A DNA stretch of 64,000 nucleotides from an uncultured Veillonellaceae bacterium (GTDB lineage Bacteria; Bacillota; Negativicutes; UBA1444): contig CAZFSM010000014.1 in NCBI GenBank assembly GCA_964521625.1, forward strand, positions 27,061 through 91,060. The letters are read 5' to 3'. The notes under the pieces are model-generated. The model saw only the letters and a program-made list of their open reading frames with translations, had not been told where the DNA came from and did not search any database. Made by a program: the position numbers and the translations under genes. This document shows positions 1 through 64,000 of this stretch, piece after piece (within the stretch, counting starts at the first letter, position 1; each line of letters opens with the position of its first letter).

Positions 1-121
1 CGGCCGGTTTTGCCTCGGGTTTTTTGTCTGCGGCCGGCGTACCGCCGCAACCTACTGCCACTTCCATGATCATCACAGCAACCATCAGTACTAGCCACTT
101 TTTCCACTGGTTTTTCAACAT
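1..121 (-). CDS. Lipoprotein N-terminus, partial (continues off the window); plausibly the TctC-type solute-binding partner of TctBA
   Basis: Minus-strand ATG at 121-119 is preceded by a GAGGGGGAAAG RBS. The translation MLKNQWKKWLVLMVAVMIMEVAVGCGG... is a signal peptide plus lipobox Cys. It lies directly downstream of tctA. The family call rests on context only. Confidence 0.45.
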   Translation of the reverse strand, partial: MLKNQWKKWLVLMVAVMIMEVAVGCGGTPAADKKPEAKPA

Positions 122-157
122 TTTGCTTTCCCCCTCATTTATACTAGTTTTCGCCAA

Positions 158-1678
158 CTATTCGTGGGCATCGCCCCCATCCTTACAAGTCGTCTCATTA
201 CGTCTGCGATAGCTTGAAACGAGCTGCCACCCCAACACCAAGGCAAACAAAGCCATTAGTGTGCCAGAAATTGGCCGGGTGACAAAAATCGCCATACTCC
301 CGTTGGACATCAATAATGCTTGTCGAAACGCATTTTCAATCAATGGCGCAAGGATGAACGACATAATCATTGGTCCGGGCTCAAATTTTAATTTACGCAA
401 AATATAACCTAAAATCCCAAAGGCAATAAACACATAGATGCTAAACACTTCGTTGGCAAGGCTATAACAGCCGACGGTCGTAAACAGGACAATTACCGGC
501 CCAAGAATGCCGAACGGCACCTTAAGCAGCTGAACCCACAAACCGACCAACGGCAGATTCAGTACCAGCAAAATGATATTGCCGATGTACATGGAAGCAA
601 TAACTCCCCAAAACACATCCGCGTGCTCAGTAATCAGAAATGGCCCTGGAGTTATTCCCTGAATCAACAAAGCGGCAAAAATCATCGCGATGGAAGCATT
701 ACAGGGAATCCCCAAAGTCAATAACGGAATAAACGAAGAACTGGATGCCCCGTTATTTGCTGATTCTGGTCCGGCCAATCCGGCAATGGCGCCATGACCA
801 AACTCCTCCGGGTGAGCAGAAATTTTCTTTTCAACCGCATAAGATGTAAGAGACGCGACAACCGCACCGCCGCCAGGGATAATCCCGGCAAAAAAACCAA
901 TCAACGATCCCCTAAAAATAGGCCACTTGCTCTCGGCCCAGTCTTTTGCTGTCGGAAACAGTTTGCCGATGGTTTTCGTAACAAACTCGGCGCTCTCTTT
1001 GGATTCCAGGGTCAAGAGTATCTCACTGAGTCCAAATAGCCCCATTGCCAAAGTGACAAAGTCGAAACCACCCTGCAATGCCACAAAGCCGAAAGTAAAG
1101 CGTTCCTGTCCCGAAATCGGATCAAGTCCAACATTAGCCAAAACAATGCCTGTCAGCAGCATGATGGTCCCCTTGATCGGTGAGTCACCGGACAGGAACA
1201 CTGCCAACAACAGGCCAAACAGCATAAGGGCAAAGTACTCCGGGGCGCCAAAGCGCAGGGCAAAAGCTGCGAGTGGCGGGGCGAGGAAAGTGAGTCCGAT
1301 GACTCCAACCGTACCGGCAATAAACGAACCGATGGCAGCTATGCCAAGAGCGGCGCCGGCCCGGCCTTTTTGCGACATTGCGTAGCCATCGATACAAGTC
1401 ACCACTGATGCCGCTTCGCCAGGGATTCGCATCAAAATCGAGGTTGTAGATCCTCCATACATGGCGCCGTAATAAATGCCTGCCAAAAAGATAATCGAAG
1501 TTGCCGGTGAGTTCATCGCATAGACTACCGGCAACAACAGAGAGATTGTTGCTGCCGGTCCTAGTCCCGGCAACACGCCTACCGCTGTTCCCAGCAATGA
1601 ACCCAAAAAACAGTACAACAAATTACTACCTGTTGATGCAATTGAAAAACCATTGAATAACCCCTGAAATACATCCAT
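158..1678 (-). CDS. tctA: Tripartite tricarboxylate transporter large permease, TctA family
   Basis: 506-aa polytopic membrane protein. The N-terminus MDVFQGLFNGFSIA and the Gly/Ala-rich helices are typical of TctA. It starts 13 bp after tctB. Confidence 0.9.
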   Translation of the reverse strand: MDVFQGLFNGFSIASTGSNLLYCFLGSLLGTAVGVLPGLGPAATISLLLPVVYAMNSPATSIIFLAGIYYGAMYGGSTTSILMRIPGEAASVVTCIDGYAMSQKGRAGAALGIAAIGSFIAGTVGVIGLTFLAPPLAAFALRFGAPEYFALMLFGLLLAVFLSGDSPIKGTIMLLTGIVLANVGLDPISGQERFTFGFVALQGGFDFVTLAMGLFGLSEILLTLESKESAEFVTKTIGKLFPTAKDWAESKWPIFRGSLIGFFAGIIPGGGAVVASLTSYAVEKKISAHPEEFGHGAIAGLAGPESANNGASSSSFIPLLTLGIPCNASIAMIFAALLIQGITPGPFLITEHADVFWGVIASMYIGNIILLVLNLPLVGLWVQLLKVPFGILGPVIVLFTTVGCYSLANEVFSIYVFIAFGILGYILRKLKFEPGPMIMSFILAPLIENAFRQALLMSNGSMAIFVTRPISGTLMALFALVLGWQLVSSYRRRNETTCKDGGDAHE

Positions 1679-1691
1679 AAACGCACCGCCT

Positions 1692-2144
1692 TTATATGCC
1701 GAACATGCCTTGTGGCAAAGCTACCCGCAGAAAATACACGAAAAGGATATACATGGCCACCGTGCCGACAATCGCAATCATGGCTGTTTTTTTCCACCGT
1801 TCCGCTTCGATTAGAACCTGCCAGGCGATCAAAAACAATAAGGTTGATATCACATAACCCAACTCTTCCATCAACGCTGCATACACTGCCATGCAAACAA
1901 TTGCCAATAGCGGCCTGTACCAATTCCGGTTGCTCCAAAGCGGAGTCGATTCGCGGCAATCAGCGCGGTTTTTCAATAACCATACGAGACAAGTCAATAC
2001 GATCCCTGCGCCGCAGATCAAAGGAAACATCCCCGGTCCCGGCTGACTGACCGTGCCGATTTTCAAAGCGGTAGCAGAATAAATGCCGGTTGCCAGGCCA
2101 AAAATGGCAAACACCAGTCCGGCCATACGCTCCTGTTTCGTCAT
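1692..2144 (-). CDS. tctB: Tripartite tricarboxylate transporter small subunit, TctB family
   Basis: 150-aa protein with about 4 TM segments, immediately upstream of tctA. Size, hydrophobicity and position match TctB, a family that is weakly conserved in sequence. Confidence 0.75.
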   Translation of the reverse strand: MTKQERMAGLVFAIFGLATGIYSATALKIGTVSQPGPGMFPLICGAGIVLTCLVWLLKNRADCRESTPLWSNRNWYRPLLAIVCMAVYAALMEELGYVISTLLFLIAWQVLIEAERWKKTAMIAIVGTVAMYILFVYFLRVALPQGMFGI

Positions 2145-2163
2145 TACAGAGCCCCCTCCGGGT

Positions 2164-3078
2164 TTATTTAAGCAAATCCATACCGACCAGAACCTGGCGG
2201 ACTTTTTCCCGTTCTTCGGCAGTCATCGGGCCGACCGGGTCCATGCAGGGACCAGCGTCAATGCCCAGTAAAGCGAGTGATTCCTTGATCACTGCCGGGA
2301 AGGTGCCGATCGTAAAGGCGATGCGCAGCGGCGCCAGCTTGAACTGTGCCTCCAGGGAACCTTTCAAATCGCCGGCCATATATTTGTCATAGATGTCAGC
2401 ACACAACCGTGGTGCGACATTCGCGCACGAGGCAATCGATCCGGCGGCGCCGTAACAAAGCGCACCATAAATCAGCGTATCACGTCCCATCAGCACATTG
2501 AAATTCTCAATACCGCGAGTCAAACGGATATACTCTGCCGTCAACGTCAAATCGCCGCTGGAATCTTTGATGCTCACGATATTGGGTACTTCGGCCAGTT
2601 TGGCAACCGTGGGTGCCGCAAGGGTAACGCCTGTTTTCGGCGGGTTGTTATATAACAGCACTGGCAGCGATGTATTGGCTGCAATCGTTTTATAATGGCC
2701 AATCAATTGTTCCTGCGACGGCGTGATGAACATCGGCGTCAAAATCGACACTGCATCCACGCCGCATTCCTCCGCCAGTTGGGTCAACATGACACTTTCC
2801 CGGGTGGTTATGCCATTGGTTCCCGCATAGACCGGAACCCTGCCCTTAGTTTCATCCAAAGTGACCTGGAAAATTTCCCGCTTTTCTTCTGGAGAAAGAC
2901 CGTAAAACTCACCGGTAGTCCCTGTAACAAAAAGACCATGCACGCCACCGTCAATCAGGTAGCTGATCAATTTTCGCATGGCCGGTTCACTGAATTCCCC
3001 TGCTGCTGTTAACGGGGTCACGACTGCCGGGATAATCCCGCAAGGTTGGAACTGTTTTTTGCTAGCTGTCATAGTCAA
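2164..3078 (-). CDS. DapA/N-acetylneuraminate-lyase family class I aldolase (substrate unknown)
   Basis: 304 aa. It has the GTTGEF motif (FVTGTTGEFYGLS) and the Schiff-base lysine context (VSIKDSSGD). It is co-directional with tctBA. Confidence 0.85.
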   Translation of the reverse strand: MTMTASKKQFQPCGIIPAVVTPLTAAGEFSEPAMRKLISYLIDGGVHGLFVTGTTGEFYGLSPEEKREIFQVTLDETKGRVPVYAGTNGITTRESVMLTQLAEECGVDAVSILTPMFITPSQEQLIGHYKTIAANTSLPVLLYNNPPKTGVTLAAPTVAKLAEVPNIVSIKDSSGDLTLTAEYIRLTRGIENFNVLMGRDTLIYGALCYGAAGSIASCANVAPRLCADIYDKYMAGDLKGSLEAQFKLAPLRIAFTIGTFPAVIKESLALLGIDAGPCMDPVGPMTAEEREKVRQVLVGMDLLK

Positions 3079-3118
3079 ATCCCCCTATAAGAATTTCTCT
3101 CTTTTCTTTGTTAAAAAT

Positions 3119-3934
3119 TCAACGCCCATTCCCGCGCGATCGCATGTGCGCCGATATGCGATGAGCATAGTCAATCAACACCGGGACATGTTCCAAAATC
3201 TTTTCGACCGGGTAAAGACTCGTCGGTCCTGATATGCTGATCCCTGCCACCACATCACCGGTTCCATCTACCAGGGGAGCTGCAATACAGTTGATCCCAT
3301 TGCTCCATTCCTCACGATCAACGGCATACCCTTGCAGGCGAACTTTTTCGATTTCTTGCAAATAAGTCGCCTCGTCGGTTATGGTGTTCAACGTGTATTG
3401 AGTAACGCCACGTTTGAAGGATTCACTGGCAATCCCGGGAATTTTACAGGTCAATACCTTACCCAGGGCCGTACAGTGAATTGGCCGCCGCATCCCAATA
3501 TGAAAATAGCCGTATGCACAATACGGGGTTTCCGCTCTTGCCACATAAACCACTTCTTTATCATCTAAAACAGCCAGATTCACATTGACTCTCAGATTGT
3601 TCGACAGTTCCTCCAGATAAGGCAAACCGATTCGCCGAATTTCCATCGAGTTGAGAACGATGCTTTCATATTTCAAAAAGCCCCGCCCCAAGGAATAATA
3701 CCCGTCATTATGCTCAATCAGGTTGTTTTCTTTTAATGTGTTTAACATACGATATGCGGTAGCCTGATTGACTTTGGCCTTCGCACTTAATTCTTTAAGG
3801 CGAAGCCGCGGTTGGTCATAAGTAAAGCAATTTAGCAAGGCAACTGCCTTGGTGATACTGTTATTCAATCCACTCCGCGTGTCATCCGCCGCCATGAAAA
3901 CACCCCGCATTTCTTTTCTCTTATTGCCAAACAT
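3119..3934 (-). CDS. IclR family transcriptional regulator
   Basis: N-terminal winged HTH (KAVALLNCF...LKELSAKAKVNQATAYRMLNTLKE) plus a C-terminal IclR effector domain (GINCIAAPL...GISISGP). The start is ambiguous: ATG at 3934, 3910 or 3895. Confidence 0.85.
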   Translation of the reverse strand: MFGNKRKEMRGVFMAADDTRSGLNNSITKAVALLNCFTYDQPRLRLKELSAKAKVNQATAYRMLNTLKENNLIEHNDGYYSLGRGFLKYESIVLNSMEIRRIGLPYLEELSNNLRVNVNLAVLDDKEVVYVARAETPYCAYGYFHIGMRRPIHCTALGKVLTCKIPGIASESFKRGVTQYTLNTITDEATYLQEIEKVRLQGYAVDREEWSNGINCIAAPLVDGTGDVVAGISISGPTSLYPVEKILEHVPVLIDYAHRISAHMRSRGNGR

Positions 3935-4080
3935 TCAATATGAGATAATTCAATTTCACATATTGAAATTATATTTCTTTTTTTACTATATTCTTTTGTA
4001 TTTTGAAAAATCCTGCTGTTTGATTCTGATTATTTTATTTTTTCAGCTAATATTTTTTTGCGATAAGACATTGCCGAAAT

Positions 4081-4100
4081 ATGGTTGACCATTCAACCAT
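4081..4100. promoter_or_regulatory. Perfect 8-bp inverted repeat ATGGTTGA-N4-TCAACCAT overlapping the -35 box; candidate MarR operator
   Basis: Read directly: atggttga ccat tcaaccat. It overlaps the TTGACC -35 element of the marR-GNAT promoter. Confidence 0.4.
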
Positions 4101-4113
4101 ATTTCGATATAAT
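4085..4113 (+). promoter_or_regulatory. Sigma-70-type promoter for the MarR-GNAT operon
   Basis: TTGACC (4085-4090), a 17-nt spacer, then TATAAT (4108-4113). It lies about 40 nt upstream of the RBS and ATG at 4154. Confidence 0.55.
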
Positions 4114-4153
4114 CCCAATAAGCAAGTTGAAATTACAACTAACAGGGGGGCGT

Positions 4154-4627
4154 ATGGAAAAGCTTGATCGGGAAATATTGCGGGATATCGGTGCAGTGGC
4201 TCGCTCTATCCACTCCATCAGCGATATTCAATTTCGTCAACTCCAACTGCAAAAAGGACAGTTTGTGTTTCTGACTCGTATTTGTGAATGTCCGGGCATA
4301 AACCTCGTCGAGCTCTCCCAGGCCCTGAGAGTAGATAAAACAACGACAACCAAAGCAATCCAAAAACTAATTGAAGCTGCCTACGTAAGAAAAGAACGGG
4401 ACGAAGCGGACCAACGGATCTGGCGACTGTTTCCCACCGAACAGGCATTGAGCAACTACAGTGTTGTTATCGCAGCGGAAAATCAATATATTTCCCACTG
4501 TTTTTACGATTTTAGTGAAGACGAAAAGGAAATTGTCTGCAGCTTGGTTGCCCGCATGCGTGATAACATCAGCCGCGAATGGAAACGGATAAAAAAAATA
4601 CCCCCAACAGCAGGAGGGAAAAAATGA
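4154..4627 (+). CDS. MarR family transcriptional regulator
   Basis: Winged-helix MarR core (FVFLTRICECPGINLVELSQALRVDKTTTTKAIQKLIEAAYVRKERDEADQR). The ATG at 4154 has an AGGGGGG RBS. The longer ORF-track start at 4085 lies inside the promoter. Confidence 0.85.
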   Translation: MEKLDREILRDIGAVARSIHSISDIQFRQLQLQKGQFVFLTRICECPGINLVELSQALRVDKTTTTKAIQKLIEAAYVRKERDEADQRIWRLFPTEQALSNYSVVIAAENQYISHCFYDFSEDEKEIVCSLVARMRDNISREWKRIKKIPPTAGGKK

Positions 4628-5115
4628 CCAATATTGAGATAAAAGAATATGAATCCGGTAACAAAGAAGATCTGATCAACATGATTTTAGCAATTCAACA
4701 GCAAGAATTTGAAATTCCCGTCACGCGCGAAGCACAACCCGATTTAGCCAACATTCCAGGCTTTTATCAGCAGGAAAACGGCAACTTCTGGGTCGCATCA
4801 AATGGCGCCGAGGTCGTGGGAACGATTGGCTTAATCGACATCGGCAATCAACAGGTTGCGCTGCGAAAGATGTTTGTCAAAGCATCCTTCCGCGGCGCCG
4901 AGTTGGGAGTCGCCAAAAAGTTACTAACACAAGCGCTAGACTGGGCATCGAAGCAGAATGTGAAAACCGTCTATCTTGGCACCACAGATAAATTTCACGC
5001 AGCTCATCGTTTCTATGATAAAAATGGGTTTGAGCGGATCCCACGGGAAGAGTTGCCACCGACCTTCCCGGTAATGCAGGTCGATACAGTTTTCTATCGT
5101 TATTGCCGAGCTTAG
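4624..5115 (+). CDS. GNAT family N-acetyltransferase
   Basis: Acetyl-CoA binding motif region (LRKMFVKASFRGAELGVAKKLL). The ATG overlaps the marR stop (ATGA), and a GGAGGG RBS precedes it. Confidence 0.85.
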   Translation: MTNIEIKEYESGNKEDLINMILAIQQQEFEIPVTREAQPDLANIPGFYQQENGNFWVASNGAEVVGTIGLIDIGNQQVALRKMFVKASFRGAELGVAKKLLTQALDWASKQNVKTVYLGTTDKFHAAHRFYDKNGFERIPREELPPTFPVMQVDTVFYRYCRA

Positions 5116-5119
5116 CCGA

Positions 5120-5770
5120 TTACCAGGGAACTTCCCTTTCCACTTGTCGTCCTTTCTCCAGGAACAGCACCTGACCGCCCATGGTTTTGGCTTCTTCCGG
5201 GTCATGGGTCACCAAAACAAAGGGGATTTTCCAGAGATTTTGCATCACCATCAGTTCTTCCTGCAGCTCCAGGCGAGTCTCTTTGTCCAATGATGACAGA
5301 GGCTCGTCGAGCAGTAAGAGTTTTGGCTGCGCCATCAACGCCCTGGCCAACGCAACCCGTTGTTTTTCGCCGCCTGAGAGCTGACCAACGAAGCGTTGCC
5401 CCAGGTGCTCAATCTTTAGTAATCCAAGTAGTTTTTCATACATCGCATGCGCAGCCTGACCGTGTTGTTTGACGCCATACCAAATGTTTTTTCGCACATT
5501 CATATGCGGAAACAAAGCAAAATCCTGGAACATGTAGCCGATTTGCCGTTCACAAGGCGGCGCGAAAATCCCGGCCGCGGCGTCAAAAAACACTTTGCCG
5601 TTGAAAACGATTCGCCCTGCATTCGGTTTGACCAGCCCTGCAATTGAGCGCAGCGTCGTAGTTTTACCGCAACCGGACGGGCCAAACAAAACCAGAATAT
5701 CCCGTTCCACATTGAACTGCAGCTGGAGCGAAAAATCAGGCAGTTCATGACTGATGTCTACAGACAGCAT
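5120..5770 (-). CDS. modC: Molybdate ABC transporter ATP-binding protein, short form without a C-terminal TOBE domain
   Basis: Walker A GPSGCGKTT, signature LSGGEKQRVALARAL, Walker B LLLDEP. The start MLSVDISHEL overlaps the modB stop (TAATG). The protein ends soon after the ABC core. Confidence 0.85.
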   Translation of the reverse strand: MLSVDISHELPDFSLQLQFNVERDILVLFGPSGCGKTTTLRSIAGLVKPNAGRIVFNGKVFFDAAAGIFAPPCERQIGYMFQDFALFPHMNVRKNIWYGVKQHGQAAHAMYEKLLGLLKIEHLGQRFVGQLSGGEKQRVALARALMAQPKLLLLDEPLSSLDKETRLELQEELMVMQNLWKIPFVLVTHDPEEAKTMGGQVLFLEKGRQVEREVPW

Positions 5771-6456
5771 TAGAACACCCCCCGCGTCGGGGCTTGCGGG
5801 TTTTTCTTGCGCACCCACAGATTTACGCCGAAGATCATCGAAAACGTGAGCAGGCTGATGATCAGGACATACAAGCCCGCCTGCGTCATGTCGTTGGACT
5901 CGGCGGCAAAGTAAATGGCCAGAGGTATGGTCTGTGTTTTTCCTGGGATGTTGCCTGCCACCATGATAGTCGCACCGAACTCACCCAAAGCGCGGGCGAA
6001 AGACAAAACAATGCCCGATAGCAGCCCGTGCCAGGCCAGCGGCAAGGTGACTGTCCAAAACACGCGCCACTCATTCGCCCCCAACGTGCGGGCCGCATCT
6101 TCCAGTTTGGTGTCGATGCTTTGAAATGCCGCTTTGGTACTCTGATACATCAGGGGAAAAGCGACGACAGTTCCCGCGATAACTGCCGCATAGGGCGTAA
6201 AGATGATCTGCGTCTGGAAGGTATCGGCTAAAAACCGCCCGATTGGACCTTGCTTACCAATCAGGACGAGTAGCAAAAATCCGGTCACCACTGGCGGCAT
6301 GACCAGCGGCAGCGAGAAAATCGCTTCCACCGCAGCTTTGCCGGTAAATTCCCATTTGCGCATGGCATAAGCAAACGACACGCCCAAAATCACCACGAAT
6401 ACCAGCGATGCCAAGGCCACTTTGATTGAGAGCCAAACCGGCTGCCACTCGAACAT
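5770..6456 (-). CDS. modB: Molybdate ABC transporter permease
   Basis: 228 aa. It carries the ModB-typical LPLVMPPVVTGFLLL segment and an EAA-type loop (DAARTLGANEWRVFWTVTLPLA). Confidence 0.9.
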   Translation of the reverse strand: MFEWQPVWLSIKVALASLVFVVILGVSFAYAMRKWEFTGKAAVEAIFSLPLVMPPVVTGFLLLVLIGKQGPIGRFLADTFQTQIIFTPYAAVIAGTVVAFPLMYQSTKAAFQSIDTKLEDAARTLGANEWRVFWTVTLPLAWHGLLSGIVLSFARALGEFGATIMVAGNIPGKTQTIPLAIYFAAESNDMTQAGLYVLIISLLTFSMIFGVNLWVRKKNPQAPTRGVF

Positions 6457-6477
6457 CCAGACACCTGCCTTACTGTC

Positions 6478-7269
6478 TTATTTGCTCATGACAAAGCCGT
6501 ATTTTTCAAACACCGGTTTGCCTTCCGGTCCTGCCATATAAGCCAGGAATTCCTCGGCAGCTTTGGTATTTTTGCTACCGGCAAGAACAGCCGCCGGATA
6601 AACGATCGGGTCATGGCTGCCCTCGGGTGCTATTGCCAGGATTTTCACCTTGCTGCTGGCAGCGGCGTCTGTCTTATATACGAGTCCCGCATCCACATTG
6701 CCCGTGTCCACATAGGTCAGGACGGATCGGACATCTTTGGCAAAGACGATTTTGCTCTGGATTTTCTCCCAGACGCCGAGTTTTTTCAACGCCTGCTCCG
6801 CGTACTGTCCGGCGGGAACCACCTTGGTTTCGCCAATGCTGATTTGTTTCACCGCGTCGTTTTGCAACTCTTCCAACATGCTGATTTTCAGCGTCGAATC
6901 CTTGGGGACAATCAACACCAGCTTGTTTTCGAGCAAGTTTTTGCGCGTCGCTTTGTTTATCAGGTTTTTTGCTTCCAACTCATTCATCTGTTTGGGCGCT
7001 GCTGAAATAAAGATGTCAGCCGGAGCGCCTTGTTCAATCTGTTTTTGCAGCGAACCGGAGGCTCCCAGATTGTAGAGCAATTTTACCTGCGGCGCCTTTT
7101 TCAGGTAATTGGTCTGAATTTCCGCCAGCGCATCTTTCATACTTACAGCCGCAGAAATATTGAGTTCCACAGGTTTCGGCGCCGTCTGTTGCGCTGCGTC
7201 GCCGCAGCCGGCAACCAATAGGCTAATCGCCAATACTCCCAGCAGCAGATACATCGTCAGTTTTTTCAT
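6478..7269 (-). CDS. modA: Molybdate ABC transporter substrate-binding lipoprotein
   Basis: Signal peptide with lipobox (LVAGCG). ModA-like segments ISAAVSMKDALAEI, NLGASGSLQKQIEQGAPADIFISA and VDAGLVYKTDA. Confidence 0.9.
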   Translation of the reverse strand: MKKLTMYLLLGVLAISLLVAGCGDAAQQTAPKPVELNISAAVSMKDALAEIQTNYLKKAPQVKLLYNLGASGSLQKQIEQGAPADIFISAAPKQMNELEAKNLINKATRKNLLENKLVLIVPKDSTLKISMLEELQNDAVKQISIGETKVVPAGQYAEQALKKLGVWEKIQSKIVFAKDVRSVLTYVDTGNVDAGLVYKTDAAASSKVKILAIAPEGSHDPIVYPAAVLAGSKNTKAAEEFLAYMAGPEGKPVFEKYGFVMSK

Positions 7270-7528
7270 TGCGAGGTCCTCCAGTTATTGTTATTTTTCT
7301 GTAAAAAAACAAAAGCCAGCAAACGTAACTAAACAAGAATTACGTCAACTGACACGACTTTGTATCATTGTCTTATCTAACGACGGGTGTATGTGCAACA
7401 AAACGCCGTGTCAATTCATAACATAACAAAACACTACAAAACCATCATGGCGACATTATACAATTTGTTGTAAGATAAACGCAAGAGCTTTTGCAAAGAT
7501 AAAGCATTCAGAAAATGGAGGGACAAGC

Positions 7529-8464
7529 ATGACGGACAGCCAATCCTACACGCCGGAAGAATTGGCAAAAATCCTCAAAATCACCCGGTTTACCGTTTAT
7601 GAAATGATCAAGCGCGGCGATTTGCCTGCCTATCGCATCGGCCGTAAAGTCCGCGTCGAAGCCGCCGACTTGGATTCGTATATCAATAAATCAAAGGGCG
7701 CAAGTTTCCCTGTGCCCCAGATTAACGAACCGTCGCCAGCCCCGTCCCGGATCGGTTCGGATGAATTGGTCATCTGCGGACAAGATTCGTCGCTCGACAT
7801 CCTGACCCGCCATTTGCAAAAAGAACTGCCGCATATTCGCTTGTTGCGCAACTACATCGGCAGCATCGACGGGCTGCTGGCCCTCTATCACGGCAAAGCC
7901 AATGTCGTAACTACCCATCTTTGGGATAGCGACAGTGACAGCTATAACACGCCGTATGTCCGCAGGCTGCTGCCGGGACATCGCACGCTGATCATCAATT
8001 TGGTGTTTCGAACCGAAGGCTTTTATGTACTCAATGGAAATCCAAAACGGATCCAGGACTGGGCGGACTTGTGCCTTCCGGGGGTTCGTTTCGTGAATCG
8101 CGAATGCGGCTCCGGCGCGCGCGTGTTGCTTGACGAGAAGTTACGAATAAACAACATCGATCGTGATCAGATCCGCGGTTACGCCGAGGAAGAAATGAGC
8201 CACTTGGCCGTTGCCAGCCGCGTTGCCCGCGGCGAAGCCGACGTTGGTCTGGGGATCGAAAAAGCCTCGTTGCAGGTGAAGGAGCTGGATTTTGTCCCGT
8301 TGCAAAAAGAACGCTACGACCTGATCATCCGCCGAGAAGATGCGGAAAAACCAACCTTTAAAGCACTCCTGTCCGCACTCCGCTCACCAGCCTTCCGTAA
8401 TGAATTGCGCGGCATGGGCGGCTACGACCTGACTCACACCGGCGAAATAATGGCCGAGACATAA
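7529..8464 (+). CDS. Excisionase/MerR-type HTH fused to a periplasmic-binding-protein-like domain; putative oxyanion (molybdate)-responsive regulator
   Basis: N-terminal HTH (YTPEELAKILKITRFTVYEMIKRGDLPAYRIGRKVRV) and a C-terminal PBP-like domain of about 230 aa. It is divergent from modABC. The effector is inferred from context. Confidence 0.7.
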   Translation: MTDSQSYTPEELAKILKITRFTVYEMIKRGDLPAYRIGRKVRVEAADLDSYINKSKGASFPVPQINEPSPAPSRIGSDELVICGQDSSLDILTRHLQKELPHIRLLRNYIGSIDGLLALYHGKANVVTTHLWDSDSDSYNTPYVRRLLPGHRTLIINLVFRTEGFYVLNGNPKRIQDWADLCLPGVRFVNRECGSGARVLLDEKLRINNIDRDQIRGYAEEEMSHLAVASRVARGEADVGLGIEKASLQVKELDFVPLQKERYDLIIRREDAEKPTFKALLSALRSPAFRNELRGMGGYDLTHTGEIMAET

Positions 8465-8565
8465 CAATAATCAAATTCCTGAATTCCGCCGATGGACTGA
8501 AGCGACAAGAAATGTTAGACTTAATATTAGGGAGAAATATTCTCCAAATAGAGGAGGTGCCATTG

Positions 8566-8979
8566 ATGAAAAAACTGATGTCCGGTTTGCTTGCCGCGAG
8601 CGTTTTGTTGATTGTTCTAAGCTCTTTCCAGATTGCTTCGGCGGCTCCATTCAAAGTAATGGGCAGCGGTGAAGATTCCTATCTGGCAGATTCCCGTGGC
8701 ATGACCCTATACATTTATTTAAAAGATAGTCCGGATAAGGCAACCTGTGTTGGCGACTGCGTGAAGCGCTGGCCGATCTTCTATACCGAAAAGGTCATGG
8801 TTCCGGCAGGAATGGACGCGAAAGAATTCGGAGTCATCACCCATCCGAGCGGTGTCAAGCAGAATACGTTCCGTGGCTGGCCTCTGTATTACTTTGCCAT
8901 GGACAAGATGGCCGGCGATACGACTGGGCAGGGCAGAAGCAATGTCTGGTACATCGTACGAAACCCCGGCTCCATGTAG
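8566..8979 (+). CDS. Secreted protein with two copies of the COG4315 / Lipoprotein_15-type repeat (function unknown)
   Basis: Signal peptide MKKLMSGLLAASVLLIVLSSFQIASA. Two Y-x-[FY]-x-x-D type repeats (TLYIYLKDSPDK; PLYYFAMDKMAGD). A GAGGAGG RBS precedes the ATG at 8566. Confidence 0.7.
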   Translation: MKKLMSGLLAASVLLIVLSSFQIASAAPFKVMGSGEDSYLADSRGMTLYIYLKDSPDKATCVGDCVKRWPIFYTEKVMVPAGMDAKEFGVITHPSGVKQNTFRGWPLYYFAMDKMAGDTTGQGRSNVWYIVRNPGSM

Positions 8980-9005
8980 GCTATAGTCAGTTCGTCAGAC
9001 AATTC

Positions 9006-9050
9006 GGCCCTTGGCATATCCGGTAGGAAATGCCAAGGGCCTTCGTTTGT
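9006..9050. terminator. Bidirectional intrinsic terminator between convergent genes
   Basis: 12-bp perfect stem ggcccttggcat / atgccaagggcc, followed by ttcgtttgt. Confidence 0.6.
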
Positions 9051-9081
9051 CGGGCCGTAATGAGTTGCAATACTCATTTGG

Positions 9082-10773
9082 TCAGTGGCTGAAAAAATGC
9101 AACTTTGCAAAACTCCGGTCTGCACGCAATCGCGGCGCCGCATCGACCAATTGCCGGGTATAGGGGTGCGCCGGGTTCGTAAACACTTCACCAGACAACC
9201 CGGTTTCGATGATGCATCCATCTTTGAGCACTATTGCCCGGTCGCTGATTTTCCGCGCCAAGGCAATATCGTGCGTGATAAATAACAGCGCCAGCCCCCG
9301 CATATCCTGCAGCCGCATCAGCAAGCGGACAACCCGCGCCTGCACCCCGGCATCGAGAGCCGCCGTGATTTCGTCGGCAATCAAAAGTTTCGGCTCTAGG
9401 ATCAGCGCCCGAGCGATCGCAACTCGCTGCGCTTCGCCGCCGCTCAGTTGATGCGGATAACGTTGCATAAAATCCGCCGTTGTTGGCAGATCGACGTCGG
9501 ACAATACTTTGCGCACTTTTTCATCCCGTTCCGTTTGTGAGCCCCTCTCATGGATGTCGAGCGGTTCCAGTACGATTTGACCAACATTCAGTCGATGGCT
9601 AAAGGCTTCCTTAGGGTTCTGAAATACGAGCTGAATCCGTTCATAAAACTGATGTCGCTTCCAGCCAGTCTGGCCGTCAATCCGAAACGTTCCGCCATCT
9701 GCCGGCCATAACCCCATCAAAGTTTTTGCCAGCGTTGTTTTGCCAGAACCGCTCTCGCCTACCAGTGCCAGCGTTTCCCCTTCATACAGCGTCAGGGATA
9801 TCTGCTGTAAAATTGTCTTGCCGTCCAGTTTTTTTTGCAGCCCGCTAACTTCCAGCATCGGCACAATCCCGCCCCGGTGGCAGGCCACGGCTCTGCCCTC
9901 GGACACCGAGTTTAAAGCAGGAACCACAGTAGCGCAGACATCAATACGCTGGCTGCAGCGAGGATGAAAAGCACAGCCAGCAACGTGGCTTGCCGCATGG
10001 CCGGGAATACATTGAATGTCTTTAAAAGTTGTCATGTCGGGATAGGCGCGCAACAAGGCGCGGCTATAGGGATGCCGGGGAGCGGCGAACACTTCGTCGC
10101 AGGGGCCGGTTTCGACAATATTGCCGGCGTACATGACCGCCACGCGATTCGCCAGCTGCGCCGCCGTCGCCAAATCGTGCGTAATCAGCAGATTGGTCCG
10201 CCCCGGCAACGTCGTTGCCAAAATTTGCAGCACCTGTGCTTTGCTAAGCGGATCCAGCGAAGCCGTCGGTTCGTCCAGGATCAGCAGTTCCGGTTCGTTC
10301 ACCAGCGCCATTGCCAGCAATACCCGCTGCTGCTCGCCGCCGCTGAGCCGGTGCGGCTGCATCCCGTTCCTGTCGGCAGATAGCCCTATAGCTGCCAAAG
10401 CCGCTGTCGCTTTGGCGATGGCGGCTTCCTTTATTACCGGAAAGTGGACCATTACCGCTTCGGCTACTTGATCAGCTGCAGTATATAAAGGATGCAACAC
10501 TTCGCCGCCATTTTGATGCACCAGGGCCACCGTTCGGCCCCGGATATCCCGCAGCTCCGCCTCGGTTAAGCTCAGCAAATCCTTGCCGCGCCAACACGCC
10601 ATTCCGGTAACCACATCGCCTGCCAGACGCAGCAAACTTAGCCCCAGCGTTGTTTTCCCCGCGCCGGACTCGCCGATAATCGCCAAAGTCTCACCTTGTT
10701 TTACGGTCAACGAAATACCGTGCAGTATTTCCTCTATTCCATAGGAAACCTTGTAGTTTTCAATCTGCAGCAT
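9082..10773 (-). CDS. Fused double ATP-binding protein of a Nik/Dpp/Opp-type ABC importer
   Basis: Two ABC cassettes. Walker A GESGAGKTT and GESGSGKTT; signatures LSGGEQQRVLLAMAL and LSGGEAQRVAIARAL. Cys-rich oligopeptide-type C-terminal extensions are present (HPYSRALL..C..C.FHPRC). Confidence 0.9.
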   Translation of the reverse strand: MLQIENYKVSYGIEEILHGISLTVKQGETLAIIGESGAGKTTLGLSLLRLAGDVVTGMACWRGKDLLSLTEAELRDIRGRTVALVHQNGGEVLHPLYTAADQVAEAVMVHFPVIKEAAIAKATAALAAIGLSADRNGMQPHRLSGGEQQRVLLAMALVNEPELLILDEPTASLDPLSKAQVLQILATTLPGRTNLLITHDLATAAQLANRVAVMYAGNIVETGPCDEVFAAPRHPYSRALLRAYPDMTTFKDIQCIPGHAASHVAGCAFHPRCSQRIDVCATVVPALNSVSEGRAVACHRGGIVPMLEVSGLQKKLDGKTILQQISLTLYEGETLALVGESGSGKTTLAKTLMGLWPADGGTFRIDGQTGWKRHQFYERIQLVFQNPKEAFSHRLNVGQIVLEPLDIHERGSQTERDEKVRKVLSDVDLPTTADFMQRYPHQLSGGEAQRVAIARALILEPKLLIADEITAALDAGVQARVVRLLMRLQDMRGLALLFITHDIALARKISDRAIVLKDGCIIETGLSGEVFTNPAHPYTRQLVDAAPRLRADRSFAKLHFFSH

Positions 10774-11581
10774 GTGGTTCCTCCAATCCTGCCCCGATCA
10801 GCGCAAATGCCAGCACCAATGAAGATACGGCAATCCCCGGCGGCAACAGCCACCAGCTCCAGGTATCGAGATACGTAAACGCCAGCGCCTGTTGAATCAT
10901 TCTGCCCCAGCTCTGCGCCAGCGGATCGCTGATGCCGAGAAAGGCAAGTCCCGCCTCTAAAAAAACCGCCCGCCGGGCGTCATGGATCATCGCTGCCGAT
11001 AACACCGGCGCCAGGTCGGGCAAAATATGCCGCCTGAGCAAATACCAACGGCCCGCACCAAAAGTCCTTGCGGCTGTCACCGGCCCGGATTCCCTAAGCA
11101 GTAACGTTTGCGAACGCAGTAAACGTCCCGTGCCCGGCCAGAAAAAAAATGCCAGAATGCCCACCAGCATTAGCGAACTGGGCTGCAAATAGGCTGCAGC
11201 CAGCATAGCGGCTAAAATCGGCGGGATAACCAAACCGACGTCCATCATGCGGACCGTCACTCGTTCCAGACAACCGCCAGCCAACGTTCCGCCGGCGCCC
11301 AATAATGCGCCGAGCAGCGCAGAAACCAATGCCGCCCCCACCGCAACGCCTAGCGAGGTCCTCGCCCCAGCCATCAACTGGGACAGCACATCTTGCCCTA
11401 CATCATTTGTGCCAAGCCAATGAACCGCTGACGGCGGTAAAAACGCCTTGCCGCTGTAAGCATCCGGCGCATACGGCGTAGCAAAAGCACCAGCCAGCGC
11501 CACCGCTGCCCAGAAGCAAAGCAATAATAGCCCCCAGCGGCCAGGTCCGGTTTTTAGCTTTTTTCCGTATTGGATATGCAT
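10760..11581 (-). CDS. ABC importer permease (NikC/DppC-like)
   Basis: 273 aa with about 6 TM segments. It has the N-terminal WLGTNDVGQDVLSQL motif typical of DppC/NikC. It overlaps both neighbouring genes. Confidence 0.9.
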   Translation of the reverse strand: MHIQYGKKLKTGPGRWGLLLLCFWAAVALAGAFATPYAPDAYSGKAFLPPSAVHWLGTNDVGQDVLSQLMAGARTSLGVAVGAALVSALLGALLGAGGTLAGGCLERVTVRMMDVGLVIPPILAAMLAAAYLQPSSLMLVGILAFFFWPGTGRLLRSQTLLLRESGPVTAARTFGAGRWYLLRRHILPDLAPVLSAAMIHDARRAVFLEAGLAFLGISDPLAQSWGRMIQQALAFTYLDTWSWWLLPPGIAVSSLVLAFALIGAGLEEPHAAD

Positions 11582-12546
11582 AGTGTTTTTACCCTCGGAT
11601 CTACAATCGGATAGAGCAGTTCCAGCAAAAAATTGACCGCCAGCACCGTGACTGACGCCAGTAACAAAATCCCCTGCAATAACGGATAATCACGGGCGGC
11701 GAGCGCCCGATGCAGCAGCGAGCCCATGCCCGGGTAGCCAAAGATGACTTCAATCATTAAAATCCCGGCAAACAAATGGGACAAGTGCAATCCCGCCGAG
11801 GTAACGGCAGGCAACAGCACACTCCGGCCCAGATGCCGGTAACGGATGGAAGCTTCCGCACAGCCCTTGGCCCGGGCTGTACGGAGAAAAGGCGCCCGCA
11901 ACAGGCCGGCGGCCGAATTGCGGCAAAGCAGATACATGGTGGTCATGCGCGCCAACACCAACGAAGCAAGCGGCAGCGCTAAATGGCGCAGCACGTCTTG
12001 CCCCCAGGCCCAGCCGGCCTGCCCGCCATATACGGTAACCGCGCCACCTAGCGGAAACAGCGACCAGACCACAGCAAAGCCCAATAACAAAAGCGCCCCG
12101 ACAAAAAAGTCCGGCACGCCGCCGATCAGCATGAGGCTGGCAAACAGCCCCTTGTCCCAGCGGCTGCCTTTGCGCGCCCCACTCTCCAGCCCCAGTACAA
12201 AACCACCCACCGTCGAAAGCAAGAGTGAAGCTCCCGCCAGCAGGATCGTCCAGGGCAAAAATCCCGCCATGACCTTTGTAACAGGAGCATTAAAAAAGTA
12301 GGACCAACCCAGGTCGGCCCGTAATAACGAACCCAGATAGGCGAAAAACTGAGTGTCCCAGCTTTGATCAAGTGCAAAGCGCCGATAGATTTCGGATTTC
12401 ATCTCCGCTGTCATCGACAGTGCGGCTTCCTCGCCATAGATCGCCAGAAACGGGTCTCCCGGCAACAGACGCGGCAAAACAAACCCCAGCGAACAGAGGA
12501 TAAAAAAAGCGATGGCATAATCCGTAAGCAACCGGGAAATTCGCAT
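11554..12546 (-). CDS. ABC importer permease (NikB/DppB-like)
   Basis: 330 aa. N-terminal LPRLLPGDP motif and an EAA loop (FLRTARAKGCAEASIRYRHLGRSVLLP). Confidence 0.9.
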   Translation of the reverse strand: MRISRLLTDYAIAFFILCSLGFVLPRLLPGDPFLAIYGEEAALSMTAEMKSEIYRRFALDQSWDTQFFAYLGSLLRADLGWSYFFNAPVTKVMAGFLPWTILLAGASLLLSTVGGFVLGLESGARKGSRWDKGLFASLMLIGGVPDFFVGALLLLGFAVVWSLFPLGGAVTVYGGQAGWAWGQDVLRHLALPLASLVLARMTTMYLLCRNSAAGLLRAPFLRTARAKGCAEASIRYRHLGRSVLLPAVTSAGLHLSHLFAGILMIEVIFGYPGMGSLLHRALAARDYPLLQGILLLASVTVLAVNFLLELLYPIVDPRVKTLCISNTEKS

Positions 12547-12565
12547 TTTCTCCTCCCGTTAGAAC

Positions 12566-13180
12566 TTACCAGCCGCGCTGATACGGCTCGGCGCAGGCCA
12601 GGCAGACTTTTTTGCCATCGACCAGACGCAGTCGGGGTTCCATCGTGACTTCACCGCAAGCTTCGCAGGCAAAAGAATCAAAAATCCGGGCCCGTTCCGG
12701 CACAACAAAGGTTGGTGCTTTGATCGAAAAAAGTTCTTCATCGGACGCTGCCAGCATCTGGCGCATCCGCTCGGTTTTTTGCGCTTCAAACTGAGCTTTT
12801 TCATCAGCGGTCGCAGCGCCGGTCATTACTTTTTTGCGCAGCGCCATCCCTTCCGGCGAACTGGCGCCTGCCTGTCCTTTAAAAACAAGCCGGACCGCTT
12901 TGCCGGTATCACGACGGAAAATTGTAAACGCCTGTTTGCCCTGATCGCGGAAGATCAAATTCCCTTTGCCGATCGAACAGCCGAGCATCGATTGAATCGC
13001 ATCTACGCCGCAGGCATCATTTTCAACGACCGCCACCAGTTCCTCGTCCTTGTCGCGGTTAAGTTCCAACTCTCTAACCGCCAGTTTCGCCGCCCGATAG
13101 CCGATGATCAGGCCAGGGCAAACATGTCCGTGAAAAGTAATGACCGGTTTTAAATCCTCTGGAATCGTGAACGTTGCCAT
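12566..13180 (-). CDS. FmdE/FwdE-family protein with a C-terminal Cys4 zinc ribbon
   Basis: FHGHVCPG motif near the N-terminus. C-terminal CEACGE...CLAC. It sits between the SBP and permease genes of the ABC operon. Confidence 0.85.
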   Translation of the reverse strand: MATFTIPEDLKPVITFHGHVCPGLIIGYRAAKLAVRELELNRDKDEELVAVVENDACGVDAIQSMLGCSIGKGNLIFRDQGKQAFTIFRRDTGKAVRLVFKGQAGASSPEGMALRKKVMTGAATADEKAQFEAQKTERMRQMLAASDEELFSIKAPTFVVPERARIFDSFACEACGEVTMEPRLRLVDGKKVCLACAEPYQRGW

Positions 13181-13210
13181 GCAATATGTGCCTCCTTCAA
13201 TTTACGCTAA

Positions 13211-14818
13211 TTATTTCCCCTGCACAAATATCAGCTTGTTTTGCGGAATCGGCGCGCCATTGCCGACTCCCTGGAATGTATACCACAACCGCACTTTATC
13301 GTTGAAAGCCCAATAGGATCGCGGATAATATAACGGTAAAAACGGCAAATCACGCGCCGCCAGTTCCTGTACGCGATAAACCCAGTTGCGGCGAAGCGTC
13401 GGGTCCATCTCTGAGCGGCTCTTGTCCACCGCCTCCTGCCAATCCGCATCGCCTTGCCAGCGGGCGCCAAAAAAGATTTCCCGCGTCAGCAAACGACTGA
13501 ATGCTTCGGGGTCGCAGCCAAGCCCGCCGCTGCCGGTTAATGCCAACTGAAATTGCCAGGAATTCTGCCGGCTATCCACGGTTTTCGGGTCCATAACCCG
13601 CAAGTCAACCACGATACCCTCTTTAGCCAGCTTGTTCTTGATAAATTCGCCTTGCCGTTCGGAAGGCGCGCCAGTCATCGCCAAGCCACCCGAACCAACG
13701 AGCAGTTCCAGTTTTAATGGTTGGCCCGCTTTGACCCATTGTCCGTTTTGTTTAGTATAGCCGGCTTGCGAGAGCAACTTCGCCGCCTGAACCGGATCAT
13801 AGGGATATTTCCCCACGACTTGTGGATTGGTCCACGGGCTGCCGGGCGGCGCCAAGCCGGGACTGCCAGCAAGGCCATGCCCGCGCAGGGTTGTTTTTAC
13901 CAATTCCGGGCGGTCGATCAAATAGGCCAGCGCCTGACGCACTTCAACTTGATTTAATGGCGCCTGTCGATGATTCAATAGCAGGATGGCCACCCAGTCC
14001 CCTTCTTGCGAAATCAGCCTATAACCTTCTTTTTTCAGCGGTTCAGCCATATCCGGCGGAACCTGCGCCGCATCTACTTCGCCGCGCTTCAGCGCAGCTA
14101 CCGACATGTCCCAGCTCAACTTGACAAACCGCAGTTCCTTCACTCTGGCCTCCCCCAGATAGTGCCCCGGCACGGCGATGAACCGATAAGTCCCATGTTC
14201 TTTGCTATATTCCGCCAAACGATAAGGCCCGCTGCCCACAACGGCCGCCGGGCCGGTAAACCCTTTGGGGTCGGCTACGTCTTTCCAGATATGTTCGGGC
14301 AAAATCGGCACCGACGCAGCGATATAATCCAAAAACGGCGCGAAGGGTTCTGTCAAAAATATCTTTACTGTTGAGTCATCGACCGCCTCCGCGCGAATCA
14401 CCTGCGGCGTCGCGATATATGGGTACGGATGCTTTTTGTAGTATGCGAAGGAAAACACCACATCGCTGGCAGTAAACGCTACGCCATCATGCCACTTTGC
14501 ATCCTTTTGCAGCTTCATGCGCCAAGCTTTTTCGCCCGGTAGCCATTCCCAGGTTTTCGCCAAACCGGGCCCGTAGCCGGTTTCATTTTTCCAGACCAGC
14601 GTGTCAAAAACCAACGTCATGCGGATATAGCCAGGCCCGCGCAGATAATGGTTATAAGGATTGGGCAGTCCCCAATCGCCTGTCGTATCGGCAATCGTCA
14701 TAAGCCCGGGATCAGATTTTGCTGACGGCGCAGCAACTTTTTGATCTGACGTTCCGCCACAGCCTGCCGATAGCAACAACAGCGCCACCAGCAAACAGAC
14801 GGTCAGACAATTCATCAT
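13211..14818 (-). CDS. ABC transporter substrate-binding lipoprotein, family 5 (nickel/peptide/opine type)
   Basis: Lipobox LLLSAGCGG and family-5 SBP architecture (about 530 aa; ...KWHDGVAFTASDVVFSF...). The start is placed at the MMNCL ATG (14818); the ORF is open up to 14842. Confidence 0.85.
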   Translation of the reverse strand: MMNCLTVCLLVALLLLSAGCGGTSDQKVAAPSAKSDPGLMTIADTTGDWGLPNPYNHYLRGPGYIRMTLVFDTLVWKNETGYGPGLAKTWEWLPGEKAWRMKLQKDAKWHDGVAFTASDVVFSFAYYKKHPYPYIATPQVIRAEAVDDSTVKIFLTEPFAPFLDYIAASVPILPEHIWKDVADPKGFTGPAAVVGSGPYRLAEYSKEHGTYRFIAVPGHYLGEARVKELRFVKLSWDMSVAALKRGEVDAAQVPPDMAEPLKKEGYRLISQEGDWVAILLLNHRQAPLNQVEVRQALAYLIDRPELVKTTLRGHGLAGSPGLAPPGSPWTNPQVVGKYPYDPVQAAKLLSQAGYTKQNGQWVKAGQPLKLELLVGSGGLAMTGAPSERQGEFIKNKLAKEGIVVDLRVMDPKTVDSRQNSWQFQLALTGSGGLGCDPEAFSRLLTREIFFGARWQGDADWQEAVDKSRSEMDPTLRRNWVYRVQELAARDLPFLPLYYPRSYWAFNDKVRLWYTFQGVGNGAPIPQNKLIFVQGK

Positions 14819-14860
14819 TTCTTTTCCAATTCGCACTTGCAAAACATTGTCCCCCTTGCC

Positions 14861-14921
14861 TGGAAAATAGAAAAAGCCATGCAGAAATCGGTCCCCAGTG
14901 AGACCGATAAACCTTCATGGC
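14861..14921 (-). terminator. Intrinsic-terminator-like hairpin + U-run inside the leader of the ABC operon (attenuator, or terminator of the upstream operon)
   Basis: On the minus strand: ggccatg-aaggttt-ATCGGTC-tcactgggg-GACCGAT-ttctg-catggc, followed by tttttctatttt. It lies between the predicted promoter (14983-15011) and the SBP start. Confidence 0.5.
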
Positions 14922-14982
14922 CTATCTGTTGTTTCTCTGTTCTCTGCTTCAGCAGAGTTTGGCGGTGCATCCCGCCATATAA

Positions 14983-15011
14983 ATAATATAGGGAGACAGC
15001 GGCTAAGTCAA
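14983..15011 (-). promoter_or_regulatory. Sigma-70-type promoter for the SBP-FmdE-permease-ATPase operon
   Basis: Minus strand TTGACT (15011-15006), a 17-nt spacer, then TATTAT (14988-14983). Confidence 0.5.
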
Positions 15012-15056
15012 GGAATCTTGCTTACAAGCCCGATCATTACGGTTCAAAACATATCA

Positions 15057-16496
15057 TTACATGCCGATTTTTCTCCACACCAAAATCCGATAGGAGCCGA
15101 CTACTTCGCCGCTATCGAGTTGCAGCGGCGCTTCCATCGCCACGACATACTTGGGACTGGCCGCCACGGCAACGCAAGGTCCGGCCGCCGGTAGCCAATC
15201 GACCAGTTCCAGTTCCGGCGTCGACAATAGCGCAACACCATGAATGCTGGCATCTTTTGTCCGGATATTGCGCCCGACAGCCACTGCCAATTCCGGTCCG
15301 ACGGTTTTAATTTCCTCAATCATGCCGCCCAACTTGCGCCGTTTCAGCAAGTTGCCTTCCCGATCAAACAAAAACACGCTGTTGCTCTGGGGATGCTCCA
15401 CCGGAGTCGGCAGTTGCCAATTGGCCCGGTTATAAGTATTGCCGGTGGAAAAGATGGCATAGGGGCCGATATGTTGGGTGTGCAAACCGGTTGCATTGAC
15501 AAAAACCCCCTGAATTCGCTGCGGGGCGCTGAGCACCCGCGTCCAGAGCAACTTGCCGCCAGCATCGACAAAAAAAGCTCGTCCGTCTGCCGAGACGCCG
15601 CTCAAAACTTTGCCGTCCGTTGACCACTGGGGGCCAAACCGCATGTTGGTCCGTTCGTACGGTTCAACGGTCGCAGTATGGAGACTCCAGCGATATTGAC
15701 CTGTTTTGGTATCAAAAAGGTAAATATTATCCTTATATTTCCGATCTGGACCGGGTGTATAATCCGATGTGCTAAACACCAGATTATTGCCAGCCGGGTC
15801 GATGTCGCACCAGCTAACCCAGACATCCAGGTTGTGATCGCGGGGAAATAGTTCGACCCCGCCTTCGGCGTTAATTTTATAGATCCGGGCAAAATATTCA
15901 GTCTGACCGTTAGGGGACCTGATCGACCGCAGGGCAACAGCATAGGCGTTGCCGCTGTCATCCATCGTAATGGACATAATTCCGGGAAACGTCTTTTGCC
16001 GAATGTCTACGCCTAACTCTTCGACGCTATTGCGTCGCCACTTTTCACTGCCGCTGTTCGCATCCAGGCAAAACACGGCGCCCTGCTGACTATTTTCGCC
16101 GATCAATATCCGCTGCCCGTCCGGCGTATATTCCAGCGCACTGATTTTGCCCATGCCGATTTTGCGGCTCCATATTTGCGCGCCGTCGATACTGAACACC
16201 ATGACTTCACCGGTTTCCGTGCCAACGGCGATCCGGTCGCCCGCCGGTGACAGCCTGACCAGCCCCGGTGTCGACCCCATCTGGCGAAAGCCGCGAATTT
16301 CGACTTTGCCGAGTGGAATCTCGGCAACTTTTTCGTAGCGCCCCAACTGGCCCAACTGTTGCAATGGCGCTTTCCGGCCTGATTCCCGGCTGAGTTCAGG
16401 GAAAATATGCAGCGCCAGAAACCCTAAACTAATCAGGAATACTGAAAATAGCAAAATGAGCCGGATATTTTTGATGTTCATCCCGTTCACAGCCAC
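15057..16496 (-). CDS. Membrane-anchored extracytoplasmic beta-propeller protein (WD40/PQQ-like repeats), function unknown
   Basis: N-terminal TM anchor IRLILLFSVFLISLGFLALHIF. Blade-like repeats recur (VMVFSIDGAQIWSRK, AVFCLDANSGSEKWRR, IYLFDTKTGQYRWSL, AFFVDAGGKLLWTR, VFLFDREGNLLKRR). The start overlaps the ecfT stop by 10 nt. Confidence 0.65.
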   Translation of the reverse strand: MAVNGMNIKNIRLILLFSVFLISLGFLALHIFPELSRESGRKAPLQQLGQLGRYEKVAEIPLGKVEIRGFRQMGSTPGLVRLSPAGDRIAVGTETGEVMVFSIDGAQIWSRKIGMGKISALEYTPDGQRILIGENSQQGAVFCLDANSGSEKWRRNSVEELGVDIRQKTFPGIMSITMDDSGNAYAVALRSIRSPNGQTEYFARIYKINAEGGVELFPRDHNLDVWVSWCDIDPAGNNLVFSTSDYTPGPDRKYKDNIYLFDTKTGQYRWSLHTATVEPYERTNMRFGPQWSTDGKVLSGVSADGRAFFVDAGGKLLWTRVLSAPQRIQGVFVNATGLHTQHIGPYAIFSTGNTYNRANWQLPTPVEHPQSNSVFLFDREGNLLKRRKLGGMIEEIKTVGPELAVAVGRNIRTKDASIHGVALLSTPELELVDWLPAAGPCVAVAASPKYVVAMEAPLQLDSGEVVGSYRILVWRKIGM

Positions 16497-17374
16497 ACCG
16501 CCATAAAATCATAGACTCCGCGTAAGCGGGGAAAATAGGCAACCCCGTTGTGTTGCAATAAAAACAAAGTTTTCAGCACCGCCCCAGTAAAAATTGCGGC
16601 AAAAATCCCCGCACAGGCAAGTCGCTGCACCAGCGGCCAATTTGGCAACGTCGACTGGCGATTGCCGCGACCAAAACCCCTGCTCTCCACCGACAACGCC
16701 AGTGTTGCCGCCCGTCGCAACGAACGGGCCAGAATGGGAAACAAAACATAAAATGCCGTATTAACCCAGCGCACCGGCGACACACTGCGCATTGGCTCAA
16801 AACCGCGCAACCGCTGCGCCGTAAACACGATGGCCGTTTCTTCGAATATGACCGGTAAAAAGCGCAGACTGGTGATCAGCATAAAGGCAATCTCAAACGG
16901 CATCCGCCAATGCAAAAAGCACTGCAACAGCTGACGCGGATCGGTGGTCCAGCAGATGAGCAGGCCACAGGATAACATGATGCCGGAGCGCAGCGCCTGC
17001 ACTGCCCCATGCTCCAGCCCTTCCCTGTAAATGAAAATTCCGCCCGTCCATTCGCCGATCCACGGCGCGGACGGCGATATCAGGCAGGCGATCATGGTCC
17101 GCGGTTCCTGGTTATAAAATAAGGCCTGACTGACCATCGTCCCCCAGATTCCCACGAGCAGAAATATCGTCAGCACCTGCCAGCGCTCCACAGAAGACCG
17201 GGCCAGGAAATGCAATCCCAATGAAGCCAAAAATAAAATAAAGAGCGGCCTCGGCCCGTCAAGGCCGACGGCAAACAGCATGACCGCAGTCAAAAGCACC
17301 AGTTTGGTTCGCACATCCAGCCGGTGAATCGGCGTATCAGCCGGCGTGGCTTGCCAAATCTGTCTGTTGTACAT
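16487..17374 (-). CDS. ecfT: ECF transporter transmembrane (T) component, EcfT/CbiQ family
   Basis: 295 aa and polytopic. It has the two coupling-helix Arg motifs (FTAQRLRGF and LALSVESRGFG). It overlaps the ATPase gene. Confidence 0.85.
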   Translation of the reverse strand: MYNRQIWQATPADTPIHRLDVRTKLVLLTAVMLFAVGLDGPRPLFILFLASLGLHFLARSSVERWQVLTIFLLVGIWGTMVSQALFYNQEPRTMIACLISPSAPWIGEWTGGIFIYREGLEHGAVQALRSGIMLSCGLLICWTTDPRQLLQCFLHWRMPFEIAFMLITSLRFLPVIFEETAIVFTAQRLRGFEPMRSVSPVRWVNTAFYVLFPILARSLRRAATLALSVESRGFGRGNRQSTLPNWPLVQRLACAGIFAAIFTGAVLKTLFLLQHNGVAYFPRLRGVYDFMAVWL

Positions 17375-19028
17375 GCCGGACTACCTCCTCTACCCCGAGT
17401 GCGCAACCACCATATAGTCGCCGGGACAATAGCAGCGAAGTCGGCGGACGCAGTCCCGCTGTGTTTAGCATTGCATCCTGCGAAAACACCTCGCGCGGCG
17501 AAGCGTCGGCGACAACCCGTCCGCCTGTCATGACAATAACCCGCTCCGCATAACGGGCAGCGACTTCGGTATCGTGGGTGCAGAGAATGACTGTGCCGCC
17601 GGTTTGCGTGAACTCTTGCAGCAACTCGACAATATCGTCGATATGCCCCAAATCCTGGCCGGTCGTCGGCTCATCCAGCAGCATAATCTCCGGCTGGCAA
17701 GCCAGTAAGGAGGCGATCGCCACCCGCACCCGCTGCCCTTGACTGAGCGCCAGCGGAAAGCGGTCTTCCAGCCCGCCGAGGCCAATCCGTTCCAATAGCG
17801 GTCGCCAGCTGGCCAGGTTTTTGCCCCGTCCAAGCCCATGTTGCAAGCCAAACGAAATCTCCTGCTCGACTGTTGAATTAAACAACATCAGGTCAGGATT
17901 CTGCATGACCATCCCCACTCTGCGGTCCAGCGATTTCACGGTTTGTCCCAGCAGTTTTACCTGCCCTTTCTGGGTTTTCTGCAAGCCGCAGATATGGTTC
18001 AGCAAGGTTGATTTGCCTGCGCCATTGTTGCCCATCAACACGACAAATTGACCGCGGGGGATTGTCAGGTTGATCCCGTCCAGGACGTTGCCTTTTTTTT
18101 GATCATACTGAAATTCAAGATCTTGCACCTCGATAACCGGCGCAGCAGGTTCCGCGAGGCATTGTTGAGCAATTGGCCGGGGCTGCGCGCTGCAACCCGG
18201 ATACGCTTGGCTTATTTTCGCAAAGGCCGCATCCACTGTCGCGCTCTCCGAGGCCAGGCCCAGTCGGTGGCAAATATGAACCGTCTGCGGAATCCGCAGG
18301 CCCTGCCGCAAAAAAACATCCGGCTGGCAAAAAGCTTCCTGTTGCGTCCCTTGCCAGGCAATGCGCCCTTGTTCCATCACCATGACCTGCTTGCACATCG
18401 GCATGACTTCATGCAGCCTGTGTTCCACCACAATAATCGTGATTCCCAGCTCGGCATTCAGCTTTTGCAATACCTGCAGCAGTTCCATCGCGCCGCGCGG
18501 ATCCATTTGACTGATCGGCTCGTCCAGTGCCAGCACCTGCGGTCGTATCGCCAGTACAGCAGCCAGCGCCAACCGTTGGCGTTCACCGCCGGACAATGCA
18601 TGAACGCTGCCTTGTTCGCGACCGGCCAATCCCACCCATGCCAGGGTTTCCGCTACGCGCCGCCGGATTTCAGCCGGGTCCATCCCCATGTTTTCCAAAG
18701 CAAAGCCCACTTCGTCGGCAATTGAGGTCGAAAAAATCTGATCATCCGGGTTCTGAAACATTAGTCCGACTGTCCGGCTCAAATCTGCGACTGAAGATTG
18801 CAGCGAATCGACGCCGTTCACCCGGATACTGCCCTGCAGCGCGCCGCTGATTTCGTGGGGGATCAGGCCGTTAAACGCTTTGAGCAAGGTGCTTTTGCCA
18901 CAACCGGTCGGCCCGGTGCAAAGAATAAAATCGCCTGCATTGATTTGCCAATTAATATCGATCAGGCTGGGAGTAGCGCTATTTTGATAGGTGAACGAAA
19001 CATTGCGGCATTCTACGATCGTGCTCAT
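17337..19028 (-). CDS. Fused double ATPase of an ECF-type transporter (EcfA-EcfA')
   Basis: Walker A GPTGCGKST and GNNGAGKST; signatures LSGGERQRLALAAVL and LSQGQRVRVAIASLL; CbiO/EcfA-like Q-helix regions. Confidence 0.9.
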   Translation of the reverse strand: MSTIVECRNVSFTYQNSATPSLIDINWQINAGDFILCTGPTGCGKSTLLKAFNGLIPHEISGALQGSIRVNGVDSLQSSVADLSRTVGLMFQNPDDQIFSTSIADEVGFALENMGMDPAEIRRRVAETLAWVGLAGREQGSVHALSGGERQRLALAAVLAIRPQVLALDEPISQMDPRGAMELLQVLQKLNAELGITIIVVEHRLHEVMPMCKQVMVMEQGRIAWQGTQQEAFCQPDVFLRQGLRIPQTVHICHRLGLASESATVDAAFAKISQAYPGCSAQPRPIAQQCLAEPAAPVIEVQDLEFQYDQKKGNVLDGINLTIPRGQFVVLMGNNGAGKSTLLNHICGLQKTQKGQVKLLGQTVKSLDRRVGMVMQNPDLMLFNSTVEQEISFGLQHGLGRGKNLASWRPLLERIGLGGLEDRFPLALSQGQRVRVAIASLLACQPEIMLLDEPTTGQDLGHIDDIVELLQEFTQTGGTVILCTHDTEVAARYAERVIVMTGGRVVADASPREVFSQDAMLNTAGLRPPTSLLLSRRLYGGCALGVEEVVRHVQQTDLASHAG

Positions 19029-19031
19029 GGC

Positions 19032-20723
19032 TCAATCACTCCCTACGCCGGAAAGACGGGCGCCCAGCAATGCGCCGCACGCCGCGCCGATCATCGTGTA
19101 TAAGAACCCGTTGACAGCCATGACCATAAAGATATACCAATCGGCAAAAAACAGTCGATACAACACTGCCATCCCCTGCATCGTAACAAACGTCGCTATG
19201 GTATCGGCCAAAGCGCAAGCCAGCGCCAATGCGGCCATTCTGCGCCAGGAAAACGGCTCCGGCTCATTGGATCGGGGCGTAGCTGTCGTAAAGCCGAAAC
19301 CGGCTAACGCCAGTTCCAGTAAAAATGCATTGACCCCATAGGAAAGAAACACCAGCGGCGACATGTGACCAAACGCAAGCATGCCGAGCAGCAGGCGAAT
19401 CGCCGCCATTAAACTCACCACGCCGTGCAGCGGGATCAGTGTCACCAGCGCGCCGGTCAGCATATACAACATGATGCCACTAAACATACCGCTGATCAGA
19501 AAACTAAACGGCCCCAAAAAGATGTGCAAAAAATCGTTCAGCAAGGTCGACGGCACATTGACGACCGCGAACGCGCAAGTGCCAAATAAGGCAATCGTGA
19601 TCAGTCGCCGCGTCTTCATGCCGGCCAATACCTGCGGCATTTTTCGGCTGATCAGCAGCAGAAACGCCAGCAGCATCGCCACGCCGGCTCCCAGCGTCAG
19701 CATGCCGCGCATATTTTTTTTGATGACCGTCAGCGGCAGTTCCTGCGACCAACTCTGCGTTTCGCCGTCCTCTACGGTCACCCGCAGCAGATAGCTGCCT
19801 TCCGTCAACTGGGTTTCATCGGCGTAAATCGGCAACAATAAGCGTTGACGCGGCTCACCGCTCAGCGCAACAAATGCGGTCAGTCGCTCCTGACCGGCAG
19901 CCATGGCCCCGGCGCCATCATGTTCCGAGTTGCTGCCAGGCGTATACAGGCCGGCGACTCTGCGCCGAATATTCTTGTCAATCAATTCGGCCTCCACCAT
20001 CAGCAGTTTTTGCTGTCCGGCAGGATTGCTAAAGTCCAGACCCATATGGGATACCGGGTGAATCGCTTCAATCTCCAAATTGGCCGTGCCTTTGCCGCGC
20101 AACACATTTTTATAGTAGTCGAGCGAACGGTCACGCAGAACCAATGTATTGGCATTTTGTTTTTCGTCGCGCAAGCCGTCACGGTCAAGTGGCAATACCA
20201 CCCGCTCCAGCACCGGTTTGGTCTTGGCCGAGACTCCGTCCGTGCGCGGCGCCACCTTTACCCGCACTTCCCGGCTGATTTCTCCGGCTGTAAGACGGGC
20301 CAAATAGACGCCTGCCGCAGCTTGCTCATCGACCGACACCGACAACAAATCAAACCACTGCCCATAGCCGCCGGCTAACTCCATCTCCCGCTGCATCAGC
20401 TGATTTGCCGAGCTGGCGCTTTGCAAGACGGTCCAGTGCTCCGGTTTGCCTTCCACCTGAAATCCCTGCGGCAGTTCCAGCCGCACGGTAACCCGCTGCG
20501 GCTCCGGTCCCGCGTTTTCAATATTAAACATGGCATGAATCCGCTGCCCCGGTGCAACTGTCATTTGTCTGCCTGCCAACGAATAAGGAAGCTCCAGCGA
20601 AAGCTGAAGCCCTGCAGCAGCAAAAGTATGCGCCGGCAATAGCAGGCATATCGCTAGTGCCGCCAGCAATAACCGGCGCACTATTACTAAAGTCGAACCC
20701 ATTGATTCATCCCTTTCACTCAT
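19032..20723 (-). CDS. Signal peptide + extracytoplasmic domain of about 330 aa (beta-sandwich-like) + C-terminal multi-TM module occupying the ECF S-component position
   Basis: Signal LLLAALAICLLLPAHTFAAAG. CARDB/NEW3-like strand pattern (RIHAMFNIENAGPEPQRVTVRLELPQGFQV; GSYLLRVTVEDGETQSW). Then about 7-8 hydrophobic helices over the last 230 aa. It is located between tonB and the ECF ATPase with overlapping or adjacent stops and starts. No family was recognised with confidence. Confidence 0.6.
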   Translation of the reverse strand: MSERDESMGSTLVIVRRLLLAALAICLLLPAHTFAAAGLQLSLELPYSLAGRQMTVAPGQRIHAMFNIENAGPEPQRVTVRLELPQGFQVEGKPEHWTVLQSASSANQLMQREMELAGGYGQWFDLLSVSVDEQAAAGVYLARLTAGEISREVRVKVAPRTDGVSAKTKPVLERVVLPLDRDGLRDEKQNANTLVLRDRSLDYYKNVLRGKGTANLEIEAIHPVSHMGLDFSNPAGQQKLLMVEAELIDKNIRRRVAGLYTPGSNSEHDGAGAMAAGQERLTAFVALSGEPRQRLLLPIYADETQLTEGSYLLRVTVEDGETQSWSQELPLTVIKKNMRGMLTLGAGVAMLLAFLLLISRKMPQVLAGMKTRRLITIALFGTCAFAVVNVPSTLLNDFLHIFLGPFSFLISGMFSGIMLYMLTGALVTLIPLHGVVSLMAAIRLLLGMLAFGHMSPLVFLSYGVNAFLLELALAGFGFTTATPRSNEPEPFSWRRMAALALACALADTIATFVTMQGMAVLYRLFFADWYIFMVMAVNGFLYTMIGAACGALLGARLSGVGSD

Positions 20724-21391
20724 TACCGCAAATCAAAGACAACTGGCACAGTTGCCCAGGCCGCAACCGGACTGCCATTTTTCAGCGCTGGGCTGAATCG
20801 CCATGACCGAACGGCCCGCTGCGCCGTCTGGTCCAGTTCGGCGTAGCCCGAGCCGGCGACGATGCGTACATCTTCAACCCGTCCGTCTGTATTGACCAAA
20901 ATCTGAAGCTTCACAGTGCCTTCCCAGCCTTTAGCCCTTGCATTCTCAGGATAGTCCGGTCTGCCGCCGTCGACGATGCGCGGCCCGCGAGTCGTTCCTG
21001 TTCCTGTACCTGGGCCTGGCCCTACGCCGGTTCCTTTGCCGTTGCCATGTCCGCCGCCGGTTCCTCCGCCGCTACCTCCCATACTCGAACCACCTGAGAC
21101 TGCGGCAACCGCTTGCGGGGCAACCTGATCGGAAAAACCACTCGCTGGCGGCGGCTGTGACTGCGGCTGGTGCTTGACAGGATCGGGGGCGCGCTCCGGT
21201 TGTCCCCCGCCACCGGCAGGACCGTCCAGCGGCGCAAACAATTCCGCCATGCTCACTTCTACATAAATCGGCTGACTCGATTGCATGACGTCCCAGTGCC
21301 AAAACAAACTAATCCCTGCAAACAGCCCGACATGCAGCAGCAGCGAACCGGCTATTGCGGCTCGCCACCGTTTGTTACCCCGCATTATCAA
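20723..21391 (-). CDS. tonB: TonB energy transducer
   Basis: N-terminal anchor (AAIAGSLLLHVGLFAG), a Pro/Gly-rich linker, and a TonB C-terminal domain (PDYPENARAKGWEGTVKLQILVNTDGRVEDVRIVAGSG...AVRSWRFSPA). Confidence 0.85.
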   Translation of the reverse strand: MIMRGNKRWRAAIAGSLLLHVGLFAGISLFWHWDVMQSSQPIYVEVSMAELFAPLDGPAGGGGQPERAPDPVKHQPQSQPPPASGFSDQVAPQAVAAVSGGSSMGGSGGGTGGGHGNGKGTGVGPGPGTGTGTTRGPRIVDGGRPDYPENARAKGWEGTVKLQILVNTDGRVEDVRIVAGSGYAELDQTAQRAVRSWRFSPALKNGSPVAAWATVPVVFDLR

Positions 21392-21789
21392 CCCTTAGGG
21401 TCGACGGCCAGTGATATTTTACTGGCGCCGGCTCGTTTCACGGCATCGATCACTTCTACGACCTTGCCGTGCTGCGAATCTTTATCCGCCTTAATAAAGA
21501 TCAGCGGGCTGTTATGCGCTTTGGTCGCAACGGTTGCTGCCAGGTCGCCGAGCGATATCACTTTATCGCCCAAGGCAATCTGCCCCTGCCGGTTCACCAA
21601 GACGGTGATGTGTTCCGGCGGTTGCGGCGTCCCGCTGCTTGCCTGCGGCGGCGTAATATTGAACCCTGGATGGGCAACCAGAAAGGTTGTAGACATCATG
21701 AAGAAAATCAGCAGCAACATCATGACATCGACCATCGGCGTCATATCAACATGAACTGGCAGATGGTTCGAAGAACGCCTGGTTCGCAT
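21388..21789 (-). CDS. exbD: Biopolymer transport protein ExbD/TolR
   Basis: 133 aa. VDMTPMVDVMMLLLIFFM motif plus a periplasmic domain. Overlaps tonB by 4 nt. Confidence 0.9.
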   Translation of the reverse strand: MRTRRSSNHLPVHVDMTPMVDVMMLLLIFFMMSTTFLVAHPGFNITPPQASSGTPQPPEHITVLVNRQGQIALGDKVISLGDLAATVATKAHNSPLIFIKADKDSQHGKVVEVIDAVKRAGASKISLAVDPKG

Positions 21790-21806
21790 GCGAATCCCTC
21801 CTTCGT

Positions 21807-22400
21807 TTATACGCCGGCCCGGCGAACAATTTCGCCGACGCAGCCTTCGGTCCAGTGCAATAAACGCTCCACCCGGTTGCGAAAATGATTGTTGGCAATG
21901 ATGCAGGGAATGGCTACAAGCAATCCACCGGCTGTATTGTATAACGCTTCGGAAATACCGGCGGCAAGCATCTGCGGATTGCCGAGGCCAGTCATCGAAG
22001 CCGCTTGAAAGGTTTTGATCATTCCCAGCACCGTCCCCAAAAGACCGAGTAGCGGCGCTACGGTCGCAGCGGTCGTCAATATATACAAGTTGCTTTCAAA
22101 CAGTGGGGTTTCGGCCCGAACAGCATCGTCGACTGCATTTTGACGAGCATCGCACTCACAAGCCGGGATCATCGCTGCTGCAGCCCACATCTTGCCGTAA
22201 ACGCTCCGCCTCACCGACTCTTCCGCAAAGGTTGCCGCAACATTGGCGCTCGGATCGGTCAACAGCGCCCTGATCCTGGCCGACTGCGAATCGGCCGATC
22301 GGTAATATAGCCAACGTTCGATGATGACTGCGCAAGCCACCAGCGAACAGGCCATAATCGTGATGATGACCCAACCGCCTTTTTCAAGGATATCCAGCAT
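21807..22400 (-). CDS. exbB: MotA/TolQ/ExbB proton-channel protein
   Basis: 197 aa with 3 TM segments. Conserved C-terminal half (APLLGLLGTVLGMIKTF...ISEALYNTAGGLLVAIP). Confidence 0.9.
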   Translation of the reverse strand: MLDILEKGGWVIITIMACSLVACAVIIERWLYYRSADSQSARIRALLTDPSANVAATFAEESVRRSVYGKMWAAAAMIPACECDARQNAVDDAVRAETPLFESNLYILTTAATVAPLLGLLGTVLGMIKTFQAASMTGLGNPQMLAAGISEALYNTAGGLLVAIPCIIANNHFRNRVERLLHWTEGCVGEIVRRAGV

Positions 22401-22413
22401 GTGTAAGCCCTCC

Positions 22414-24330
22414 CTAAAAACTCTGGCTCAGTTTCAAGTAAAATGCCCGTTCTGGTTGTAAATAGTGCGACGTGCCGTTTGACACCACATCCCGGCGGTC
22501 CAGCAGATTCTCCACCCGCAGTTGAAGCTGTGTATTCTTGGCCAGCTGATACTGCAGCACCAAATTGATCGGCAATGTCGGCTCCAATCCATCCTTGCGG
22601 CCTGCCAGATAATTTGCCGTCAAACTGCTCTGCCACTTACCCGATCGATATGTCAAGCCGCCGTTCAATTGAAACTTGGCGAAGGTTGGCGTCCAGTCGC
22701 CGCCGTCACGACGCTCTTCCGGGTTATTGATGTTTGCTCCCAGATTGAACATCCAGCGTTTGTTTACACGGCGGTCGTAGGTGACTTCCAGACCAGTATT
22801 GCGAAAATCCGAATTATAAGGGCTATAAACATTGGTTGACACTTGTTCCCATTGGATATAGTTTGTAAATTCCATTCGATATAAGGCGATTTTCAACGAA
22901 TCAGCAGTACCGATTTTTTTCCAACCCACCTCGTAAGTATAGCCATATTCCGGTTTCAAATTGGGGTTGGCTGTTTTACGCCAGGTCGATCCATACATAT
23001 CCGATAAATTGGGCATGCGAAAAGCTCTCCCGACGTTGAGATACAACGACTGTTCCTTATTCAGGCTATGCAGCAACTGTAGCTGGGGATTGAATTCATT
23101 GTAATCATTCGCGCCGGCCTGTTGCCGGATGAATTCCTGCCGCGCCCCTACAATCAGATTAGTTTTTGCCGAAAGCGGATGGTTGACCTGGGCGAAAACA
23201 GAATAAAAATCTCGCTTCTTGAGCGACAAATAGGCTGATGAAGCATTTGTCTGGGCATAAAAACTTTCATCAGCACTGATAGCGTCGTTTTGCCACGACA
23301 CTCCAGCCAGGTACTGGCCAAATTTTGTCTGCCAGCTGGCCTGGCTGTCCAGCCCCAAGGTGCCAAAATAGGTGGTATTATCACCGGATCGAACGCCAGC
23401 AGACGTATATTTGCGATACTGCCTGGCCGACCAGTTGCCGTATGCTTTGGTTAGCCAACTTCCATGCTTGATCTGCAAGGAAACTGAATTTTTGACATCT
23501 TTTTGCGCAATCCGCTCATCCAGTGTATTGCCGATTTCCTTCATCCGTTCCACATTGAATTCATCAGAATCATATTGGTGAGTCAACGTCATCGCATCAT
23601 TAATTGCCCAGGCCCAGCGCAAAAAATTGCGTTCTTCGCCACGAAACGCCGTATATTTTCGATTCAGGCCGTTGCTTGACCAAGGCTCGCTAATCGCCCC
23701 CATATCGCCCACCTTTTCATGGCTGGCGGTTATAGAAAATTTGTCGGCCTGTAATGAAAGGTTTTGCCGATTAGTGCCAAAACTGCCTGTCTCCGCTTCA
23801 ACACTATTTTTCACCTTTTTCTTCGTGACAATATTGATGACCCCTCCCATCGCCGAAGAACCGTACAACGTCGAAGAAGCCCCTTTGATTATTTCCACCT
23901 TCTCAATATTGTCGGGAGGAATATGCTCCAGTGCATAATAACCGGAAAGATTGGTCGGGATGCCATCCAGCAAAATCACCGTGCCGCGATCCATCCCTCT
24001 GATGACGATTTTTGCCGTCATCGACGAATATAGATGGCCCATCGCCCCATATCCGTCATACGTCAGTCCGGTGGCAAACTTCAGCGCTTCCAGCAAATTT
24101 GACGCCCCAGTTTCTTTTATCTGCTCGCCAGTCAGTACTTGAACCGACGCCGCCGTTTTCAAGTCCTTCGACTCCCGCCGCATAGCCGTCACCACCACAG
24201 GATCGAAGTTATATTCCTGCTTCTCCTCTGCACTTGCCAGTCCCGGTATCCCCGCACAGAGAGCCCCTACGATTACGCCAGCCATCGTTCGCCTCGCCCA
24301 GTTACGAGCATATTTTTTGCTCAGTTTCAT
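22414..24330 (-). CDS. TonB-dependent outer-membrane receptor, BtuB-like by riboswitch context
   Basis: Signal peptide; TonB box FDPVVVTA; plug domain (LTGEQIKETGASNLLEALKF...VIRGM); a beta-barrel of about 22 strands ending in a terminal Phe (LKLSQSF). The ATG at 24330 has an AGGGGAG RBS. A cobalamin riboswitch lies upstream. Confidence 0.9.
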   Translation of the reverse strand: MKLSKKYARNWARRTMAGVIVGALCAGIPGLASAEEKQEYNFDPVVVTAMRRESKDLKTAASVQVLTGEQIKETGASNLLEALKFATGLTYDGYGAMGHLYSSMTAKIVIRGMDRGTVILLDGIPTNLSGYYALEHIPPDNIEKVEIIKGASSTLYGSSAMGGVINIVTKKKVKNSVEAETGSFGTNRQNLSLQADKFSITASHEKVGDMGAISEPWSSNGLNRKYTAFRGEERNFLRWAWAINDAMTLTHQYDSDEFNVERMKEIGNTLDERIAQKDVKNSVSLQIKHGSWLTKAYGNWSARQYRKYTSAGVRSGDNTTYFGTLGLDSQASWQTKFGQYLAGVSWQNDAISADESFYAQTNASSAYLSLKKRDFYSVFAQVNHPLSAKTNLIVGARQEFIRQQAGANDYNEFNPQLQLLHSLNKEQSLYLNVGRAFRMPNLSDMYGSTWRKTANPNLKPEYGYTYEVGWKKIGTADSLKIALYRMEFTNYIQWEQVSTNVYSPYNSDFRNTGLEVTYDRRVNKRWMFNLGANINNPEERRDGGDWTPTFAKFQLNGGLTYRSGKWQSSLTANYLAGRKDGLEPTLPINLVLQYQLAKNTQLQLRVENLLDRRDVVSNGTSHYLQPERAFYLKLSQSF

Positions 24331-24483
24331 TTGCCACACTCCCCTAACCAAGTTTTTATACTGCCATCAGTGCAACCGCTCCTGTTGTCGGAACGGATTA
24401 TTTTTATCTGGAGGCTCCCCTGCAAAAGAGCCTCCGGCTAATGAATCCACGCCAAAAGCTAAAATGGCGTGAAATCCGGGGAA

Positions 24484-24522
24484 CACAAAAAAAGAATAGC
24501 CCCCTGGAATGGAAGCTATTCT
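24484..24522 (-). terminator. Second terminator-like hairpin + U-run in the long leader
   Basis: Minus strand agaatagc-(14 nt)-gctattct, followed by tttttttg. It lies between the riboswitch terminator and the receptor start codon. Confidence 0.4.
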
Positions 24523-24540
24523 GGACAGCCGGCAACTTTT

Positions 24541-24572
24541 TGATAAAAAATCCCGGCAAAAAAATTGCCGGG
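24541..24572 (-). terminator. Riboswitch expression-platform intrinsic terminator
   Basis: Minus strand cccggcaa-ttttt-ttgccggg, followed by attttttat. It is immediately 3' of the cobalamin aptamer. Confidence 0.7.
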
Positions 24573-24629
24573 AAGAAGTTCAACACAGGAGCTGTGCAAA
24601 AATCCCCTCCCCATCGCGCGTGGGTAAAA

Positions 24630-24805
24630 ACGGTGATTGTCGAACAGGCAGTTCTCCTGGCTCTGGATCATAGCTCGCCCAAACCTTCCCAAGATTTTCA
24701 TCCCAGTGGTATAAAATGGGTTTGCTCCCCAATACAGTGGCGGGACCGCGCCGGCATTACACCGGACTTCCCTATTAAGCCCTTGCGGGCACCTATCCCG
24801 GTATG
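24630..24805 (-). promoter_or_regulatory. Cobalamin (B12) riboswitch aptamer
   Basis: The minus strand reads ggtgcccgcaagggcttaatagggaagtccggtgtaatgccggcgcggtcccgccactgta...ccactgg...gggaagg...AGCCAGGAGAACTGCC. This gives the conserved AATAGGGAA / GGTG-AA-CC / GCCACTG core and a B12 box (24662-24647). Confidence 0.9.
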
Positions 24806-24837
24806 AAATTGTCAAACGAACTCGGATTACGGTTTGA

Positions 24838-24866
24838 ATATTACCACAGAGATTTTAGCGTGTCAA
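24838..24866 (-). promoter_or_regulatory. Sigma-70-type promoter driving the riboswitch-led operon
   Basis: Minus strand TTGACA (24866-24861), a 17-nt spacer, then TAATAT (24843-24838). It lies about 30 nt upstream of the aptamer. Confidence 0.55.
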
Positions 24867-24889
24867 ATGGATTATGACTACTTATGAAA

Positions 24890-25524
24890 TTACTGTTTCA
24901 AGCTCTGCAGCCACTTGGCGATCTCATCCTGTGAATTTTTTACGTCTTTCCCCCATAGGGCAAGTCCCTCAAGTATGGTCGCCTGTGACGCCAGTTTGGC
25001 AATATCGTTGGCGCTGCGGCCCAGTCCGCTTCCCGCATGGGTGATAAACGGCACAACAGTCTTACCGGACAAATCATGCTCCGACAAAAAAGTCATGACT
25101 GGCGGTGCGATGGTGTTCCTCCAGTTTGGGGAACCGACAAAAACAATATCATATTCTTTGATGTTGGTCACTTTTGCTTTGATCGGCGGCTTAAACCCAG
25201 ACTCCAACTCTTGTTTTACCTGTTTTGTCACACGTTATGTTCAAAAGGATAGGGGGTAACAGTCTGGATCTCAAAAATATCGCCGCCCATGATCTTCTGG
25301 ATTTACTCGGCCAGTTCACGGGTATTGCCGGAACGCGAAAAATAGGTCACTAATACTTTCTTGGTTTTAATCGGCGCTTGCGCCGCTTCAGCTTTTGGGG
25401 TCTGGGTTGGGGCTGGGCTGGCTTTTTCATTCTTCGTTTCCGCCTTGGTGCTGTTGCCGCCGCAAGCGGTGAGTAAAACGGCCATCAACAATGTCATGGC
25501 CAGGACCAAAACCTTCTTCACCAT
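24890..25524 (-). pseudogene. Lipoprotein-anchored flavodoxin-family gene, inactivated by a nonsense codon plus a frameshift
   Basis: The 5' part (MVKKVLVLAM..LTACGG..VLVTYFSRSGNTRELAE) stops at an in-frame TAA (25302-25300). Homology then continues in frame (IQKIMGGDIFEIQTVTPYPFEHNV). It shifts frame at a GTGTGA site (about 25226-25233) into the 113-aa ORF (TKQVKQELESG...FVGSPNW...PFITHAGSGLG). Confidence 0.8.
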
Positions 25525-25545
25525 AATCGCTATCGCTCCCTTTTG

Positions 25546-25998
25546 TTACTGCTTATTAATTTTCAGCTCATTTTCTTTGTCGACTACCGTCTGATCATAG
25601 ACCGATATTTTATAATCCAGCCGCTCCAATGTTCGCTGCATTTCTGTCATTCGCTCCAGGAGCAGTTTGCGTTGCTCAACAAAGAGGGCCTTTCTGGCCT
25701 CAATCGTTGGATCTCCCTGTTGGAATAGACCGACATACTCAATCAACACTTAAATTGGCAGCCCAGAAACGCGCATGCAGCGGATAAACTCGACCCATTT
25801 GCAGTCTTGATCCATGTAGTCCCTGCCGCCGCTTTTATTACGGTTCACCCGTGGGATGAGGCCAATTCGCTCATAATAACGCAGTGTATCCTGAGGCATG
25901 CCAAATTTTTGACTGCCTTCGCTGGCGGGATCATCCGGGTTCTGTAATGGCAAGCGCATAAAGCCAAACCCTAGTTTCTTCATTTCCTCATCTTCCAC
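25546..25998 (-). pseudogene. MerR-family regulator with an in-frame TAA, and a 5' end that looks like a fused aldo/keto-reductase N-terminus
   Basis: ...QKFGMPQDTLRYYERIGLIPRVNRNKSGGRDY..WVEFIRCMRVSGLPI-TAA(25752-25750)-VLIEYVGLFQQGD..IEARKALFVEQRKLLLERM..LERLDYKI. The first ~20 codons (MKKLGFGFMRLPLQNPDDP) resemble an AKR N-terminus rather than MerR. Confidence 0.75.
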
Positions 25999-26028
25999 CT
26001 ATGCTAAGAAACTCATCGTCCAAGTTAC

Positions 26029-26059
26029 ATTCTATAGCTTGGAGTTAACTCTAAGTCAA
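26029..26059 (-). promoter_or_regulatory. MerR-type promoter with a 19-bp spacer containing a near-perfect palindrome
   Basis: Minus strand TTGACT, a 19-nt spacer, then TAGAAT. The spacer carries the near-perfect 18-bp palindrome seen on the plus strand as CTTGGAGTTAACTCTAAG (26038-26055, 16/18 symmetric). Confidence 0.6.
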
Positions 26060-26536
26060 GCATTTTCGTTCAATCGCCAATCTGGATTGGCCGGACTGGC
26101 AGCCAAAGTCGGCAAGCAAGAGGCCGCGAATGCAACCGACGTGCTGAACAAGGTCGTCAGTAGCAGAAAGAAGTAGAATCTAAATAGTTTATCCATTAAA
26201 GTGTCTTTCTCTCCCACTACTAATCTATTGTCTAATGGCAAAAAAGCCGGTTAAGGTGGTGCTACCGATGCTCACCTTAATCGACCTTTTTACTGTTTCT
26301 ATTTATTTTGCGCCATATCTATCATTTCTTTGCACCTGATATTTTAACATCCGAACATTGTTTAGCAATCCAGTTTGCATCTCATAAGTGCGATTGGGAT
26401 AAATTCGGCCCGAAGCACCTTACTGCCTTGAAAGTAGCTTCCCCAGAATTATGAATCGTCAGTTCCCGTACCTTGGCCGGAACAAAAAACTGCTCACCCT
26501 GCTTGATTGGATAACGTATCCTAACGTTGCGCACAT

Positions 26537-27716
26537 TTGAAAAAAGAGTTGTCACGGATGGATCTTCCCGTGTATGTTGAAGGTGCTAGCCAAAACAACA
26601 CGAAGGAGCTGAACAAGATGCTGGACGCCGAGGCGGATCAACTCACCAATGCCGGCAAGTATGAACGTACAGAAGGAAGAAAAGACACCTGCGCCGGCCA
26701 TTATCAGCGCAAACTCACCACCAAGGCAGGTGAAGTGACCTTGAACGTTCCCAAACTTCGCCATCTTCCTTTTGAGACCGCCATTATCGAACGCTACAAA
26801 CGGCGGGAAAGCAGTATTGAAGAAGCCCTTATCGAGATGTACCTGGCGGGAGTTTCTGTTCGCCGGATTGAAGATATTACCGAAGTCCTTTGGGGTAGTA
26901 AAGTTTCTGCCGGAACCATCAGCGAGATGAACAAGAAAGTCTATGGTCACATCGAAGAATGGCGAAATCGCGAGCTCAAATCAACCTACCCTTTATGTCT
27001 ACTTTGGCGGTATCTATCTAAAGCGCTGTTGGGGCGGTTCATACGACAATGTAGCCATATTGGTGGCCTTGGCAGTAGATGAAGATGGCTATCGGGAAAT
27101 CATCGGTTGCGCAGAAGGCGGTCGGGAAGATAAGGAAAGCTGGTTGAACTTCCTACGCTGTTTGAAAGAACGAGGTCGCTCCGGCATGAAACTCAGTGTT
27201 GCAGATCGCTGCCTGGGCTTTGTTGAAGCCCTCGGAGAAGTATTTCCAGACTCGAAGTTTCAGCGCTGCGTCGTTCATTTCTACCGAAACAGCTTTTCGG
27301 TAACCCCTCTTTCTAAGAGCAAGGAAGTGGTCGCCATGCTCAAAGCGATTCACGCGCAGGAAGATCTGGAGAGTGCGCGCGAGAAATCAAAGTTGGTCAT
27401 AGAAAAACTCAAAGGAATGAAACTCCCTGAAGCAGCCAGTCGACTGGAAAAAGGAATTGAGGACACCATAGCATACATGAACTTCCCCCGGGAACACTGG
27501 GGCAAGATACGGACCAACAATGGATTGGAGAGAATCATGCGAGAAATCCGCCGCAGAACGAGGGTGGTGGGAAGTTTTCCAGACGGGAAATCGGCTTTGA
27601 AGCTGGTAGGAGCCAGGCTTCGTCATATTACGACAACCAGTTGGGGGACGAAGCGACATTTGAATATGGCACTGCTCCAGGAAAAACAGGCCGATGGCGT
27701 ATCCGAAGCTATCTGA
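26537..27716 (+). pseudogene. IS256/Mutator-family transposase, frameshifted near 26990
   Basis: Frame 1: ...AGKYERTEGRKD..YQRKLTTKAGEVTLNVPKLR...LIEMYLAGVSVRRIEDIT...WRNRELKSTYP. Frame 2 continues LYVYFGGIYLKRCWGGSYDNVAILVALAVDEDGYREIIG...FQRCVVHFYRN...IRTNNGLERIMREIRRRTRVVGSFPD. Confidence 0.85.
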
Positions 27717-27767
27717 GACCTTCGCAGGAGCCCATCCACAAATTTGCACAAAAATCTTGACACTACC
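26537..27767 (+). mobile_element. IS256-family insertion sequence remnant (left end missing, transposase frameshifted)
   Basis: The transposase homology is split over two frames. A candidate right terminal repeat ends near ...caaatttgcacaaaaatcttgacactacc (about 27767). No matching inverted copy was found to the left. The right boundary is approximate. Confidence 0.75.
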
Positions 27768-27800
27768 TTGCTCCAATTGACAGGATCTTGATTATGCAAT

Positions 27801-27830
27801 AAAAAGCGACCCAATTAAGGTCGCTTTTTA
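27801..27830. terminator. Bidirectional intrinsic terminator
   Basis: aaaa-AGCGACC-caattaa-GGTCGCT-tttta. Confidence 0.6.
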
Positions 27831-27951
27831 TTCGTTTTTATTACATATCCACGGTAAAACGCATTATCGATTGGCCTTATTCAACGCCAATAAAACGCCT
27901 TGTTTCACCCGCAAAAACGCTGCCTGTAATAATAACGATAACAATTATTTT

Positions 27952-28551
27952 TCAGCCTACTCCCAAGCTGCTTTCATCAAATCCTGCAGCAGCGTAACCG
28001 TTTACAAGAACCTCCACTCGCCCCAAATTCGGGTCAAACATGAGGCCATGTACGGGAACATCAGCCGGGATAAGCGGATTATCCCGGATTTGCGCGACTA
28101 CATCAATCACATTTTCAAACGGGTCTCGAAAACGTTCGACCCATCGCTTCAGCTCATCTTTTGCCATTTTGATGGCTTCCGGTGAAATTCCCCGCGCAAT
28201 CATTTTTTGAAATAGAGAATTCGTATCCAATTTCGCCATCCCGCAGTCCAGATGCCCAATTACCACGATTTCCCTGACACCAAGCTCAAAAATACTGACA
28301 ACAAGACTTCGAATAATGCTGCACAAAGGTCCAGTCAACGTGTTTCCTGCATTTTGTATGAGCTTGGCTTCTCCACGGCTGACCCCGATCGCCGGCAGTA
28401 GAAAATTCACCAACCGAGTGTCCATGCAAGCAAAAATAGCCAATTGGCGACTGGGTATACCGCTGGGAAAAGGTTGAACCGAAGGCTTGTTTGATTCCTG
28501 CAGGAATTCATGATTTACCAATAGAATCTGATCCAAAATCCTCATCTTCAT
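27952..28551 (-). CDS. Beta-class carbonic anhydrase family protein
   Basis: Zinc-ligand motifs CMDTR (FACMDTRL) and HxxCG (IGHLDCGM). Confidence 0.85.
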   Translation of the reverse strand: MKMRILDQILLVNHEFLQESNKPSVQPFPSGIPSRQLAIFACMDTRLVNFLLPAIGVSRGEAKLIQNAGNTLTGPLCSIIRSLVVSIFELGVREIVVIGHLDCGMAKLDTNSLFQKMIARGISPEAIKMAKDELKRWVERFRDPFENVIDVVAQIRDNPLIPADVPVHGLMFDPNLGRVEVLVNGYAAAGFDESSLGVG

Positions 28552-28597
28552 TCCTCCTCATTACTTTGAGGGACACAACAAATGATTGCGATAACCA

Positions 28598-29821
28598 TTA
28601 AGTGATGGTGACTTTTCTCGCCGCGCAGCTGCGTGCAAACAAGGTTAGCAGAATGGCGACCGCGCACATGATGGCAGCAGCCAGAAAAGCCGTTGAATAA
28701 TCGCCACTGTTTATTTCCTTGACCCGCGCTGCAAGCCGGGGTCCGATGAAGGCAGCTACGCCATAGGATGTGAACAGAATACCGTAATTCATGCTAAGAT
28801 TTTTTGCCCCGAACAGGTCGGCTGTAATCGAGGGGAAAATAGCGAAAAATCCGCCAAAACATGCTGCAATAATTGATATCACAGCCACAAATGGTGCAAA
28901 AGATCCGGCATATTTTAGCGTGCTCATCATCAGTGCGGAAAGGATGAACATTACAGCCAGCGTGGGATAAGGACCCATTTTGTCCGAAACCCAGCCCCAG
29001 ATCACCCGTCCTGCTGTATTGGCCAAAGCCATCAGGCTGACCGCAAACGCCGCCGTCTTGGCGTCAAGGCGGATTACCTCCTGCCCGATGGAAGCAGCGT
29101 GACCAATGATCATCAATCCGGAAACACATGCGATGGTGTACATCATCCACAGAACGTAGAACATGGGCGACCCGAGCATGCCCCTCCAATCCTTGTCATT
29201 TGCCGACCCTGCAATAGAGCTATCCGGCGGTTGCCAGCCTTCGGGAACATAGCCGGTCGGCGGAGCTTTGACATATTGTGCCGCCAAACAGGTGATGACA
29301 AGGTATGCAGCGCCAAGAATTTTAAATGTAGTCAGCACACCATAGTCCTGTACCAATCCATTGGCGATCGGTGCGTTGATAACCGCTCCCAGCGCAAAAC
29401 CTGCCGCTACAAGACCAGCGGCCAAGCCCCTTTTGTCCGGGAACCATTTGACGGCGTTCGAAATACCGGTCCCGTAGATAAAACCGATGCCAAAACCGCC
29501 GAGAAGTCCATAGGTCGAATAGAGGGAAGCTAGCGACGTGGTGAATCCGGCAGCAATGATTCCTGTGCTGAAAATTATGCCGCCTGTGAACATGAGGAAT
29601 TTGGGTCCGCGAACCGGTTGAATCTTGCCGCCGATAATCATGGCGAGCGGAATCATGAACAGGGAGATCGAAAAGGCAAGGGAAGTATCACTGGTCGACC
29701 ACTGGAACAGGCCGATCAGGGGGCGCTGGAACACGCTCCAGGCATAGGCCGATCCGACACACAGGTTGATAACGAACATACTGGTAAGAATCAGCCATCG
29801 ATTATGAATTTGCCCCATCAT
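28598..29821 (-). CDS. MFS transporter, oxalate/formate antiporter (OFA)-like
   Basis: About 12 TM segments. OFA-like N-terminus (RWLILTSMFVINLCVGSAYAWSVFQ) and WFPDKRGLAAG loop. The start is set at an internal ATG after an AGGCGGAG RBS; the ORF is open up to 29839. Confidence 0.85.
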   Translation of the reverse strand: MMGQIHNRWLILTSMFVINLCVGSAYAWSVFQRPLIGLFQWSTSDTSLAFSISLFMIPLAMIIGGKIQPVRGPKFLMFTGGIIFSTGIIAAGFTTSLASLYSTYGLLGGFGIGFIYGTGISNAVKWFPDKRGLAAGLVAAGFALGAVINAPIANGLVQDYGVLTTFKILGAAYLVITCLAAQYVKAPPTGYVPEGWQPPDSSIAGSANDKDWRGMLGSPMFYVLWMMYTIACVSGLMIIGHAASIGQEVIRLDAKTAAFAVSLMALANTAGRVIWGWVSDKMGPYPTLAVMFILSALMMSTLKYAGSFAPFVAVISIIAACFGGFFAIFPSITADLFGAKNLSMNYGILFTSYGVAAFIGPRLAARVKEINSGDYSTAFLAAAIMCAVAILLTLFARSCAARKVTIT

Positions 29822-30002
29822 TTCTCCGCCTTTCATCATTGTGGAATACGATTACATTTTTACTGCAGTTTTCGCAATGATGCTGTGAATTGATTCTCGA
29901 TGCAATTTCACATCACATGTTTCTTGGATCATCAGACACGTTCTATGATTGTCTGCACGCCTTGACCTCCAACAATGCAAAGTGTTGCCGATTCTTCTTC
30001 CA

Positions 30003-30884
30003 CTATCCGTCGGAGGATACCATTTCGTCAGAAATTATTTCTCCGAAAGCGAGTTTGGCAAAACATCCGTTTTGCGATATGAAAAGCTCATTCAACGAAC
30101 CGAGAAACTGAATTTCAATCCGCAAAATGCCATTTTTCATGGAAACGGAACGGGTCAGGCGAGTCAGTACACCTTCGGTTTGCCGAACATTGTTGGTGGT
30201 AACACAGACACTATATATCCCATCACAGGGAACAGACATGTAATCGTCCACTTCGACAAAAAATTTGTATTCTTTGGGAGAGCACCATTTTTTCCCCACG
30301 TATTGAATATATCCAGTCAACTGAACCGGACGAGTGAGCATTTGCTCTGCGCCCGAAAGATTTCCAATGGAAATGAGTCTTCGTATCTCCGTACTGCTGA
30401 CCATTTTTTCGTTCATGGTGACCGAATCGGGAATTTCGAGGCGATAACCATAATGACGCGAAAGTCTCCGAAGCGTTTGAATGTTCCCGGCTCCTTTGTG
30501 TCCGAAAGTATAGTTAGATCCAATAACAATGCATTTGGGTTCGAATTTTTGATGCAATAGGGCGATGAATTTTTCGGGGCTTATCGACATAAAACCCGGG
30601 GTAAATTCAATCTGGGTCAGATAGTCTACCTCTAGATGGCTGATCAGTCCGGCTTTTTCCTGACTCGTAGTCAAACTTTGCGGGCATCTGGAAGGAGCTA
30701 TGCAAGATAATGGATGGTTGACGGAAGTGAACACCATGCTGGTGCCTGACAATCGACGGGAAATTTCCACCGCGCGTTGTATGATCCGTTGATGTCCGAC
30801 ATGAACACCGTCAAAAGTCCCTAGGGCGATTGCTGTTACAGGCCGGGTTGCCTGAATGGCGGCGAAATCATTTATTATCTCCAC
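30003..30884 (-). CDS. RibF-like FAD synthetase (FMN adenylyltransferase domain intact; C-terminal riboflavin-kinase-like domain divergent)
   Basis: N-terminal ALGTFDGVHVGHQ nucleotidyltransferase motif, and SNYTFGHKGAG / VSSTEIR in the FMNAT domain. I could not find the usual riboflavin-kinase motifs in the C-terminal ~110 aa. Confidence 0.7.
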   Translation of the reverse strand: MEIINDFAAIQATRPVTAIALGTFDGVHVGHQRIIQRAVEISRRLSGTSMVFTSVNHPLSCIAPSRCPQSLTTSQEKAGLISHLEVDYLTQIEFTPGFMSISPEKFIALLHQKFEPKCIVIGSNYTFGHKGAGNIQTLRRLSRHYGYRLEIPDSVTMNEKMVSSTEIRRLISIGNLSGAEQMLTRPVQLTGYIQYVGKKWCSPKEYKFFVEVDDYMSVPCDGIYSVCVTTNNVRQTEGVLTRLTRSVSMKNGILRIEIQFLGSLNELFISQNGCFAKLAFGEIISDEMVSSDG

Positions 30885-30951
30885 AACGGTTACACCTTCA
30901 TTCTATGGGGAGGAGGAGAGTTTTCCCTCTCCCCCCCGCTTTGAAATCTCG

Positions 30952-32094
30952 TTACCGGCAGACAGAGCCGGCGATAACCATGCACTGAGCCTGGTTGGTG
31001 CCTTCGTAGATCTGGGTGATCTTGGCGTCGCGCATCATGCGCTCGACCGGATACTCGCGGCTGTAGCCGTAACCGCCGAAGATCTGAACGGCATCGGTTG
31101 TGACCGACATCGCTGTGTCCGAAGCGAATTTCTTCGCCATGGCGGCTTCCTTGCCGTACGGCAGGTGCTCGGATTTGTGGAAAGCGGCCCGCATGGTCAG
31201 CAGATGGGCAGCTTCGGTCTGGGTTGCCATCTCGGCCAGCATGAAGCTGATCGCTTGCTGCTGGATGATCGGTTTGTTGAACTGGACGCGCTGTTTCGCG
31301 TATTGAACGGCTGCGTCAATAGCGCCCATGGCGATACCGGTCGCTTGGGATGCAACGCCGATGCGTCCGCCATCGAGTGTGGTCATGGCGATCTTGAAGC
31401 CTTCGCCTTCTTTACCGAGCAGGTTGGCAGCCGGAATGCGGCAATTTTCCATGATGACTTCGCGCTGCACGGAAGAGCGGATCCCCATTTTTTTCTCGGT
31501 TTTGCCGAAAGAGAGACCCGGGGTTCCCAATTCAACGATGAAGGCGCTCATGCCCTTGAAGGGGCCGGCTTCTTTATTGGTGGAGGCGAAGATCACTTCG
31601 ATTTCCGCTTCCCCGCCGTTGGTGTTGAACACCTTGGTGCCGTTGAGGACATAGAAGTCGCCGTCTTTCACTGCGGTGGTGGTGGCGCCGGCCACGTCGG
31701 TGCCCGCATTAGGCTCGGTCAAACCGAACGCGCCCATTTTTTCGCCGCTGGCGAGTGGTTTCAGGAATTTCTGTTTTTGCTCTTCGTTGCCGTATTTGAA
31801 AATCGGCCATGAGCAGAGGGAAGTATGCACAGAAAGGCCGATGCCGATGCCCGCGTCCGCTTTGGAAATTTCTTCGACTGCCAATGCATAAGCAACAAAG
31901 TCCATGCCGGCTCCGCCGTATTCCTCGGGGTAAGGAAGGCCCATCAGACCGAGTTTTCCCATTTCATTGTAGATATCCCGGGGGAAGATGTCATGCTCGT
32001 CCCGCTCGGCTGCGCCAGGGGCGATTCTCTTTGCGGTGAATTCCTGTACTGTTTTGCGAAGGGCTTCTTGATCCGGCGTTAATACAAAATTCAT
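30952..32094 (-). CDS. Acyl-CoA dehydrogenase (short/medium-chain, butyryl-CoA dehydrogenase-like)
   Basis: 380 aa. [16 protein letters not shown]..., [13 protein letters not shown], catalytic-base region [23 protein letters not shown]. Confidence 0.9.
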
Positions 32095-32160
32095 TTGTCA
32101 TGCCTCCAATTACTTATTTCTTATTCGTCTATCGTTTCTGGCTGCGTCCAAGATTGCTTT

Positions 32161-32291
32161 ATTCCGGAAATTGTCGGCCTCAGTCCTGTCCCACAGAGGG
32201 TGACCGGCTTTGGCCGACCGTCCGGCTCAGGTTGGAATTCCGAACATCGTCGGCCTCAGTCCTGTCCCGCGAGGGGTGACCGGCTTTGGCC
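32161..32291. repeat. Tandem direct repeat: two copies of about 56 bp, 75-bp period, in the abfD-like/acd intergenic region
   Basis: Copy 1 (32161-32216): attccggaaattgtcggcctcagtcctgtcccacagagggtgaccggctttggccg. Copy 2 (32236-32291): attccgaacatcgtcggcctcagtcctgtcccgcgaggggtgaccggctttggccg. Each copy has internal imperfect dyad symmetry (cggcc...ggccg). Confidence 0.85.
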
Positions 32292-32312
32292 GCAGTTTCG
32301 GCAGCATAGATG

Positions 32313-33776
32313 CTATTTTTTTACAGGAGCTGCAGGCTCTTGGATGGCATCTTCCGGAATATCCATGATCTTCTTGGCCATTCCGAAATAGTCTTCCCAT
32401 TTGGTCAACCCTTTGACTACCATTTTGGCGCCGTCAGGCGATCCGCCGCCGTGCATGCAGCCGGGGATACCGCCGCCGACAGTCAGCCACTCGACCAAAC
32501 GGGCCATCTTGGCGCGGCTTTCACCGTCAGCTCCGGCTGTCAGGGCTTTCTTTACAAAAGCGCCATATTCCGTTTGCATATCCTGCCAGGAGGGAATGCA
32601 GCCGGTCTCGGCGATGCCGCCGCTGATGTCCTGCGCCATGACTTTGGTCATGTACGGCAGCTTGGCCACCTGGGTCTTGTTGGTGTGGGCTAGCAACGCG
32701 TCCGGCACAAACACGCCGGATTTCTTTTTCTTGCCGAGAGCCATGGCGCCTATGCCGAGACCGGCGGTGATTTCATTGTTGATGGCCATTTCGTTCAGCG
32801 TGGCCTGGAAGGGTTTGACGGAAAGTCCGTTGGCGCGGGCCATGCCCATGGCGGCGCCGATCATGATGTCTCCCTGGCCGGCTACGCAGTGGCCGATGGC
32901 TGCCCGGTAGATCGAAGCGAAGCTGCCGATGTTCATGCCGCTGTATTTGAACTCGCCGCACATGAACACGCGCTCGTTCGGAATGAACACATTGTCGAAA
33001 TGGATGTATGCCTGGGTGATGTTGCCTGCGTGCGGCATATCATAGCCTTCTTCCGCGGCGCGGGTGTCGCTGATTCCGCGGCACTCGACGATGGTGATTC
33101 CTTGTTCATCGCGGGGTACTGCAAAAGCCACCGCATAGTCTTTGTCAACTTCGCCGTAACCGGTGCCAGGCATCGCGATGATGTAGTTACAGGCGGCCAC
33201 GCCGCAGATCTGGATCTTATAGCCACTGACGATAATGCCGTCCGGTTTGACTTCCTTCACATGAAGGGTAACATCCGGATTGTCCTGCTGGGAAGCTTTC
33301 TTGGAGCGGTCGCCTTTGGCGTCGGTGAGAGCGCCGGCCAAGGCCAGTGCATTGTCTTCTGCGAACTTCATGAAGTTTTTGACGCGAGGCAAATATTGGG
33401 TTCCGAGAGCCGCGTCCATCTCAAAAGCAGTATCATACAAGGTATTCAGTCCAGTCCAGCCGGCGCAGGTCGCGCCCTGGCAGGTGCCGGTCTGGTGATA
33501 TTGGTCGCGTTTCATTTTGGCATTGCCAATTTGGGCTTCCATGCTGTCCTGCAGGGTGTTCCAGCGATGGGCTATCTCGCCTGAGAGTGCTGATTTGCAG
33601 GTATAAATCGGTGCCTTCTCCGGGTCAAAGCACGCATCATAGGAACGAGCGACCGATTTGACATGCAATGCTGTGTTCGGATCGGTGGTGACGTCCTCGA
33701 TCAGTTTGCCGAACTTGTAGATGTTGGGCCGCATTTTCTTGAGGCTCTCGATGTACTGTTGTCCGTTCTTCAACAT
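32313..33776 (-). CDS. 4-hydroxybutyryl-CoA dehydratase/vinylacetyl-CoA isomerase (AbfD) family enzyme
   Basis: 487 aa with end-to-end AbfD-like layout (MLKNGQQYIESLKKMRPNIY..; TDAKGDRSK..; DKDYAVAFAVP; DNVFIPNERVF). A C-x3-C pair (GTCQGATCAG) and a downstream His/Cys (IGHC) sit where AbfD has Fe-S ligands. Confidence 0.8.
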   Translation of the reverse strand: MLKNGQQYIESLKKMRPNIYKFGKLIEDVTTDPNTALHVKSVARSYDACFDPEKAPIYTCKSALSGEIAHRWNTLQDSMEAQIGNAKMKRDQYHQTGTCQGATCAGWTGLNTLYDTAFEMDAALGTQYLPRVKNFMKFAEDNALALAGALTDAKGDRSKKASQQDNPDVTLHVKEVKPDGIIVSGYKIQICGVAACNYIIAMPGTGYGEVDKDYAVAFAVPRDEQGITIVECRGISDTRAAEEGYDMPHAGNITQAYIHFDNVFIPNERVFMCGEFKYSGMNIGSFASIYRAAIGHCVAGQGDIMIGAAMGMARANGLSVKPFQATLNEMAINNEITAGLGIGAMALGKKKKSGVFVPDALLAHTNKTQVAKLPYMTKVMAQDISGGIAETGCIPSWQDMQTEYGAFVKKALTAGADGESRAKMARLVEWLTVGGGIPGCMHGGGSPDGAKMVVKGLTKWEDYFGMAKKIMDIPEDAIQEPAAPVKK

Positions 33777-33832
33777 GGTTGGTTTCCCCCTTTTAATTTA
33801 CGTGGCTTTGCCACAATAATACGCTTTTGGGA

Positions 33833-35410
33833 CTAGAGGTTGTTTTTGGCCAGGATTTCGGCTTTGATGCCCATCGGTTCGTCGCGGAAAATCCGGGCAT
33901 CCATCAGTTTCAGATCCGGTGCGACGTGAGGCTTGAATTCCATCTGGGCCAGAATGTCTTTCTCCAGGTCGATGCCCGGGGCGATCTCCGTCAGTGTCAG
34001 GCCTTCGTGCCGCATCTCAAACACGGCGCGTTCTGTTACATATAGCACTTTTTGACCCTGCTCGCGAGCGTAATCGCCGGAGAACGTGATATGACCGACT
34101 TTGGGGACCAGTTTTTTCGCTTTGCCTTCGGTGACGATTTTTAGTTTTCCGTCTTCCACGGCGATTTCCAGCCCGGAGGCTGTCAGTGTGCCGCAGAACA
34201 CGACACTCTTGCTGTTTTGCGTGATATTGACGAATCCGCCGGGACCTGCGATACGGGGACCGAATTTCGACACGTTGACGTTGCCGACGGCATCGAGTTC
34301 CGCCATGCCGAGGCAGGCCAGATCCAGACCGCCGCCGTCATAGAAATCGAATTGGCTCGGATGATCCATCATGGCTTCCGGATTGATTGCACAGCCAAAA
34401 CGAAGACCGCCGCAGGGTACCCCGCCAATCAAACCGGGCTCCACTGTCGCTGTAAGCAAGTCGATGATACCTTCCTCAGCCGCGACTGCCGAAACGCCTT
34501 CGGGCATCCCGATCCCTAGGTTGAGAACGGCTTCGGGGATCAGTTCCATGGCCGCCCGCCGGCAGATGATCTTGCGTTCGTCGAGAGCAATCGGCTTGAT
34601 ATCTGACAGCGGCATTCTGATGTCACCGGTCAGGGATCCATCGTATTCCGCACCCATGGTTTGGCTGTGGTTTTCGGGTTTGGCAACGACGATCGCGTCT
34701 ACAAGGATGCCCGGAACTACCACATTGCGGGGGTCTATTGTTCCGACCTGTGTTACGCGCTCAACCTGGACGATGACTTTACCGCCGGAGTTCTTGGCGG
34801 CCAGTGCCTGTACATAAAACTCCAGCCGTATTGGTTCTTTTTCGATGCTGATATTGCCATGCAGGTCCGCCGTCGTCCCTTTGATGATAGCCACATCGAT
34901 CGGGAAAGCCTTGTACCAGAGATATTCCTTGCCTTCGAGTTCGATGAGTTTAACGAGCTCGCCTGTCGAACGCTTGTTCAGGCGCCCGCCGGTCTCCCGC
35001 GGATCAGCAAAAGTCTTCAGGCCGACATGAGTAATAACGCCCGGTTTTTTTCCGCCAATCGCCCGATAGAGATGCATCATGACGCCTTGGGGAATCGCAT
35101 AGGCTTCGCACTGTTCGGCGTTGATCATCTTCACCATGTCCGGTTGAAGGTTGAAATGACCGGCGATGATCTTCGTGATCAGGCCTTCCTTGCACCAGCG
35201 GTTCAAACCCCAGTTCGATTTGCCGTCGTTCTGCGATGCACCGTATGTCAGTGTCAAGTTATTGGGGGCGCCGGTTTTTAGGAAGCTTTCTTCCACCGCT
35301 TTGGAAATCTCCTCAGGATGTCCCATTCCGATAAACCCGCTCACTGCAACTGTTGCACCCGGCTTGATGAGTTTTATCGCTTCTTCCGCGGTCATCACTT
35401 TGTTTTTCAT
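33833..35410 (-). CDS. Acyl-CoA:carboxylate CoA-transferase (propionate CoA-transferase / YdiF-like family)
   Basis: About 525 aa single-chain family I CoA-transferase (MKNKVMTAEEAIKLIKPGATVAVSGF..; ..GGFVNITQNSK..). The ATG at 35410 has an AAGAGGAA RBS. The longer ORF would overlap the upstream MFS gene. Confidence 0.85.
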   Translation of the reverse strand: MKNKVMTAEEAIKLIKPGATVAVSGFIGMGHPEEISKAVEESFLKTGAPNNLTLTYGASQNDGKSNWGLNRWCKEGLITKIIAGHFNLQPDMVKMINAEQCEAYAIPQGVMMHLYRAIGGKKPGVITHVGLKTFADPRETGGRLNKRSTGELVKLIELEGKEYLWYKAFPIDVAIIKGTTADLHGNISIEKEPIRLEFYVQALAAKNSGGKVIVQVERVTQVGTIDPRNVVVPGILVDAIVVAKPENHSQTMGAEYDGSLTGDIRMPLSDIKPIALDERKIICRRAAMELIPEAVLNLGIGMPEGVSAVAAEEGIIDLLTATVEPGLIGGVPCGGLRFGCAINPEAMMDHPSQFDFYDGGGLDLACLGMAELDAVGNVNVSKFGPRIAGPGGFVNITQNSKSVVFCGTLTASGLEIAVEDGKLKIVTEGKAKKLVPKVGHITFSGDYAREQGQKVLYVTERAVFEMRHEGLTLTEIAPGIDLEKDILAQMEFKPHVAPDLKLMDARIFRDEPMGIKAEILAKNNL

Positions 35411-35450
35411 GCACCATTCCTCTTTCGCAACTACACTTTCCCTTGCTGGG

Positions 35451-36812
35451 TCATTCCGACTCAGTTGCCGCTTTAGGACTACCAACAGCCGCTTCGGAAG
35501 GTTTCGCTACTTTAACAAAGGATTCATCCGTAAAGAAAAGGCATATGGTTCCGACAAGCATACCGCCGAAACACAGCCAAAAAGTCGACACGTAGGCTTC
35601 AACCGGAAACTTGCCTGCAACTTTGCTGAATCCATCCAATAGGACGCCCATATATTGCTGATAGAATGCACCGCCAACAAAGTAGAACAGGTTAAACAGA
35701 CCGATCGCGGTTCCAACCACTTTACGCGGCAAACGTTCCGAAATGTGTGCGTAATTCGTAATATATGTACCGCCGAAGGCCCCCATGAAGAAACAGAATC
35801 CAGACATCGTAACCTGACTCCATCCCGTAGGATTCAGCGCAAGATACAACCAACCCAGCGTAAACACGATGGAGCCGGGAATAACCACTTTTTTACGACT
35901 TTGTAGCACTCGATCCGAGATGATCCCTGCAAGTGGACAACCTACGATCATCCCGATCGCCCACCAGGACAGCGTATTGCCCGCAACTTGTTTTGAAAAG
36001 CCCATGACATCTACCATGTAGGGAATTGCCCACAGTCCCTGGAATCCCATCATCGGGCCATACACCACAAACGCAAACACTGCGAGCCAACGGAAGTTCC
36101 AGGCTTTGGCCGACATAAGCATCGCCTGTTTCAGGGTAATGGCATCTTCTTGCGCTGCCTGAACGGCATCCACTTTGCGCCCGTCAATTTCATCAATCGA
36201 AGGATAGCCCATATCCTGGGGCTTATTTCGGACAAATATCCATACCAGAATCGCAAGGAGAATACTGATTCCTCCGAGGTAGTAAAACGCCGCTCTCCAT
36301 CCGGTAGCGCCAACAAAAGCCGCCAACGGTGCCGCCGCTCCGAGGGCTCCGACGTTTCCAACCGTCAGCAGTATCCCCGTTAATGTCGCAAATTCAAAAG
36401 GTCTGAACCATTGTGCCTGTATTTTCATAATCGGAATGTAAACTACAGCTACCCCGATGCCCATCAAAACCCGGCCGGCTATTGCCCATTCAAAACTGGG
36501 CGCCATTCCAAACAATGCCGTGCCAATACCGGCAACGACAAAGAAGATGGTAACCGCTGCGCGAGGTCCCATAAAATCCGCCAGAACCCCGGACGGAATC
36601 TGCATTGCCGCATAAGGATAAAAATAGGCCGCTGACAATACTCCGAGAGCTGTGGCACTGATTTCCCATGTTTTCATCAGTTCCGGGGCTACAACCGCAG
36701 GCGCCACCCGGTCAAAGTATACAAAGAAATACACCAACCACAATGTGCCCAGCACAACCCATCGATACCTCAACATTTTTTGAGCCAGTCTTTCTTTCTC
36801 TTCCACAAGCAT
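35451..36812 (-). CDS. MFS transporter (anion/carboxylate:cation symporter-like)
   Basis: 12 TM segments, FVYFDR and GVLADFMGPR MFS signatures. First gene after the sigma-54 promoter. The start is ATG 36812 or GTG 36806. Confidence 0.85.
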   Translation of the reverse strand: MLVEEKERLAQKMLRYRWVVLGTLWLVYFFVYFDRVAPAVVAPELMKTWEISATALGVLSAAYFYPYAAMQIPSGVLADFMGPRAAVTIFFVVAGIGTALFGMAPSFEWAIAGRVLMGIGVAVVYIPIMKIQAQWFRPFEFATLTGILLTVGNVGALGAAAPLAAFVGATGWRAAFYYLGGISILLAILVWIFVRNKPQDMGYPSIDEIDGRKVDAVQAAQEDAITLKQAMLMSAKAWNFRWLAVFAFVVYGPMMGFQGLWAIPYMVDVMGFSKQVAGNTLSWWAIGMIVGCPLAGIISDRVLQSRKKVVIPGSIVFTLGWLYLALNPTGWSQVTMSGFCFFMGAFGGTYITNYAHISERLPRKVVGTAIGLFNLFYFVGGAFYQQYMGVLLDGFSKVAGKFPVEAYVSTFWLCFGGMLVGTICLFFTDESFVKVAKPSEAAVGSPKAATESE

Positions 36813-36847
36813 CCCCCTTTATTTGTTTTGCATTTGACAAACTATAT

Positions 36848-36863
36848 AGCAATTCTCGTGCCA
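36848..36863 (-). promoter_or_regulatory. Sigma-54 (-24/-12) promoter
   Basis: The minus strand reads TGGCAC-GAGAA-TTGCT, about 35 nt upstream of the MFS start codon. Confidence 0.75.
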
Positions 36864-36930
36864 TTAATGAATTTTTTCACAATCTTCGCGCGTTTCAACA
36901 TTTTTCACAAATATTTACAAGAGTATTTTC

Positions 36931-37017
36931 GTTTCATTTCCGCAACGTTACGGCAGAAAATCCAGATTATTGTGTTGCGAAAATAAAACACCTGTTTCAT
37001 TGCCGCAGCACATTGGT
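36931..37017. promoter_or_regulatory. Candidate upstream activator sites for the sigma-54 activator
   Basis: Two direct copies of GTTTCATT(T/G)CCGCA (36931-36944 and 37004-37017), plus the inverted CGCAAC/GTTGCG pair, lie 70-170 bp upstream of the -24/-12 element. Confidence 0.3.
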
Positions 37018-37161
37018 TATGAAAGCAATCAATTTTTGAAACGTAAAAAAAAACCACCGGAAAGTGAACTGAACCCCGTTGAATGGACACGAATAAGAAG
37101 CCCTATTGGGGAGGTGGTAATATAAACTGGACACGATGTTAAGGGAAAAGGGTGGCAGTTT

Positions 37162-37455
37162 ATGAGTAGAAGAAGTTACGATCGGCAATTCAAAATAGCT
37201 GCTGTAAAATTAGTTTTGGAGGACAATATGTCCGTTGCGGGCGTTGCAAAGGAATTGTCTATCCATTACAATAGCCTGTACCGTTGGATAAGCGAGTACG
37301 AGAAATATGGAGAAAGTGCGTTTCCGGGCCACGGAAGCGCACTTTATAATTCTCAATACGAAATCAAAAAGCTTAAACGAAAAAACGAGGAGCTTAGATC
37401 GGAGTTAGAACTGCTAAAAAAGTACCGGGCCTTCTTGAAGCAAAAGAATGTATAA
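37162..37455 (+). CDS. IS3-family transposase OrfA (HTH)
   Basis: MSRRSYDRQFKIAAVKLVLEDNMSVAGVAKELSIHYNSLYRWISEYEKYGESAF.. plus a leucine-zipper tail. The A-AAA-AAG slippery heptamer is at 37416-37422. Confidence 0.85.
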   Translation: MSRRSYDRQFKIAAVKLVLEDNMSVAGVAKELSIHYNSLYRWISEYEKYGESAFPGHGSALYNSQYEIKKLKRKNEELRSELELLKKYRAFLKQKNV

Positions 37456-37843
37456 GATTTCATTATCTTAAAAGAAACCGGGACAAGTATAACATCAAGA
37501 AGGTATGTAAAACATTGAATATCTCTCGCTCTGGTTTTTATGAATACCTTAATAGAAAGTCTTCTAAGGTTCTCAGTTTACCAGCGGTAACTTTCGAACG
37601 TTGTTACGCGAACATGGCGCGATATCGAGTGTGAGCAGAAATTGCAATCCATATGACAACGCTTTGATGGAATCTTTTTATAGAACAATAAAAAGAGAGC
37701 TCATTCAAGATGCTCATTTCGAAACACCTGAACAAGCTCAACAAGAAATATTCAAGTATATTGAACTCTACTATAACACTAAGAGAATGCACTCTGCACT
37801 TGGGTATCTTTCCCCTGCCCAATTTGAAGAGTTGAATTCATAA
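37416..37843 (+). pseudogene. IS3-family transposase OrfB remnant lacking most of the DDE core
   Basis: The -1 frame after the slippery site gives ..FHYLKRNRDKYNIKKVCKTLNISRSGFYEYLNRKSSK. Homology then jumps (about 37570) to GSQFTSGNFRTLLREHGAISSVSRNCNPYDNALMESFYRTIKREL...YYNTKRMHSALGYLSPAQFE. Confidence 0.75.
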
Positions 37844-37966
37844 AATCCACTTATCTTCGTGTCCAGTTTTAGTTGACAGCTCCAAGGGGGCTCTTTTTGT
37901 TCAATGTCCGTTTTCTCGGGTTCAGTTCAAAAGTGGCCTCGAAGGAATAGTAAGAATGTCTTTGCA

Positions 37967-40075
37967 TCAATGGAGCGTTTTCAAGCTGTGTTTTTTAAGT
38001 TTTCTCAAGAGGGTGGCCGGGTCGACACCGAGTGACCGTGCTGTTTTGCGCAGGCTTTTACACTCTTTAAGCGTTTTTTCAATAATCTCTTTTTCGATTT
38101 TATCCATCAGGCACTTCAGCGGAAGATCCGAACGTTCTTCAGGCACTCCCGAAAACGTCAGGAGGGGGCGGGAGGCTAACTGAAAATTGTGTGGTAAGTC
38201 TTCCGGCAATAACAGATCAGAATTGCAGACAATTACAAGGCGCTCGATGACATTGATCAATTCCCTCACATTACCCGGCCAGCTGTATTGAGTAAATAAT
38301 TCTAGCGCCGCATTGGAAAGTCTTTTCTCCATATGGTGTTTTTCATTCATTTTTTGTAATAGCGCCAAAGTCAGAATTGTTATGTCGGCCGGTCTTTCCC
38401 GCAGGGGTGGAATTTGGATGGGAACTACGTTGATCCTGAAATAAAGATCCTCTCTAAATCGTTTGGCGCTTACCTCCGTTTCCAGGTTTCTGTTGGTTGC
38501 AAAAAGCAGTCGAACGTTGAATTTAATGGGTTTTACCGATCCGACCATTGTTACTTCCTGATCCTGGAGAACTCTCAGCAGTTTCGCCTGTGTCAAAGCC
38601 GGCATTTCCCCAATCTCATCCAGAAACAGCGTTCCCCCGTTTGCAACTTCAAAAAGACCTGGCTTGCCACCTTTTTTCGCACCTGTAAAGGCCCCTTCCG
38701 CATAGCCGAAAAGCTCCGATTCCAGAAGTGTTTCCGGAATCGCCGCACAGTTGATCTTGATGAAGGGATGGTCCCGCCGCAGGCTGTTCTGATGGATGAA
38801 ACTAGCCAATACCTCCTTGCCGACGCCAGACTCCCCCTGTATTAATATCGGCGCGTCAACGACAGCAACTCTTATCGCCAAGTCATACACTCTTTGCATT
38901 TCCTCGCTGCGGAACATCTCGGATTCGGATGCAACCTGGGTCCGAAGCTGCGACAGTTCAGACAAATATTTGTCCTTGAGACGATTCACCTGTTCCAGCT
39001 TTTCCCGCAAACATGACAGTTCCGTAAGATCCCGCACATTACTGATAATCTTGATGATTTTGCCATTTTCATCCAACACCGGACTGCCTGTCACTGCGAG
39101 AGTTTTTCCATTTAATTTGTACGATGTGGAATACACTTTCTTGGTTTCAAGAACCTTTTTCACAACAATGTCCCCGAGTTTATGCTCTTGCGCCACCTCG
39201 ATCGCATTGCGACTCAGGACACGTTCAGGATCCATCCCCAACAATTTGCCGCATGCGGCGTTCAATTGTTGAAGCGTTCCTTCCCCATCCGTTACGAACA
39301 TGCCATCATAGGATGACCCGATGATAACATCAAGCTCACGGTTTAACCGTTTGACCAGGTTCAGTTCGTTCGCCATGAATTCAAATTCGCTGATAAGTTG
39401 AAGCGAGGCAACAGCTCCGACAATTTCATTCCCCTCAAAAATCGGTGCGGCATTGACAACATAGGTCTGTCCATTGTGTGTTCTTTTGCGGTTGCGGATC
39501 TTTTTCCCATGGACCAGCACTTCATCCTGCACCAAGATGCTTTCGGGAATTATCTCGTCAATCCAGCCTTCGACTTCTTTATCTGCTTCAATTTTCAACA
39601 TGTTTCGGGCCTCAGAATTGATGAAAACAACTCGATGGTTCCTGTCTATCGATATTATTCCGTTCGGTGTCGATTCAAGCACAGCCTTGAGCTGTTCGGT
39701 CGCTCTGGTGGATTGGGCCTTAAAACCTCTTATGATATCGCTTTTGGTAAGCATGCCTACCAAATCTCCCTCGCGATCAAGAACCGGCAGTCTTTTCCTA
39801 GGGTACATACAAGTATCTTCAATCAGAGAATCTTCCTCAATAAACGTTACGTTCGGTTGCATCACGATTTTCACAGGCATCTGCAAATCAATTTTTTCTT
39901 CAATGATGAACAGCAGATTTTTCAGCGTAAACATACCGCATACTTTGCCATTTTCATTAATGACCGGTAACCCCTTCACTTTTTGCTTGCGCAAAATACG
40001 AACAGCTTCTGCGATCGTCGTTTCCGGACTGATTGTTATCACTGCACGGGTCATGAAATCTTTTACAGCCATCAT
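37967..40075 (-). CDS. Sigma-54-dependent transcriptional activator with CBS pair + PAS domains
   Basis: N-terminal CBS pair ([21 protein letters not shown]..). PAS regions. AAA+ sigma-54 interaction domain ([32 protein letters not shown]). C-terminal Fis-type HTH ([22 protein letters not shown]). Confidence 0.9.
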
Positions 40076-40210
40076 CGTCTCCTCAATCCGCTTTTTTCAA
40101 AAAACAAACCATTCGCAAACAATAAGTTCTTTTTTTCACATTTTCGAATATATAGTTTTGAATTATTGTCTTTTTTTACACCGAATATAATATTATCACA
40201 TTGGTTAATT

Positions 40211-41415
40211 GTAAAATGAAATGCAACACCACTGACTAAAAGAAAAACGAACAGTCAAAAAGAGAAACCGTGTATGATAAAAGTGATTCAAACCCAATCA
40301 TACGGAGGGTTCGCCCATGACTGTTCAATCAGAGCATACCACAACCGCACGATCTTTTAAACATCTTTCCCTAGCAGAGCGAGGCGCGATTTTTGCCTTG
40401 ATCCACGAAAACCGTTCCATAAGGTATATCGCCAAGCGGCTCAAGCGAACTCCAAGTACGGTTTGCCGGGAAATCCGACGAGGTACGACGGCGCAGCTTC
40501 GAACCGGCCGCATTCCTTACCAAAGTTACTTTCCTGAAACCGGGCAAGCCGTGTATGCGAAACATCGGGGCAACAGTCGCAAAACAGGTAAACACAATCG
40601 CGCGTCAAGTTTCTTGCGGTTTGCCGAAACGAAGACTCTCAAAGACAAATGCTCTCCGGATGCTGTCGTCGGCTATTGCCAAAACCATCCCCAGTGGCAA
40701 CAGGAATCCTTGGTCTGCACTAAAACTCTCTATAACTATATTGACCGTGGCCTTCTTGCTGCACGAAATATTGACCTGTATCTGAAAGTGCGCCGCAGAA
40801 GCACTCGGTGCAGAGGACGAATCAACAAGCGGATTCTTGGGCAAAGTATCGAACAACGTCCGATTGAAATCCTTACCCGAGAAGAGTTTGGGCATTGGGA
40901 AATCGATTCGGCAGTGGGGCGCCGATCAAAGGATGAGTCCCTGCTCACCCTTACGGAACGTAAGACACGCCAAGAACTCATAATCCGATTGGCAAACAAA
41001 GACAGCGATTCTGTGCAGACTGCGATGAAATGCCGGCAAGAGCGCACTGGTTCATCTTTTGCAAAGATATTTCGCAGCATCACGGCAGATAACGGTTCCG
41101 AATTCGCCGACTTATCGGCACTGCTTACACCTTGGAACTGCCAGGTATATTTTTCTCATCCGTATTCTTCCAGGGAACGAGGCACGAATGAGAGGCATAA
41201 CGGGCTGATCCGACGATTCATTCCCAAAACAAAGACCATTCGCTATGTATCCAATGCCTTGGTGCGAAAAACGAAAGACTGGTGCAATCTGTTGCCGCGA
41301 AAGATCCTGGGGTACAAAACGCCGCAAGAATGCTTCCTCGAAGAACGGTCACTGATCATCTAACTCAAACGGTTGTCGGTTTCTTATAAGTGTTGCATTT
41401 GAAATTGCATTTTAC
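40211..41415 (+). mobile_element. IS30-family insertion sequence, apparently intact
   Basis: Imperfect terminal inverted repeats GTAAAATG..AAATGCAACAC (left, from 40211) and GTGTTGCATTT..CATTTTAC (right, to 41415) bracket a full-length transposase ORF. Boundaries are accurate to within a few bp. Confidence 0.75.
40317..41363 (+). CDS. IS30-family transposase
   Basis: 348 aa. N-terminal HTH (HLSLAERGAIFALIHENRSIRYIAKRLKRTPSTVCREIRRG) and DDE region (GHWEIDSAVG...ITADNGSEF...PYSSRERGTNERHNGLIRRFIPK). Confidence 0.9.
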   Translation: MTVQSEHTTTARSFKHLSLAERGAIFALIHENRSIRYIAKRLKRTPSTVCREIRRGTTAQLRTGRIPYQSYFPETGQAVYAKHRGNSRKTGKHNRASSFLRFAETKTLKDKCSPDAVVGYCQNHPQWQQESLVCTKTLYNYIDRGLLAARNIDLYLKVRRRSTRCRGRINKRILGQSIEQRPIEILTREEFGHWEIDSAVGRRSKDESLLTLTERKTRQELIIRLANKDSDSVQTAMKCRQERTGSSFAKIFRSITADNGSEFADLSALLTPWNCQVYFSHPYSSRERGTNERHNGLIRRFIPKTKTIRYVSNALVRKTKDWCNLLPRKILGYKTPQECFLEERSLII

Positions 41416-41418
41416 GCG

Positions 41419-41859
41419 ATTTTAATCAGCAGACCGTTTGCGGGAAAACTATTTGACCGACGCGGGCATGCTATCGTTATCGGGCCAGGTGTTCTGCTGA
41501 TGCTGGTAGGCCTAACTCTTTTATCTTATGCAACCTCCGAGATTTCGCTATTGGCGGCTTCCTTGTTCTATAGGTTAGGCTATGGCGCTGCTCATCCCTC
41601 GCTGCAAGCGTGGGCAATTGACCGCTCGCCCGCTGACCGCAAAGGCGCCGCCAACGGAACATTCTTATCTTCTCTGGATCTAGGCTATGCGGTGGGTGCT
41701 GTATTGATGGGATGAATAGCTTCCCACACAGACTATGCCATGATGTATCGAGTATCCACGCTCTTTCTTGTAGTGTTTGCCTGCACATATGGCTACCATT
41801 TAATAAAAAGCGAGAAAACGCCGGAACTCGTTTGTGAATATCAAAAAAATGCTTCCTAA
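41419..41859 (+). pseudogene. 3' fragment of an MFS transporter gene truncated at the IS30 right end, with an internal TGA
   Basis: The frame opens right after the IS30 IR: ILISRPFAGKLFDRRGHAIVIGPGVLLMLVGLTLL...GYGAAHPSLQAWAIDRSPADRKGAANGTF..LGYAVGAVLMG-TGA(41713-41715)-IASHTDYAMMYRVSTLFLVV... No 5' half is present on the other side of the IS. Confidence 0.65.
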
Positions 41860-41880
41860 CGTTCAAAAGCGTACATCCCT

Positions 41881-41918
41881 GCAAACGGCCTGCTGTATGT
41901 CTTGAGCAGGCCGTTTGC
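41881..41918. terminator. Strong hairpin terminator between convergent genes
   Basis: 14-bp perfect stem gcaaacggcctgct / agcaggccgtttgc, followed by ttatatttt. Confidence 0.7.
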
Positions 41919-43259
41919 TTATATTTTATTGCTGCGCCGCCAGATTTTCATCTTCTCGGCTTGCTTAATCAACTCATCGCGGAAGTCCGGGTGAGCGATG
42001 CTGATGATTCGTTCCGTCCGTTCCCAGGTCGATCGCCCGGCCAAAATCACTTTGCCCCATTCGGTGACAAGATAATGGACCTGGCTGCGCGGGTCGGTTA
42101 CGATGCTGCCGGCGTGCAGATGCGGTACCACGCGGGAATGCAGATGACCGGTCTTCTTGTCCGCATAAGTGGAACGGAAACAAATAAAACTCTTGCCGCC
42201 TCTTGATGAATAAGCGCCGGTGACAAAATCGAGTTGACCGCCGCTGCCGCTGATTTGCCGCATACCGGAAGATTCGGCGGAAACCTGACCGTAAAGATCG
42301 ACCTCGATGCAGTTGTTGACGGAAATAAAGTTGTCGTTCTGCGCCATCACCGCCGGATCATTGGTGTAATTGACCGGATAGGAGGCCAAGCCTGGATTGT
42401 GGTCCACCCAATCATAAAGCTTTTGACTGCCGATGCAAAAAGTCCAGGCTCCTTTGCCATGATCCGTCCGTTTGCATTTGTTCGTCAGCTTGCCGCGTTC
42501 ATACATTGCCAAATAGGCATCGACCAGCATTTCGGTATGCATACCGAGATTCTTGACATCCGACTCGGCGATTAATGTGCCCACTGCATTCGGCATACCG
42601 CCGATTCCCAGCTGGATCGTAGCCCCGTCAACGATTTCATCGACAATCAGCCTGGCAACGGCCTGATCAACGTCATCCGGTTCCGCCACCGGCAGTTCAA
42701 CCAGTTTGGGATTATTCCCCTCTACGATATAGTCCACTTCCGAAATATGAATACATTCTTCCCGCCCGCCGATCGCAGTGGGCAAGTTTGTATTGATCTC
42801 GAGAATCACAGTTTTTGCTGTGTCCAAAATAGCCCGTGTGGCCGAATTGGTCAACGAAAAATTGAAATAGCCATGTTTGTCCATGGGTGCTACCGAGAGC
42901 ATCGCCACATCCACTTCCAGATCATTGCGGTAGAAGTGCGGTTTGTTGCGATAAACCATCGGAATGAAGTTGCATTGATTCAGTTCCTGCAGTTTGCGTT
43001 CATAACCGCCAAAATGCCAGCTGTTAAAAACAAATGACTCACGGTCAGGATCAGCAATAACTACTTGACGGGGCGCCAGTGACAATGCGCTGCGGAATTT
43101 GACATCCCGCAAATCCGACTTGCGGGCAGCCAGTGCTGCATCCAGCACGATCGGTTGTGACAACCCCAGGCCATAATCGACCCACTGGCCGGACTTGACC
43201 ACCGAAACAGCCTCGTCGGCGCTGCGCAGTTTTGCTTTGTAGTCATTGTTTACAGTCAA
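41919..43259 (-). CDS. Acetyl-CoA hydrolase/transferase family protein (4-hydroxybutyrate / butyryl-CoA:acetate CoA-transferase-like)
   Basis: 446 aa. Family-typical layout (YKAKLRSADEAVSVVKSGQWV..; IQLGIGGMPNAVG; SGSGGQLDFV; DPRSQVHYLVTEWG). Confidence 0.85.
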   Translation of the reverse strand: MTVNNDYKAKLRSADEAVSVVKSGQWVDYGLGLSQPIVLDAALAARKSDLRDVKFRSALSLAPRQVVIADPDRESFVFNSWHFGGYERKLQELNQCNFIPMVYRNKPHFYRNDLEVDVAMLSVAPMDKHGYFNFSLTNSATRAILDTAKTVILEINTNLPTAIGGREECIHISEVDYIVEGNNPKLVELPVAEPDDVDQAVARLIVDEIVDGATIQLGIGGMPNAVGTLIAESDVKNLGMHTEMLVDAYLAMYERGKLTNKCKRTDHGKGAWTFCIGSQKLYDWVDHNPGLASYPVNYTNDPAVMAQNDNFISVNNCIEVDLYGQVSAESSGMRQISGSGGQLDFVTGAYSSRGGKSFICFRSTYADKKTGHLHSRVVPHLHAGSIVTDPRSQVHYLVTEWGKVILAGRSTWERTERIISIAHPDFRDELIKQAEKMKIWRRSNKI

Positions 43260-43294
43260 GGTTATCCCTCCGTCAAATTAAGTTCAACTTATGT

Positions 43295-44539
43295 TTAGCG
43301 TTTTTCGACCAATGCCTCAGAAACGCCTTCTACACCGGCCAACGCGAGCAATATTAGGAAAGATCGCTGCGGACAACGATAGGTCCCTGCCGGATCAAAC
43401 CATTCACCCAGGCTGTGAACGCCGCCTTCTTTACCGCCCCTGCCGAGAGTAACCGCTGGAATTCCCAGACTGATTGGCATATTGGTATTCGTACAACCTC
43501 CTGGCACTAATTTTGGAGTGATCCCCAGACATTCGGTCGCTTGCCATGTTATTTGAACCATATCGCAATCATCGGCTTGGGCGCCGGCCGGAACGTCCAA
43601 AATCATTTTGTATTCCACGCCAACCTGCGATAATTCCCAGCGTTCATTTTCTTCCCGTGCCCCCTCAACAAATATTTCCAGTGCTCTATTTTGCAACTTG
43701 TTGAGTTCAACCGGATCATCCGACCGCAAATTGATTTTGAATTTCGCTTGTTGGGCTATAGCATGAATGGCATGCCCTGCTTCCATTAAACTGACTGTAA
43801 ACGTGGTCTTGGGAAACTTCGGCGGACGCATGTCGCTGAGTTTGGCAATCGCTCTGGCCGCGGCATGCAAGGGGCTGGGCGTCCCAAACGCACCATAGGC
43901 ATGCCCGCCCGGTCCGGTATAGGTCACTTCAAAATTGCGGATCCCCGTCCCCTGGTAAATAATGCTGTCGCAACCGGCGCCATCAATCGAGATCGTCGCG
44001 GCAATATCCGGATTATCGAGGAGCAGGGCTTTCATCCCGCACATACCGCCCATTCCTTCTTCGCCAACTGTTCCGGCGAACACAATATCGCCCTGCGTTT
44101 CAATACCCAATTCCTGAAGACCCCGTATCACCGACAAATTAGCGGCAAGACCGCGGGTATCATCGCATATACCTGGCGCATAAATTTTTCCGTCACGTTC
44201 AACCGGTGTCACATCAGTTCCCAGCGGAAACACCGTATCCAGATGCGCTTCAATAAGAATCTTGGGCCCGCTGCCCGTGCCGGGCCTTGTTCCCATTACA
44301 TTACCATGCTTGTCAATATGGACATTTTGCAAGCCCAGTTCCTTTAATCGCTCGGCATAGTATTGCGCTCTTTTTTCTTCGGCAAAGGTCGGAGCCTCAA
44401 CGGTAACCAAAACTTTTTGCTCAGCAATACAACGAGCCTGATCTGCTTCAAAGAACACCAGCCCTTTTTTCACTTGTTCCAACTGCATGAGCTTCGTAAA
44501 CGTCGCCTGGATGATTTCTTTCACCTCATATGACTCCAT
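43295..44539 (-). CDS. M20-family metallopeptidase (peptidase T / deacylase-like)
   Basis: Metal-ligand motifs AHLDTVFP, GICDDTRG, VGEEGMGG and HSLGEW. Confidence 0.85.
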   Translation of the reverse strand: MESYEVKEIIQATFTKLMQLEQVKKGLVFFEADQARCIAEQKVLVTVEAPTFAEEKRAQYYAERLKELGLQNVHIDKHGNVMGTRPGTGSGPKILIEAHLDTVFPLGTDVTPVERDGKIYAPGICDDTRGLAANLSVIRGLQELGIETQGDIVFAGTVGEEGMGGMCGMKALLLDNPDIAATISIDGAGCDSIIYQGTGIRNFEVTYTGPGGHAYGAFGTPSPLHAAARAIAKLSDMRPPKFPKTTFTVSLMEAGHAIHAIAQQAKFKINLRSDDPVELNKLQNRALEIFVEGAREENERWELSQVGVEYKMILDVPAGAQADDCDMVQITWQATECLGITPKLVPGGCTNTNMPISLGIPAVTLGRGGKEGGVHSLGEWFDPAGTYRCPQRSFLILLALAGVEGVSEALVEKR

Positions 44540-44579
44540 CGCAGTTCCTCCATTTTTACTTAATTAATAATAAATGTAC

Positions 44580-45137
44580 TTAACTTCGCAATCGTCGTCC
44601 GTACTGAACGGCATCAAAAACCATAGCCGTGTTCTCCTCCGCCTGACCAATTGCCTGCAATCCCGCCCCCACCAAAACATCGGGCACAGGCTTAAAGCCG
44701 ATTACTTTTAATATTCCCGCCACCGATTGGAAGTAGGGCATAAATGCCGCGGTATCGTCTCTATGCTGGGTAAACACCAGCCCCAACCTGACCGGTTTCG
44801 CTAATCGGCTCGAATAATCAGCGTTCAAATAGGCATAAAGTCGATCCACCACCAATTTCAACTGTGCAGACATGCTCCACATATAGACCGGCGACGCGAG
44901 CACAAGCAAATCTGCGGCATTGATCGCCCGATACACACTCTGCATATCATCCTGGATAACGCATCGCCCTTTTGTTTTGCAGGCGTCACAGGACTGGCAG
45001 CCGCGGATATTCATAATATTCGGCTGAAAAATCACCGATTCATCGCCTGCCGATTTTGCCCCACTGATTACCTTTTCCAGCAAAACTGCCGTATTGCCTT
45101 TTGGTCGCGGGCTTCCCATGATCCCAATAATATTCAT
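44580..45137 (-). CDS. NAD(P)H-dependent FMN reductase / iron-sulfur flavoprotein-like protein
   Basis: MNIIGIMGSPRPKGNT flavodoxin-like start; Cys cluster RGCQSCDACKTKGRC; ASPVYMWSMS. The ATG at 45137 follows a GGAGGT RBS. Confidence 0.8.
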   Translation of the reverse strand: MNIIGIMGSPRPKGNTAVLLEKVISGAKSAGDESVIFQPNIMNIRGCQSCDACKTKGRCVIQDDMQSVYRAINAADLLVLASPVYMWSMSAQLKLVVDRLYAYLNADYSSRLAKPVRLGLVFTQHRDDTAAFMPYFQSVAGILKVIGFKPVPDVLVGAGLQAIGQAEENTAMVFDAVQYGRRLRS

Positions 45138-45338
45138 GCCAACCTCCACTTCGCATTAGGCAAATATATCACGCATTGCATTGTGAACATTATCGACGAA
45201 TTTTTGTGCTTAATGATGTATTTGACCAATTTCAGCAAAATCCTGCGAATTCCTCTAAAGCCCCTAATGAAGCACCCCCTAAAGCAGACACGGTAAAAAG
45301 CCGCGAATCTACATTAGGGGGGGTGATGAGGGATATTG

Positions 45339-45602
45339 TTATTTAGGGTCTTTTATTTTCGCTGGAAAGCGCAGCGATGTCAAGAAACAGTCGCCTTCTT
45401 GCATTGTTGCCAAAGATCCTCCATGGCGCTCCATGATATAGGCAGTAATCTTCAAACCCAGAAATTTGCCATCTGCCGGTGCAGTAGGTAAAACAACATT
45501 TCTAACTTCCAAAAACAGGTCTCCGTTATCAATCTTGCAGATCAGACGTACTTCTTGCGTTAGGTCAGCATATTTGTGCAAGTTGGATGCCACAGGCCAC
45601 AA
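45339..45602 (-). pseudogene. C-terminal fragment of a sensor histidine kinase (HATPase_c end only)
   Basis: ..LFLEVRNVV......GLKITAYIMERHGGSLATMQEGDCFLTSLRFP resembles the G2-box-to-end region. No HisKA or sensor part is present. It abuts an unrelated fragment on the opposite strand. Confidence 0.5.
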
Positions 45603-46176
45603 GATCGTGCTGGGTAACGGTGAGGTTCACAAACTCCTCGGTATTACCGCTCATTTCAAGGAACTCGCCAGTGTGTTCCCCAATCTTTTAGGTGAGATAT
45701 ACACATGTATTTACGAAGCAACAGCCCACCATAAGCTTGGGCATCTGCGAGAGGCGCAGGTTGCTTTAAAACAGGCGCTATCCTTAGCCGCTCCTGATCA
45801 GCTGATGTTGCCTTTTGTCGAAAATTGCTCTAATATTGACGTGGTTTTGGATGGTTTAAGCCAAGATGCGACAGTGAGCGAGTTTATCAGACGGATAAAA
45901 ACCTTGATCAAAACCTTGATCAAAACCGTTGCTCCCCACATAGTCAATGTTCAAAAGGCCCTGACTGGCACTGCCGCCGCAAAAGCGGTTATGACAGCAC
46001 GAGAGCGGGAAATAGCCGAACTTGCGGTTTCGGGATTGTCGAACTCTCTGATCGGCAAACAACTTTATGTCTCCGAAGCGACGATAAAAAAAGACCTACA
46101 AAATATATACATCAAACTTGGCATAAACAACCGACTCGCCCTAGCCAAAGCAATCCTCAGCTTAAAATCTTACTAA
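45603..46176 (+). pseudogene. C-terminal fragment of a MalT/LuxR-type regulator (TPR-like end + LuxR HTH), N-terminal ATPase part missing
   Basis: ..ATAHHKLGHLREAQVALKQALSLAAPDQLMLPFVENCSNI.. followed by the LuxR HTH MTAREREIAELAVSGLSNSLIGKQLYVSEATIKKDLQNIYIKLGINNR. Upstream sequence in the same ORF has no coding-like homology. Confidence 0.6.
45899..45928. repeat. 12-bp tandem repeat (2.5 copies) inside the LuxR-type fragment
   Basis: aaaaccttgatc aaaaccttgatc aaaacc, encoding IKTLIKTLIKT. Confidence 0.85.
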
Positions 46177-46429
46177 TATAAAATTGAGTAAACTGGCGCC
46201 GTTTTCAAGCGGCGTCAGTTTTGTTTTAAGTCTAAAAAAAAATGCTATACCTTTCGATATAGTGTCGCATCAAATAGGATAATGGCGAAATTCCTTTTGA
46301 TATAAGGGTCTTTCGCCATTATCATTTTATTTTTGCTTCTATATCTTATGCCAGATGATAGTATTTGGCCGTTATCATAAACTGAAGCCAGAACAAAGGT
46401 TAGTAGCTGAAGAATTGAGGTGGCTTAAC

Positions 46430-46819
46430 ATGGAGGATATTCGAGTATTGCAATTTCGATTGGGATCTGAAACTTACAGCGTCCCGGTGGATGAGGTCGG
46501 TGCAGTGCTGCAGAGCAATAGGTTGAGCAGATTGTCGCAAAGTGATTCCAGTGATGACAGCGAGTCGCTTGATCAAAACAACAGATTCGTTCAGGTTCTA
46601 GATAGCCAGGCGATGCTAGCAGCCAGAGACGGAATGACGACGATCATTCTGCACGTCAATGGGGTTCAAGTGGCGCTAGTCGTGGATGAAGTGATTAAAG
46701 AAGTAAACTTGGACAAGAATAGTATCCTGAATTCAATCATAGTACCTTTGACCCTTTGGAAGTTAGGGGAGCACAAGTGGACAGGATCGGTATCGCGCAT
46801 AAGTAGCTATATAAACTGA
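46430..46819 (+). CDS. Divergent CheW-like domain protein
   Basis: VLQFRLGSETYSVPVDEVGAVL and TTIILHVNGVQVALVVDEVIKEVNL match the two conserved CheW strand blocks. The middle segment is a Ser/Asp-rich insert instead of the usual motif. A GAGGTGG RBS precedes the ATG at 46430. Confidence 0.55.
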   Translation: MEDIRVLQFRLGSETYSVPVDEVGAVLQSNRLSRLSQSDSSDDSESLDQNNRFVQVLDSQAMLAARDGMTTIILHVNGVQVALVVDEVIKEVNLDKNSILNSIIVPLTLWKLGEHKWTGSVSRISSYIN

Positions 46820-46869
46820 GAAGTGTCATTTCAGCCACATAACAATAATAGTGAAAGGATGGGATCAAA

Positions 46870-48603
46870 ATGAAAGTTGGCGTTAAAATTGCACTGGGAT
46901 TTTGCCTGGTTATAGTGGTGTTACTGGGGATGGGCGGGACATCCTACTACTCCGCCGATAATGTTCAGACCCAAATGACCGAAATTGCGCGAAGCAGTCA
47001 ACGAGTCGAACTAGTGAATGCGGTGAGTCAGTTATTTACTGAAGGGACTATGGCTACACGCGGCTACATGGTATACGGCAGAGACACTTTTTCCAAACAA
47101 GCCCTAGATAAATATGACGAAGCCGTGAAAAATGCCACAGCGTTACTGCAAGTAGCGCGACCAGAAAAAAAAGCGGATGTTGAAAAGCTCATTGCTAATA
47201 TCAAACTCTATAAAGATGCTATTCAAAACAACCTGTTCCCGGTTGTGCAGCAATATCACCGGGAAAAAAGCACCGGTACAGTAACTGCGGCTGCCCTCAA
47301 AGTCTTGGAGGACCAGTTTATCGCAATCGCAACCCCGTTGGTCAAAGTTACGGATGAGATCAATAAAACGACGACCGAACAGGTAACGGACAATCGAAAA
47401 GTCATCGGCAATCAGATGACAGCTTCTGCCTCGACGGTCAGCACAGTGAAGGCCACGACTCTTTCGCTCAGCTTAGCGGCGCTGCTGATTGTCATCGTCG
47501 TCAGCATCTTCCTGACGCGTATGATCACCAAACCATTGGCAACAGTCAGCGCCCGACTGGATGACATGGCCCAGGGACATTTCAACCGCGACATTGACCC
47601 CAAATACATGATCCGTCGTGATGAGTTCGGTGACATGGGACGATCCTTTGACCGAATGCTGCGCAGCATGAGACAGCTGATTGGACAGGTATCCCAGAGC
47701 GCCGAACAACTGGCAGCCTCCTCAGAAGAATTGACTGCCAATGCTGAGCAGTCGGCCCAGGCGTCAACCAGCATCGCCACCTCAATTCAACACGTAGCCG
47801 ACGGCAGCGGGAAACAGGTATCAGCCGTCAACGACACTTCAGCTATCGTGGAAGAAATTTCCGCGACGATGGAAGAAGTATCCGCCACAGCTGCCGAAAT
47901 GGCAACAATGTCCGAACAAACTGCCAAGGCAGCACGGGAAGGCAAAACATCAGTGGACCAGGCCGTATCCCAGATGGGTGCTGTCAATGTAGGCGCAAAA
48001 CAGGCGCAAACTGCGGCGGTAGAACTCAAGGCCAGCTCCGCACAGATTGGCGAAATCGTCGGCCTGATCTCAACCATCGCCGGACAGACAAACCTCCTGG
48101 CGCTAAACGCCGCCATCGAAGCGGCACGAGCCGGAGAAGCGGGACGAGGTTTCGCCGTCGTAGCGGATGAAGTCCGCAAATTGGCTGAGCAGTCAGAAGC
48201 CGCGGCCCGCCAGATCAAAACCCTTGTTGGCAGCAACCATGACAGTATCGGCAAAGTGGTCGGCGCGATTGACACCGCTATCCTGGACATAACAAAAGGC
48301 GTGGAGCTGGTTAATGTAGCCGGCGCAAACTTCGGAGCCATCAACGGACAGGTCCGTCAGGTCACCGATCAAGTCAGCCTCATCGCCACGGCGATCAACG
48401 AAGCCGCTATCGGTAGCCAACGCATTGTCGGTTCAATCAAAGAAGTGGAGAGTATCAGCCGCGATTCGGCAGCAGAAGCGCAGACCGTATCGGCAGCAAC
48501 CGAAGAACAGGCTGCTTCCATGGAAGAAATCGCCTCTGCCAGCCAAGCCTTGGCGCAACTGGCAACTGAGCTGCAGGGCGCGCTGTCCAAGTTTCGGATA
48601 TAG
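46870..48603 (+). CDS. Methyl-accepting chemotaxis protein
   Basis: TM, a helical sensor domain of about 170 aa, TM, HAMP, then the signalling domain with the conserved hairpin ([37 protein letters not shown]). Confidence 0.9.
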
Positions 48604-48781
48604 GAATAGGAAAGAGGATCCGCCCCTTTGACAGATTCTGATTCAGCCAAATCCCGTACGACATTGTACGGGATTTTTGCTGTTATAGAGGATTTTTCGC
48701 ATGAGCGGAGTAATATATATAAACAATATAGTTCCAAGGCTATTTTTAATGAATTTTTACAAAAAAAAGGACTAGGTGTTT

Positions 48782-49423
48782 ATGACCCACGCACGGATTT
48801 TAATTGTTGATGACGATGAAAAACAGCTGGCGTCCATGCGCCGTACATTGCAAGGACATTTTGAAATTGTAACCACTACGGATCCGATTCAGGCGTTAAA
48901 AATTTTTGAATTGCAGGGACCTTTTGCCGTAGTAATTTCCGATTTTCAAATGCCGCTTATGAATGGCGTTCAACTTTTTGCCAAAATCTTTGAAATTGAC
49001 CCGACCGCACAACGAATCCTGATCACCGGACGCCCCGATCTGCAAATGGCTGTCGATGCCATAAACCATGGTAAAATCACAGCCTTTTTGACCAAGCCGA
49101 CACCCATTGCTTCGATTCGCTCCGTTGTTTTTGAAGCAGTCCAAACCTACAAGCAAGTACAAGAACCTGATATTCCGCCGCCTGCGCATAGCCGCCCAAC
49201 AGCTACTCTTTATGCGCCCCTGACGGTAAAAGAAAAGGAAGTCCTGCTGTTGTTGTCCAAAGGATTTTCGAACGAAGAAATATCTGCAGAATTACTCATA
49301 ACTATCGGCACCGTTAAAACCCATGTAAACAGCCTGTTTGGCAAACTGGACGTGAACAACCGCACCAAAGTTGTCGCAAGAGCGCTGGAGCTAGACCTGA
49401 TCAAGCCGGCAGCGATATCCTAA
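48782..49423 (+). CDS. Response regulator, receiver + LuxR/NarL-type HTH
   Basis: ILIVDDDE...VVISDFQMPLMNG...TKP receiver motifs. C-terminal LTVKEKEVLLLLSKGFSNEEISAELLITIGTVKTHVNSLFGKL. Confidence 0.9.
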   Translation: MTHARILIVDDDEKQLASMRRTLQGHFEIVTTTDPIQALKIFELQGPFAVVISDFQMPLMNGVQLFAKIFEIDPTAQRILITGRPDLQMAVDAINHGKITAFLTKPTPIASIRSVVFEAVQTYKQVQEPDIPPPAHSRPTATLYAPLTVKEKEVLLLLSKGFSNEEISAELLITIGTVKTHVNSLFGKLDVNNRTKVVARALELDLIKPAAIS

Positions 49424-49450
49424 AGCATTTTTCGATAACTCCCATATACA

Positions 49451-49490
49451 AAAACCCACGTCGAACGCGCTGCGTCTTTCGTGGGTTTTC
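49451..49490. terminator. Bidirectional terminator between convergent RR and HK genes
   Basis: aaaacccacg...cgtgggtttt stem, followed by ctgttttt. Confidence 0.6.
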
Positions 49491-49496
49491 TGTTTT

Positions 49497-50981
49497 TCAG
49501 TTCGGCAAAATCGATTCTTCTTTGTCAAAAGTATGTTTAATCGGCAGTTTCAGGATAAATTTCGCCCCTTCGCCTTCCTTGCTTTCCACCTCAATTTCGC
49601 CATGATGGTGCGCCACTACGATATCATACGAAATACTCAACCCAAGGCCAGTTCCTTGCCCAACAGGTTTGGTGGTGAAAAACGGATTAAAAAGATCCTT
49701 CTTGTTTTCAGAGGCAATACCGATTCCATCATCCGCAATGGAGCAATATACAAACTCAGCGTCGCACCAAGATGCAACCCGAATTACACCCATCTTGCCA
49801 GATTCTTTTGCCTGAATGGCATGCACTGCATTGACAACCAGATTCAACAATACCTGATTGATTTCATCGCCAATCACTTCGATTAATGGAATGCAGTCAC
49901 GTTCTTCCTCCACAATGGCGCATTGCTTGATTTGATGCTGCGTCACCATAAAGGTGGCGTCCAGTCCTTGATTCAAATCGTATGGCGCAAACGTCTTATG
50001 TCTTTCAACTCGGGTAAAGATTTGCATCCCCTTGACTATTTTGCTGATCCGATTTAACCCTTCCAGTGTATCGGCAGTAAGCTGCGGCAGATCGCTGATG
50101 ATATAATCGATATGCTGTTCTTTATAAATCAAGCTCACTTCAGCGGCCTTTTCCCTAAATTGAAGCTCGTCTGAAGCTTCCAGCCTTGCTTCTAGTTCCC
50201 GGTAATGCTGCGATAGTATAGTAAATGCCGTAAAATATTGCACCAGCATTTCTGTATTATTGGTAACGTACGCCAGCGGGTTATTAATTTCATGCGCTAC
50301 CCCAGCGGCCATTTGCCCAAGACCCGCCAGTTTTTCCTGCTGAATCATTTGCGCTTGCTTCTGCTCGATTAAAGCTAATGCTGAAGAAAGTTCATGGTTA
50401 GTTTGCACAACTTCTTTTTGGGAAGTTCGCAGTTCACTCAATGTTTGTCGGACTTTTTGCGAAGCCTGACGCACGATTTTAATCGGATAATGATACAGCG
50501 CGTAGCCAATCGAAAGTCCCACTATAGAAAAAAAGCCAAAAAGCAGCAACCCATTTGCAGCAACTGATTCTATATTCTTTTGCGTCTGAACATAACCGAC
50601 ACTCTTTCCCCCGTAGTAAATTTCCGCTATTGCTGTAAGCGGAGAAAAAATACGCGGTTGATTTGCGGCCTGCACCTCATGCAACAGATTCATGCGCGCA
50701 TCGTAGATTGTGACCGAACAAATCTCCGGTTCACGTGGTTGCGTGTCCAGCAATGCCTTAAGTTTGTGTGTAGCGTATTGCCAGTAATCCGGATTTTCCT
50801 GAACTGCATTTTGCATCAGGCTTGCTGTATTTGTCGCATAGTTTTGATTTGTATCACGACCGTGGTAAATTTGCAGTACAACATAGCTGAGCGGCATAGT
50901 CAGGCTGATAAGAACCGCCGTAACAACAGACAGTATTATAATGCGTCTATGGAATGATTGCAGAAAATTAGTGAGTTCCAT
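49497..50981 (-). CDS. Sensor histidine kinase (two TM segments, extracytoplasmic loop, HisKA + HATPase_c)
   Basis: H-box GQMAAGVAHEINNPL; N-box LLNLVVNAVHA; G-boxes DDGIGI and GTGLGLSISY. Confidence 0.9.
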   Translation of the reverse strand: MELTNFLQSFHRRIIILSVVTAVLISLTMPLSYVVLQIYHGRDTNQNYATNTASLMQNAVQENPDYWQYATHKLKALLDTQPREPEICSVTIYDARMNLLHEVQAANQPRIFSPLTAIAEIYYGGKSVGYVQTQKNIESVAANGLLLFGFFSIVGLSIGYALYHYPIKIVRQASQKVRQTLSELRTSQKEVVQTNHELSSALALIEQKQAQMIQQEKLAGLGQMAAGVAHEINNPLAYVTNNTEMLVQYFTAFTILSQHYRELEARLEASDELQFREKAAEVSLIYKEQHIDYIISDLPQLTADTLEGLNRISKIVKGMQIFTRVERHKTFAPYDLNQGLDATFMVTQHQIKQCAIVEEERDCIPLIEVIGDEINQVLLNLVVNAVHAIQAKESGKMGVIRVASWCDAEFVYCSIADDGIGIASENKKDLFNPFFTTKPVGQGTGLGLSISYDIVVAHHHGEIEVESKEGEGAKFILKLPIKHTFDKEESILPN

Positions 50982-51882
50982 CGGTTATCCTCGGCACAGG
51001 AATTGCCTGTGCCGTTTGAATTATCTGTTGGCCTTCCGATGAAAAAACAAAGGCAAGAAATTCCTTTACCCGAGGGTCCATCGGCTCCTGGTAAACGAAG
51101 TACATCCCTCGCTCCAGTCGATAAGCCCCAGATAGAATATTTGCCGGCGTCGGTGAAACACCCTCCAATTGCAACGCTTTCATTTTTTCCTGAGAACTGC
51201 TACTCCAGGAACTATCGGAAAACCCGATACTGCCTGGTATTGAGGCAACTGCGCGAGCCATGGAAAGGTCATTGTAATGGATCTTCCAATAATTATTAAG
51301 CAATGCCTCATCGAGCACACTGGAAAACTCTTTGATTTGATTCTTCAAAATTCCATTAACCGCATCCTCCTTATACATCAGATGCGGTATAATATTTTTC
51401 CCATCTGGCCATTGGCGCTTGCCGCCACTAAAAATCTCCAGCAATTCTGCCACCGAAATATTGTCAACCGGCACCGACGGATGGACGACAATAATCACCG
51501 CCGACCTTGCGTACGGAATCTGTTTCAGCCCGGCAGCCTTTTCCTGCTCTTGCAATGGGCGCGAAATCAGTCCGAGATTAATCCCGTTATCCGTTATTGC
51601 CTTAATCGCTCCCGCTGAACCGATACTGTCCGGGATTTCGATTTTTCCTGGTGATCGGCTTGCTTCATAGGCAGTCGCTAATTTGCGCATCAGCGGCAGA
51701 TTGACTCCTGATCCGGCAATCACGATCCCTTCCCGCGGCGGCGGCTGTGCTGGGCTCGGGAGCGCAGGCCGGGTTGGCGCAGAACACCCCGTCAGCAATA
51801 TCATACATACTAGGGTTGCGATTCCCGCGCGCAATGAATTCAACACGGCTTCACTCCCCATCAGCATTTTCCATGGCGGCAA
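50968..51882 (-). CDS. PstS-family (PBP_like_2) substrate-binding lipoprotein co-transcribed with the histidine kinase
   Basis: Lipobox LLTGCS. VIAGSGVNLPLMRKLATAY..IPDSIGSAGAIKAI..ISVAELLEIFSGGKRQW resembles phosphate-type SBPs. Its stop overlaps the HK start by 14 nt. Confidence 0.7.
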   Translation of the reverse strand: MPPWKMLMGSEAVLNSLRAGIATLVCMILLTGCSAPTRPALPSPAQPPPREGIVIAGSGVNLPLMRKLATAYEASRSPGKIEIPDSIGSAGAIKAITDNGINLGLISRPLQEQEKAAGLKQIPYARSAVIIVVHPSVPVDNISVAELLEIFSGGKRQWPDGKNIIPHLMYKEDAVNGILKNQIKEFSSVLDEALLNNYWKIHYNDLSMARAVASIPGSIGFSDSSWSSSSQEKMKALQLEGVSPTPANILSGAYRLERGMYFVYQEPMDPRVKEFLAFVFSSEGQQIIQTAQAIPVPRITDGTH

Positions 51883-51940
51883 AGTTGATTACCCTAATAT
51901 CATATTATCATAAATTTTCAGGCCAGTGTTTTAAACCACT

Positions 51941-51973
51941 GCAAAAAGAAAACGCCGCAATCGCTTGCAGCGT
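51941..51973 (-). terminator. Intrinsic terminator after the CoA-transferase B gene
   Basis: Minus strand acgctgcaa-gcga-ttgcggcgt (one mismatch), followed by tttctttttg. Confidence 0.5.
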
Positions 51974-52025
51974 CTCTTGATTTAAAAGGGGGCAGGTCAC
52001 TGATTCGAACTAGTCAGTTTTTCTT

Positions 52026-52688
52026 TCAGGCGTCCATCGACTTAATTTGGGGCGAAATTCGGAAGTCAGCTTCCGTCGCCGCCCTCACCGCTTCCACTGT
52101 CACGCCTGACGCCAACTCGGTCAGTATTAGTCCTGCCTCGTCCCGCACCAACACACACAGCTCAGTAACAATCATGTCCACTTCCTTCACCGCCGTCAGA
52201 GGCAAATTGCATTTCTTGAGAATTTTAGGCGAGCCTTTCGCCGTATGCTCCATAGCGATAATCACCCGCTTTGCTCCCGCCACCAGGTCCATGGCGCCAC
52301 CCATACCCGGCACCATTTTCCCTGGGACCATCCAGTTGGCCAGATTCCCTTCTGTATCCACCTGCAATGCCCCCAGCACGGTTGCAACAATGTGCCCGCC
52401 CCTGATGATCCCAAAAGAGGTCGCGCTATCGAAGAAGGCGCCGCCCGGATTAATGGTCACCGCTTTTCCTCCGGCGTTGATCAGGTCCGGGTCTGTGTTG
52501 CCGTTCGCTGCTGCCCCGAGTCCGACAAATCCGTTCTCAGAGTGCAGGATCACTTCGACTCCTGCTGGTAGATAATCGGCCACCATCGTCGGAATGCCAA
52601 TCCCCAGGTTGACCAGATCTCCGTCTTGGAACTCACGGCCCACCCTAGTCGCGATCAGTTCTTTTGCATCCATCGTTTTCCTCCTCAA
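52026..52688 (-). CDS. atoA: 3-oxoacid (acetoacetate) CoA-transferase subunit B
   Basis: Active-site SENG motif ([12 protein letters not shown]) and GMGGAMDLV. Overlaps the subunit A gene by 4 nt. Confidence 0.9.
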
Positions 52689-53332
52689 CCCTGCACCAGA
52701 TAGTGGACGAAGATACCCGGGGTCATGACATGATCCGGGTCAATCTCACCGATATCCACAATCTGTTCTGCTTCAACGATAACGGTTTTCCCGGCGCTGG
52801 CCATGAGTGGGTTGAAGTTGCGCGCCGCTTTACGGTACACGAGATTGCCAGCTTTGTCAGCCTTCCATGCCTTGATCAGTGCAACATCGGCCTGGATCGG
52901 CAGTTCTAACAAGTAGTCTCGCCCGTTAATGGTGATCTTCTGTTTACCCTGTTCGACGAGAGTCCCAACGCCTGTGGGGGTCAGGATACCACCGAGGCCG
53001 AATCCGGCTGCGCGGATGCGTTCGGCCAGCGTTCCCTGCGGCACCAGGTCCACATCCAGTTCGCCAACATTCATCTGGCGACCGGTTTCCGGGTTGGTTC
53101 CAATGTGGGAAACGATAACTCTCTTGAACTGTTTGTTGACGACTAGTTTGCCGATACCACGGTCGGGATAGGCAGTATCGTTGCAGATCAAAGTCAATTC
53201 TCGAGTTCCTTTCGCTGCAAGCTCCTCAACCAGACCTAACGGTGTACCGCAGGCCAGGAAGCCTCCCACCATGACAGTCATGCTGTCTTTGACTTTACCT
53301 GCTGCTTCGACGACACTTATGATTTTGTCCAT
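52685..53332 (-). CDS. atoD: 3-oxoacid (acetoacetate) CoA-transferase subunit A
   Basis: [25 protein letters not shown].., ..[11 protein letters not shown].., ..[19 protein letters not shown].. Confidence 0.9.
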
Positions 53333-53367
53333 GATTATAAAACACCTCGTCAGAATTGATTCCTGCT

Positions 53368-54387
53368 TTACTTCAGGAGAATTGAAAAACGCTCTAAATT
53401 GGTCGTAAAGTCCGGCACAATTCCTTTGCTTTCCGCCTCTTTCACCAGTTCAACGACTTTGTCGTTAAAAGGGGTGTCAATGCCTAGTTCATTTCCCTTT
53501 TCAACGGCTTCACCATTGATGGCGTCAATTTCACATTTTCGGCCCAATCTCATATCGAACAGCATACTTGCGATGACTTTGCGATGCGGTTCATACCATT
53601 GATAATATAGCGTCTTTTTGCTTTCAAAATCTGCTTTACCATGAACCAGCTCAAAATCTTCAAACTGGGTTCCCTGCAACTCCAGCAACTTAATCTCCTG
53701 TGCGTGGGCCAGTTTGATGATTTCATCCTTAATGAAAGCAGCACACAACAATGCTCTGTCATTATCCAGAACTTCTCCATACGTGCATCCCAGCGCCGCC
53801 GACATCCCGCTAAACGAAGCATTGACGCACAGCTTGGTCCATCTTTCGCCGGCCAAATTATTTGAAACCCGAGCTATTCCTGCTTTGTCAAGGAGTGCTT
53901 TGATCGCTTCGATTCGGGGCGTAATCTCTCCGTTCATCTCGCCCAAATCATAAGTCTGCCGATTCGGATCGGAAGTCATTTCACTGACTCCCGGCCCTTT
54001 CAGGCTTGCTCCCCACCCCACCGTGCCGCCGACGGTACGTTGCCGACCAACAAAGCGAGCTACTCTTTCCTCGGGAATACCGTTCTGCAGAGTGCACACC
54101 ACGCTATCCTCGAATAAATGCGATAGTATCGCCGGCAAATAAGTACTGTTGTTGGGCGCCTTCCCTAAATAAAAGACGACCTCAAACTTTCCTTCAATAT
54201 GGTCCAAATCGCATGCGTTGACCGGAACCTGTAAATCGAGCTTCCCAACAATAGTGGCTCCATTTTTTTGCAATGCCTCCACATGCTCTTTGTATCCATC
54301 GATCAGGACCGCATCCACTCCATTTTTCGTCATCATCGCGCCGATTACCGTCCCTAATGAACCGGCGCCCAATATTGCAACTCGCAT
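53368..54387 (-). CDS. 2-dehydropantoate 2-reductase (PanE/ApbA) family oxidoreductase
   Basis: [19 protein letters not shown] Rossmann start and a C-terminal ApbA_C-like half (..[23 protein letters not shown]..). The substrate is not assignable. Confidence 0.8.
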
Positions 54388-54409
54388 CGTAGTTTCCTCC
54401 TTTTATCCA

Positions 54410-55372
54410 TCAGAATCGATTTAATACCCTTATTATTTCAACCAGTTTTTCATCTCTCCAGGCCGCAATTTCTGCCGGAGTTCTGCCCTCCTCACATTTG
54501 CGGGCCGCCATCTCATCCATCACACCCTGTTCGAGCACATCACGGCATCCTTCAGGGAAACGTTGCCAAGTCGCCATATCATCCCACCACATCTCTATTG
54601 ATGGACCGATATGGTCGATGATGCCGCGCACACCTTTCTCGCCGCCACCCAATTGATAAATCAAGTGCGGACCCATCAAAGACAGTCGAAGCCCTGGTCC
54701 GTAGCAGCAAGCCAAATCGACGTCCTCAGCCGAACAGACGCCCTTCATCACCAGATCGATGCATTCCCGCCATAAAGCCATGGCGATTCGGTTGGCGATA
54801 TGTCCAGGGACCTCCTTATTCACCCGGATTGGCATCTTGCCAATCGCTTTGTAAAAATCGTAGGCCGTCTGGAATGTCGCTTCGTCCGTTCCTTTACCCG
54901 GGACCAGTTCCACAAGTGGAACCAGATGCGGCGGATTGAAAGGATGGGCGGTTATACAGCGACCCGGAAATTTTGACTTCTTCTGTATTTCAGATATCAG
55001 AAGCCCTGAAGTGCTGCTGGCAAAAACAGCGGTTGGATTTGCCCTGTCTATTTCCTGCAAAAGAGCGTCTTTTACCTCGTAGCTTTCAAAAGCCGATTCC
55101 TGAATCATCTGGACATCTTTGACCGCGTCGCCGATATCGCTCACATAAACAACTCTTCCCATCGCCTGATCGAAATCGCTCTGCGTCATCAAATCTTTCG
55201 CCAATAGAAATTTCATATTGCGCTGAATAGCAACGCGGGCCCTGTCGAGAGCAGCATCATTTATGTCTTGGACAAATGTTGGATAGCCTTTCCACAGATA
55301 ATATGTCGCCCAGCTGGCGCCAATCGTCCCGGCGCCGACACAGGCGATTTTTCGTATCACCGACTCATGCAT
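54410..55372 (-). CDS. 3-hydroxyacyl-CoA dehydrogenase-family NAD-dependent dehydrogenase (L-carnitine/3-hydroxyacid dehydrogenase-like)
   Basis: IACVGAGTIGASWA Rossmann motif; AHPFNPPHLVPLVELV; a C-terminal extension typical of the carnitine-dehydrogenase/lambda-crystallin-like branch. The ATG at 55372 follows an AGGGGGAGAG RBS. Confidence 0.75.
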   Translation of the reverse strand: MHESVIRKIACVGAGTIGASWATYYLWKGYPTFVQDINDAALDRARVAIQRNMKFLLAKDLMTQSDFDQAMGRVVYVSDIGDAVKDVQMIQESAFESYEVKDALLQEIDRANPTAVFASSTSGLLISEIQKKSKFPGRCITAHPFNPPHLVPLVELVPGKGTDEATFQTAYDFYKAIGKMPIRVNKEVPGHIANRIAMALWRECIDLVMKGVCSAEDVDLACCYGPGLRLSLMGPHLIYQLGGGEKGVRGIIDHIGPSIEMWWDDMATWQRFPEGCRDVLEQGVMDEMAARKCEEGRTPAEIAAWRDEKLVEIIRVLNRF

Positions 55373-55434
55373 TTCATCTCTCCCCCTCTCACTCGGATGC
55401 ACTCTTGCGAGATCCGGCACTTTTTATCCGACGA

Positions 55435-56739
55435 TTAGTAAATCAGCATACCTAGTGCAATAATGAGAATCATGGCCAAAAATGTGGCTACACAATGCCC
55501 CCACCAGACATGCCTATATGCCTGCTTGTGTGTTAGTCCTGCCACAGCCAGTGTGGTGATGATTACGCCATTGTGAGGCAAAGCATCAAAGGTTCCTGCT
55601 GCGATAACGACCACACGGTGAATAAATTCCGGATTGACTCCCAATGCAACATATTTTCCGACCAGTGTTTCCAAAACGATTCCCAGTCCGCCGGATGCCG
55701 AACCGGTAATTCCGGTCATTAGGAATGTAGCAAATGATAACGAGATCAGTGGATGGCCGGGAATGGACAGCAAGAAATCTGTGATCAATTTGAAGCCCGA
55801 GCTTGCCGCGACAGCCATTCCATAGCCCACGTCCGCACAGGTATTGATGACTGGAATTGCTGTATTGGTAGCGCCTGAATTCATTGTCGTCAGGTGGTTC
55901 TTCACATGTTTGAAAAAGAGAATGAAGGCCGCCACACATCCGACGACAAGTGACCAGACGATATCGATTTTGAAGAAATTGAGCGAAGCAATAATCGCCA
56001 GAGATGGCGCAATACTAATCCAGAAATTGGGCAGGGTTTCAGTTTCGCCGGCAGCGGTCGCGGGGGTATTGGCAACATTACTTCCATCTTCATACCCTTC
56101 GCCCTTGAGTATCGATTTTTTCAGTTGGTTGTTCATGTACCACACGTTGAAAGCGGCGACGAAAACGGATGCTACGATCCCAAGCACCGGGCCGGCCGCC
56201 GCAGAAGTCTGGAGATACTTCATTGGCATGATGTTGATGATGGAGGGAGTGCCCGGCATCATCGTCATCGAAATGGAACCGATGCCGAATATGAAAGATG
56301 CGATAAACAGATGCCAGGGTATGTTAAGCAGCTTGAACAGCGGCCTGGCTATCGGCATGACTGCAAATATAACGACGAAAAGGCTGACGCCGCCGAGGGT
56401 CAGGCAGAGAGTCATCACAGCAACTGCCAAAAGAACATATAGCGGTTTATCATGCCCGATCACGCCAAGAATTTTACGTGCTATCGCTTTTGCAGCACCG
56501 CTGTCGTCCATATATTTGCCAAAAATGGAGGCAAACAAAAAAACCAGGTAGAATTTCCCTGCATAATTGATGAAACCTTTCATATAGGGCCCCATCAACG
56601 TATCCAATATCCCCATGTCCGAGAAGACCGAAACGATTACCACCGCGAGCGGGGCAATCAGCATAATACCAACTCCGCGTAGCGCCAAAACTACAATAAC
56701 TGCCAATGAGACTATAATGCCGATTACACTGAGCGACAT
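55435..56739 (-). CDS. GntP-family (gluconate/hydroxy-acid:H+) permease
   Basis: 434 aa and polytopic. GntP-like N-terminus (IIVSLAVIVVLALRG..) and ..FGKYMDDSGAAKAIA.. motif. Confidence 0.75.
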   Translation of the reverse strand: MSLSVIGIIVSLAVIVVLALRGVGIMLIAPLAVVIVSVFSDMGILDTLMGPYMKGFINYAGKFYLVFLFASIFGKYMDDSGAAKAIARKILGVIGHDKPLYVLLAVAVMTLCLTLGGVSLFVVIFAVMPIARPLFKLLNIPWHLFIASFIFGIGSISMTMMPGTPSIINIMPMKYLQTSAAAGPVLGIVASVFVAAFNVWYMNNQLKKSILKGEGYEDGSNVANTPATAAGETETLPNFWISIAPSLAIIASLNFFKIDIVWSLVVGCVAAFILFFKHVKNHLTTMNSGATNTAIPVINTCADVGYGMAVAASSGFKLITDFLLSIPGHPLISLSFATFLMTGITGSASGGLGIVLETLVGKYVALGVNPEFIHRVVVIAAGTFDALPHNGVIITTLAVAGLTHKQAYRHVWWGHCVATFLAMILIIALGMLIY

Positions 56740-56783
56740 GTGTATCCTCCTTCTTTTTGCCTGTTTTTTCTTTGCGGTCAGCT

Positions 56784-57722
56784 TTAAAATGCAACGTTTT
56801 CCTTGCCCTTGAGCGCCATTATTTCGCGGACTTCATTGGAGTCTGCCGCTTCGATACCAAGCCGATCCATAATCTCTTTCATTTGCACCACTTGTTCGGC
56901 ATTGGACTTTGCAAGAACACCCGGTCGCAAATACACGCTGTCTTCAAGCCCTACGCGAACATTGCCGCCCATGGCCAATGCTGTTGAACACATCGGGAAC
57001 TGACTCCGCCCGGCTGCCGCAACTGACCAGTGAAATTCGCCGATCAACTCCCTGGCAGTTTTAACCAAATAAGCAAGATTGTCGACTGTTGCCGGAAGTC
57101 CTCCCAAGATGCCCAATACAAACTGCAGGTAGGGTGGCGTCTTAATGATTCCTTGCTTAATAAAATATGCAACGTTGTTAACCATTGCCGTATCATAGAT
57201 TTCAAATTCCGGGCGGGTCCCCGACTCATTCATGGTTTGACAATAACGTTCCAATGCCTTAAATGAATTGGCAAAAACCATATCGTAGGTCCCTTCGAGA
57301 TAAGGAATTTCCCAGTCGAATTTTGCGCCGATTTTTCGTACCGAGGCGGCTGCCGGTGTAAGGACAAAGTCAACCGACCCAGCATTCAACGAGGCAATTT
57401 CCGGTTTGAGAACGGGAATGGGAGCGATCCGTTGATCCAGCGTCATCCCCAACGCACCGCCTGTTGTGATACAGATTACTACGTCACAGCGTTCTTTAAT
57501 CCCTGATACGATTTCCTTCATCGCATTCACATCCGGATTAGGCTTGCCTTCTTTCGGTTCCCGGGCATGAATGTGGACAACAGCAGCCCCCGCCTGATAA
57601 GCGCCAACCGCATCATCAATAATCTGTTGCGGCGTTACCGGGAGATACGGAGACATCGCCGGGGTATGAATCCCGCCAGTAATCGCACAAGTAATCCACG
57701 TTTTCTTTTTCATGTTGTTCAC
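56784..57722 (-). CDS. BKACE family enzyme (3-keto-5-aminohexanoate cleavage enzyme-like, DUF849)
   Basis: TIM-barrel signature WITCAITGG...AAVVHIHAR...LRVGLED... 312 aa. First gene after the sigma-54 promoter. Confidence 0.85.
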   Translation of the reverse strand: MNNMKKKTWITCAITGGIHTPAMSPYLPVTPQQIIDDAVGAYQAGAAVVHIHAREPKEGKPNPDVNAMKEIVSGIKERCDVVICITTGGALGMTLDQRIAPIPVLKPEIASLNAGSVDFVLTPAAASVRKIGAKFDWEIPYLEGTYDMVFANSFKALERYCQTMNESGTRPEFEIYDTAMVNNVAYFIKQGIIKTPPYLQFVLGILGGLPATVDNLAYLVKTARELIGEFHWSVAAAGRSQFPMCSTALAMGGNVRVGLEDSVYLRPGVLAKSNAEQVVQMKEIMDRLGIEAADSNEVREIMALKGKENVAF

Positions 57723-57846
57723 TCCTCACATTATCAATGATGTACTTTATTCCCGATCTTCCTATTAGCTAGGCCACCCCCCTTTGATTACTGTAAATAA
57801 ACTTCCTTAGCCCAAAATGATTCGTCATGCGACAAAAACCTATTAT

Positions 57847-57862
57847 TGCAATTTGCGTGCCA
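57847..57862 (-). promoter_or_regulatory. Sigma-54 (-24/-12) promoter
   Basis: The minus strand reads TGGCAC-GCAAA-TTGCA, a perfect match to the consensus core. It lies about 125 nt upstream of the BKACE start. Confidence 0.8.
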
Positions 57863-58055
57863 ATAAAATTATTGTCTCGAAAAGCTTGATATAACAGCAT
57901 TCTACATGTACCTCGATATGAAAAGATCTTGATCCGTGTAGGAATTACCTACGAACTGTCGGGCAATTCCAACAATTCTCTGCTATAATAACCGTAATAA
58001 CCGAATCAAGGCCTCGTCAAGGACAATCGTCCTTATTTTGCAAGGAGGGCTCTGC

Positions 58056-59441
58056 ATGACTGACTTGGATAACAGTAAAATAAGAATACTCATGGAAGAA
58101 GTTCTGGAAGCCCTGTCCGGGGCAATCGTGGTTGATGCTCATGGTCGCATTGTGTATCTCAACAAAAAATACGCACAGATCCTCAGTGTTGATAGAAACA
58201 CAGTCATGGGTGAACCGGTTGAAAAAATAATCCCCCACACCCGCATGCCATTCGTATTAAAATCCGGAAAAGAAGAAATTGGGTCTATTTTTGAACTTAA
58301 AAACGGAGGCACGATTGTTTGCAATCGGATTCCGATTTATAACGAAGATAAAGTTATTGGCGCGGTATCATTTACGACCTTTACCAAAATGGACGAGTTA
58401 ACGACTTTTATGAGACAGATTCAGCGCCTCAACACAGAAATTGACATGTATAAGAAGGAATTATGCAAATTACAGGGGGCAAAGTATTCCATTGAACAAA
58501 TTATTGGTAAAGCACCCGCTATCCAAAAACTTAAAGAACTTGCCCCAAAAGTCGCCCAAACCAAATCCACTGTTTTGATCAGCGGCGAAACCGGAACCGG
58601 CAAAGAGTTTTTTTCTCAAGCAATCCACCAGTTAAGCCCTCGAAATCATCGCCCTTTCGTGAGGCTCAATTGTGCAGCCATCCCAAGAGACCTGCTTGAA
58701 TCAGAATTGTTTGGTTACGACGAAGGCGCGTTTACCGGGGCAAAAAAAACAGGGAAACTCGGGAAATTTGAATTGGCACATGGCGGAACCCTATTGTTGG
58801 ACGAAATAAACGAATTGCCGCTTACGCTTCAATCAAAGTTGCTGCGCGTAATTCAGGAAAAAGAAATTGACCGGGTTGGCGGTCTTCACCCCGTACAAAT
58901 AGACGTGCGCTTAATCTGCACAACCAACCAAAATCTTAGCAATTTAGTAAAGCAAGGTGTTTTTCGCGAAGATTTATATTATCGAATCAATGTTGTAGAA
59001 TTAAATATTCCTCCCTTAAGAGAAAGACTGGAGGATCTTCCCGCGTTAATTGAGTACTGTCTCTGCAGGATTAACAAGGAACTTGGCTTATCCATCCAGG
59101 GAGTTTCCGAAGATGTCATGAAGCTGTTTTCTAGTTACCACTGGCCTGGAAACATCCGTGAACTTGACCATGCTTTGGAGCGGGTTTCAAATGAAGTTCT
59201 TTGCGGAATTTTAACGATCGAAAATTTTGATTTTATAATAAAGCGGATAGCTTCTTCAGAGGCAATAAGTCCATCAAATAATGATCTATCTTTAGAAGAA
59301 CTCAGAGCAAATGTCGAGCATACTGCAATTAAGAAAGCATTGCTTCAGGCAAAAGGTAACAAAACAGTTGCCGCTCAAATTTTGGGGATTGATCGAAGTG
59401 TCCTTTATGACAAAATCAGAAAATATGGAGCGTCCTCTTAA
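58056..59441 (+). CDS. Sigma-54-dependent transcriptional activator with N-terminal PAS domain
   Basis: PAS (ILMEEVLEALSGAIVVDAHGRIVYLNKKY..). AAA+ motifs GETGTGKE, ESELFGYDEGAFTGA, LLLDEINEL. C-terminal HTH (NKTVAAQILGIDRSVLYDKIRKY). AAGGAGGG RBS. Divergent from the BKACE operon. Confidence 0.9.
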   Translation: MTDLDNSKIRILMEEVLEALSGAIVVDAHGRIVYLNKKYAQILSVDRNTVMGEPVEKIIPHTRMPFVLKSGKEEIGSIFELKNGGTIVCNRIPIYNEDKVIGAVSFTTFTKMDELTTFMRQIQRLNTEIDMYKKELCKLQGAKYSIEQIIGKAPAIQKLKELAPKVAQTKSTVLISGETGTGKEFFSQAIHQLSPRNHRPFVRLNCAAIPRDLLESELFGYDEGAFTGAKKTGKLGKFELAHGGTLLLDEINELPLTLQSKLLRVIQEKEIDRVGGLHPVQIDVRLICTTNQNLSNLVKQGVFREDLYYRINVVELNIPPLRERLEDLPALIEYCLCRINKELGLSIQGVSEDVMKLFSSYHWPGNIRELDHALERVSNEVLCGILTIENFDFIIKRIASSEAISPSNNDLSLEELRANVEHTAIKKALLQAKGNKTVAAQILGIDRSVLYDKIRKYGASS

Positions 59442-59460
59442 TTTTTGAACAATTAGAGTC

Positions 59461-59498
59461 AACGGGGCTGTCTCAATAACAATTGAGACAGCCCCGTT
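59461..59498. terminator. Bidirectional terminator between convergent genes
   Basis: 16-bp stem aacggggctgtctcaa / ttgagacagccccgtt. Confidence 0.7.
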
Positions 59499-59651
59499 TC
59501 TATATATAAAAAACGAGCCAAACAGCTCGGTATAATAACATTCTCCGCAAAAATAAAAGGCGAAGCTGCCGACACCAGCAAACTCCGCCGCTCAAAACAG
59601 CAGATGGGATCTGTGCACTCCGAAAAAAGAGTCAAGGTTCGTAAAGGAAAG

Positions 59652-60182
59652 TTATGCCCCCGTAAACTGGGCTTTGCGTTTTTCTGTAAAAGCCGCCATG
59701 CCCTCTTTCTGGTCGGCGGTGGCGAAGCACAGACCAAAGACTTCCGCTTCATAGGCAGTCCCGGTTTCGAGATCCGTATCCAGGCCCTCATTGACGGCTG
59801 CTTTACACAACTTTACAGCTACCGCCGCCCGCGACTGGATCTTTTGCGCCATAGCCCTGGCTGTCGTCATCAATTCTTCGGCAGGCGCTACTACATTCAC
59901 CAAGCCGATGCGATAGGCTTCCTGCGCGTCGATCACATCAGCGGTATATAGCAGTTGTTTGGCACGGCCTTTGCCGACGAGTCGGGGCAATCTCTGCGTG
60001 CCGTCAAAGCCGGATGTAATCCCCAGCGTGACTTCCGGCTGGCCAAACTTCGCTTTTTCTGAGGCGATGCGGATATCGCAGGCCATCGCCAGCTCACAGC
60101 CGCCGCCCAGAGCAAAACCATTGACAGCAGCGATAACCGGTTGCGGCAGGTTTTCCAGCTTGTTAAAGACAGGCGTTGACCG
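59652..60182 (-). pseudogene. Enoyl-CoA hydratase (crotonase) gene lacking its 5' third
   Basis: Homology starts abruptly at ..VFNKLENLPQPVIAAVNGFALGGGCELAMACDIRIASEKAKFGQPEV.. and runs to the normal C-terminus (..EGMAAFTEKRKAQFTGA). An in-frame TGA lies immediately upstream (60185-60183), and there is no N-terminal ~85 aa. Confidence 0.75.
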
Positions 60183-60184
60183 TC

Positions 60185-60601
60185 ATGGAAACCGGGGTAA
60201 ACATTATCAGGGACAGTGTTCAACTGTCTCATCAATTGGCAGAGGGAGACAACGACCATAGCCAAGAGCTGCTGGCCGACATGGAGGAAATCAAAGCATA
60301 TATCGCGCAAATCCAACCTGAAACTTCGCTTGCGGAAACATCGAACGCATTACAAATCATTACAGAGATGGTGGACGGCGTGCGGAACAAATTTCTGGCC
60401 CAGGCAGCCATCGACGGTAACATCAATATTCCCTTTACCCTGCAAAACAAAATCAATAACTTGGACATTGAACTGACCAAGTTGCAACTGCTGACAAAAC
60501 ACATTTCCTCATCTGCCAATAGCTTGGATGATATCGCCCTTTCGCTCGATAAAGACGTGAACATTTTCAATCTGGACATCCCGGGGAAAAAAGTGGAATA
60601 A
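60185..60601 (+). CDS. Hypothetical helical protein, possibly itself a gene fragment
   Basis: 138-aa ORF starting exactly at the crotonase truncation point. Coiled-coil-like sequence (LADMEEIKAYIAQIQ...LDIELTKLQLLTKHI). No convincing RBS and no recognised family. A terminator follows it. Confidence 0.3.
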   Translation: METGVNIIRDSVQLSHQLAEGDNDHSQELLADMEEIKAYIAQIQPETSLAETSNALQIITEMVDGVRNKFLAQAAIDGNINIPFTLQNKINNLDIELTKLQLLTKHISSSANSLDDIALSLDKDVNIFNLDIPGKKVE

Positions 60602-60619
60602 GCTGTATAGAAGCAAAAG

Positions 60620-60642
60620 GGACCGACAGCGGTCCATTTTTA
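60620..60642 (+). terminator. Small intrinsic terminator
   Basis: ggaccg-acag-cggtcc followed by attttta. Confidence 0.5.
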
Positions 60643-61044
60643 TTGGTTGCGATCTATCAGGGTTGAGTATTGCGGCGTTCTCCGCGTTGATTGTTAATAA
60701 TCTTTCTATGCTTTTTCAAATTCATGGAAGGACACTGCAATTGCAATGTGGAATAATTCTAAAAAGGCCTACTGCGAGGGATGAATTCCGAATTTGAACA
60801 ATGCGGCTTTGAATTATTGCCGGGAAGCGTTGATCTTAGACTATCTCGCTGCGGCGATATTTCTAAAGATGGTCACGTGGACTTGTAGACACTTGGAAAT
60901 ATTCTAATTAACTCGCACTTACTATTTGACAGAACTTTTGCATACTATTCATGCTCTGAACGCATCTCCCGCAAAGATCGATCGCATTATAAAATTTATG
61001 CAACCGATATCAAAAAAGGCTCCATTATTATTGACACAAAATTA

Positions 61045-61695
61045 ATGCTGGACTATGTGCAATCAGCGCTTCCGTTATTGACATCTGTTTCACCTCAACT
61101 ACTATGGGAAACGACTTCAACTGCATTTGGTTTGTTGTTAAAAATTTATTCATCCTTAAGCAGAGGAACTCAACCTAAAATTGAGGTAATCGATTCCCCC
61201 GGAGCTGTCGTTAATTATTTGGGTGGACATAACAACACCTATTATGTTTCACAAACTGCTTATGAAGTTGCTAAACATCTCAAGACCCCAACTCGACGCT
61301 TGTCGGATAATTACCGAAATGCGCCGGAAGGATCGCTGGTTATTTCATCAACAAACAACACCTCAGAACCAATAAAGCTGACTTCGTCTAGCGCAAAAGG
61401 TTTTCGGTCGCAAAAGGTTGTATCTGAAAACAGTATTTATCTGCACGGTTTTGTGAAGTCATTCCATAACGAAACAAGAACTGGTGAATTTGGGGTTCCT
61501 CAAGGAATGGCCATCCCTGAAAAGAAATATCCATTTACGATTGCTTCTGATGAAGAGCAAGACGAAGAGTTTATTGATTCACTGAAAGAAATTGCGATTT
61601 CAGTCAGTGCGCAAGTTGAATATGATGTTGTTCCTTCGCTGGACAGCAGAATCAATCGGTTGATTTTGACCGTAAATAACTCTACTGTTGCATAA
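61045..61695 (+). CDS. Hypothetical protein (no recognised family); the frame stays open upstream to an ATG at 60781, interrupted by one TAG
   Basis: 216-aa ORF in an AT-richer region. The same frame is open from 60889. It is preceded by TAG (60886-60888) and a further 35 in-frame codons from ATG 60781. Confidence 0.45.
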   Translation: MLDYVQSALPLLTSVSPQLLWETTSTAFGLLLKIYSSLSRGTQPKIEVIDSPGAVVNYLGGHNNTYYVSQTAYEVAKHLKTPTRRLSDNYRNAPEGSLVISSTNNTSEPIKLTSSSAKGFRSQKVVSENSIYLHGFVKSFHNETRTGEFGVPQGMAIPEKKYPFTIASDEEQDEEFIDSLKEIAISVSAQVEYDVVPSLDSRINRLILTVNNSTVA

Positions 61696-61792
61696 CTGGC
61701 TATTCCCTTTCAAAATGAATATTTTTTAGCCTCAATAGAAAACTAAAGCAACTGGGAAAAGCCAAGTCTCTTGATCGTCGAGGAGGCCAACA

Positions 61793-62230
61793 ATGATTCG
61801 CCGACTACAGAAAGAAGATCTCCCTTTCCTAGCCAACCTATTCAAACAGTTTTGGAATGAAGAATCTCAGGTTGATGCCATGCAAAAGCAGTTCGAACAC
61901 ATGAGCAAGGAAGCCAATTATATCGTGCTCGGGGTTTTTGAGGGCAACCACTTGGTCGGCTCTGTCATGGGAATCATTTGCCGTGAACTCTATGGTCATT
62001 GCCAGCCATTCATGGTTTTGGAGAACTTTATCGTCGATGATTCTTTGCGAGGAAATGGCATTGGCAAAAAGCTAATTGCAGAAATCGAGAAACTCGCTCT
62101 AGAGCACAACTGCAAATACACCATGCTTATCACCGATACCCATCGGACAGATGCGAGAGCCTTCTATGAATCAGCGGGCTATAATCCCGATACGCATATC
62201 GGTTTAAAAAAGAAACTAGTGCCCAAATAG
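61793..62230 (+). CDS. GNAT family N-acetyltransferase
   Basis: LENFIVDDSLRGNGIGKKLI acetyl-CoA motif and a C-terminal ARAFYESAGY motif. GGAGG RBS. Confidence 0.85.
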   Translation: MIRRLQKEDLPFLANLFKQFWNEESQVDAMQKQFEHMSKEANYIVLGVFEGNHLVGSVMGIICRELYGHCQPFMVLENFIVDDSLRGNGIGKKLIAEIEKLALEHNCKYTMLITDTHRTDARAFYESAGYNPDTHIGLKKKLVPK

Positions 62231-62301
62231 TCGTTAATCTACTAAGACACTTCCGAACGGGGTGTTTGGGATATAATAAAACTTTACTAAGGAGGGTTAT
62301 T

Positions 62302-63015
62302 TTGAATCACGCAATAGCTTTTTTGCTAATCGGATTTGCAATTCTATTTCACGAGTTTGGGCACTATCTGGCCGCTCGAATCGCCAAAGTGCCAATACAA
62401 ACATTTTCCGTAGGATTGGGGCCTGCCATCTGGAAACGACAAATTGGCGAGACAGAGTACCGTATTTCGTTGATCCCGATGGGTGGATATGTTTTACCGG
62501 CCATTGAAGATGAAGCCCAGTTCTTCAGACTCTCTGTTTATAAGAGGATTGTCATGACAATTGGTGGTCCGCTCGCCAGCGCTTTGCTGCCGGTGATTTG
62601 CCTTTCAATAATGAACACTTATAATGCAGGCTTCTCAATCTTTGGTACACTGATCCATCCGCTTGAAAAGTCCTGGGGCATCGGATATCATATGATGGCT
62701 TCGCTTCCCCAGCTGTTCTCTGCACCGGAACAAATCATGGGGATTGTCGGCATTGTTGTACAGGGCGGAAACTACGTCAGCGGCAGCTTCATAAAATCAC
62801 TTCAATTTCTCGCAATGATGAGCATGAACCTTTGCATCATCAACCTGTTGCCGATTCCGGCACTGGACGGTGGAAAACTGTTAATGTACCTCGGCGAGAA
62901 GATCCACCCGCGCTTTGTAAAATTGCACATTCCCTTCTCTATTGCCGGATGGGCTGTTATTATTGGAATCACCGTATATACGGTGATTATTGATGTTGTG
63001 AAGCTGACGGTCTAG
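62302..63015 (+). CDS. M50-family (site-2 protease-like) membrane metalloprotease, minimal form
   Basis: HEFGH zinc motif (ILFHEFGHYLAAR) and second motif NLLPIPALDGG. About 4-6 TM segments; no obvious PDZ domain. TTG start at 62302, 5 nt after AAGGAGGG. Confidence 0.8.
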   Translation: MNHAIAFLLIGFAILFHEFGHYLAARIAKVPIQTFSVGLGPAIWKRQIGETEYRISLIPMGGYVLPAIEDEAQFFRLSVYKRIVMTIGGPLASALLPVICLSIMNTYNAGFSIFGTLIHPLEKSWGIGYHMMASLPQLFSAPEQIMGIVGIVVQGGNYVSGSFIKSLQFLAMMSMNLCIINLLPIPALDGGKLLMYLGEKIHPRFVKLHIPFSIAGWAVIIGITVYTVIIDVVKLTV

Positions 63016-63147
63016 CTTCGCAAGGCGGATTGTTCGGCAATCTCCACTCCCGCAAATTTTACTTCGCGTCATGCAGTCGATAAATCGGCTGCTGCCGAGT
63101 CAATCGGCGATTTTGTGATCGCTTCAAAACCGAAACCGGTAGAAACA

Positions 63148-63190
63148 GAAACAAGGCTCCGAAGCGAAATGCTTCGGAGCCTTGTTTTTC
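63148..63190. terminator. Strong bidirectional hairpin terminator
   Basis: 17-bp stem aaacaaggctccgaagc / gcttcggagccttgttt followed by ttc. It directly abuts the tRNA 3' remnant. Confidence 0.65.
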
Positions 63191-63196
63191 AAGTGA

Positions 63197-63237
63197 TGGA
63201 GGTAGTCGGGATCGAACCGGCGACCTCTAGAATGCCA
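63197..63237 (-). pseudogene. tRNA 3'-half remnant (variable loop, T-arm, acceptor 3' strand); no matching 5' half
   Basis: The minus strand reads ..atggcat-tctag-aggtc-GCCGG-TTCGATC-CCGAC-tacctcc-a. This shows the canonical GGTTCGATCC T-loop context. The sequence 5' of the anticodon-loop position cannot pair with the 3' stem strand. Confidence 0.55.
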
Positions 63238-63863
63238 TTATGAGAACAAATGCGAAGATGGTTGCTGACTTTTCAGTAATGGCGGCCACTTTCATGATTT
63301 AGTCAAAGATGCATATCTATGGTTATTGAGCCAATTTTTAGAAATATTTTCAGAATGTTTTTGCACGCTTCCACATCATCGCACATCTGAAATTTTATAT
63401 CCGGAACGAATAGCGCCACCACAAAGAAAAAATCATCGGACGACCCAAAAATTGACCTTTTCGATGTCAACCATATCAGGCCGATTTTTGACCAAAATCC
63501 GAGGTTACCCGCTGGGTAGTGAGAATGGTGTTAATTCCCGGAAAAATCAAACTTTTCGACAAGTTTAATCAACTCATTTAACTACCACTAAAAATCGCCT
63601 GTCACAACAAAAAAAAGAGTCAGATTATCGACCGGTTAGCAGCTTTCCCGCCCATGAATTGGTAATATTGTCAGTAACAAAATCAAACCTGCGCCTAGAA
63701 AACCTACATAGGCGTAATCCATTTACTGTGAAGCAGGAAAAATAACGCCTAGCGAGAATAAACAATAGACAAGTCCCGATTGTAGAACATCCAGACACGG
63801 ATCACGCATCTACAAGTCGGTCGAATCCGACTGACGGCAATTGTTGTAAAGGACGTGCATAAA

Positions 63864-64000
63864 TTGGCAATTAAACCAGCAATCCGAACAACACTATACA
63901 AAGAAGTCATAAGTCAGATGGTAGACCTTGTTAAACGTGAAGAATGGATAGCCGGCGACAAGATTCCTGGAGAACTGGAACTGGCACGCACATTTCAGGT
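63864..64000 (+). CDS. GntR-family transcriptional regulator, N-terminal part (runs off the window)
   Basis: A TTG start after AAAGGA gives LAIKPAIRTTLYKEVISQMVDLVKREEWIAGDKIPGELELARTFQ.. This is the typical GntR winged-helix opening (..GDKIPGELELA..). Confidence 0.6.
   Translation, partial: MAIKPAIRTTLYKEVISQMVDLVKREEWIAGDKIPGELELARTFQ

Follow-up and report, generated by a model that had tools for sequence, protein, structure and literature searches.

How does a diderm Firmicute of the class Negativicutes bring a B12-type compound across both of its membranes when the operon that appears suited to the task lacks the familiar inner-membrane importer? In the window (the whole 64-kb stretch of DNA that was analysed), eight tightly packed genes, all on the minus strand, lie 3' of a riboswitch leader and encode, in order, a TonB-dependent receptor (TBDR), ExbB, ExbD, TonB, a 563-aa protein, a fused EcfA-A' ATPase, EcfT and a beta-propeller. 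The original prediction made from this DNA had read them as a hybrid of outer-membrane TonB-dependent and inner-membrane ECF-type corrinoid uptake, noting that genes like those for BtuF, BtuC and BtuD were absent, and family assignment of the operon genes found none of the three. We consider it probable (about 0.6) that this is a cobalamin-repressed operon for the uptake of a corrinoid (a B12-type cofactor or precursor) across both membranes by way of a variant ECF transporter.

Operon organization and regulation

Open reading frame calls, the Rfam search, family assignment and scans for promoters and terminators reproduced every sequence-level element of the original prediction, including the close codirectional junctions, at which gaps do not exceed 17 nt and overlaps do not exceed 38 nt. 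The features are as follows.

24838..24866, minus strand: sigma-70-type promoter, TTGACA-17-TAATAT with an upstream TG (consensus scan, 10/12 matches, extended -10)
24630..24811, minus strand: cobalamin riboswitch aptamer (Rfam RF00174, 110.7 bits, E 7e-27)
24541..24611, minus strand: expression platform with candidate anti-terminator (terminator scan, minimum-energy fold, alignment of relatives)
24493..24522, minus strand: second terminator-like hairpin and T-run (12-bp stem, terminator scan)
22414..24330, minus strand: TBDR, likely coding sequence within ORF 22414-24351 (Plug and TonB_dep_Rec_b-barrel)
21807..22400, minus strand: ExbB (MotA_ExbB PF01618, E 4.5e-29; 13-nt gap after the TBDR gene)
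21388..21789, minus strand: ExbD (PF02472, E 7.5e-31; 17-nt gap after exbB)
20723..21391, minus strand: TonB (PF03544 TonB_C, E 2e-27; 4-nt overlap with exbD)
19032..20723, minus strand: 563-aa candidate S component (AlphaFold2 model and weak S-component likeness; 1-nt overlap with tonB)
17337..19028, minus strand: fused EcfA-EcfA' ATPase (two ABC_tran domains; 3-nt gap after the 563-aa gene)
16487..17374, minus strand: EcfT, CbiQ-type T component (PF02361, E 9.6e-30; 38-nt overlap with the ATPase gene)
15057..16496, minus strand: inner-membrane-anchored eight-bladed beta-propeller (PQQ_2, AlphaFold2 model; 10-nt overlap with ecfT)

Immediately downstream of the operon, the window also encodes a Nik/Opp-type ABC system with FmdE.

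The aptamer, proposed earlier from the letters alone, matched RF00174 far above the gathering cutoff of 31.5 bits and over the full model (1-189), and this was the only match to any Rfam family in the 64 kb. The promoter predicted at 24866-24838 was recovered by the consensus scan, which is weak evidence when taken alone because it returned 20 sites where 11.7 would be expected; both hexamers are unchanged in an alignment with four relatives (five sequences aligned). The terminator expected behind the aptamer is present as a 9-bp stem (24573-24551), six pairs of which are G-C, followed by a T-run. In the candidate anti-terminator, GGGGAGGGG pairs with CUUCUUCCC, overlapping this terminator and its T-run, and a helix competing with the terminator is present in the minimum-energy fold of the leader, which folds better than shuffled sequences (z -3.0). 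The sequence of the expression platform is almost invariant among relatives, and the second hairpin shows compensatory changes on both sides of its stem that preserve pairing. With ample cofactor, the riboswitch would favour the terminators and transcription would end in the leader; with little, readthrough into all eight genes would follow.

Receptor and ECF motor

The TBDR gene probably starts at the ATG at 24330, which is preceded by a GGGGAG ribosome-binding site, and its product is of BtuB-like size, with a TonB-box-like DPVVVTA motif behind the signal peptide. It aligns over its full length to TIGR01779 (TonB-B12) with a score under the cutoff and falls far under the BtuB equivalog cutoffs. 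Among solved structures, those of E. coli BtuB are its best relatives, but their lead is small: the protein is scarcely nearer to BtuB than to haem and siderophore receptors, and PhuR and ShuA, both haem receptors, are about as similar to it. The motor is canonical. The fused ATPase, with its two ABC_tran domains, passes the NCBIfam ECF_ATPase_1 and ECF_ATPase_2 cutoffs (TIGR04520, 419.9 bits, cutoff 315; TIGR04521, 416.1 bits, cutoff 330), and the EcfT translation carries two Arg-Gly coupling motifs, QRLRG and ESRGF.

The 563-aa protein and the propeller

Profile-HMM searches, structure prediction and fold comparison were applied to both of the proteins that the original prediction had set apart as "two extra extracytoplasmic proteins"; one of them most likely represents the S component, to which a periplasmic domain is fused. 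The 563-aa protein matches no family in Pfam or NCBIfam. Its AlphaFold2 model (pLDDT 85.7) predicts a signal peptide, two periplasmic beta-sandwich domains (approximately residues 39-334) and a membrane core of six helices (approximately 371-559) preceded by a single linker helix, seven helices in total, with both ends of the core predicted to be cytoplasmic. Matches to tandem Ig-like domains swamped the fold search of this model, and they bear on the periplasmic part rather than on the membrane core. The membrane domain has matches in at least 438 clusters (50% identity), and most members listed are 500 to 700 aa long with that domain at the C terminus; the family is unannotated, and a literature search found no description of it. 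The propeller model (pLDDT 93.1) has an N-terminal helix (8-31) followed by 32 strands forming eight blades. Its fold and sequence matches are to generic PQQ, BamB and WD40 propellers, and comparison with BtuG revealed no specific likeness.

At the sequence level, the membrane part of the 563-aa protein weakly resembles S components of the YkoE type. Matches to PF09819 and PF09605, all below threshold, occurred in 14/144 scans of family members (two overlapping sets), PF09819 being the commonest membrane-family match (5/66 and 9/78; best E 2.2e-4). Alignment of the membrane domain to the YkoE family with hhalign gave a P value of 2e-4 and a probability of 47%, colinear from helix 1 across 108 columns, whereas three unrelated membrane proteins run as single sequences gave P values of 0.04 to 0.5 and single-sequence YkoE gave 0.0039. 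The likeness is limited to the first four helices and lies below Pfam's cutoff; indeed, S-component similarity falls under every curated threshold. A search of solved structures with the membrane-domain profile found no S component, and CbrT should be among the chains searched because the structure of ECF-CbrT has been solved (PMC5997447). Helix 1 of the family retains small residues spaced four apart, a pattern to be set beside the AXXXA rule for S components, at positions where sensors and MreD have bulky ones (PMC11109136).

Conservation and genomic context of the module

Comparison with 79 related loci, 78 of which hold a 563-aa homologue and were used for adjacency counts, showed that the conserved core consists of the 563-aa protein, EcfAA', EcfT and the propeller, which recurs across the Negativicutes. 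The propeller adjoins the 563-aa homologue in at least 68/78 loci, Poribacteria included; EcfAA' is adjacent in 43/78 and EcfT in 41/78, that is, in every nonporibacterial locus with enough flank. The TBDR adjoins it in just 21/78, and the TonB genes (TBDR, ExbB, ExbD and TonB) may be present, absent or located elsewhere. Thus, where the original prediction had asked about recurrence of the eight-gene order with its riboswitch, the four-gene module and the riboswitch recur, but the order of eight is not a conserved unit.

Of the 79 loci, 54 have a cobalamin riboswitch upstream in the same orientation, among them loci of both Negativicutes and Poribacteria, and Rfam confirmed it in the 24 loci sampled. 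In Sporomusa and Anaerospora, the riboswitch stands immediately 5' of the 563-aa gene, and at other loci it lies behind the TBDR; in the window's own subfamily, it is always upstream wherever the sequence extends far enough. Approximately ten loci with ample upstream sequence have no riboswitch. In 31 poribacterial loci, the 563-aa/propeller pair follows, in the same operon, a BtuG homologue identified by a phmmer match to BtuG1 (8BLW chain B [PMC10404256]; E 1.1e-5). The poribacterial pair has no ECF genes within 10 kb; therefore, an ECF motor may not be a strict requirement for it.

The B12-related context could also reflect metal supply. B12 riboswitches commonly control cobalt transporter genes as well, and the module might, like CbiMNQO, supply B12 synthesis with imported cobalt (or nickel) ions, with the TBDR carrying the metal or a metal chelate. 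The match of the T component to "cobalt" CbiQ models, the frequent CobN-ChlD-ChlI neighbours and the Nik/Opp-type system with FmdE in the window accord with this view, but we regard it as unlikely: family scans found no CbiM/NikM-type match to the membrane domain, the only consistent weak matches being to the YkoE type, which has an organic substrate; the poribacterial pair shares its operon with a BtuG-like corrinoid binder; the corrinoid salvage enzyme CbiZ is encoded beside the module in locus L026; and it is difficult to see why an ion would call for a propeller and a periplasmic domain of 300 residues.

CobN-ChlD-ChlI flank most of the riboswitch-free relatives with ample upstream sequence, together with CbiZ in L026, and also occur near several riboswitch-bearing relatives. 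By itself, the presence of this class of tetrapyrrole chelatase does not argue against porphyrins. A different tetrapyrrole, for example a corrinoid precursor without metal or a porphyrin such as haem, might be imported, with the CobN-type chelatase loading or stripping the metal and the riboswitch serving only to couple the operon to cofactor status, and the equivocal relationship of the TBDR, about as close to PhuR and ShuA as to BtuB, would fit. We hold this to be improbable. The 64-kb window contains no CobN, ChlD, ChlI or CbiZ gene, the window's subfamily keeps its cobalamin riboswitch wherever the available sequence is long enough, a BtuG-like gene accompanies the poribacterial pair, and a corrinoid precursor would still fall within the explanation that we prefer. 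Relatives lacking a riboswitch and lying beside genes for haem or siderophore uptake, the case that the original prediction had named as contrary, were not encountered: the neighbourhoods examined hold no genes specific for either, and the recurrent neighbours are BtuG-like, CobN-ChlD-ChlI and, at one locus, CbiZ.

A role outside transport for the 563-aa protein and its propeller partner is equally doubtful. On that reading, they might form an envelope scaffold, act in sensing or assist assembly as BamB does, and their tight packing would reflect only coregulation with a motor that serves S components encoded elsewhere. In its favour, the S-component similarity is subthreshold, the fold also occurs in sensor kinases and MreD (PMC11109136), the poribacterial pair lacks nearby ECF genes and, among families, the propeller best matches PQQ_2, which is of the BamB type. 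Against it, all nonporibacterial loci with flanks keep the pair contiguous with fused EcfAA' and EcfT and hold no other candidate S gene, the 563-aa gene is tightly joined to tonB and the ATPase gene, its product has no kinase or other output domain by Pfam/NCBIfam scan or in the AlphaFold2 model, and helix 1 keeps its small residues.

Relation to known B12 and ECF systems

CbrT, a small S component, is not known to have an extracytoplasmic domain or a partner protein, whereas the candidate described here has 563 aa, two periplasmic beta-sandwich domains and a fixed propeller partner. ECF-CbrT, the vitamin B12 importer of Lactobacillus delbrueckii (PMC5997447), is likewise an ATP-driven ECF importer, for cobalamin and cobinamide, in which an EcfA-A'-T motor works with a membrane S component, and the predicted CbrTUV systems (PMC6593275) also have dedicated motor genes; the host of CbrT is monoderm, while the present operon is diderm, with a TBDR upstream. 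The original prediction did not recognize the combination as a described system, and the literature search found no account of the 563-aa family, but ECF-like B12 uptake in diderms has a precedent in BtuM, a solitary S-component-like transporter of Gram-negative bacteria that colocalizes with btuB (PMC6072759). BtuM, too, is an S-component-type inner-membrane protein that accompanies a BtuB-type receptor and replaces BtuCDF, but it is of approximately 22 kDa, has no periplasmic domain and requires no ECF module, and no cysteine kept throughout the present family corresponds to its cobalt-ligating one, C503 being conserved only in the Negativicutes subfamily. The poribacterial members without nearby ECF genes may work solitarily, as BtuM does.

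YkoD is a fused double ATPase, and the YkoEDC genes form a dedicated riboswitch-controlled operon. This group I importer of the thiamine precursor HMP differs in substrate and riboswitch, and YkoE (structure 5EDL) has 199 aa and no extracytoplasmic domain, but it represents the only established S-component family with a detectable, if weak, sequence likeness to the membrane domain. The BtuB-BtuFCD system of E. coli and the BtuB-BtuG(-BtuH) systems of Bacteroides (PMC10404256, PMC6143338) share the overall logic, in which a cobalamin riboswitch governs a TBDR, extracytoplasmic binding proteins and an inner-membrane importer driven by ATP, and in Bacteroides a beta-propeller accompanies the transporter. 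Here, the inner-membrane step is ECF-type instead of BtuFCD, and the propeller is eight-bladed, PQQ/BamB-like and anchored in the inner membrane, whereas BtuG is a seven-bladed surface lipoprotein.

Proposed mechanism and significance

The comparative survey supports the hybrid corrinoid system of the original prediction as an interpretation. The riboswitch, the gene identities, the predicted domain architecture, the conservation of the four-gene core and its association with cobalamin riboswitches and B12 genes are observed; transport, its substrate, the S-component role and the hand-off by the periplasmic parts are inferred. We suggest that the BtuB-like TBDR, energized by its own ExbB-ExbD-TonB, would pass a corrinoid into the periplasm, where the periplasmic domain of the 563-aa protein and the propeller may capture it as it leaves the receptor and deliver it to the membrane core, in a role like that of BtuF for BtuCD. 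A dedicated (group I) ECF importer composed of EcfA-A', EcfT and the 563-aa protein as putative S component would then move the corrinoid into the cell. Such an S component would be unusual in having approximately 300 periplasmic residues, a helix additional to the six-helix core and a fixed, membrane-anchored propeller partner, and the inner-membrane pump reads as an undescribed and widespread variant of the ECF transporters.

Riboswitch leader and operon organization

The original prediction described a cobalamin riboswitch leader, with its promoter and terminator, followed by eight tightly packed, co-directional genes, and this observation was borne out in every particular. Covariance-model searching recovered a full-length cobalamin aptamer, the single RNA family found by the Rfam scan of the whole 64 kb, and the promoter and terminator were both found and are both conserved in four relatives. 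The leader contains the following elements.

24866-24838, minus strand: promoter TTGACA-17-TG-TAATAT, upstream of the aptamer
24811-24630, minus strand: cobalamin riboswitch aptamer RF00174 (Rfam 110.7 bits, threshold 31.5, E 7e-27, model positions 1-189)
24573-24551, minus strand: intrinsic terminator with T-run, 57 nt downstream of the aptamer
24522-24493, minus strand: second terminator-like hairpin with T-run, downstream of the first terminator

A G-rich helix upstream of the terminator competes with the terminator stem, and the four relatives keep the promoter hexamers, the aptamer, this competing helix and both terminators; the promoter scan by itself is weak evidence, with 20 sites found against 11.7 expected. 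The second hairpin, in which compensatory changes on both sides of the stem have retained pairing among relatives, suggests tandem attenuation. With its terminator and competing helix, the leader is predicted to be an expression platform able to switch expression. The eight minus-strand genes behind it are separated by gaps of no more than 17 nt or overlap by 1 to 38 nt.

22414-24330, minus strand: TonB-dependent receptor
21807-22400, minus strand: ExbB
21388-21789, minus strand: ExbD
20723-21391, minus strand: TonB
19032-20723, minus strand: 563-aa protein, candidate ECF S component
17337-19028, minus strand: fused EcfAA' ATPase
16487-17374, minus strand: CbiQ-type EcfT
15057-16496, minus strand: 479-aa PQQ_2-type propeller, membrane anchored

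The receptor carries PF07715 (Plug) and PF00593 (barrel) domains and, in its translation, a DPVVVTA TonB box after the signal peptide; its length of 638 aa is BtuB-like, and it is predicted to have an architecture of plug, 22-strand barrel and TonB box. It lies below the BtuB equivalog level (TIGR01779, 124.3 bits, cut-off 599.7; NF007926, 95.5 bits, cut-off 836) and E. coli BtuB is its top solved match by a narrow margin, so that its specificity for B12 rests on context.

Four further features adjoin the operon.

9082-14842, minus strand: Nik/Opp-type ABC importer cluster, 215 nt downstream of the propeller gene
15011-14983, minus strand: promoter-like site ahead of the importer cluster
24890-25231, minus strand: 113-aa ORF directly upstream of the operon promoter, its match to the Flavodoxin_4 profile confined to positions 61-153
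26537-27716, plus strand: two overlapping ORFs (181 and 257 aa), noted from sequence appearance

The importer cluster encodes an SBP_bac_5 protein, a pair of permeases and an oligo_HPY ATPase of fused type, and in its middle is an FmdE plus zinc-finger gene. It was rejected as a conserved part of the operon on three grounds: the 215-nt gap with its promoter-like site, a distance of about 3 kb in the closest relative, and a location elsewhere, or absence, in the others. FmdE or the whole cluster recurs, at no fixed position, near six of the loci compared below (L002, L003, L013, L014, L018 and L044). No riboswitch was seen directly ahead of the cluster, and read-through into it from the operon is possible in this genome. 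The 113-aa ORF may be truncated or have a mis-set start, and the overlapping ORFs look like a putative transposase split by a frameshift.

ECF motor and candidate S component

The fused ATPase, itself of 563 aa, passes both TIGR04520 (419.9 bits, cut-off 315) and TIGR04521 (416.1 bits, cut-off 330). EcfT matches PF02361 (104.3 bits, cut-off 25) and its translation contains the Arg-containing coupling motifs QRLRG and ESRGF; it scores below the TIGR02454 equivalog cut-off (74.9 bits against 111.8). The gene for the candidate S component, the sole polytopic membrane gene of the operon besides EcfT, lies 3 nt upstream of the ATPase gene, an arrangement kept in 43 loci. By its profile matches and gene order, the motor is a canonical group I (dedicated) ECF module with the candidate S gene in the same operon.

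The AlphaFold2 model of the 563-aa protein, built on 66 homologues (pLDDT 85.7), begins with a signal peptide followed by two beta-sandwich domains (39-334), which a long linker helix (338-368) joins to a helical core (371-559). DSSP splits the core into five helical stretches, of which the first (371-429) exceeds one membrane pass; in our reading, a break at the invariant Gly404-Pro405 would divide this stretch into two helices, so that the core would have six. If the sandwich domains are periplasmic, the linker helix would re-enter the cytoplasm and the six-helix core would consequently have both ends inside. ECF S components are expected to have a six-helix core with both termini in the cytoplasm, and the modeled core agrees with that topology. 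Foldseek, run with the whole model, returned solely tandem Ig-like domains (WxLIP, RbmA and transglutaminase C-terminal domains) and is uninformative on the membrane core.

The 563-aa protein has no Pfam or NCBIfam match; nothing was found either when divergent members and the membrane domain were scanned against NCBIfam at E 10, and searches of solved structures with full-length and membrane-domain profiles, up to E 10, yielded no S component. A partial homologue is called an 'MptD family S component' in one database record. PF09819, the family of YkoE, is the commonest membrane-family match in two sets of members (5 of 66 and 9 of 78) and PF09605 is matched by two, the best match to either in relatives (E 2.2e-4, about 18 bits) being below the cut-off of 25.2; judged at curated thresholds, the protein falls outside the established S-component families. 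When the membrane-domain profile was aligned by hhalign with the YkoE-family profile, the YkoE seed sequence having been verified as PDB 5EDL, a P value of 2e-4 was obtained (47% probability, 108 columns, colinear from helix 1); three unrelated membrane proteins used as single-sequence controls gave P values of 0.53, 0.037 and 0.051, and single-sequence YkoE gave 0.0039. An AXXXA (small-xxx-small) motif in helix 1 has been tied to EcfT docking (PMC11109136). Of 26 diverse members, almost every one has Ala, Ser or Thr at helix 1 column 13, and about 22 have one of these at column 17, strict Ala-Ala not being general; the corresponding residues in the window protein are A378 and T382. The sequence evidence for an S component is weak but consistent and, reasoning from it together with the model and the gene order, we consider the 563-aa protein quite probably to be one.

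An exhaustive profile search of 1.84 billion representatives, aimed at stand-alone S components, found matches to the membrane domain in 438 clusters (50% identity); all 150 matches listed were the family's own membrane domain, and most members listed were proteins of 500-700 aa with this domain at the C terminus. About 100 clusters of the family were present in a word-indexed database, all unnamed or 'hypothetical'.

Periplasmic domains and propeller

To our knowledge, ECF transporters are defined by the absence of an extracytoplasmic substrate-binding protein or domain, in contrast to classical ABC importers. Here, some 300 residues predicted to be periplasmic are fused to the core and the propeller is an obligate extracytoplasmic partner, and it is in these extracytoplasmic parts that the modeled system would depart from the known ECF kind. 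The second sandwich domain is strongly conserved. The propeller, whose gene is found with that of the 563-aa protein in no fewer than 68 of 78 loci, was modeled by AlphaFold2 (pLDDT 93.1) as an N-terminal membrane helix and eight blades; its likeness to BamB, PQQ and WD40 propellers is generic, and its loop T351-N372 is nearly invariant.

B12-binding propellers are known, as exemplified by BtuG. The window propeller was rejected as a BtuG homologue: there was no BtuG in its top 50 fold matches or among the best 60 of its 114 sequence matches, and hhalign against a BtuG-like protein of Poribacteria gave a P value of 0.035. It has eight blades, whereas BtuG of Bacteroides has seven (PMC10404256).

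Distribution and genomic context

Seventy-nine related loci (numbered below with the prefix L) from species-representative genomes were compared by tblastn, the best 80 of 198 genome matches being examined. The conserved unit consists of the 563-aa gene, the fused ATPase, EcfT and the propeller, and it occurs throughout the Negativicutes (Sporomusa, Anaerospora, Phascolarctobacterium and Acidaminococcales) and in scattered other lineages. The closest relatives have, like the window, the full receptor-ExbB-ExbD-TonB set ahead of this core; elsewhere the receptor alone precedes the core or ExbBD-TonB follow it, and in Sporomusa no TonB genes are attached and a receptor with its own riboswitch lies a few kilobases away. 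With respect to recurrence of the eight-gene order behind a riboswitch, the riboswitch and the four-gene core recur and the position of the TonB genes does not hold.

When the loci were searched with a covariance model made from Rfam-verified aptamers, 54 of the 79 proved to have a same-strand cobalamin riboswitch upstream. Of the other 25, about 15 are cut too short upstream or have an upstream gene interrupted by the contig end, and about ten have ample sequence; Rfam confirmed absence in nine, namely, seven of the loci with ample sequence plus L048 and L067. CobN, ChlD and ChlI chelatase genes flank most riboswitch-free relatives, and CobN-type genes also adjoin several riboswitch-bearing loci; chelatase genes of the CobN-ChlD-ChlI class flank the module in L026, L037, L041, L044, L047, L048 and L060 and, further, in L005, L012, L016-L018, L024, L025, L027, L029 and L032. 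In L026 a CbiZ gene (6312-7436) is also present just upstream of the module, CbiZ being the adenosylcobinamide amidohydrolase of corrinoid salvage. The recurrence of these genes suggests a wider gene set for salvage and remodeling of corrinoids or tetrapyrroles; within the 64-kb window there are no CobN, ChlD, ChlI, CbiZ or BtuG-like genes.

The original prediction had envisaged that orthologous clusters might lack B12 riboswitches and lie beside genes for another substrate, such as haem or a siderophore; since no genes specific to siderophore or haem uptake were found in the neighborhoods examined, this pattern did not emerge. Given the CobN-type chelatases, other tetrapyrroles are conceivable for the distant subfamily, and import of a different tetrapyrrole would fit fewer of the observations than import of a corrinoid.

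In around 30 poribacterial loci the 563-aa-type protein and its propeller are present with no ECF genes within 10 kb. Poribacteria (L045-L079) carry a three-gene unit behind a cobalamin riboswitch (for example, L079 7970-13291), these riboswitches being confirmed by Rfam at 93-114 bits. Its products are a secreted, BtuG-like propeller ending in a dockerin, a 634-aa protein of the 563-aa type whose signal sequence resembles that of a lipoprotein, and a partner propeller that bears an additional N-terminal domain and is a full-length homologue of the window propeller (E 3e-29); no EcfA, EcfT or TonB-dependent receptor gene was found within 10 kb. The BtuG-like gene lies between the riboswitch and the gene for the 563-aa homologue; it matches chain B of PDB 8BLW (E 1.1e-5), the BtuB1-BtuG1 complex of Bacteroides thetaiotaomicron (PMC10404256), and has homologues in 33 loci, 31 of them labeled Poribacteria. 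The S-component/propeller pair may also be functional without an ECF motor, as in these bacteria; a role for the pair outside transport would account for fewer of the observations than corrinoid import, and the same is true of cobalt uptake.

Several loci show individual arrangements. In L032, from Phascolarctobacterium faecium (6687-21273), an extra single ABC ATPase precedes the 563-aa homologue, an exporter-type ABC half-transporter and an ABC-2 pair follow the propeller, and ExbB-ExbD-TonB lie behind their own cobalamin riboswitch (18989-19158). L019 (1548-13167) has two paralogous 563-aa/propeller sets side by side, 42% and 29% identical to the window protein, which hints at several substrate specificities, by analogy with the multiple BtuB copies of Bacteroides. 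In the relative L007, the propeller gene is closely followed by a c-di-GMP-I riboswitch (16161-16252, 73.7 bits). The modules of L025, L037, L038 and L048, labeled Patescibacteria, Actinomycetes and Acholeplasmataceae, are 30-45% identical to those of Negativicutes, with TonB-dependent receptors in some; the metagenome bins concerned may be mis-assigned, some of the taxon labels being doubtful.

Proposed mechanism and implications

We suggest that, when the cofactor is abundant, transcription would be terminated in the leader and that, under scarcity, the receptor and its private ExbBD-TonB would bring corrinoid into the periplasm; these two steps draw on well-established families. The periplasmic sandwich domains and the anchored propeller would then capture the corrinoid, and the six-helix core, driven by EcfAA'-EcfT, would move it into the cell. 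Capture and hand-off by the periplasmic parts is a tentative proposal, prompted by their location, strict co-occurrence and strong conservation. The system as a whole may represent a new class of ECF importer for a two-membrane envelope, in which an S component with a periplasmic 'antenna' works with a dedicated periplasmic propeller binding protein, a reading to which we assign a probability of about 0.35; if it is true, this would be an ECF transporter with extracytoplasmic capture, contrary to the rule that such transporters have no binding protein.

ECF-type import of B12 is already known from ECF-CbrT (PMC5997447), as is an S-component-like B12 transporter, BtuM, beside btuB in Gram-negative bacteria (PMC6072759). 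The combination of genes had not been recognized as a described system at the outset, and the literature searched, which included few subscription journals, yielded no description of this architecture, in which the S component bears a large periplasmic domain and has a propeller as its obligate partner; both proteins are unnamed in the sources searched.

For many bacteria the identity of the inner-membrane carriers of B12 and its precursors is still an open question, as genome surveys state explicitly for human gut species (PMC6593275, PMC6072759). Two members of the Negativicutes that have the family are Phascolarctobacterium faecium, described as a human gut species (PMC7568257), and Sporomusa ovata, which produces phenolyl cobamides (PMC8123684). 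The CobN-type chelatases and CbiZ so often linked to the family point to a wider pathway of salvage and remodeling. The 563-aa family is a candidate inner-membrane corrinoid carrier for much of the Negativicutes, the sponge-associated Poribacteria and some Syntrophobacterales and Deferribacteres. Should corrinoid binding by the periplasmic domain and the propeller be borne out, some members of the ECF class would have to be seen as capturing substrate outside the cytoplasm, the pair would join BtuG and BtuH as high-affinity binders of B12, and the family could serve as a genome marker for predicting corrinoid salvage.

Follow-up and report, generated by a model that had tools for sequence, protein, structure and literature searches.

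The 563-aa protein encoded on the minus strand at positions 19032-20723 of the 64,000-nucleotide stretch of DNA analysed here (the window) is probably the S subunit of a group-I-type, four-part ECF importer of a corrinoid, with hand-off of the cargo by its ectodomain or a propeller partner. Judged from the genes, the putative parts of the importer are this S subunit, a fused EcfA-A' ATPase, the EcfT subunit and a membrane-anchored extracytoplasmic beta-propeller. ECF transporters are defined by the absence of extracytoplasmic binding proteins and by the small size of their S units, which topple within the membrane. The family of the 563-aa protein, a large and uncharacterised variant of ECF transporters, departs from both hallmarks, with an S unit that places approximately 300 aa outside the membrane and a periplasmic propeller in 68 of 70 loci.

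The target gene belongs to an operon headed by a cobalamin riboswitch

The initial annotation gave a 563-aa protein at 19032-20723 and named no strand. The plus-strand frame of this interval is full of stops, whereas the minus-strand ORF is exactly 563 aa long and its translation contains both peptides quoted in that annotation. Homologues begin at M8, which may be the true start of the protein. The features of the operon and of the genes that follow it are, in order of transcription:

24838..24866, minus strand, Sigma-70-like promoter just upstream of the riboswitch (TTGACA-17-TAATAT with an extended -10 TG; consensus scan only)
24630..24811, minus strand, cobalamin riboswitch aptamer at the operon head (RF00174, full-length, 110.7 bits; gathering score 31.5)
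24493..24573, minus strand, two hairpins of terminator type with T-runs, downstream of the aptamer and before the first gene (pattern scan)
22414..24351, minus strand, TonB-dependent outer-membrane receptor, 645 aa, BtuB-sized (Plug and barrel domains)
21807-22400, minus strand, ExbB (ORF and domain matches)
21388-21789, minus strand, ExbD (ORF and domain matches)
20723-21391, minus strand, TonB (ORF and domain matches)
19032-20723, minus strand, target protein, 563 aa
17337..19028, minus strand, fused EcfA-A' ATPase with two ABC domains, 563 aa (TIGR04520 and TIGR04521 above cut-off)
16487..17374, minus strand, EcfT/CbiQ transmembrane coupling subunit, 295 aa (PF02361, 104 bits)
15057..16496, minus strand, membrane-anchored periplasmic BamB/PQQ-like beta-propeller, 479 aa (sequence matches)
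13211-14842, minus strand, NikA-like binding protein (sequence matches)
12566-13180, minus strand, FmdE and zinc-ribbon protein (sequence matches)
11554-12546, minus strand, NikB-like protein (sequence matches)
10760-11581, minus strand, NikC-like protein (sequence matches)
9082-10773, minus strand, fused NikD/E-like ATPase (sequence matches)

The link to B12 that had been proposed for this gene is supported by the riboswitch, whose expression platform is probably formed by the two hairpins, and the operon also contains, upstream of the target gene, the TonB-dependent receptor expected with it. The only full-length NCBIfam alignment of the receptor was to TonB-B12 (TIGR01779), below the cut-off. 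Its best PDB match was E. coli BtuB (E 5.5e-15), with the haem receptor PhuR only marginally behind. ExbB, ExbD and TonB are the dedicated energiser of this receptor.

The target gene has a 1-nt overlap with the TonB stop and ends 3 nt before the gene of the fused EcfA-A', which is overlapped by the EcfT gene by 38 nt; the propeller gene in turn overlaps the EcfT gene by 10 nt. The target gene is translationally coupled to those of EcfA-A', EcfT and the propeller. Because the TonB, target, A-A', T and propeller genes overlap or abut, there is no room for another S gene. The target is the sole S-like gene of the cassette and, as initially annotated, occupies the S slot directly before A-A' and T, so that at the gene level it has its own A and T genes in the operon, as group I S components do. 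The Nik-like genes (9082..14842) encode a second importer on the same strand, beyond a 214-nt gap after the propeller gene. This gap holds a promoter-like site (15011-14983), and the Nik-like genes may or may not share a transcript with the ECF cassette.

The C-terminal module has a predicted S-component fold

An AlphaFold2 model of the 563-aa protein (35-sequence alignment, mean pLDDT 83) consisted of a signal helix (aa 8-28), two beta-sandwiches (aa 39-157 and 171-334) and seven TM helices (aa 338-559). The protein can be divided as follows:

20616..20723, minus strand, aa 1-36, Sec-type signal peptide, …LLLPAHTFA/AAG (ORF, homologue starts, AlphaFold2)
20253..20609, minus strand, aa 39-157, first Ig-like beta-sandwich (AlphaFold2, Foldseek, conservation)
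19722..20213, minus strand, aa 171-334, second beta-sandwich (AlphaFold2, conservation)
19626..19712, minus strand, aa 338-366, extra linker TM helix, TM0 (AlphaFold2, topology, conservation)
19047..19613, minus strand, aa 371-559, six-helix S-component-like module (model, Foldseek, weak profile matches, conservation)

The Sec-type signal peptide that had been read from the sequence, which ends in LLLPAHTFAAAG, corresponds to the signal helix of the model, and the 7-8 hydrophobic helices counted over the last 230 residues or so came to seven. A strong positive charge on the loop behind the first TM helix, SRKMPQVLAGMKTRR, places the N-terminal domains outside and the C-terminus inside. TM0 returns the chain to the cytoplasm; it is poorly conserved (15-28% identity). 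That one of the seven TM helices is such a linker before a 6-TM S module was overlooked in the initial annotation. The module itself agrees with the six-helix (5-7) bundle with cytoplasmic N- and C-termini that is expected of S components, as the model shows TM0 plus six helices and the positive loop lies inside.

Conservation decreased in the order S module, second sandwich, first sandwich, TM0, which fits a functional ectodomain on a simple linker. Within the six-helix module, which is conserved best, G434, G452, E470, R523 and W529 are invariant, and the first Ig-like sandwich is the least conserved folded domain. The second sandwich carries a family-wide P-x-D-x-x-G motif (P178, G183) and invariant P298 and G309. 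An A-x-x-G-x-x-A stretch (A378-G381-A384) is visible in TM1.

Since Foldseek on the whole model gave only matches to tandem Ig-like domains, masking the membrane part, aa 335-563 were modelled separately (pLDDT 88). The best PDB match of this model was YkoE (5edl; TM 0.56/0.64, rmsd 4.2 A, 199 columns), followed by FolT in 9kym and 4huq (TM 0.53), and these S components were the sole low-RMSD matches. The remaining ones (GPCRs, rhodopsins) had TM below 0.3 and approximately 15 A rmsd, except for 4m5b (TM 0.44, rmsd 11.5 A) and 8fed_K (TM 0.37, rmsd 9.7 A), which superpose poorly. YkoE is a group-I S component, and 4m5b is NikM2, a truncated metal transporter. The models indicate that the six C-terminal helices adopt the ECF S-component fold, in line with the initial assignment of this module, and no other fold matched to a similar degree.

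Profile searches gave weaker signals. PF09819 (ABC_cobalt), which we take to be the family that includes YkoE, matched 7 of 37 family members below threshold (best E 0.0019); single sub-threshold matches were to the MptD/Trep_Strep (TIGR02185, one member, E 0.0027) and CbiM S families, and PGAP names one partial homologue an 'MptD family putative ECF transporter S component'. No member reached the curated threshold of any S-component family in Pfam or NCBIfam. The single protein and the profiles A1 and A2 gave nothing significant in Pfam, NCBIfam or PDB sequences, and neither the HMMER profiles nor the single-sequence query detected a solved S component, CbrT included, among PDB sequences. The C-terminal alignment was also used in a word-indexed profile search for S relatives that stand alone; its only hits were 12 fragments from within the family.

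The ectodomain consists of two Ig-like sandwiches

S components characteristically bind the substrate that they transport with high affinity on their own. They are normally small (about 160-230 aa) and without soluble domains, whereas the target has 563 aa and an extracytoplasmic beta-sandwich part of approximately 300 aa. By Foldseek this part is a pair of Ig-like beta-sandwiches in tandem, whose matches to RbmA, WxLIP and MG/FnIII-like folds are generic. The secreted beta-sandwich part of the initial description was therefore correct, as two tandem Ig-like domains, and its CARDB/NEW3 type was not: NPCBM_assoc/NEW3 was matched in only 3 of 37 members, at E 0.088 or worse. PF11797 gave weak matches in two family members.

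The closest structural matches of the ectodomain, WxLIP (PDB 9i1y) and RbmA, are tandem Ig/FnIII-like surface proteins. WxLIPs also resemble the target in their order of signal peptide, two beta-sandwiches and membrane anchor. The TM-scores to WxLIP and RbmA were low (0.30-0.35 on the target), a generic similarity of fold that supports no functional inference.

The cassette is conserved in a widespread family

Close homologues of the target numbered 104, and the family comprises 490 clusters at 50% identity, with relatives in 327 species-representative genomes, a recurrence far beyond chance. Sporomusaceae and gut Phascolarctobacterium are among its hosts. Nearly all members carry the annotation 'hypothetical'. 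Neither Pfam nor NCBIfam has a model of the family, and a literature search, to which Rodionov 2006 and 2009 were out of reach, found no published description of it. Among 70 related loci whose downstream flank reaches 5.5 kb or more, 68 encode A-A', 69 encode T and 68 encode the propeller.

A riboswitch was found upstream in at least 34 of 62 loci (nhmmer); those located by cmscan directly upstream of the cassette or its receptor were in L001, L003, L004, L015, L053 and L058. Most Sporomusaceae loci share with the window a cobalamin riboswitch as regulator. CbiK, CobA/BtuR, BtuF-like and CobN-like genes are neighbours of the cassette, with CobN-like genes in 15 and ChlD-like genes in 10 of the 62 loci; radical-SAM genes occur nearby, and BtuF/FecCD-like or BacA-like importers adjoin the cassette at other loci. 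In a distant clade, from Syntrophobacteraceae and an Actinomycetes MAG, no riboswitch was found within 8 kb and CobN-type chelatases are linked to the cassette instead, in the orders TBDT-CobN-propeller-target-A-A'-T (L079) and propeller-target-A-A'-T-CobN (L070). The CobN-like neighbours showed no signal peptide or TM segment, and a periplasmic CobN-like de-chelatase that frees metal for the ECF system is accordingly unsupported.

It had been argued that a capture domain on an S component makes sense in a diderm cell supplied by a TonB-dependent receptor. In the window the receptor shares the operon, and the rationale is not general: a receptor lies nearby in only 32 of 62 loci, and members from Actinomycetota MAGs have none in the flank. 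Because of these members the family is not purely a diderm adaptation, and that idea is weakened to the extent that MAG binning errors are not responsible.

The fourth partner of the cassette, overlooked in the initial annotation, is the propeller. Its presence alongside nearly every cassette suggests that it is an obligatory partner of the target, and it sets the family apart from ECF systems as defined, which lack an extracytoplasmic binding protein. Its matches were PQQ_2/BamB-like propellers and designed 'Cake' proteins. BtuG was absent from the best 60 of 293 PDB profile matches (E up to 1) and from the 35 single-sequence matches, and homology to BtuG, for which the sequences gave no support, was rejected in favour of the BamB/PQQ-like assignment.

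Proposed mechanism and alternative explanations

We propose that a cleavable signal peptide exports the two tandem Ig-like domains and that TM0 leads the chain back to the cytoplasm, where the six-helix S module, canonical in its N-in/C-in topology and YkoE-like in kind, would begin. In the window, the promoter, the cobalamin riboswitch and a terminator-type platform would switch the system on at B12 scarcity, with the cassette co-transcribed with the BtuB-sized receptor and its own ExbB-ExbD-TonB. The receptor would bring a corrinoid (a cobamide, cobinamide or related B12 precursor) into the periplasm; the ectodomain, the propeller or both may keep the corrinoid close to the membrane and hand it over to the S module. 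This module, which may dock through its TM1/TM3 surface on the EcfT coupling helices as other S components do, would deliver the corrinoid inward by toppling as in other ECF systems, powered by EcfT and EcfA-A'. A corrinoid is the most likely substrate and cobalt the main rival. The ECF system need not be the corrinoid route, because Nik-like, BtuF/FecCD-like or BacA-like importers adjoin the cassette.

The cassette could instead be a cobalt (or nickel/cobalt) importer, in which the ectodomain and propeller play the NikK/NikL or CbiN role, the receptor takes up a cobalt chelate and the metal feeds CbiK or CobN-type chelatases; we regard this as unlikely. B12 riboswitches commonly govern cobalt importers, and NikKMLQO systems with such a riboswitch have been described (PMC2667541, PMC7689651), so the regulation suits this explanation as well, and so does the recurrence of chelatase genes (CbiK, CobN-like, ChlD-like) beside the cassette. 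Where candidate corrinoid importers (BtuF/FecCD-like or BacA-like) adjoin it, metal would be left as the cargo, and one member has the sub-threshold CbiM match. The S module, however, is much nearer to YkoE and FolT than to the metal-type NikM2 (4m5b), and a 330-aa domain takes the place of the free N-terminus of CbiM-type units. Invariant across the family are E470, R523, W529 and glycines, but no His/Cys/Asp cluster. Moreover, a Nik-like importer is already present downstream in the window and the receptor is BtuB-sized.

Less likely still is the import of another (metallo-)tetrapyrrole (haem, a metal-free corrinoid or a porphyrinoid) that a cytoplasmic CobN/ChlID-type enzyme metalates or de-metalates, as in Bacteroidota HmuS/BtuS, with the B12 regulation of Negativicutes as one specialisation. 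The CobN-like HmuS and BtuS are haem de-chelatases of receptor-linked operons (PMC12583661, PMC6460266). This precedent agrees with the CobN-like genes that directly flank the cassette in the distant clade (L079, L070), with the frequency of CobN-like and ChlD-like genes, with the radical-SAM genes nearby and with PhuR as second-best PDB match of the receptor. On the other hand, the cobalamin riboswitch of the window and of most Sporomusaceae loci argues for a cargo that raises B12 supply, and the CobN-like neighbours, lacking a signal peptide, are silent on which species crosses the membrane. We consider it very improbable that the module transports nothing and that the ECF motor drives extracytoplasmic work of the ectodomain and propeller, by MacB/LolCDE-like mechanotransmission or as receptor scaffolding. 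A tethered 300-aa ectodomain and an extra helix might hinder the toppling of the S component by approximately 90 degrees, the propeller is an obligatory partner and BamB-type propellers are known scaffolds. Yet the S fold is retained in the six-helix module, where conservation is highest, every known ECF module is an importer, and the riboswitch and receptor context indicates uptake.

With corrinoid import as the preferred reading, a bolder and more tentative proposal is that the cassette represents a fourth ABC importer architecture, an ECF system that has re-acquired capture. The ectodomain and propeller would be its built-in binding and hand-off device, which in diderms would take corrinoids from the receptor; TM0 and the tether would entail a modified toppling, and the system could be the main inner-membrane route for B12 in Negativicutes, gut Phascolarctobacterium included. 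If the proposed reading is right, the family would show how an ECF system is coupled to outer-membrane TonB-dependent uptake in diderm Firmicutes and would be a candidate for the inner-membrane step of B12-related uptake in Sporomusa and gut Phascolarctobacterium. It would also open a genetic approach to the puzzling genes of the CobN-like (BtuS/HmuS) type at B12 and haem receptor loci.

Comparison with known systems

YkoE, of the group-I thiamine-precursor transporter YkoEDC, shares with the target the six-helix fold and a dedicated operon with its own A and T genes; the PF09819 matches (7 of 37 members) are weak. Sequence similarity does not reach significance at curated thresholds, and the target adds a signal peptide, approximately 300 aa of beta-sandwiches, an extra TM helix, the propeller partner and a B12-riboswitch regulon. 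ECF-CbrT of Lactobacillus delbrueckii is a characterised importer of cobalamin and cobinamide (PDB 6FNP; PMC5997447). It is likewise of the ECF type, and its cargo class is probably the same, given the B12-linked gene context of the target. CbrT differs in belonging to group II, whose S components have a general ECF module in common; it is small, lacks an ectodomain and works in a monoderm host. It gave no match to the target in PDB profile searches and was absent from the top Foldseek matches.

The NikKMLQO and CbiMNQO systems also have dedicated ECF operons with extra, partly extracytoplasmic components, some under B12 riboswitches (PMC2667541). Their NikK, NikL and CbiN are, however, separate small proteins, and the NikK/CbiN family gave no match in profile searches of the target and its family. 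CbiM and NikM bind metal with the free N-terminus; their combination of seven TM helices, a free extracytoplasmic N-terminus in the metal site and a CbiN, NikN or NikKL partner is not that of the target. The BtuB-BtuG (and BtuH) systems of Bacteroides capture B12 (PMC10404256, PMC8941943) and resemble the window in that a riboswitch-controlled locus combines a BtuB-type receptor with an accessory beta-propeller and accessory domains of Ig-like fold. In Bacteroides the propeller, BtuG, is a lipoprotein of the cell surface that sits on the receptor as a cap, whereas the BamB/PQQ-like propeller of the target is anchored in the inner membrane and is linked genetically to the ECF genes and not to the receptor.

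Organization of the operon

The 563-aa protein is encoded on the minus strand at 19032-20723, the plus-strand frame being riddled with stops, and belongs to an operon lying wholly on the minus strand in the order promoter, riboswitch, hairpins, receptor, ExbB, ExbD, TonB, target, fused EcfA-A' (A-A'), EcfT (T) and propeller. The last four genes are referred to here as the cassette.

Features of the operon and of the adjacent importer
24866-24838, minus, sigma-70-like promoter
24811-24630, minus, cobalamin riboswitch (RF00174, 110.7 bits)
24573-24493, minus, two terminator-like hairpins
5' of the ExbB, ExbD and TonB genes, minus, TonB-dependent receptor (645 aa)
next to the target gene, minus, fused EcfA-A' (TIGR04520/04521, above cut-off)
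between the A-A' and propeller genes, minus, EcfT/CbiQ
15057-16496, minus, propeller protein (479 aa; N-terminal membrane anchor and PQQ_2/BamB-like beta-propeller)
9082-14842, minus, second importer (NikA-like, FmdE plus zinc-ribbon, NikB-, NikC- and NikDE-like genes)

From TonB to the propeller the genes overlap or abut (TonB/target overlap 1 nt, target to A-A' 3 nt, A-A'/T overlap 38 nt, T/propeller overlap 10 nt), leaving no space for an additional S gene. The riboswitch confirmed the B12 link proposed in the initial annotation. For the receptor, TonB-B12 gave the sole full-length NCBIfam alignment, with a score under the cut-off, and the best PDB match was E. coli BtuB, by a slight margin over the haem receptor PhuR.

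The propeller gene and the second importer are 214 nt apart, and the gap contains a promoter-like site (15011-14983). This importer comprises an SBP_bac_5 protein (NikA-like), NikB/C-like permeases and a fused NikD/E-like ATPase, and the FmdE plus DksA/TraR zinc-ribbon gene separates the gene for the binding protein from those for the permeases. Several loci of Sporomusa (L006, L016, L017 and L021) likewise have an SBP5/FmdE pair close to the cassette. Three minus-strand ORFs of this cluster, encoding the NikDE-like ATPase (9082-10773), EcfA-A' (17337-19028) and the target, are each 563 aa long; duplication was ruled out as the source, since identity between the two ATPases is only about 25-29%, and the equal lengths are a coincidence. 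An IS256/Mutator-family transposase (26537-27716, plus strand), located some 1.7 kb upstream of that operon's riboswitch promoter, is split into two overlapping ORFs of 181 aa and 257 aa, the second covering profile positions 162-371 of 379, and is probably frameshifted or decayed.

The C-terminal module as a divergent S component

The AlphaFold2 model of the target (35 homologues in the alignment; mean pLDDT 83, pTM 0.69) upheld the architecture first described, a signal peptide followed by a beta-sandwich part and a multi-TM part, and both peptides cited in that description were found in the translation. A Sec-type signal peptide forms the N-terminus (MSERDESMGSTLVIVRRLLLAALAICLLLPAHTFAAAG), and homologues start at the equivalent of M8.

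Segments of the target in the AlphaFold2 model
aa 8-28, signal helix
aa 39-157, first beta-sandwich
aa 171-334, second beta-sandwich
aa 338-559, helical part with seven TM segments

The first TM helix (TM0) is followed by a strongly basic segment, SRKMPQVLAGMKTRR, indicating that the ectodomain is outside, that TM0 runs out-to-in and that the remaining six helices have both ends in the cytoplasm, an arrangement identical to that of S components.

None of the Pfam and NCBIfam models matched the target, and neither whole-protein HMMER profiles nor those restricted to aa 335-563 found a match among solved structures (PDB). Residues 335-563 were therefore also modelled on their own (26 sequences; pLDDT 88, pTM 0.84). 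In a comparison of this model with the PDB, the best match was 5edl (TM-scores 0.56/0.64, rmsd 4.2 Å, 199 columns, probability 1.0), deposited as 'an S-component of ECF transporter' and which we take to be B. subtilis YkoE, of a group-I system. The only further low-rmsd matches were to FolT in 9kym and 4huq (TM 0.53, rmsd about 3.6 Å). The metal S unit NikM2 (4m5b) gave 0.44 at 11.5 Å, and the rest (GPCRs, rhodopsins etc.) scored below 0.3 with rmsd of about 15 Å, except Mce1 chain 8fed_K (0.37, 9.7 Å). The commonest weak Pfam match, seen in 7 of 37 diverse members scanned singly (best E 0.0019), was to PF09819 (ABC_cobalt), presumably the YkoE family, and weakly suggests, independently and from sequence, the same family as the 5edl fold match. 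Single members showed sub-threshold matches to TIGR02185 (MptD putative S component) and CbiM, and one partial homologue was labelled MptD-family S component by NCBI's pipeline. From the predicted fold (5edl, FolT) and the gene context we conclude, in agreement with the initial annotation, that the C-terminal module is a divergent S component; judged by its sequence, it belongs to no curated S family.

Ectodomain and conservation

With the whole target as query, Foldseek returned tandem Ig/FnIII-like proteins (RbmA, enterococcal WxL-interacting protein, integrin and transglutaminase beta-sandwiches, MG domains), with modest TM-scores on the target for the ectodomain (0.30-0.35). Marginal sequence matches of the ectodomain were to WxLIP_HBD in two members and to NEW3 in three (E of about 0.09). 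The N-terminal part is thus modelled as a generic two-sandwich ectodomain, and its fold does not reveal a binding function.

Average percent identity with the window protein, by region (close set, wide set)
S module, 60%, 41%
second sandwich, 55%, 28%
first sandwich, 35%, 20%
TM0, 28%, 15%

This gradient, highest in the S module and lowest in TM0, indicates that TM0 acts as a passive linker, a feature overlooked in the initial annotation, and that the membrane-proximal sandwich is constrained. Residues P46, P178, G183, P298 and G309 of the ectodomain and G434, G452, E470, R523 and W529 of the S module are invariant across the family. Within the Negativicutes clade, His400, Cys503 and Asp507 of the S module (nt about 19203-19525) show almost no variation. 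The first two are also near-invariant in some others and are often found together in other members, but both are missing in the distant, CobN-linked clade (Syntrophobacteraceae, an Actinomycetes MAG), a sequence distribution that may mark two substrate or ligation subtypes. BtuM, which has a Cys ligand (PMC6072759), offers a comparison for Cys503. A loop of the second sandwich (aa 264-276, TPGSNSEHDGAGAMAA; nt about 19896-19934), predicted with pLDDT <50 and flanked by near-invariant T261, P262 and G272, is a conserved yet flexible element and a candidate contact site.

The conserved cassette and its distribution

Gene order was strongly conserved among related loci. Of the 70 loci whose downstream flank reaches at least 5.5 kb, 68 had A-A' after the target and 69 had EcfT after it; the propeller gene was adjacent in 68 (in 61 it lies downstream of T, in 7 directly upstream of the target), indicating that the membrane-anchored propeller, missed in the initial annotation, is a previously unrecognized fourth component of this ECF system. 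All propeller proteins have a hydrophobic anchor or lipobox at the N-terminus; the family profile matched BamB and PQQ-type propellers, and BtuG was absent among the 60 PDB matches listed.

A word-indexed search returned 104 target homologues, every named one from Negativicutes and called 'hypothetical'. An exhaustive profile search gave 490 clusters at 50% identity with E <=1e-3 (304 with E <=1e-30), many of them of 560-680 aa, matching from the second sandwich on and having a different N-terminal region, often with a lipobox; no Pfam domains were found in ten distant representatives. When one genome per GTDB species was scanned, relatives occurred in 327 genomes, the best 80 belonging to Sporomusaceae, Phascolarctobacterium, other Acidaminococcales and Selenomonadales, Syntrophobacteraceae and an Actinomycetes MAG. 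An additional homologue came from Candidatus Oleimmundimicrobium (Actinomycetota). Four 'cleanbin' records titled Bacteroidaceae, Segatella copri, Escherichia coli and Bacteroides sp. (L037, L043, L049 and L052) carry a locus that is all but indistinguishable from Phascolarctobacterium loci in organization and identity (e.g. L049 versus L048/L050), and are very likely mis-binned contigs rather than true occurrences in those taxa. In the distant clade, the S-fusion and propeller proteins both start with a lipobox (A3 alignment columns 40-190) and each have an extra N-terminal domain of ~100 aa absent from the window versions (L079 6206-7933, L080 6182-7864, L070 5874-7571).

Neighboring genes

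Among the 62 loci whose upstream flank is at least 4 kb long, a same-strand TonB-dependent receptor was present in 32, a same-strand upstream B12 riboswitch in at least 34 (nhmmer, a lower bound), a CobN-like gene in 15 and a ChlD-like gene in 10. The diderm rationale first offered for the ectodomain applies to the family only in part. With cmscan, loci of Sporomusa sphaeroides, Methylomusa, S. ovata, P. faecium and others proved to have a riboswitch immediately ahead of the cassette or of the receptor gene; none was detected within 8 kb in P. succinatutens or four distant-clade loci. In loci of Sporomusaceae, the few kb around the cassette contain three or four full-length cobalamin riboswitches, each ahead of a different short operon (L001 6018-9840; L015 6006-7694 and 15559-15740; L021 2998-7534; L013 4534-7769), an unusually dense set of B12-controlled units.

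In the distant clade a cytoplasmic CobN-type chelatase flanks the cassette, in two arrangements:

L079, receptor-CobN-propeller-target-A-A'-T
L070, propeller-target-A-A'-T-CobN

Such cytoplasmic CobN-like (1238-1304 aa) and ChlD-like genes flank the cassette in several phyla (L079 2176-6090; L070 12179-16090, as two ORFs; L001 16722-20438; L058 94-1413), in the distant clade without any riboswitch, and resemble the BtuS/HmuS genes of Bacteroidota receptor loci. Other neighbors encode CbiK, CobA/BtuR, BtuF-like binding proteins, FecCD, a BacA-type ABC protein, radical-SAM enzymes and ABC-2 systems. In one Negativicutes MAG (L004 17660-20452), a 580-aa ABC protein of the SbmA_BacA type, to which the mycobacterial B12 importer Rv1819c also belongs, is encoded beside the cassette, adjoining a riboswitch-preceded CobA/BtuR gene, and is a candidate second inner-membrane corrinoid route.

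Proposed function and comparison with known systems

The best-supported interpretation is that the four conserved components form a dedicated ECF importer. In the window organism it is turned on by B12 scarcity and genetically coupled to a BtuB-sized receptor with its own Ton system; the cargo would be a corrinoid, which the ectodomain and propeller may retain or hand over above the S module. The main alternative is a cobalt importer, by analogy with the NikKMLQO systems, which are B12-regulated and have extra extracytoplasmic parts (PMC2667541). Chelatase genes near the cassette, and other candidate corrinoid importers beside it in some genomes, speak for cobalt; against it, the S module has a vitamin-type fold and the target has neither a free N-terminus nor a conserved metal-ligand cluster. 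Another tetrapyrrole could possibly be imported and then processed by the CobN/ChlID enzyme, on the model of the de-chelatases HmuS/BtuS (PMC12583661, PMC6460266), the case being strongest for the distant clade. There is little support for mechanotransmission as a non-transport role of the target.

Curated libraries contain no model for the target family, and we found no publication in which an S component carries a large fused ectodomain or in which an ECF system has an obligatory propeller. The closest structure to the S module is YkoE, and the closest functional analogue is ECF-CbrT (PMC5997447), although CbrT is a small group-II S unit without detectable similarity to the target. Accessory extracytoplasmic parts have a precedent in NikKMLQO and CbiMNQO, and B12 capture with the help of propeller and Ig-like proteins has one in BtuB-BtuG/BtuH; the latter, however, act at the outer membrane, whereas the propeller and Ig-like parts of the present system are at the inner membrane.
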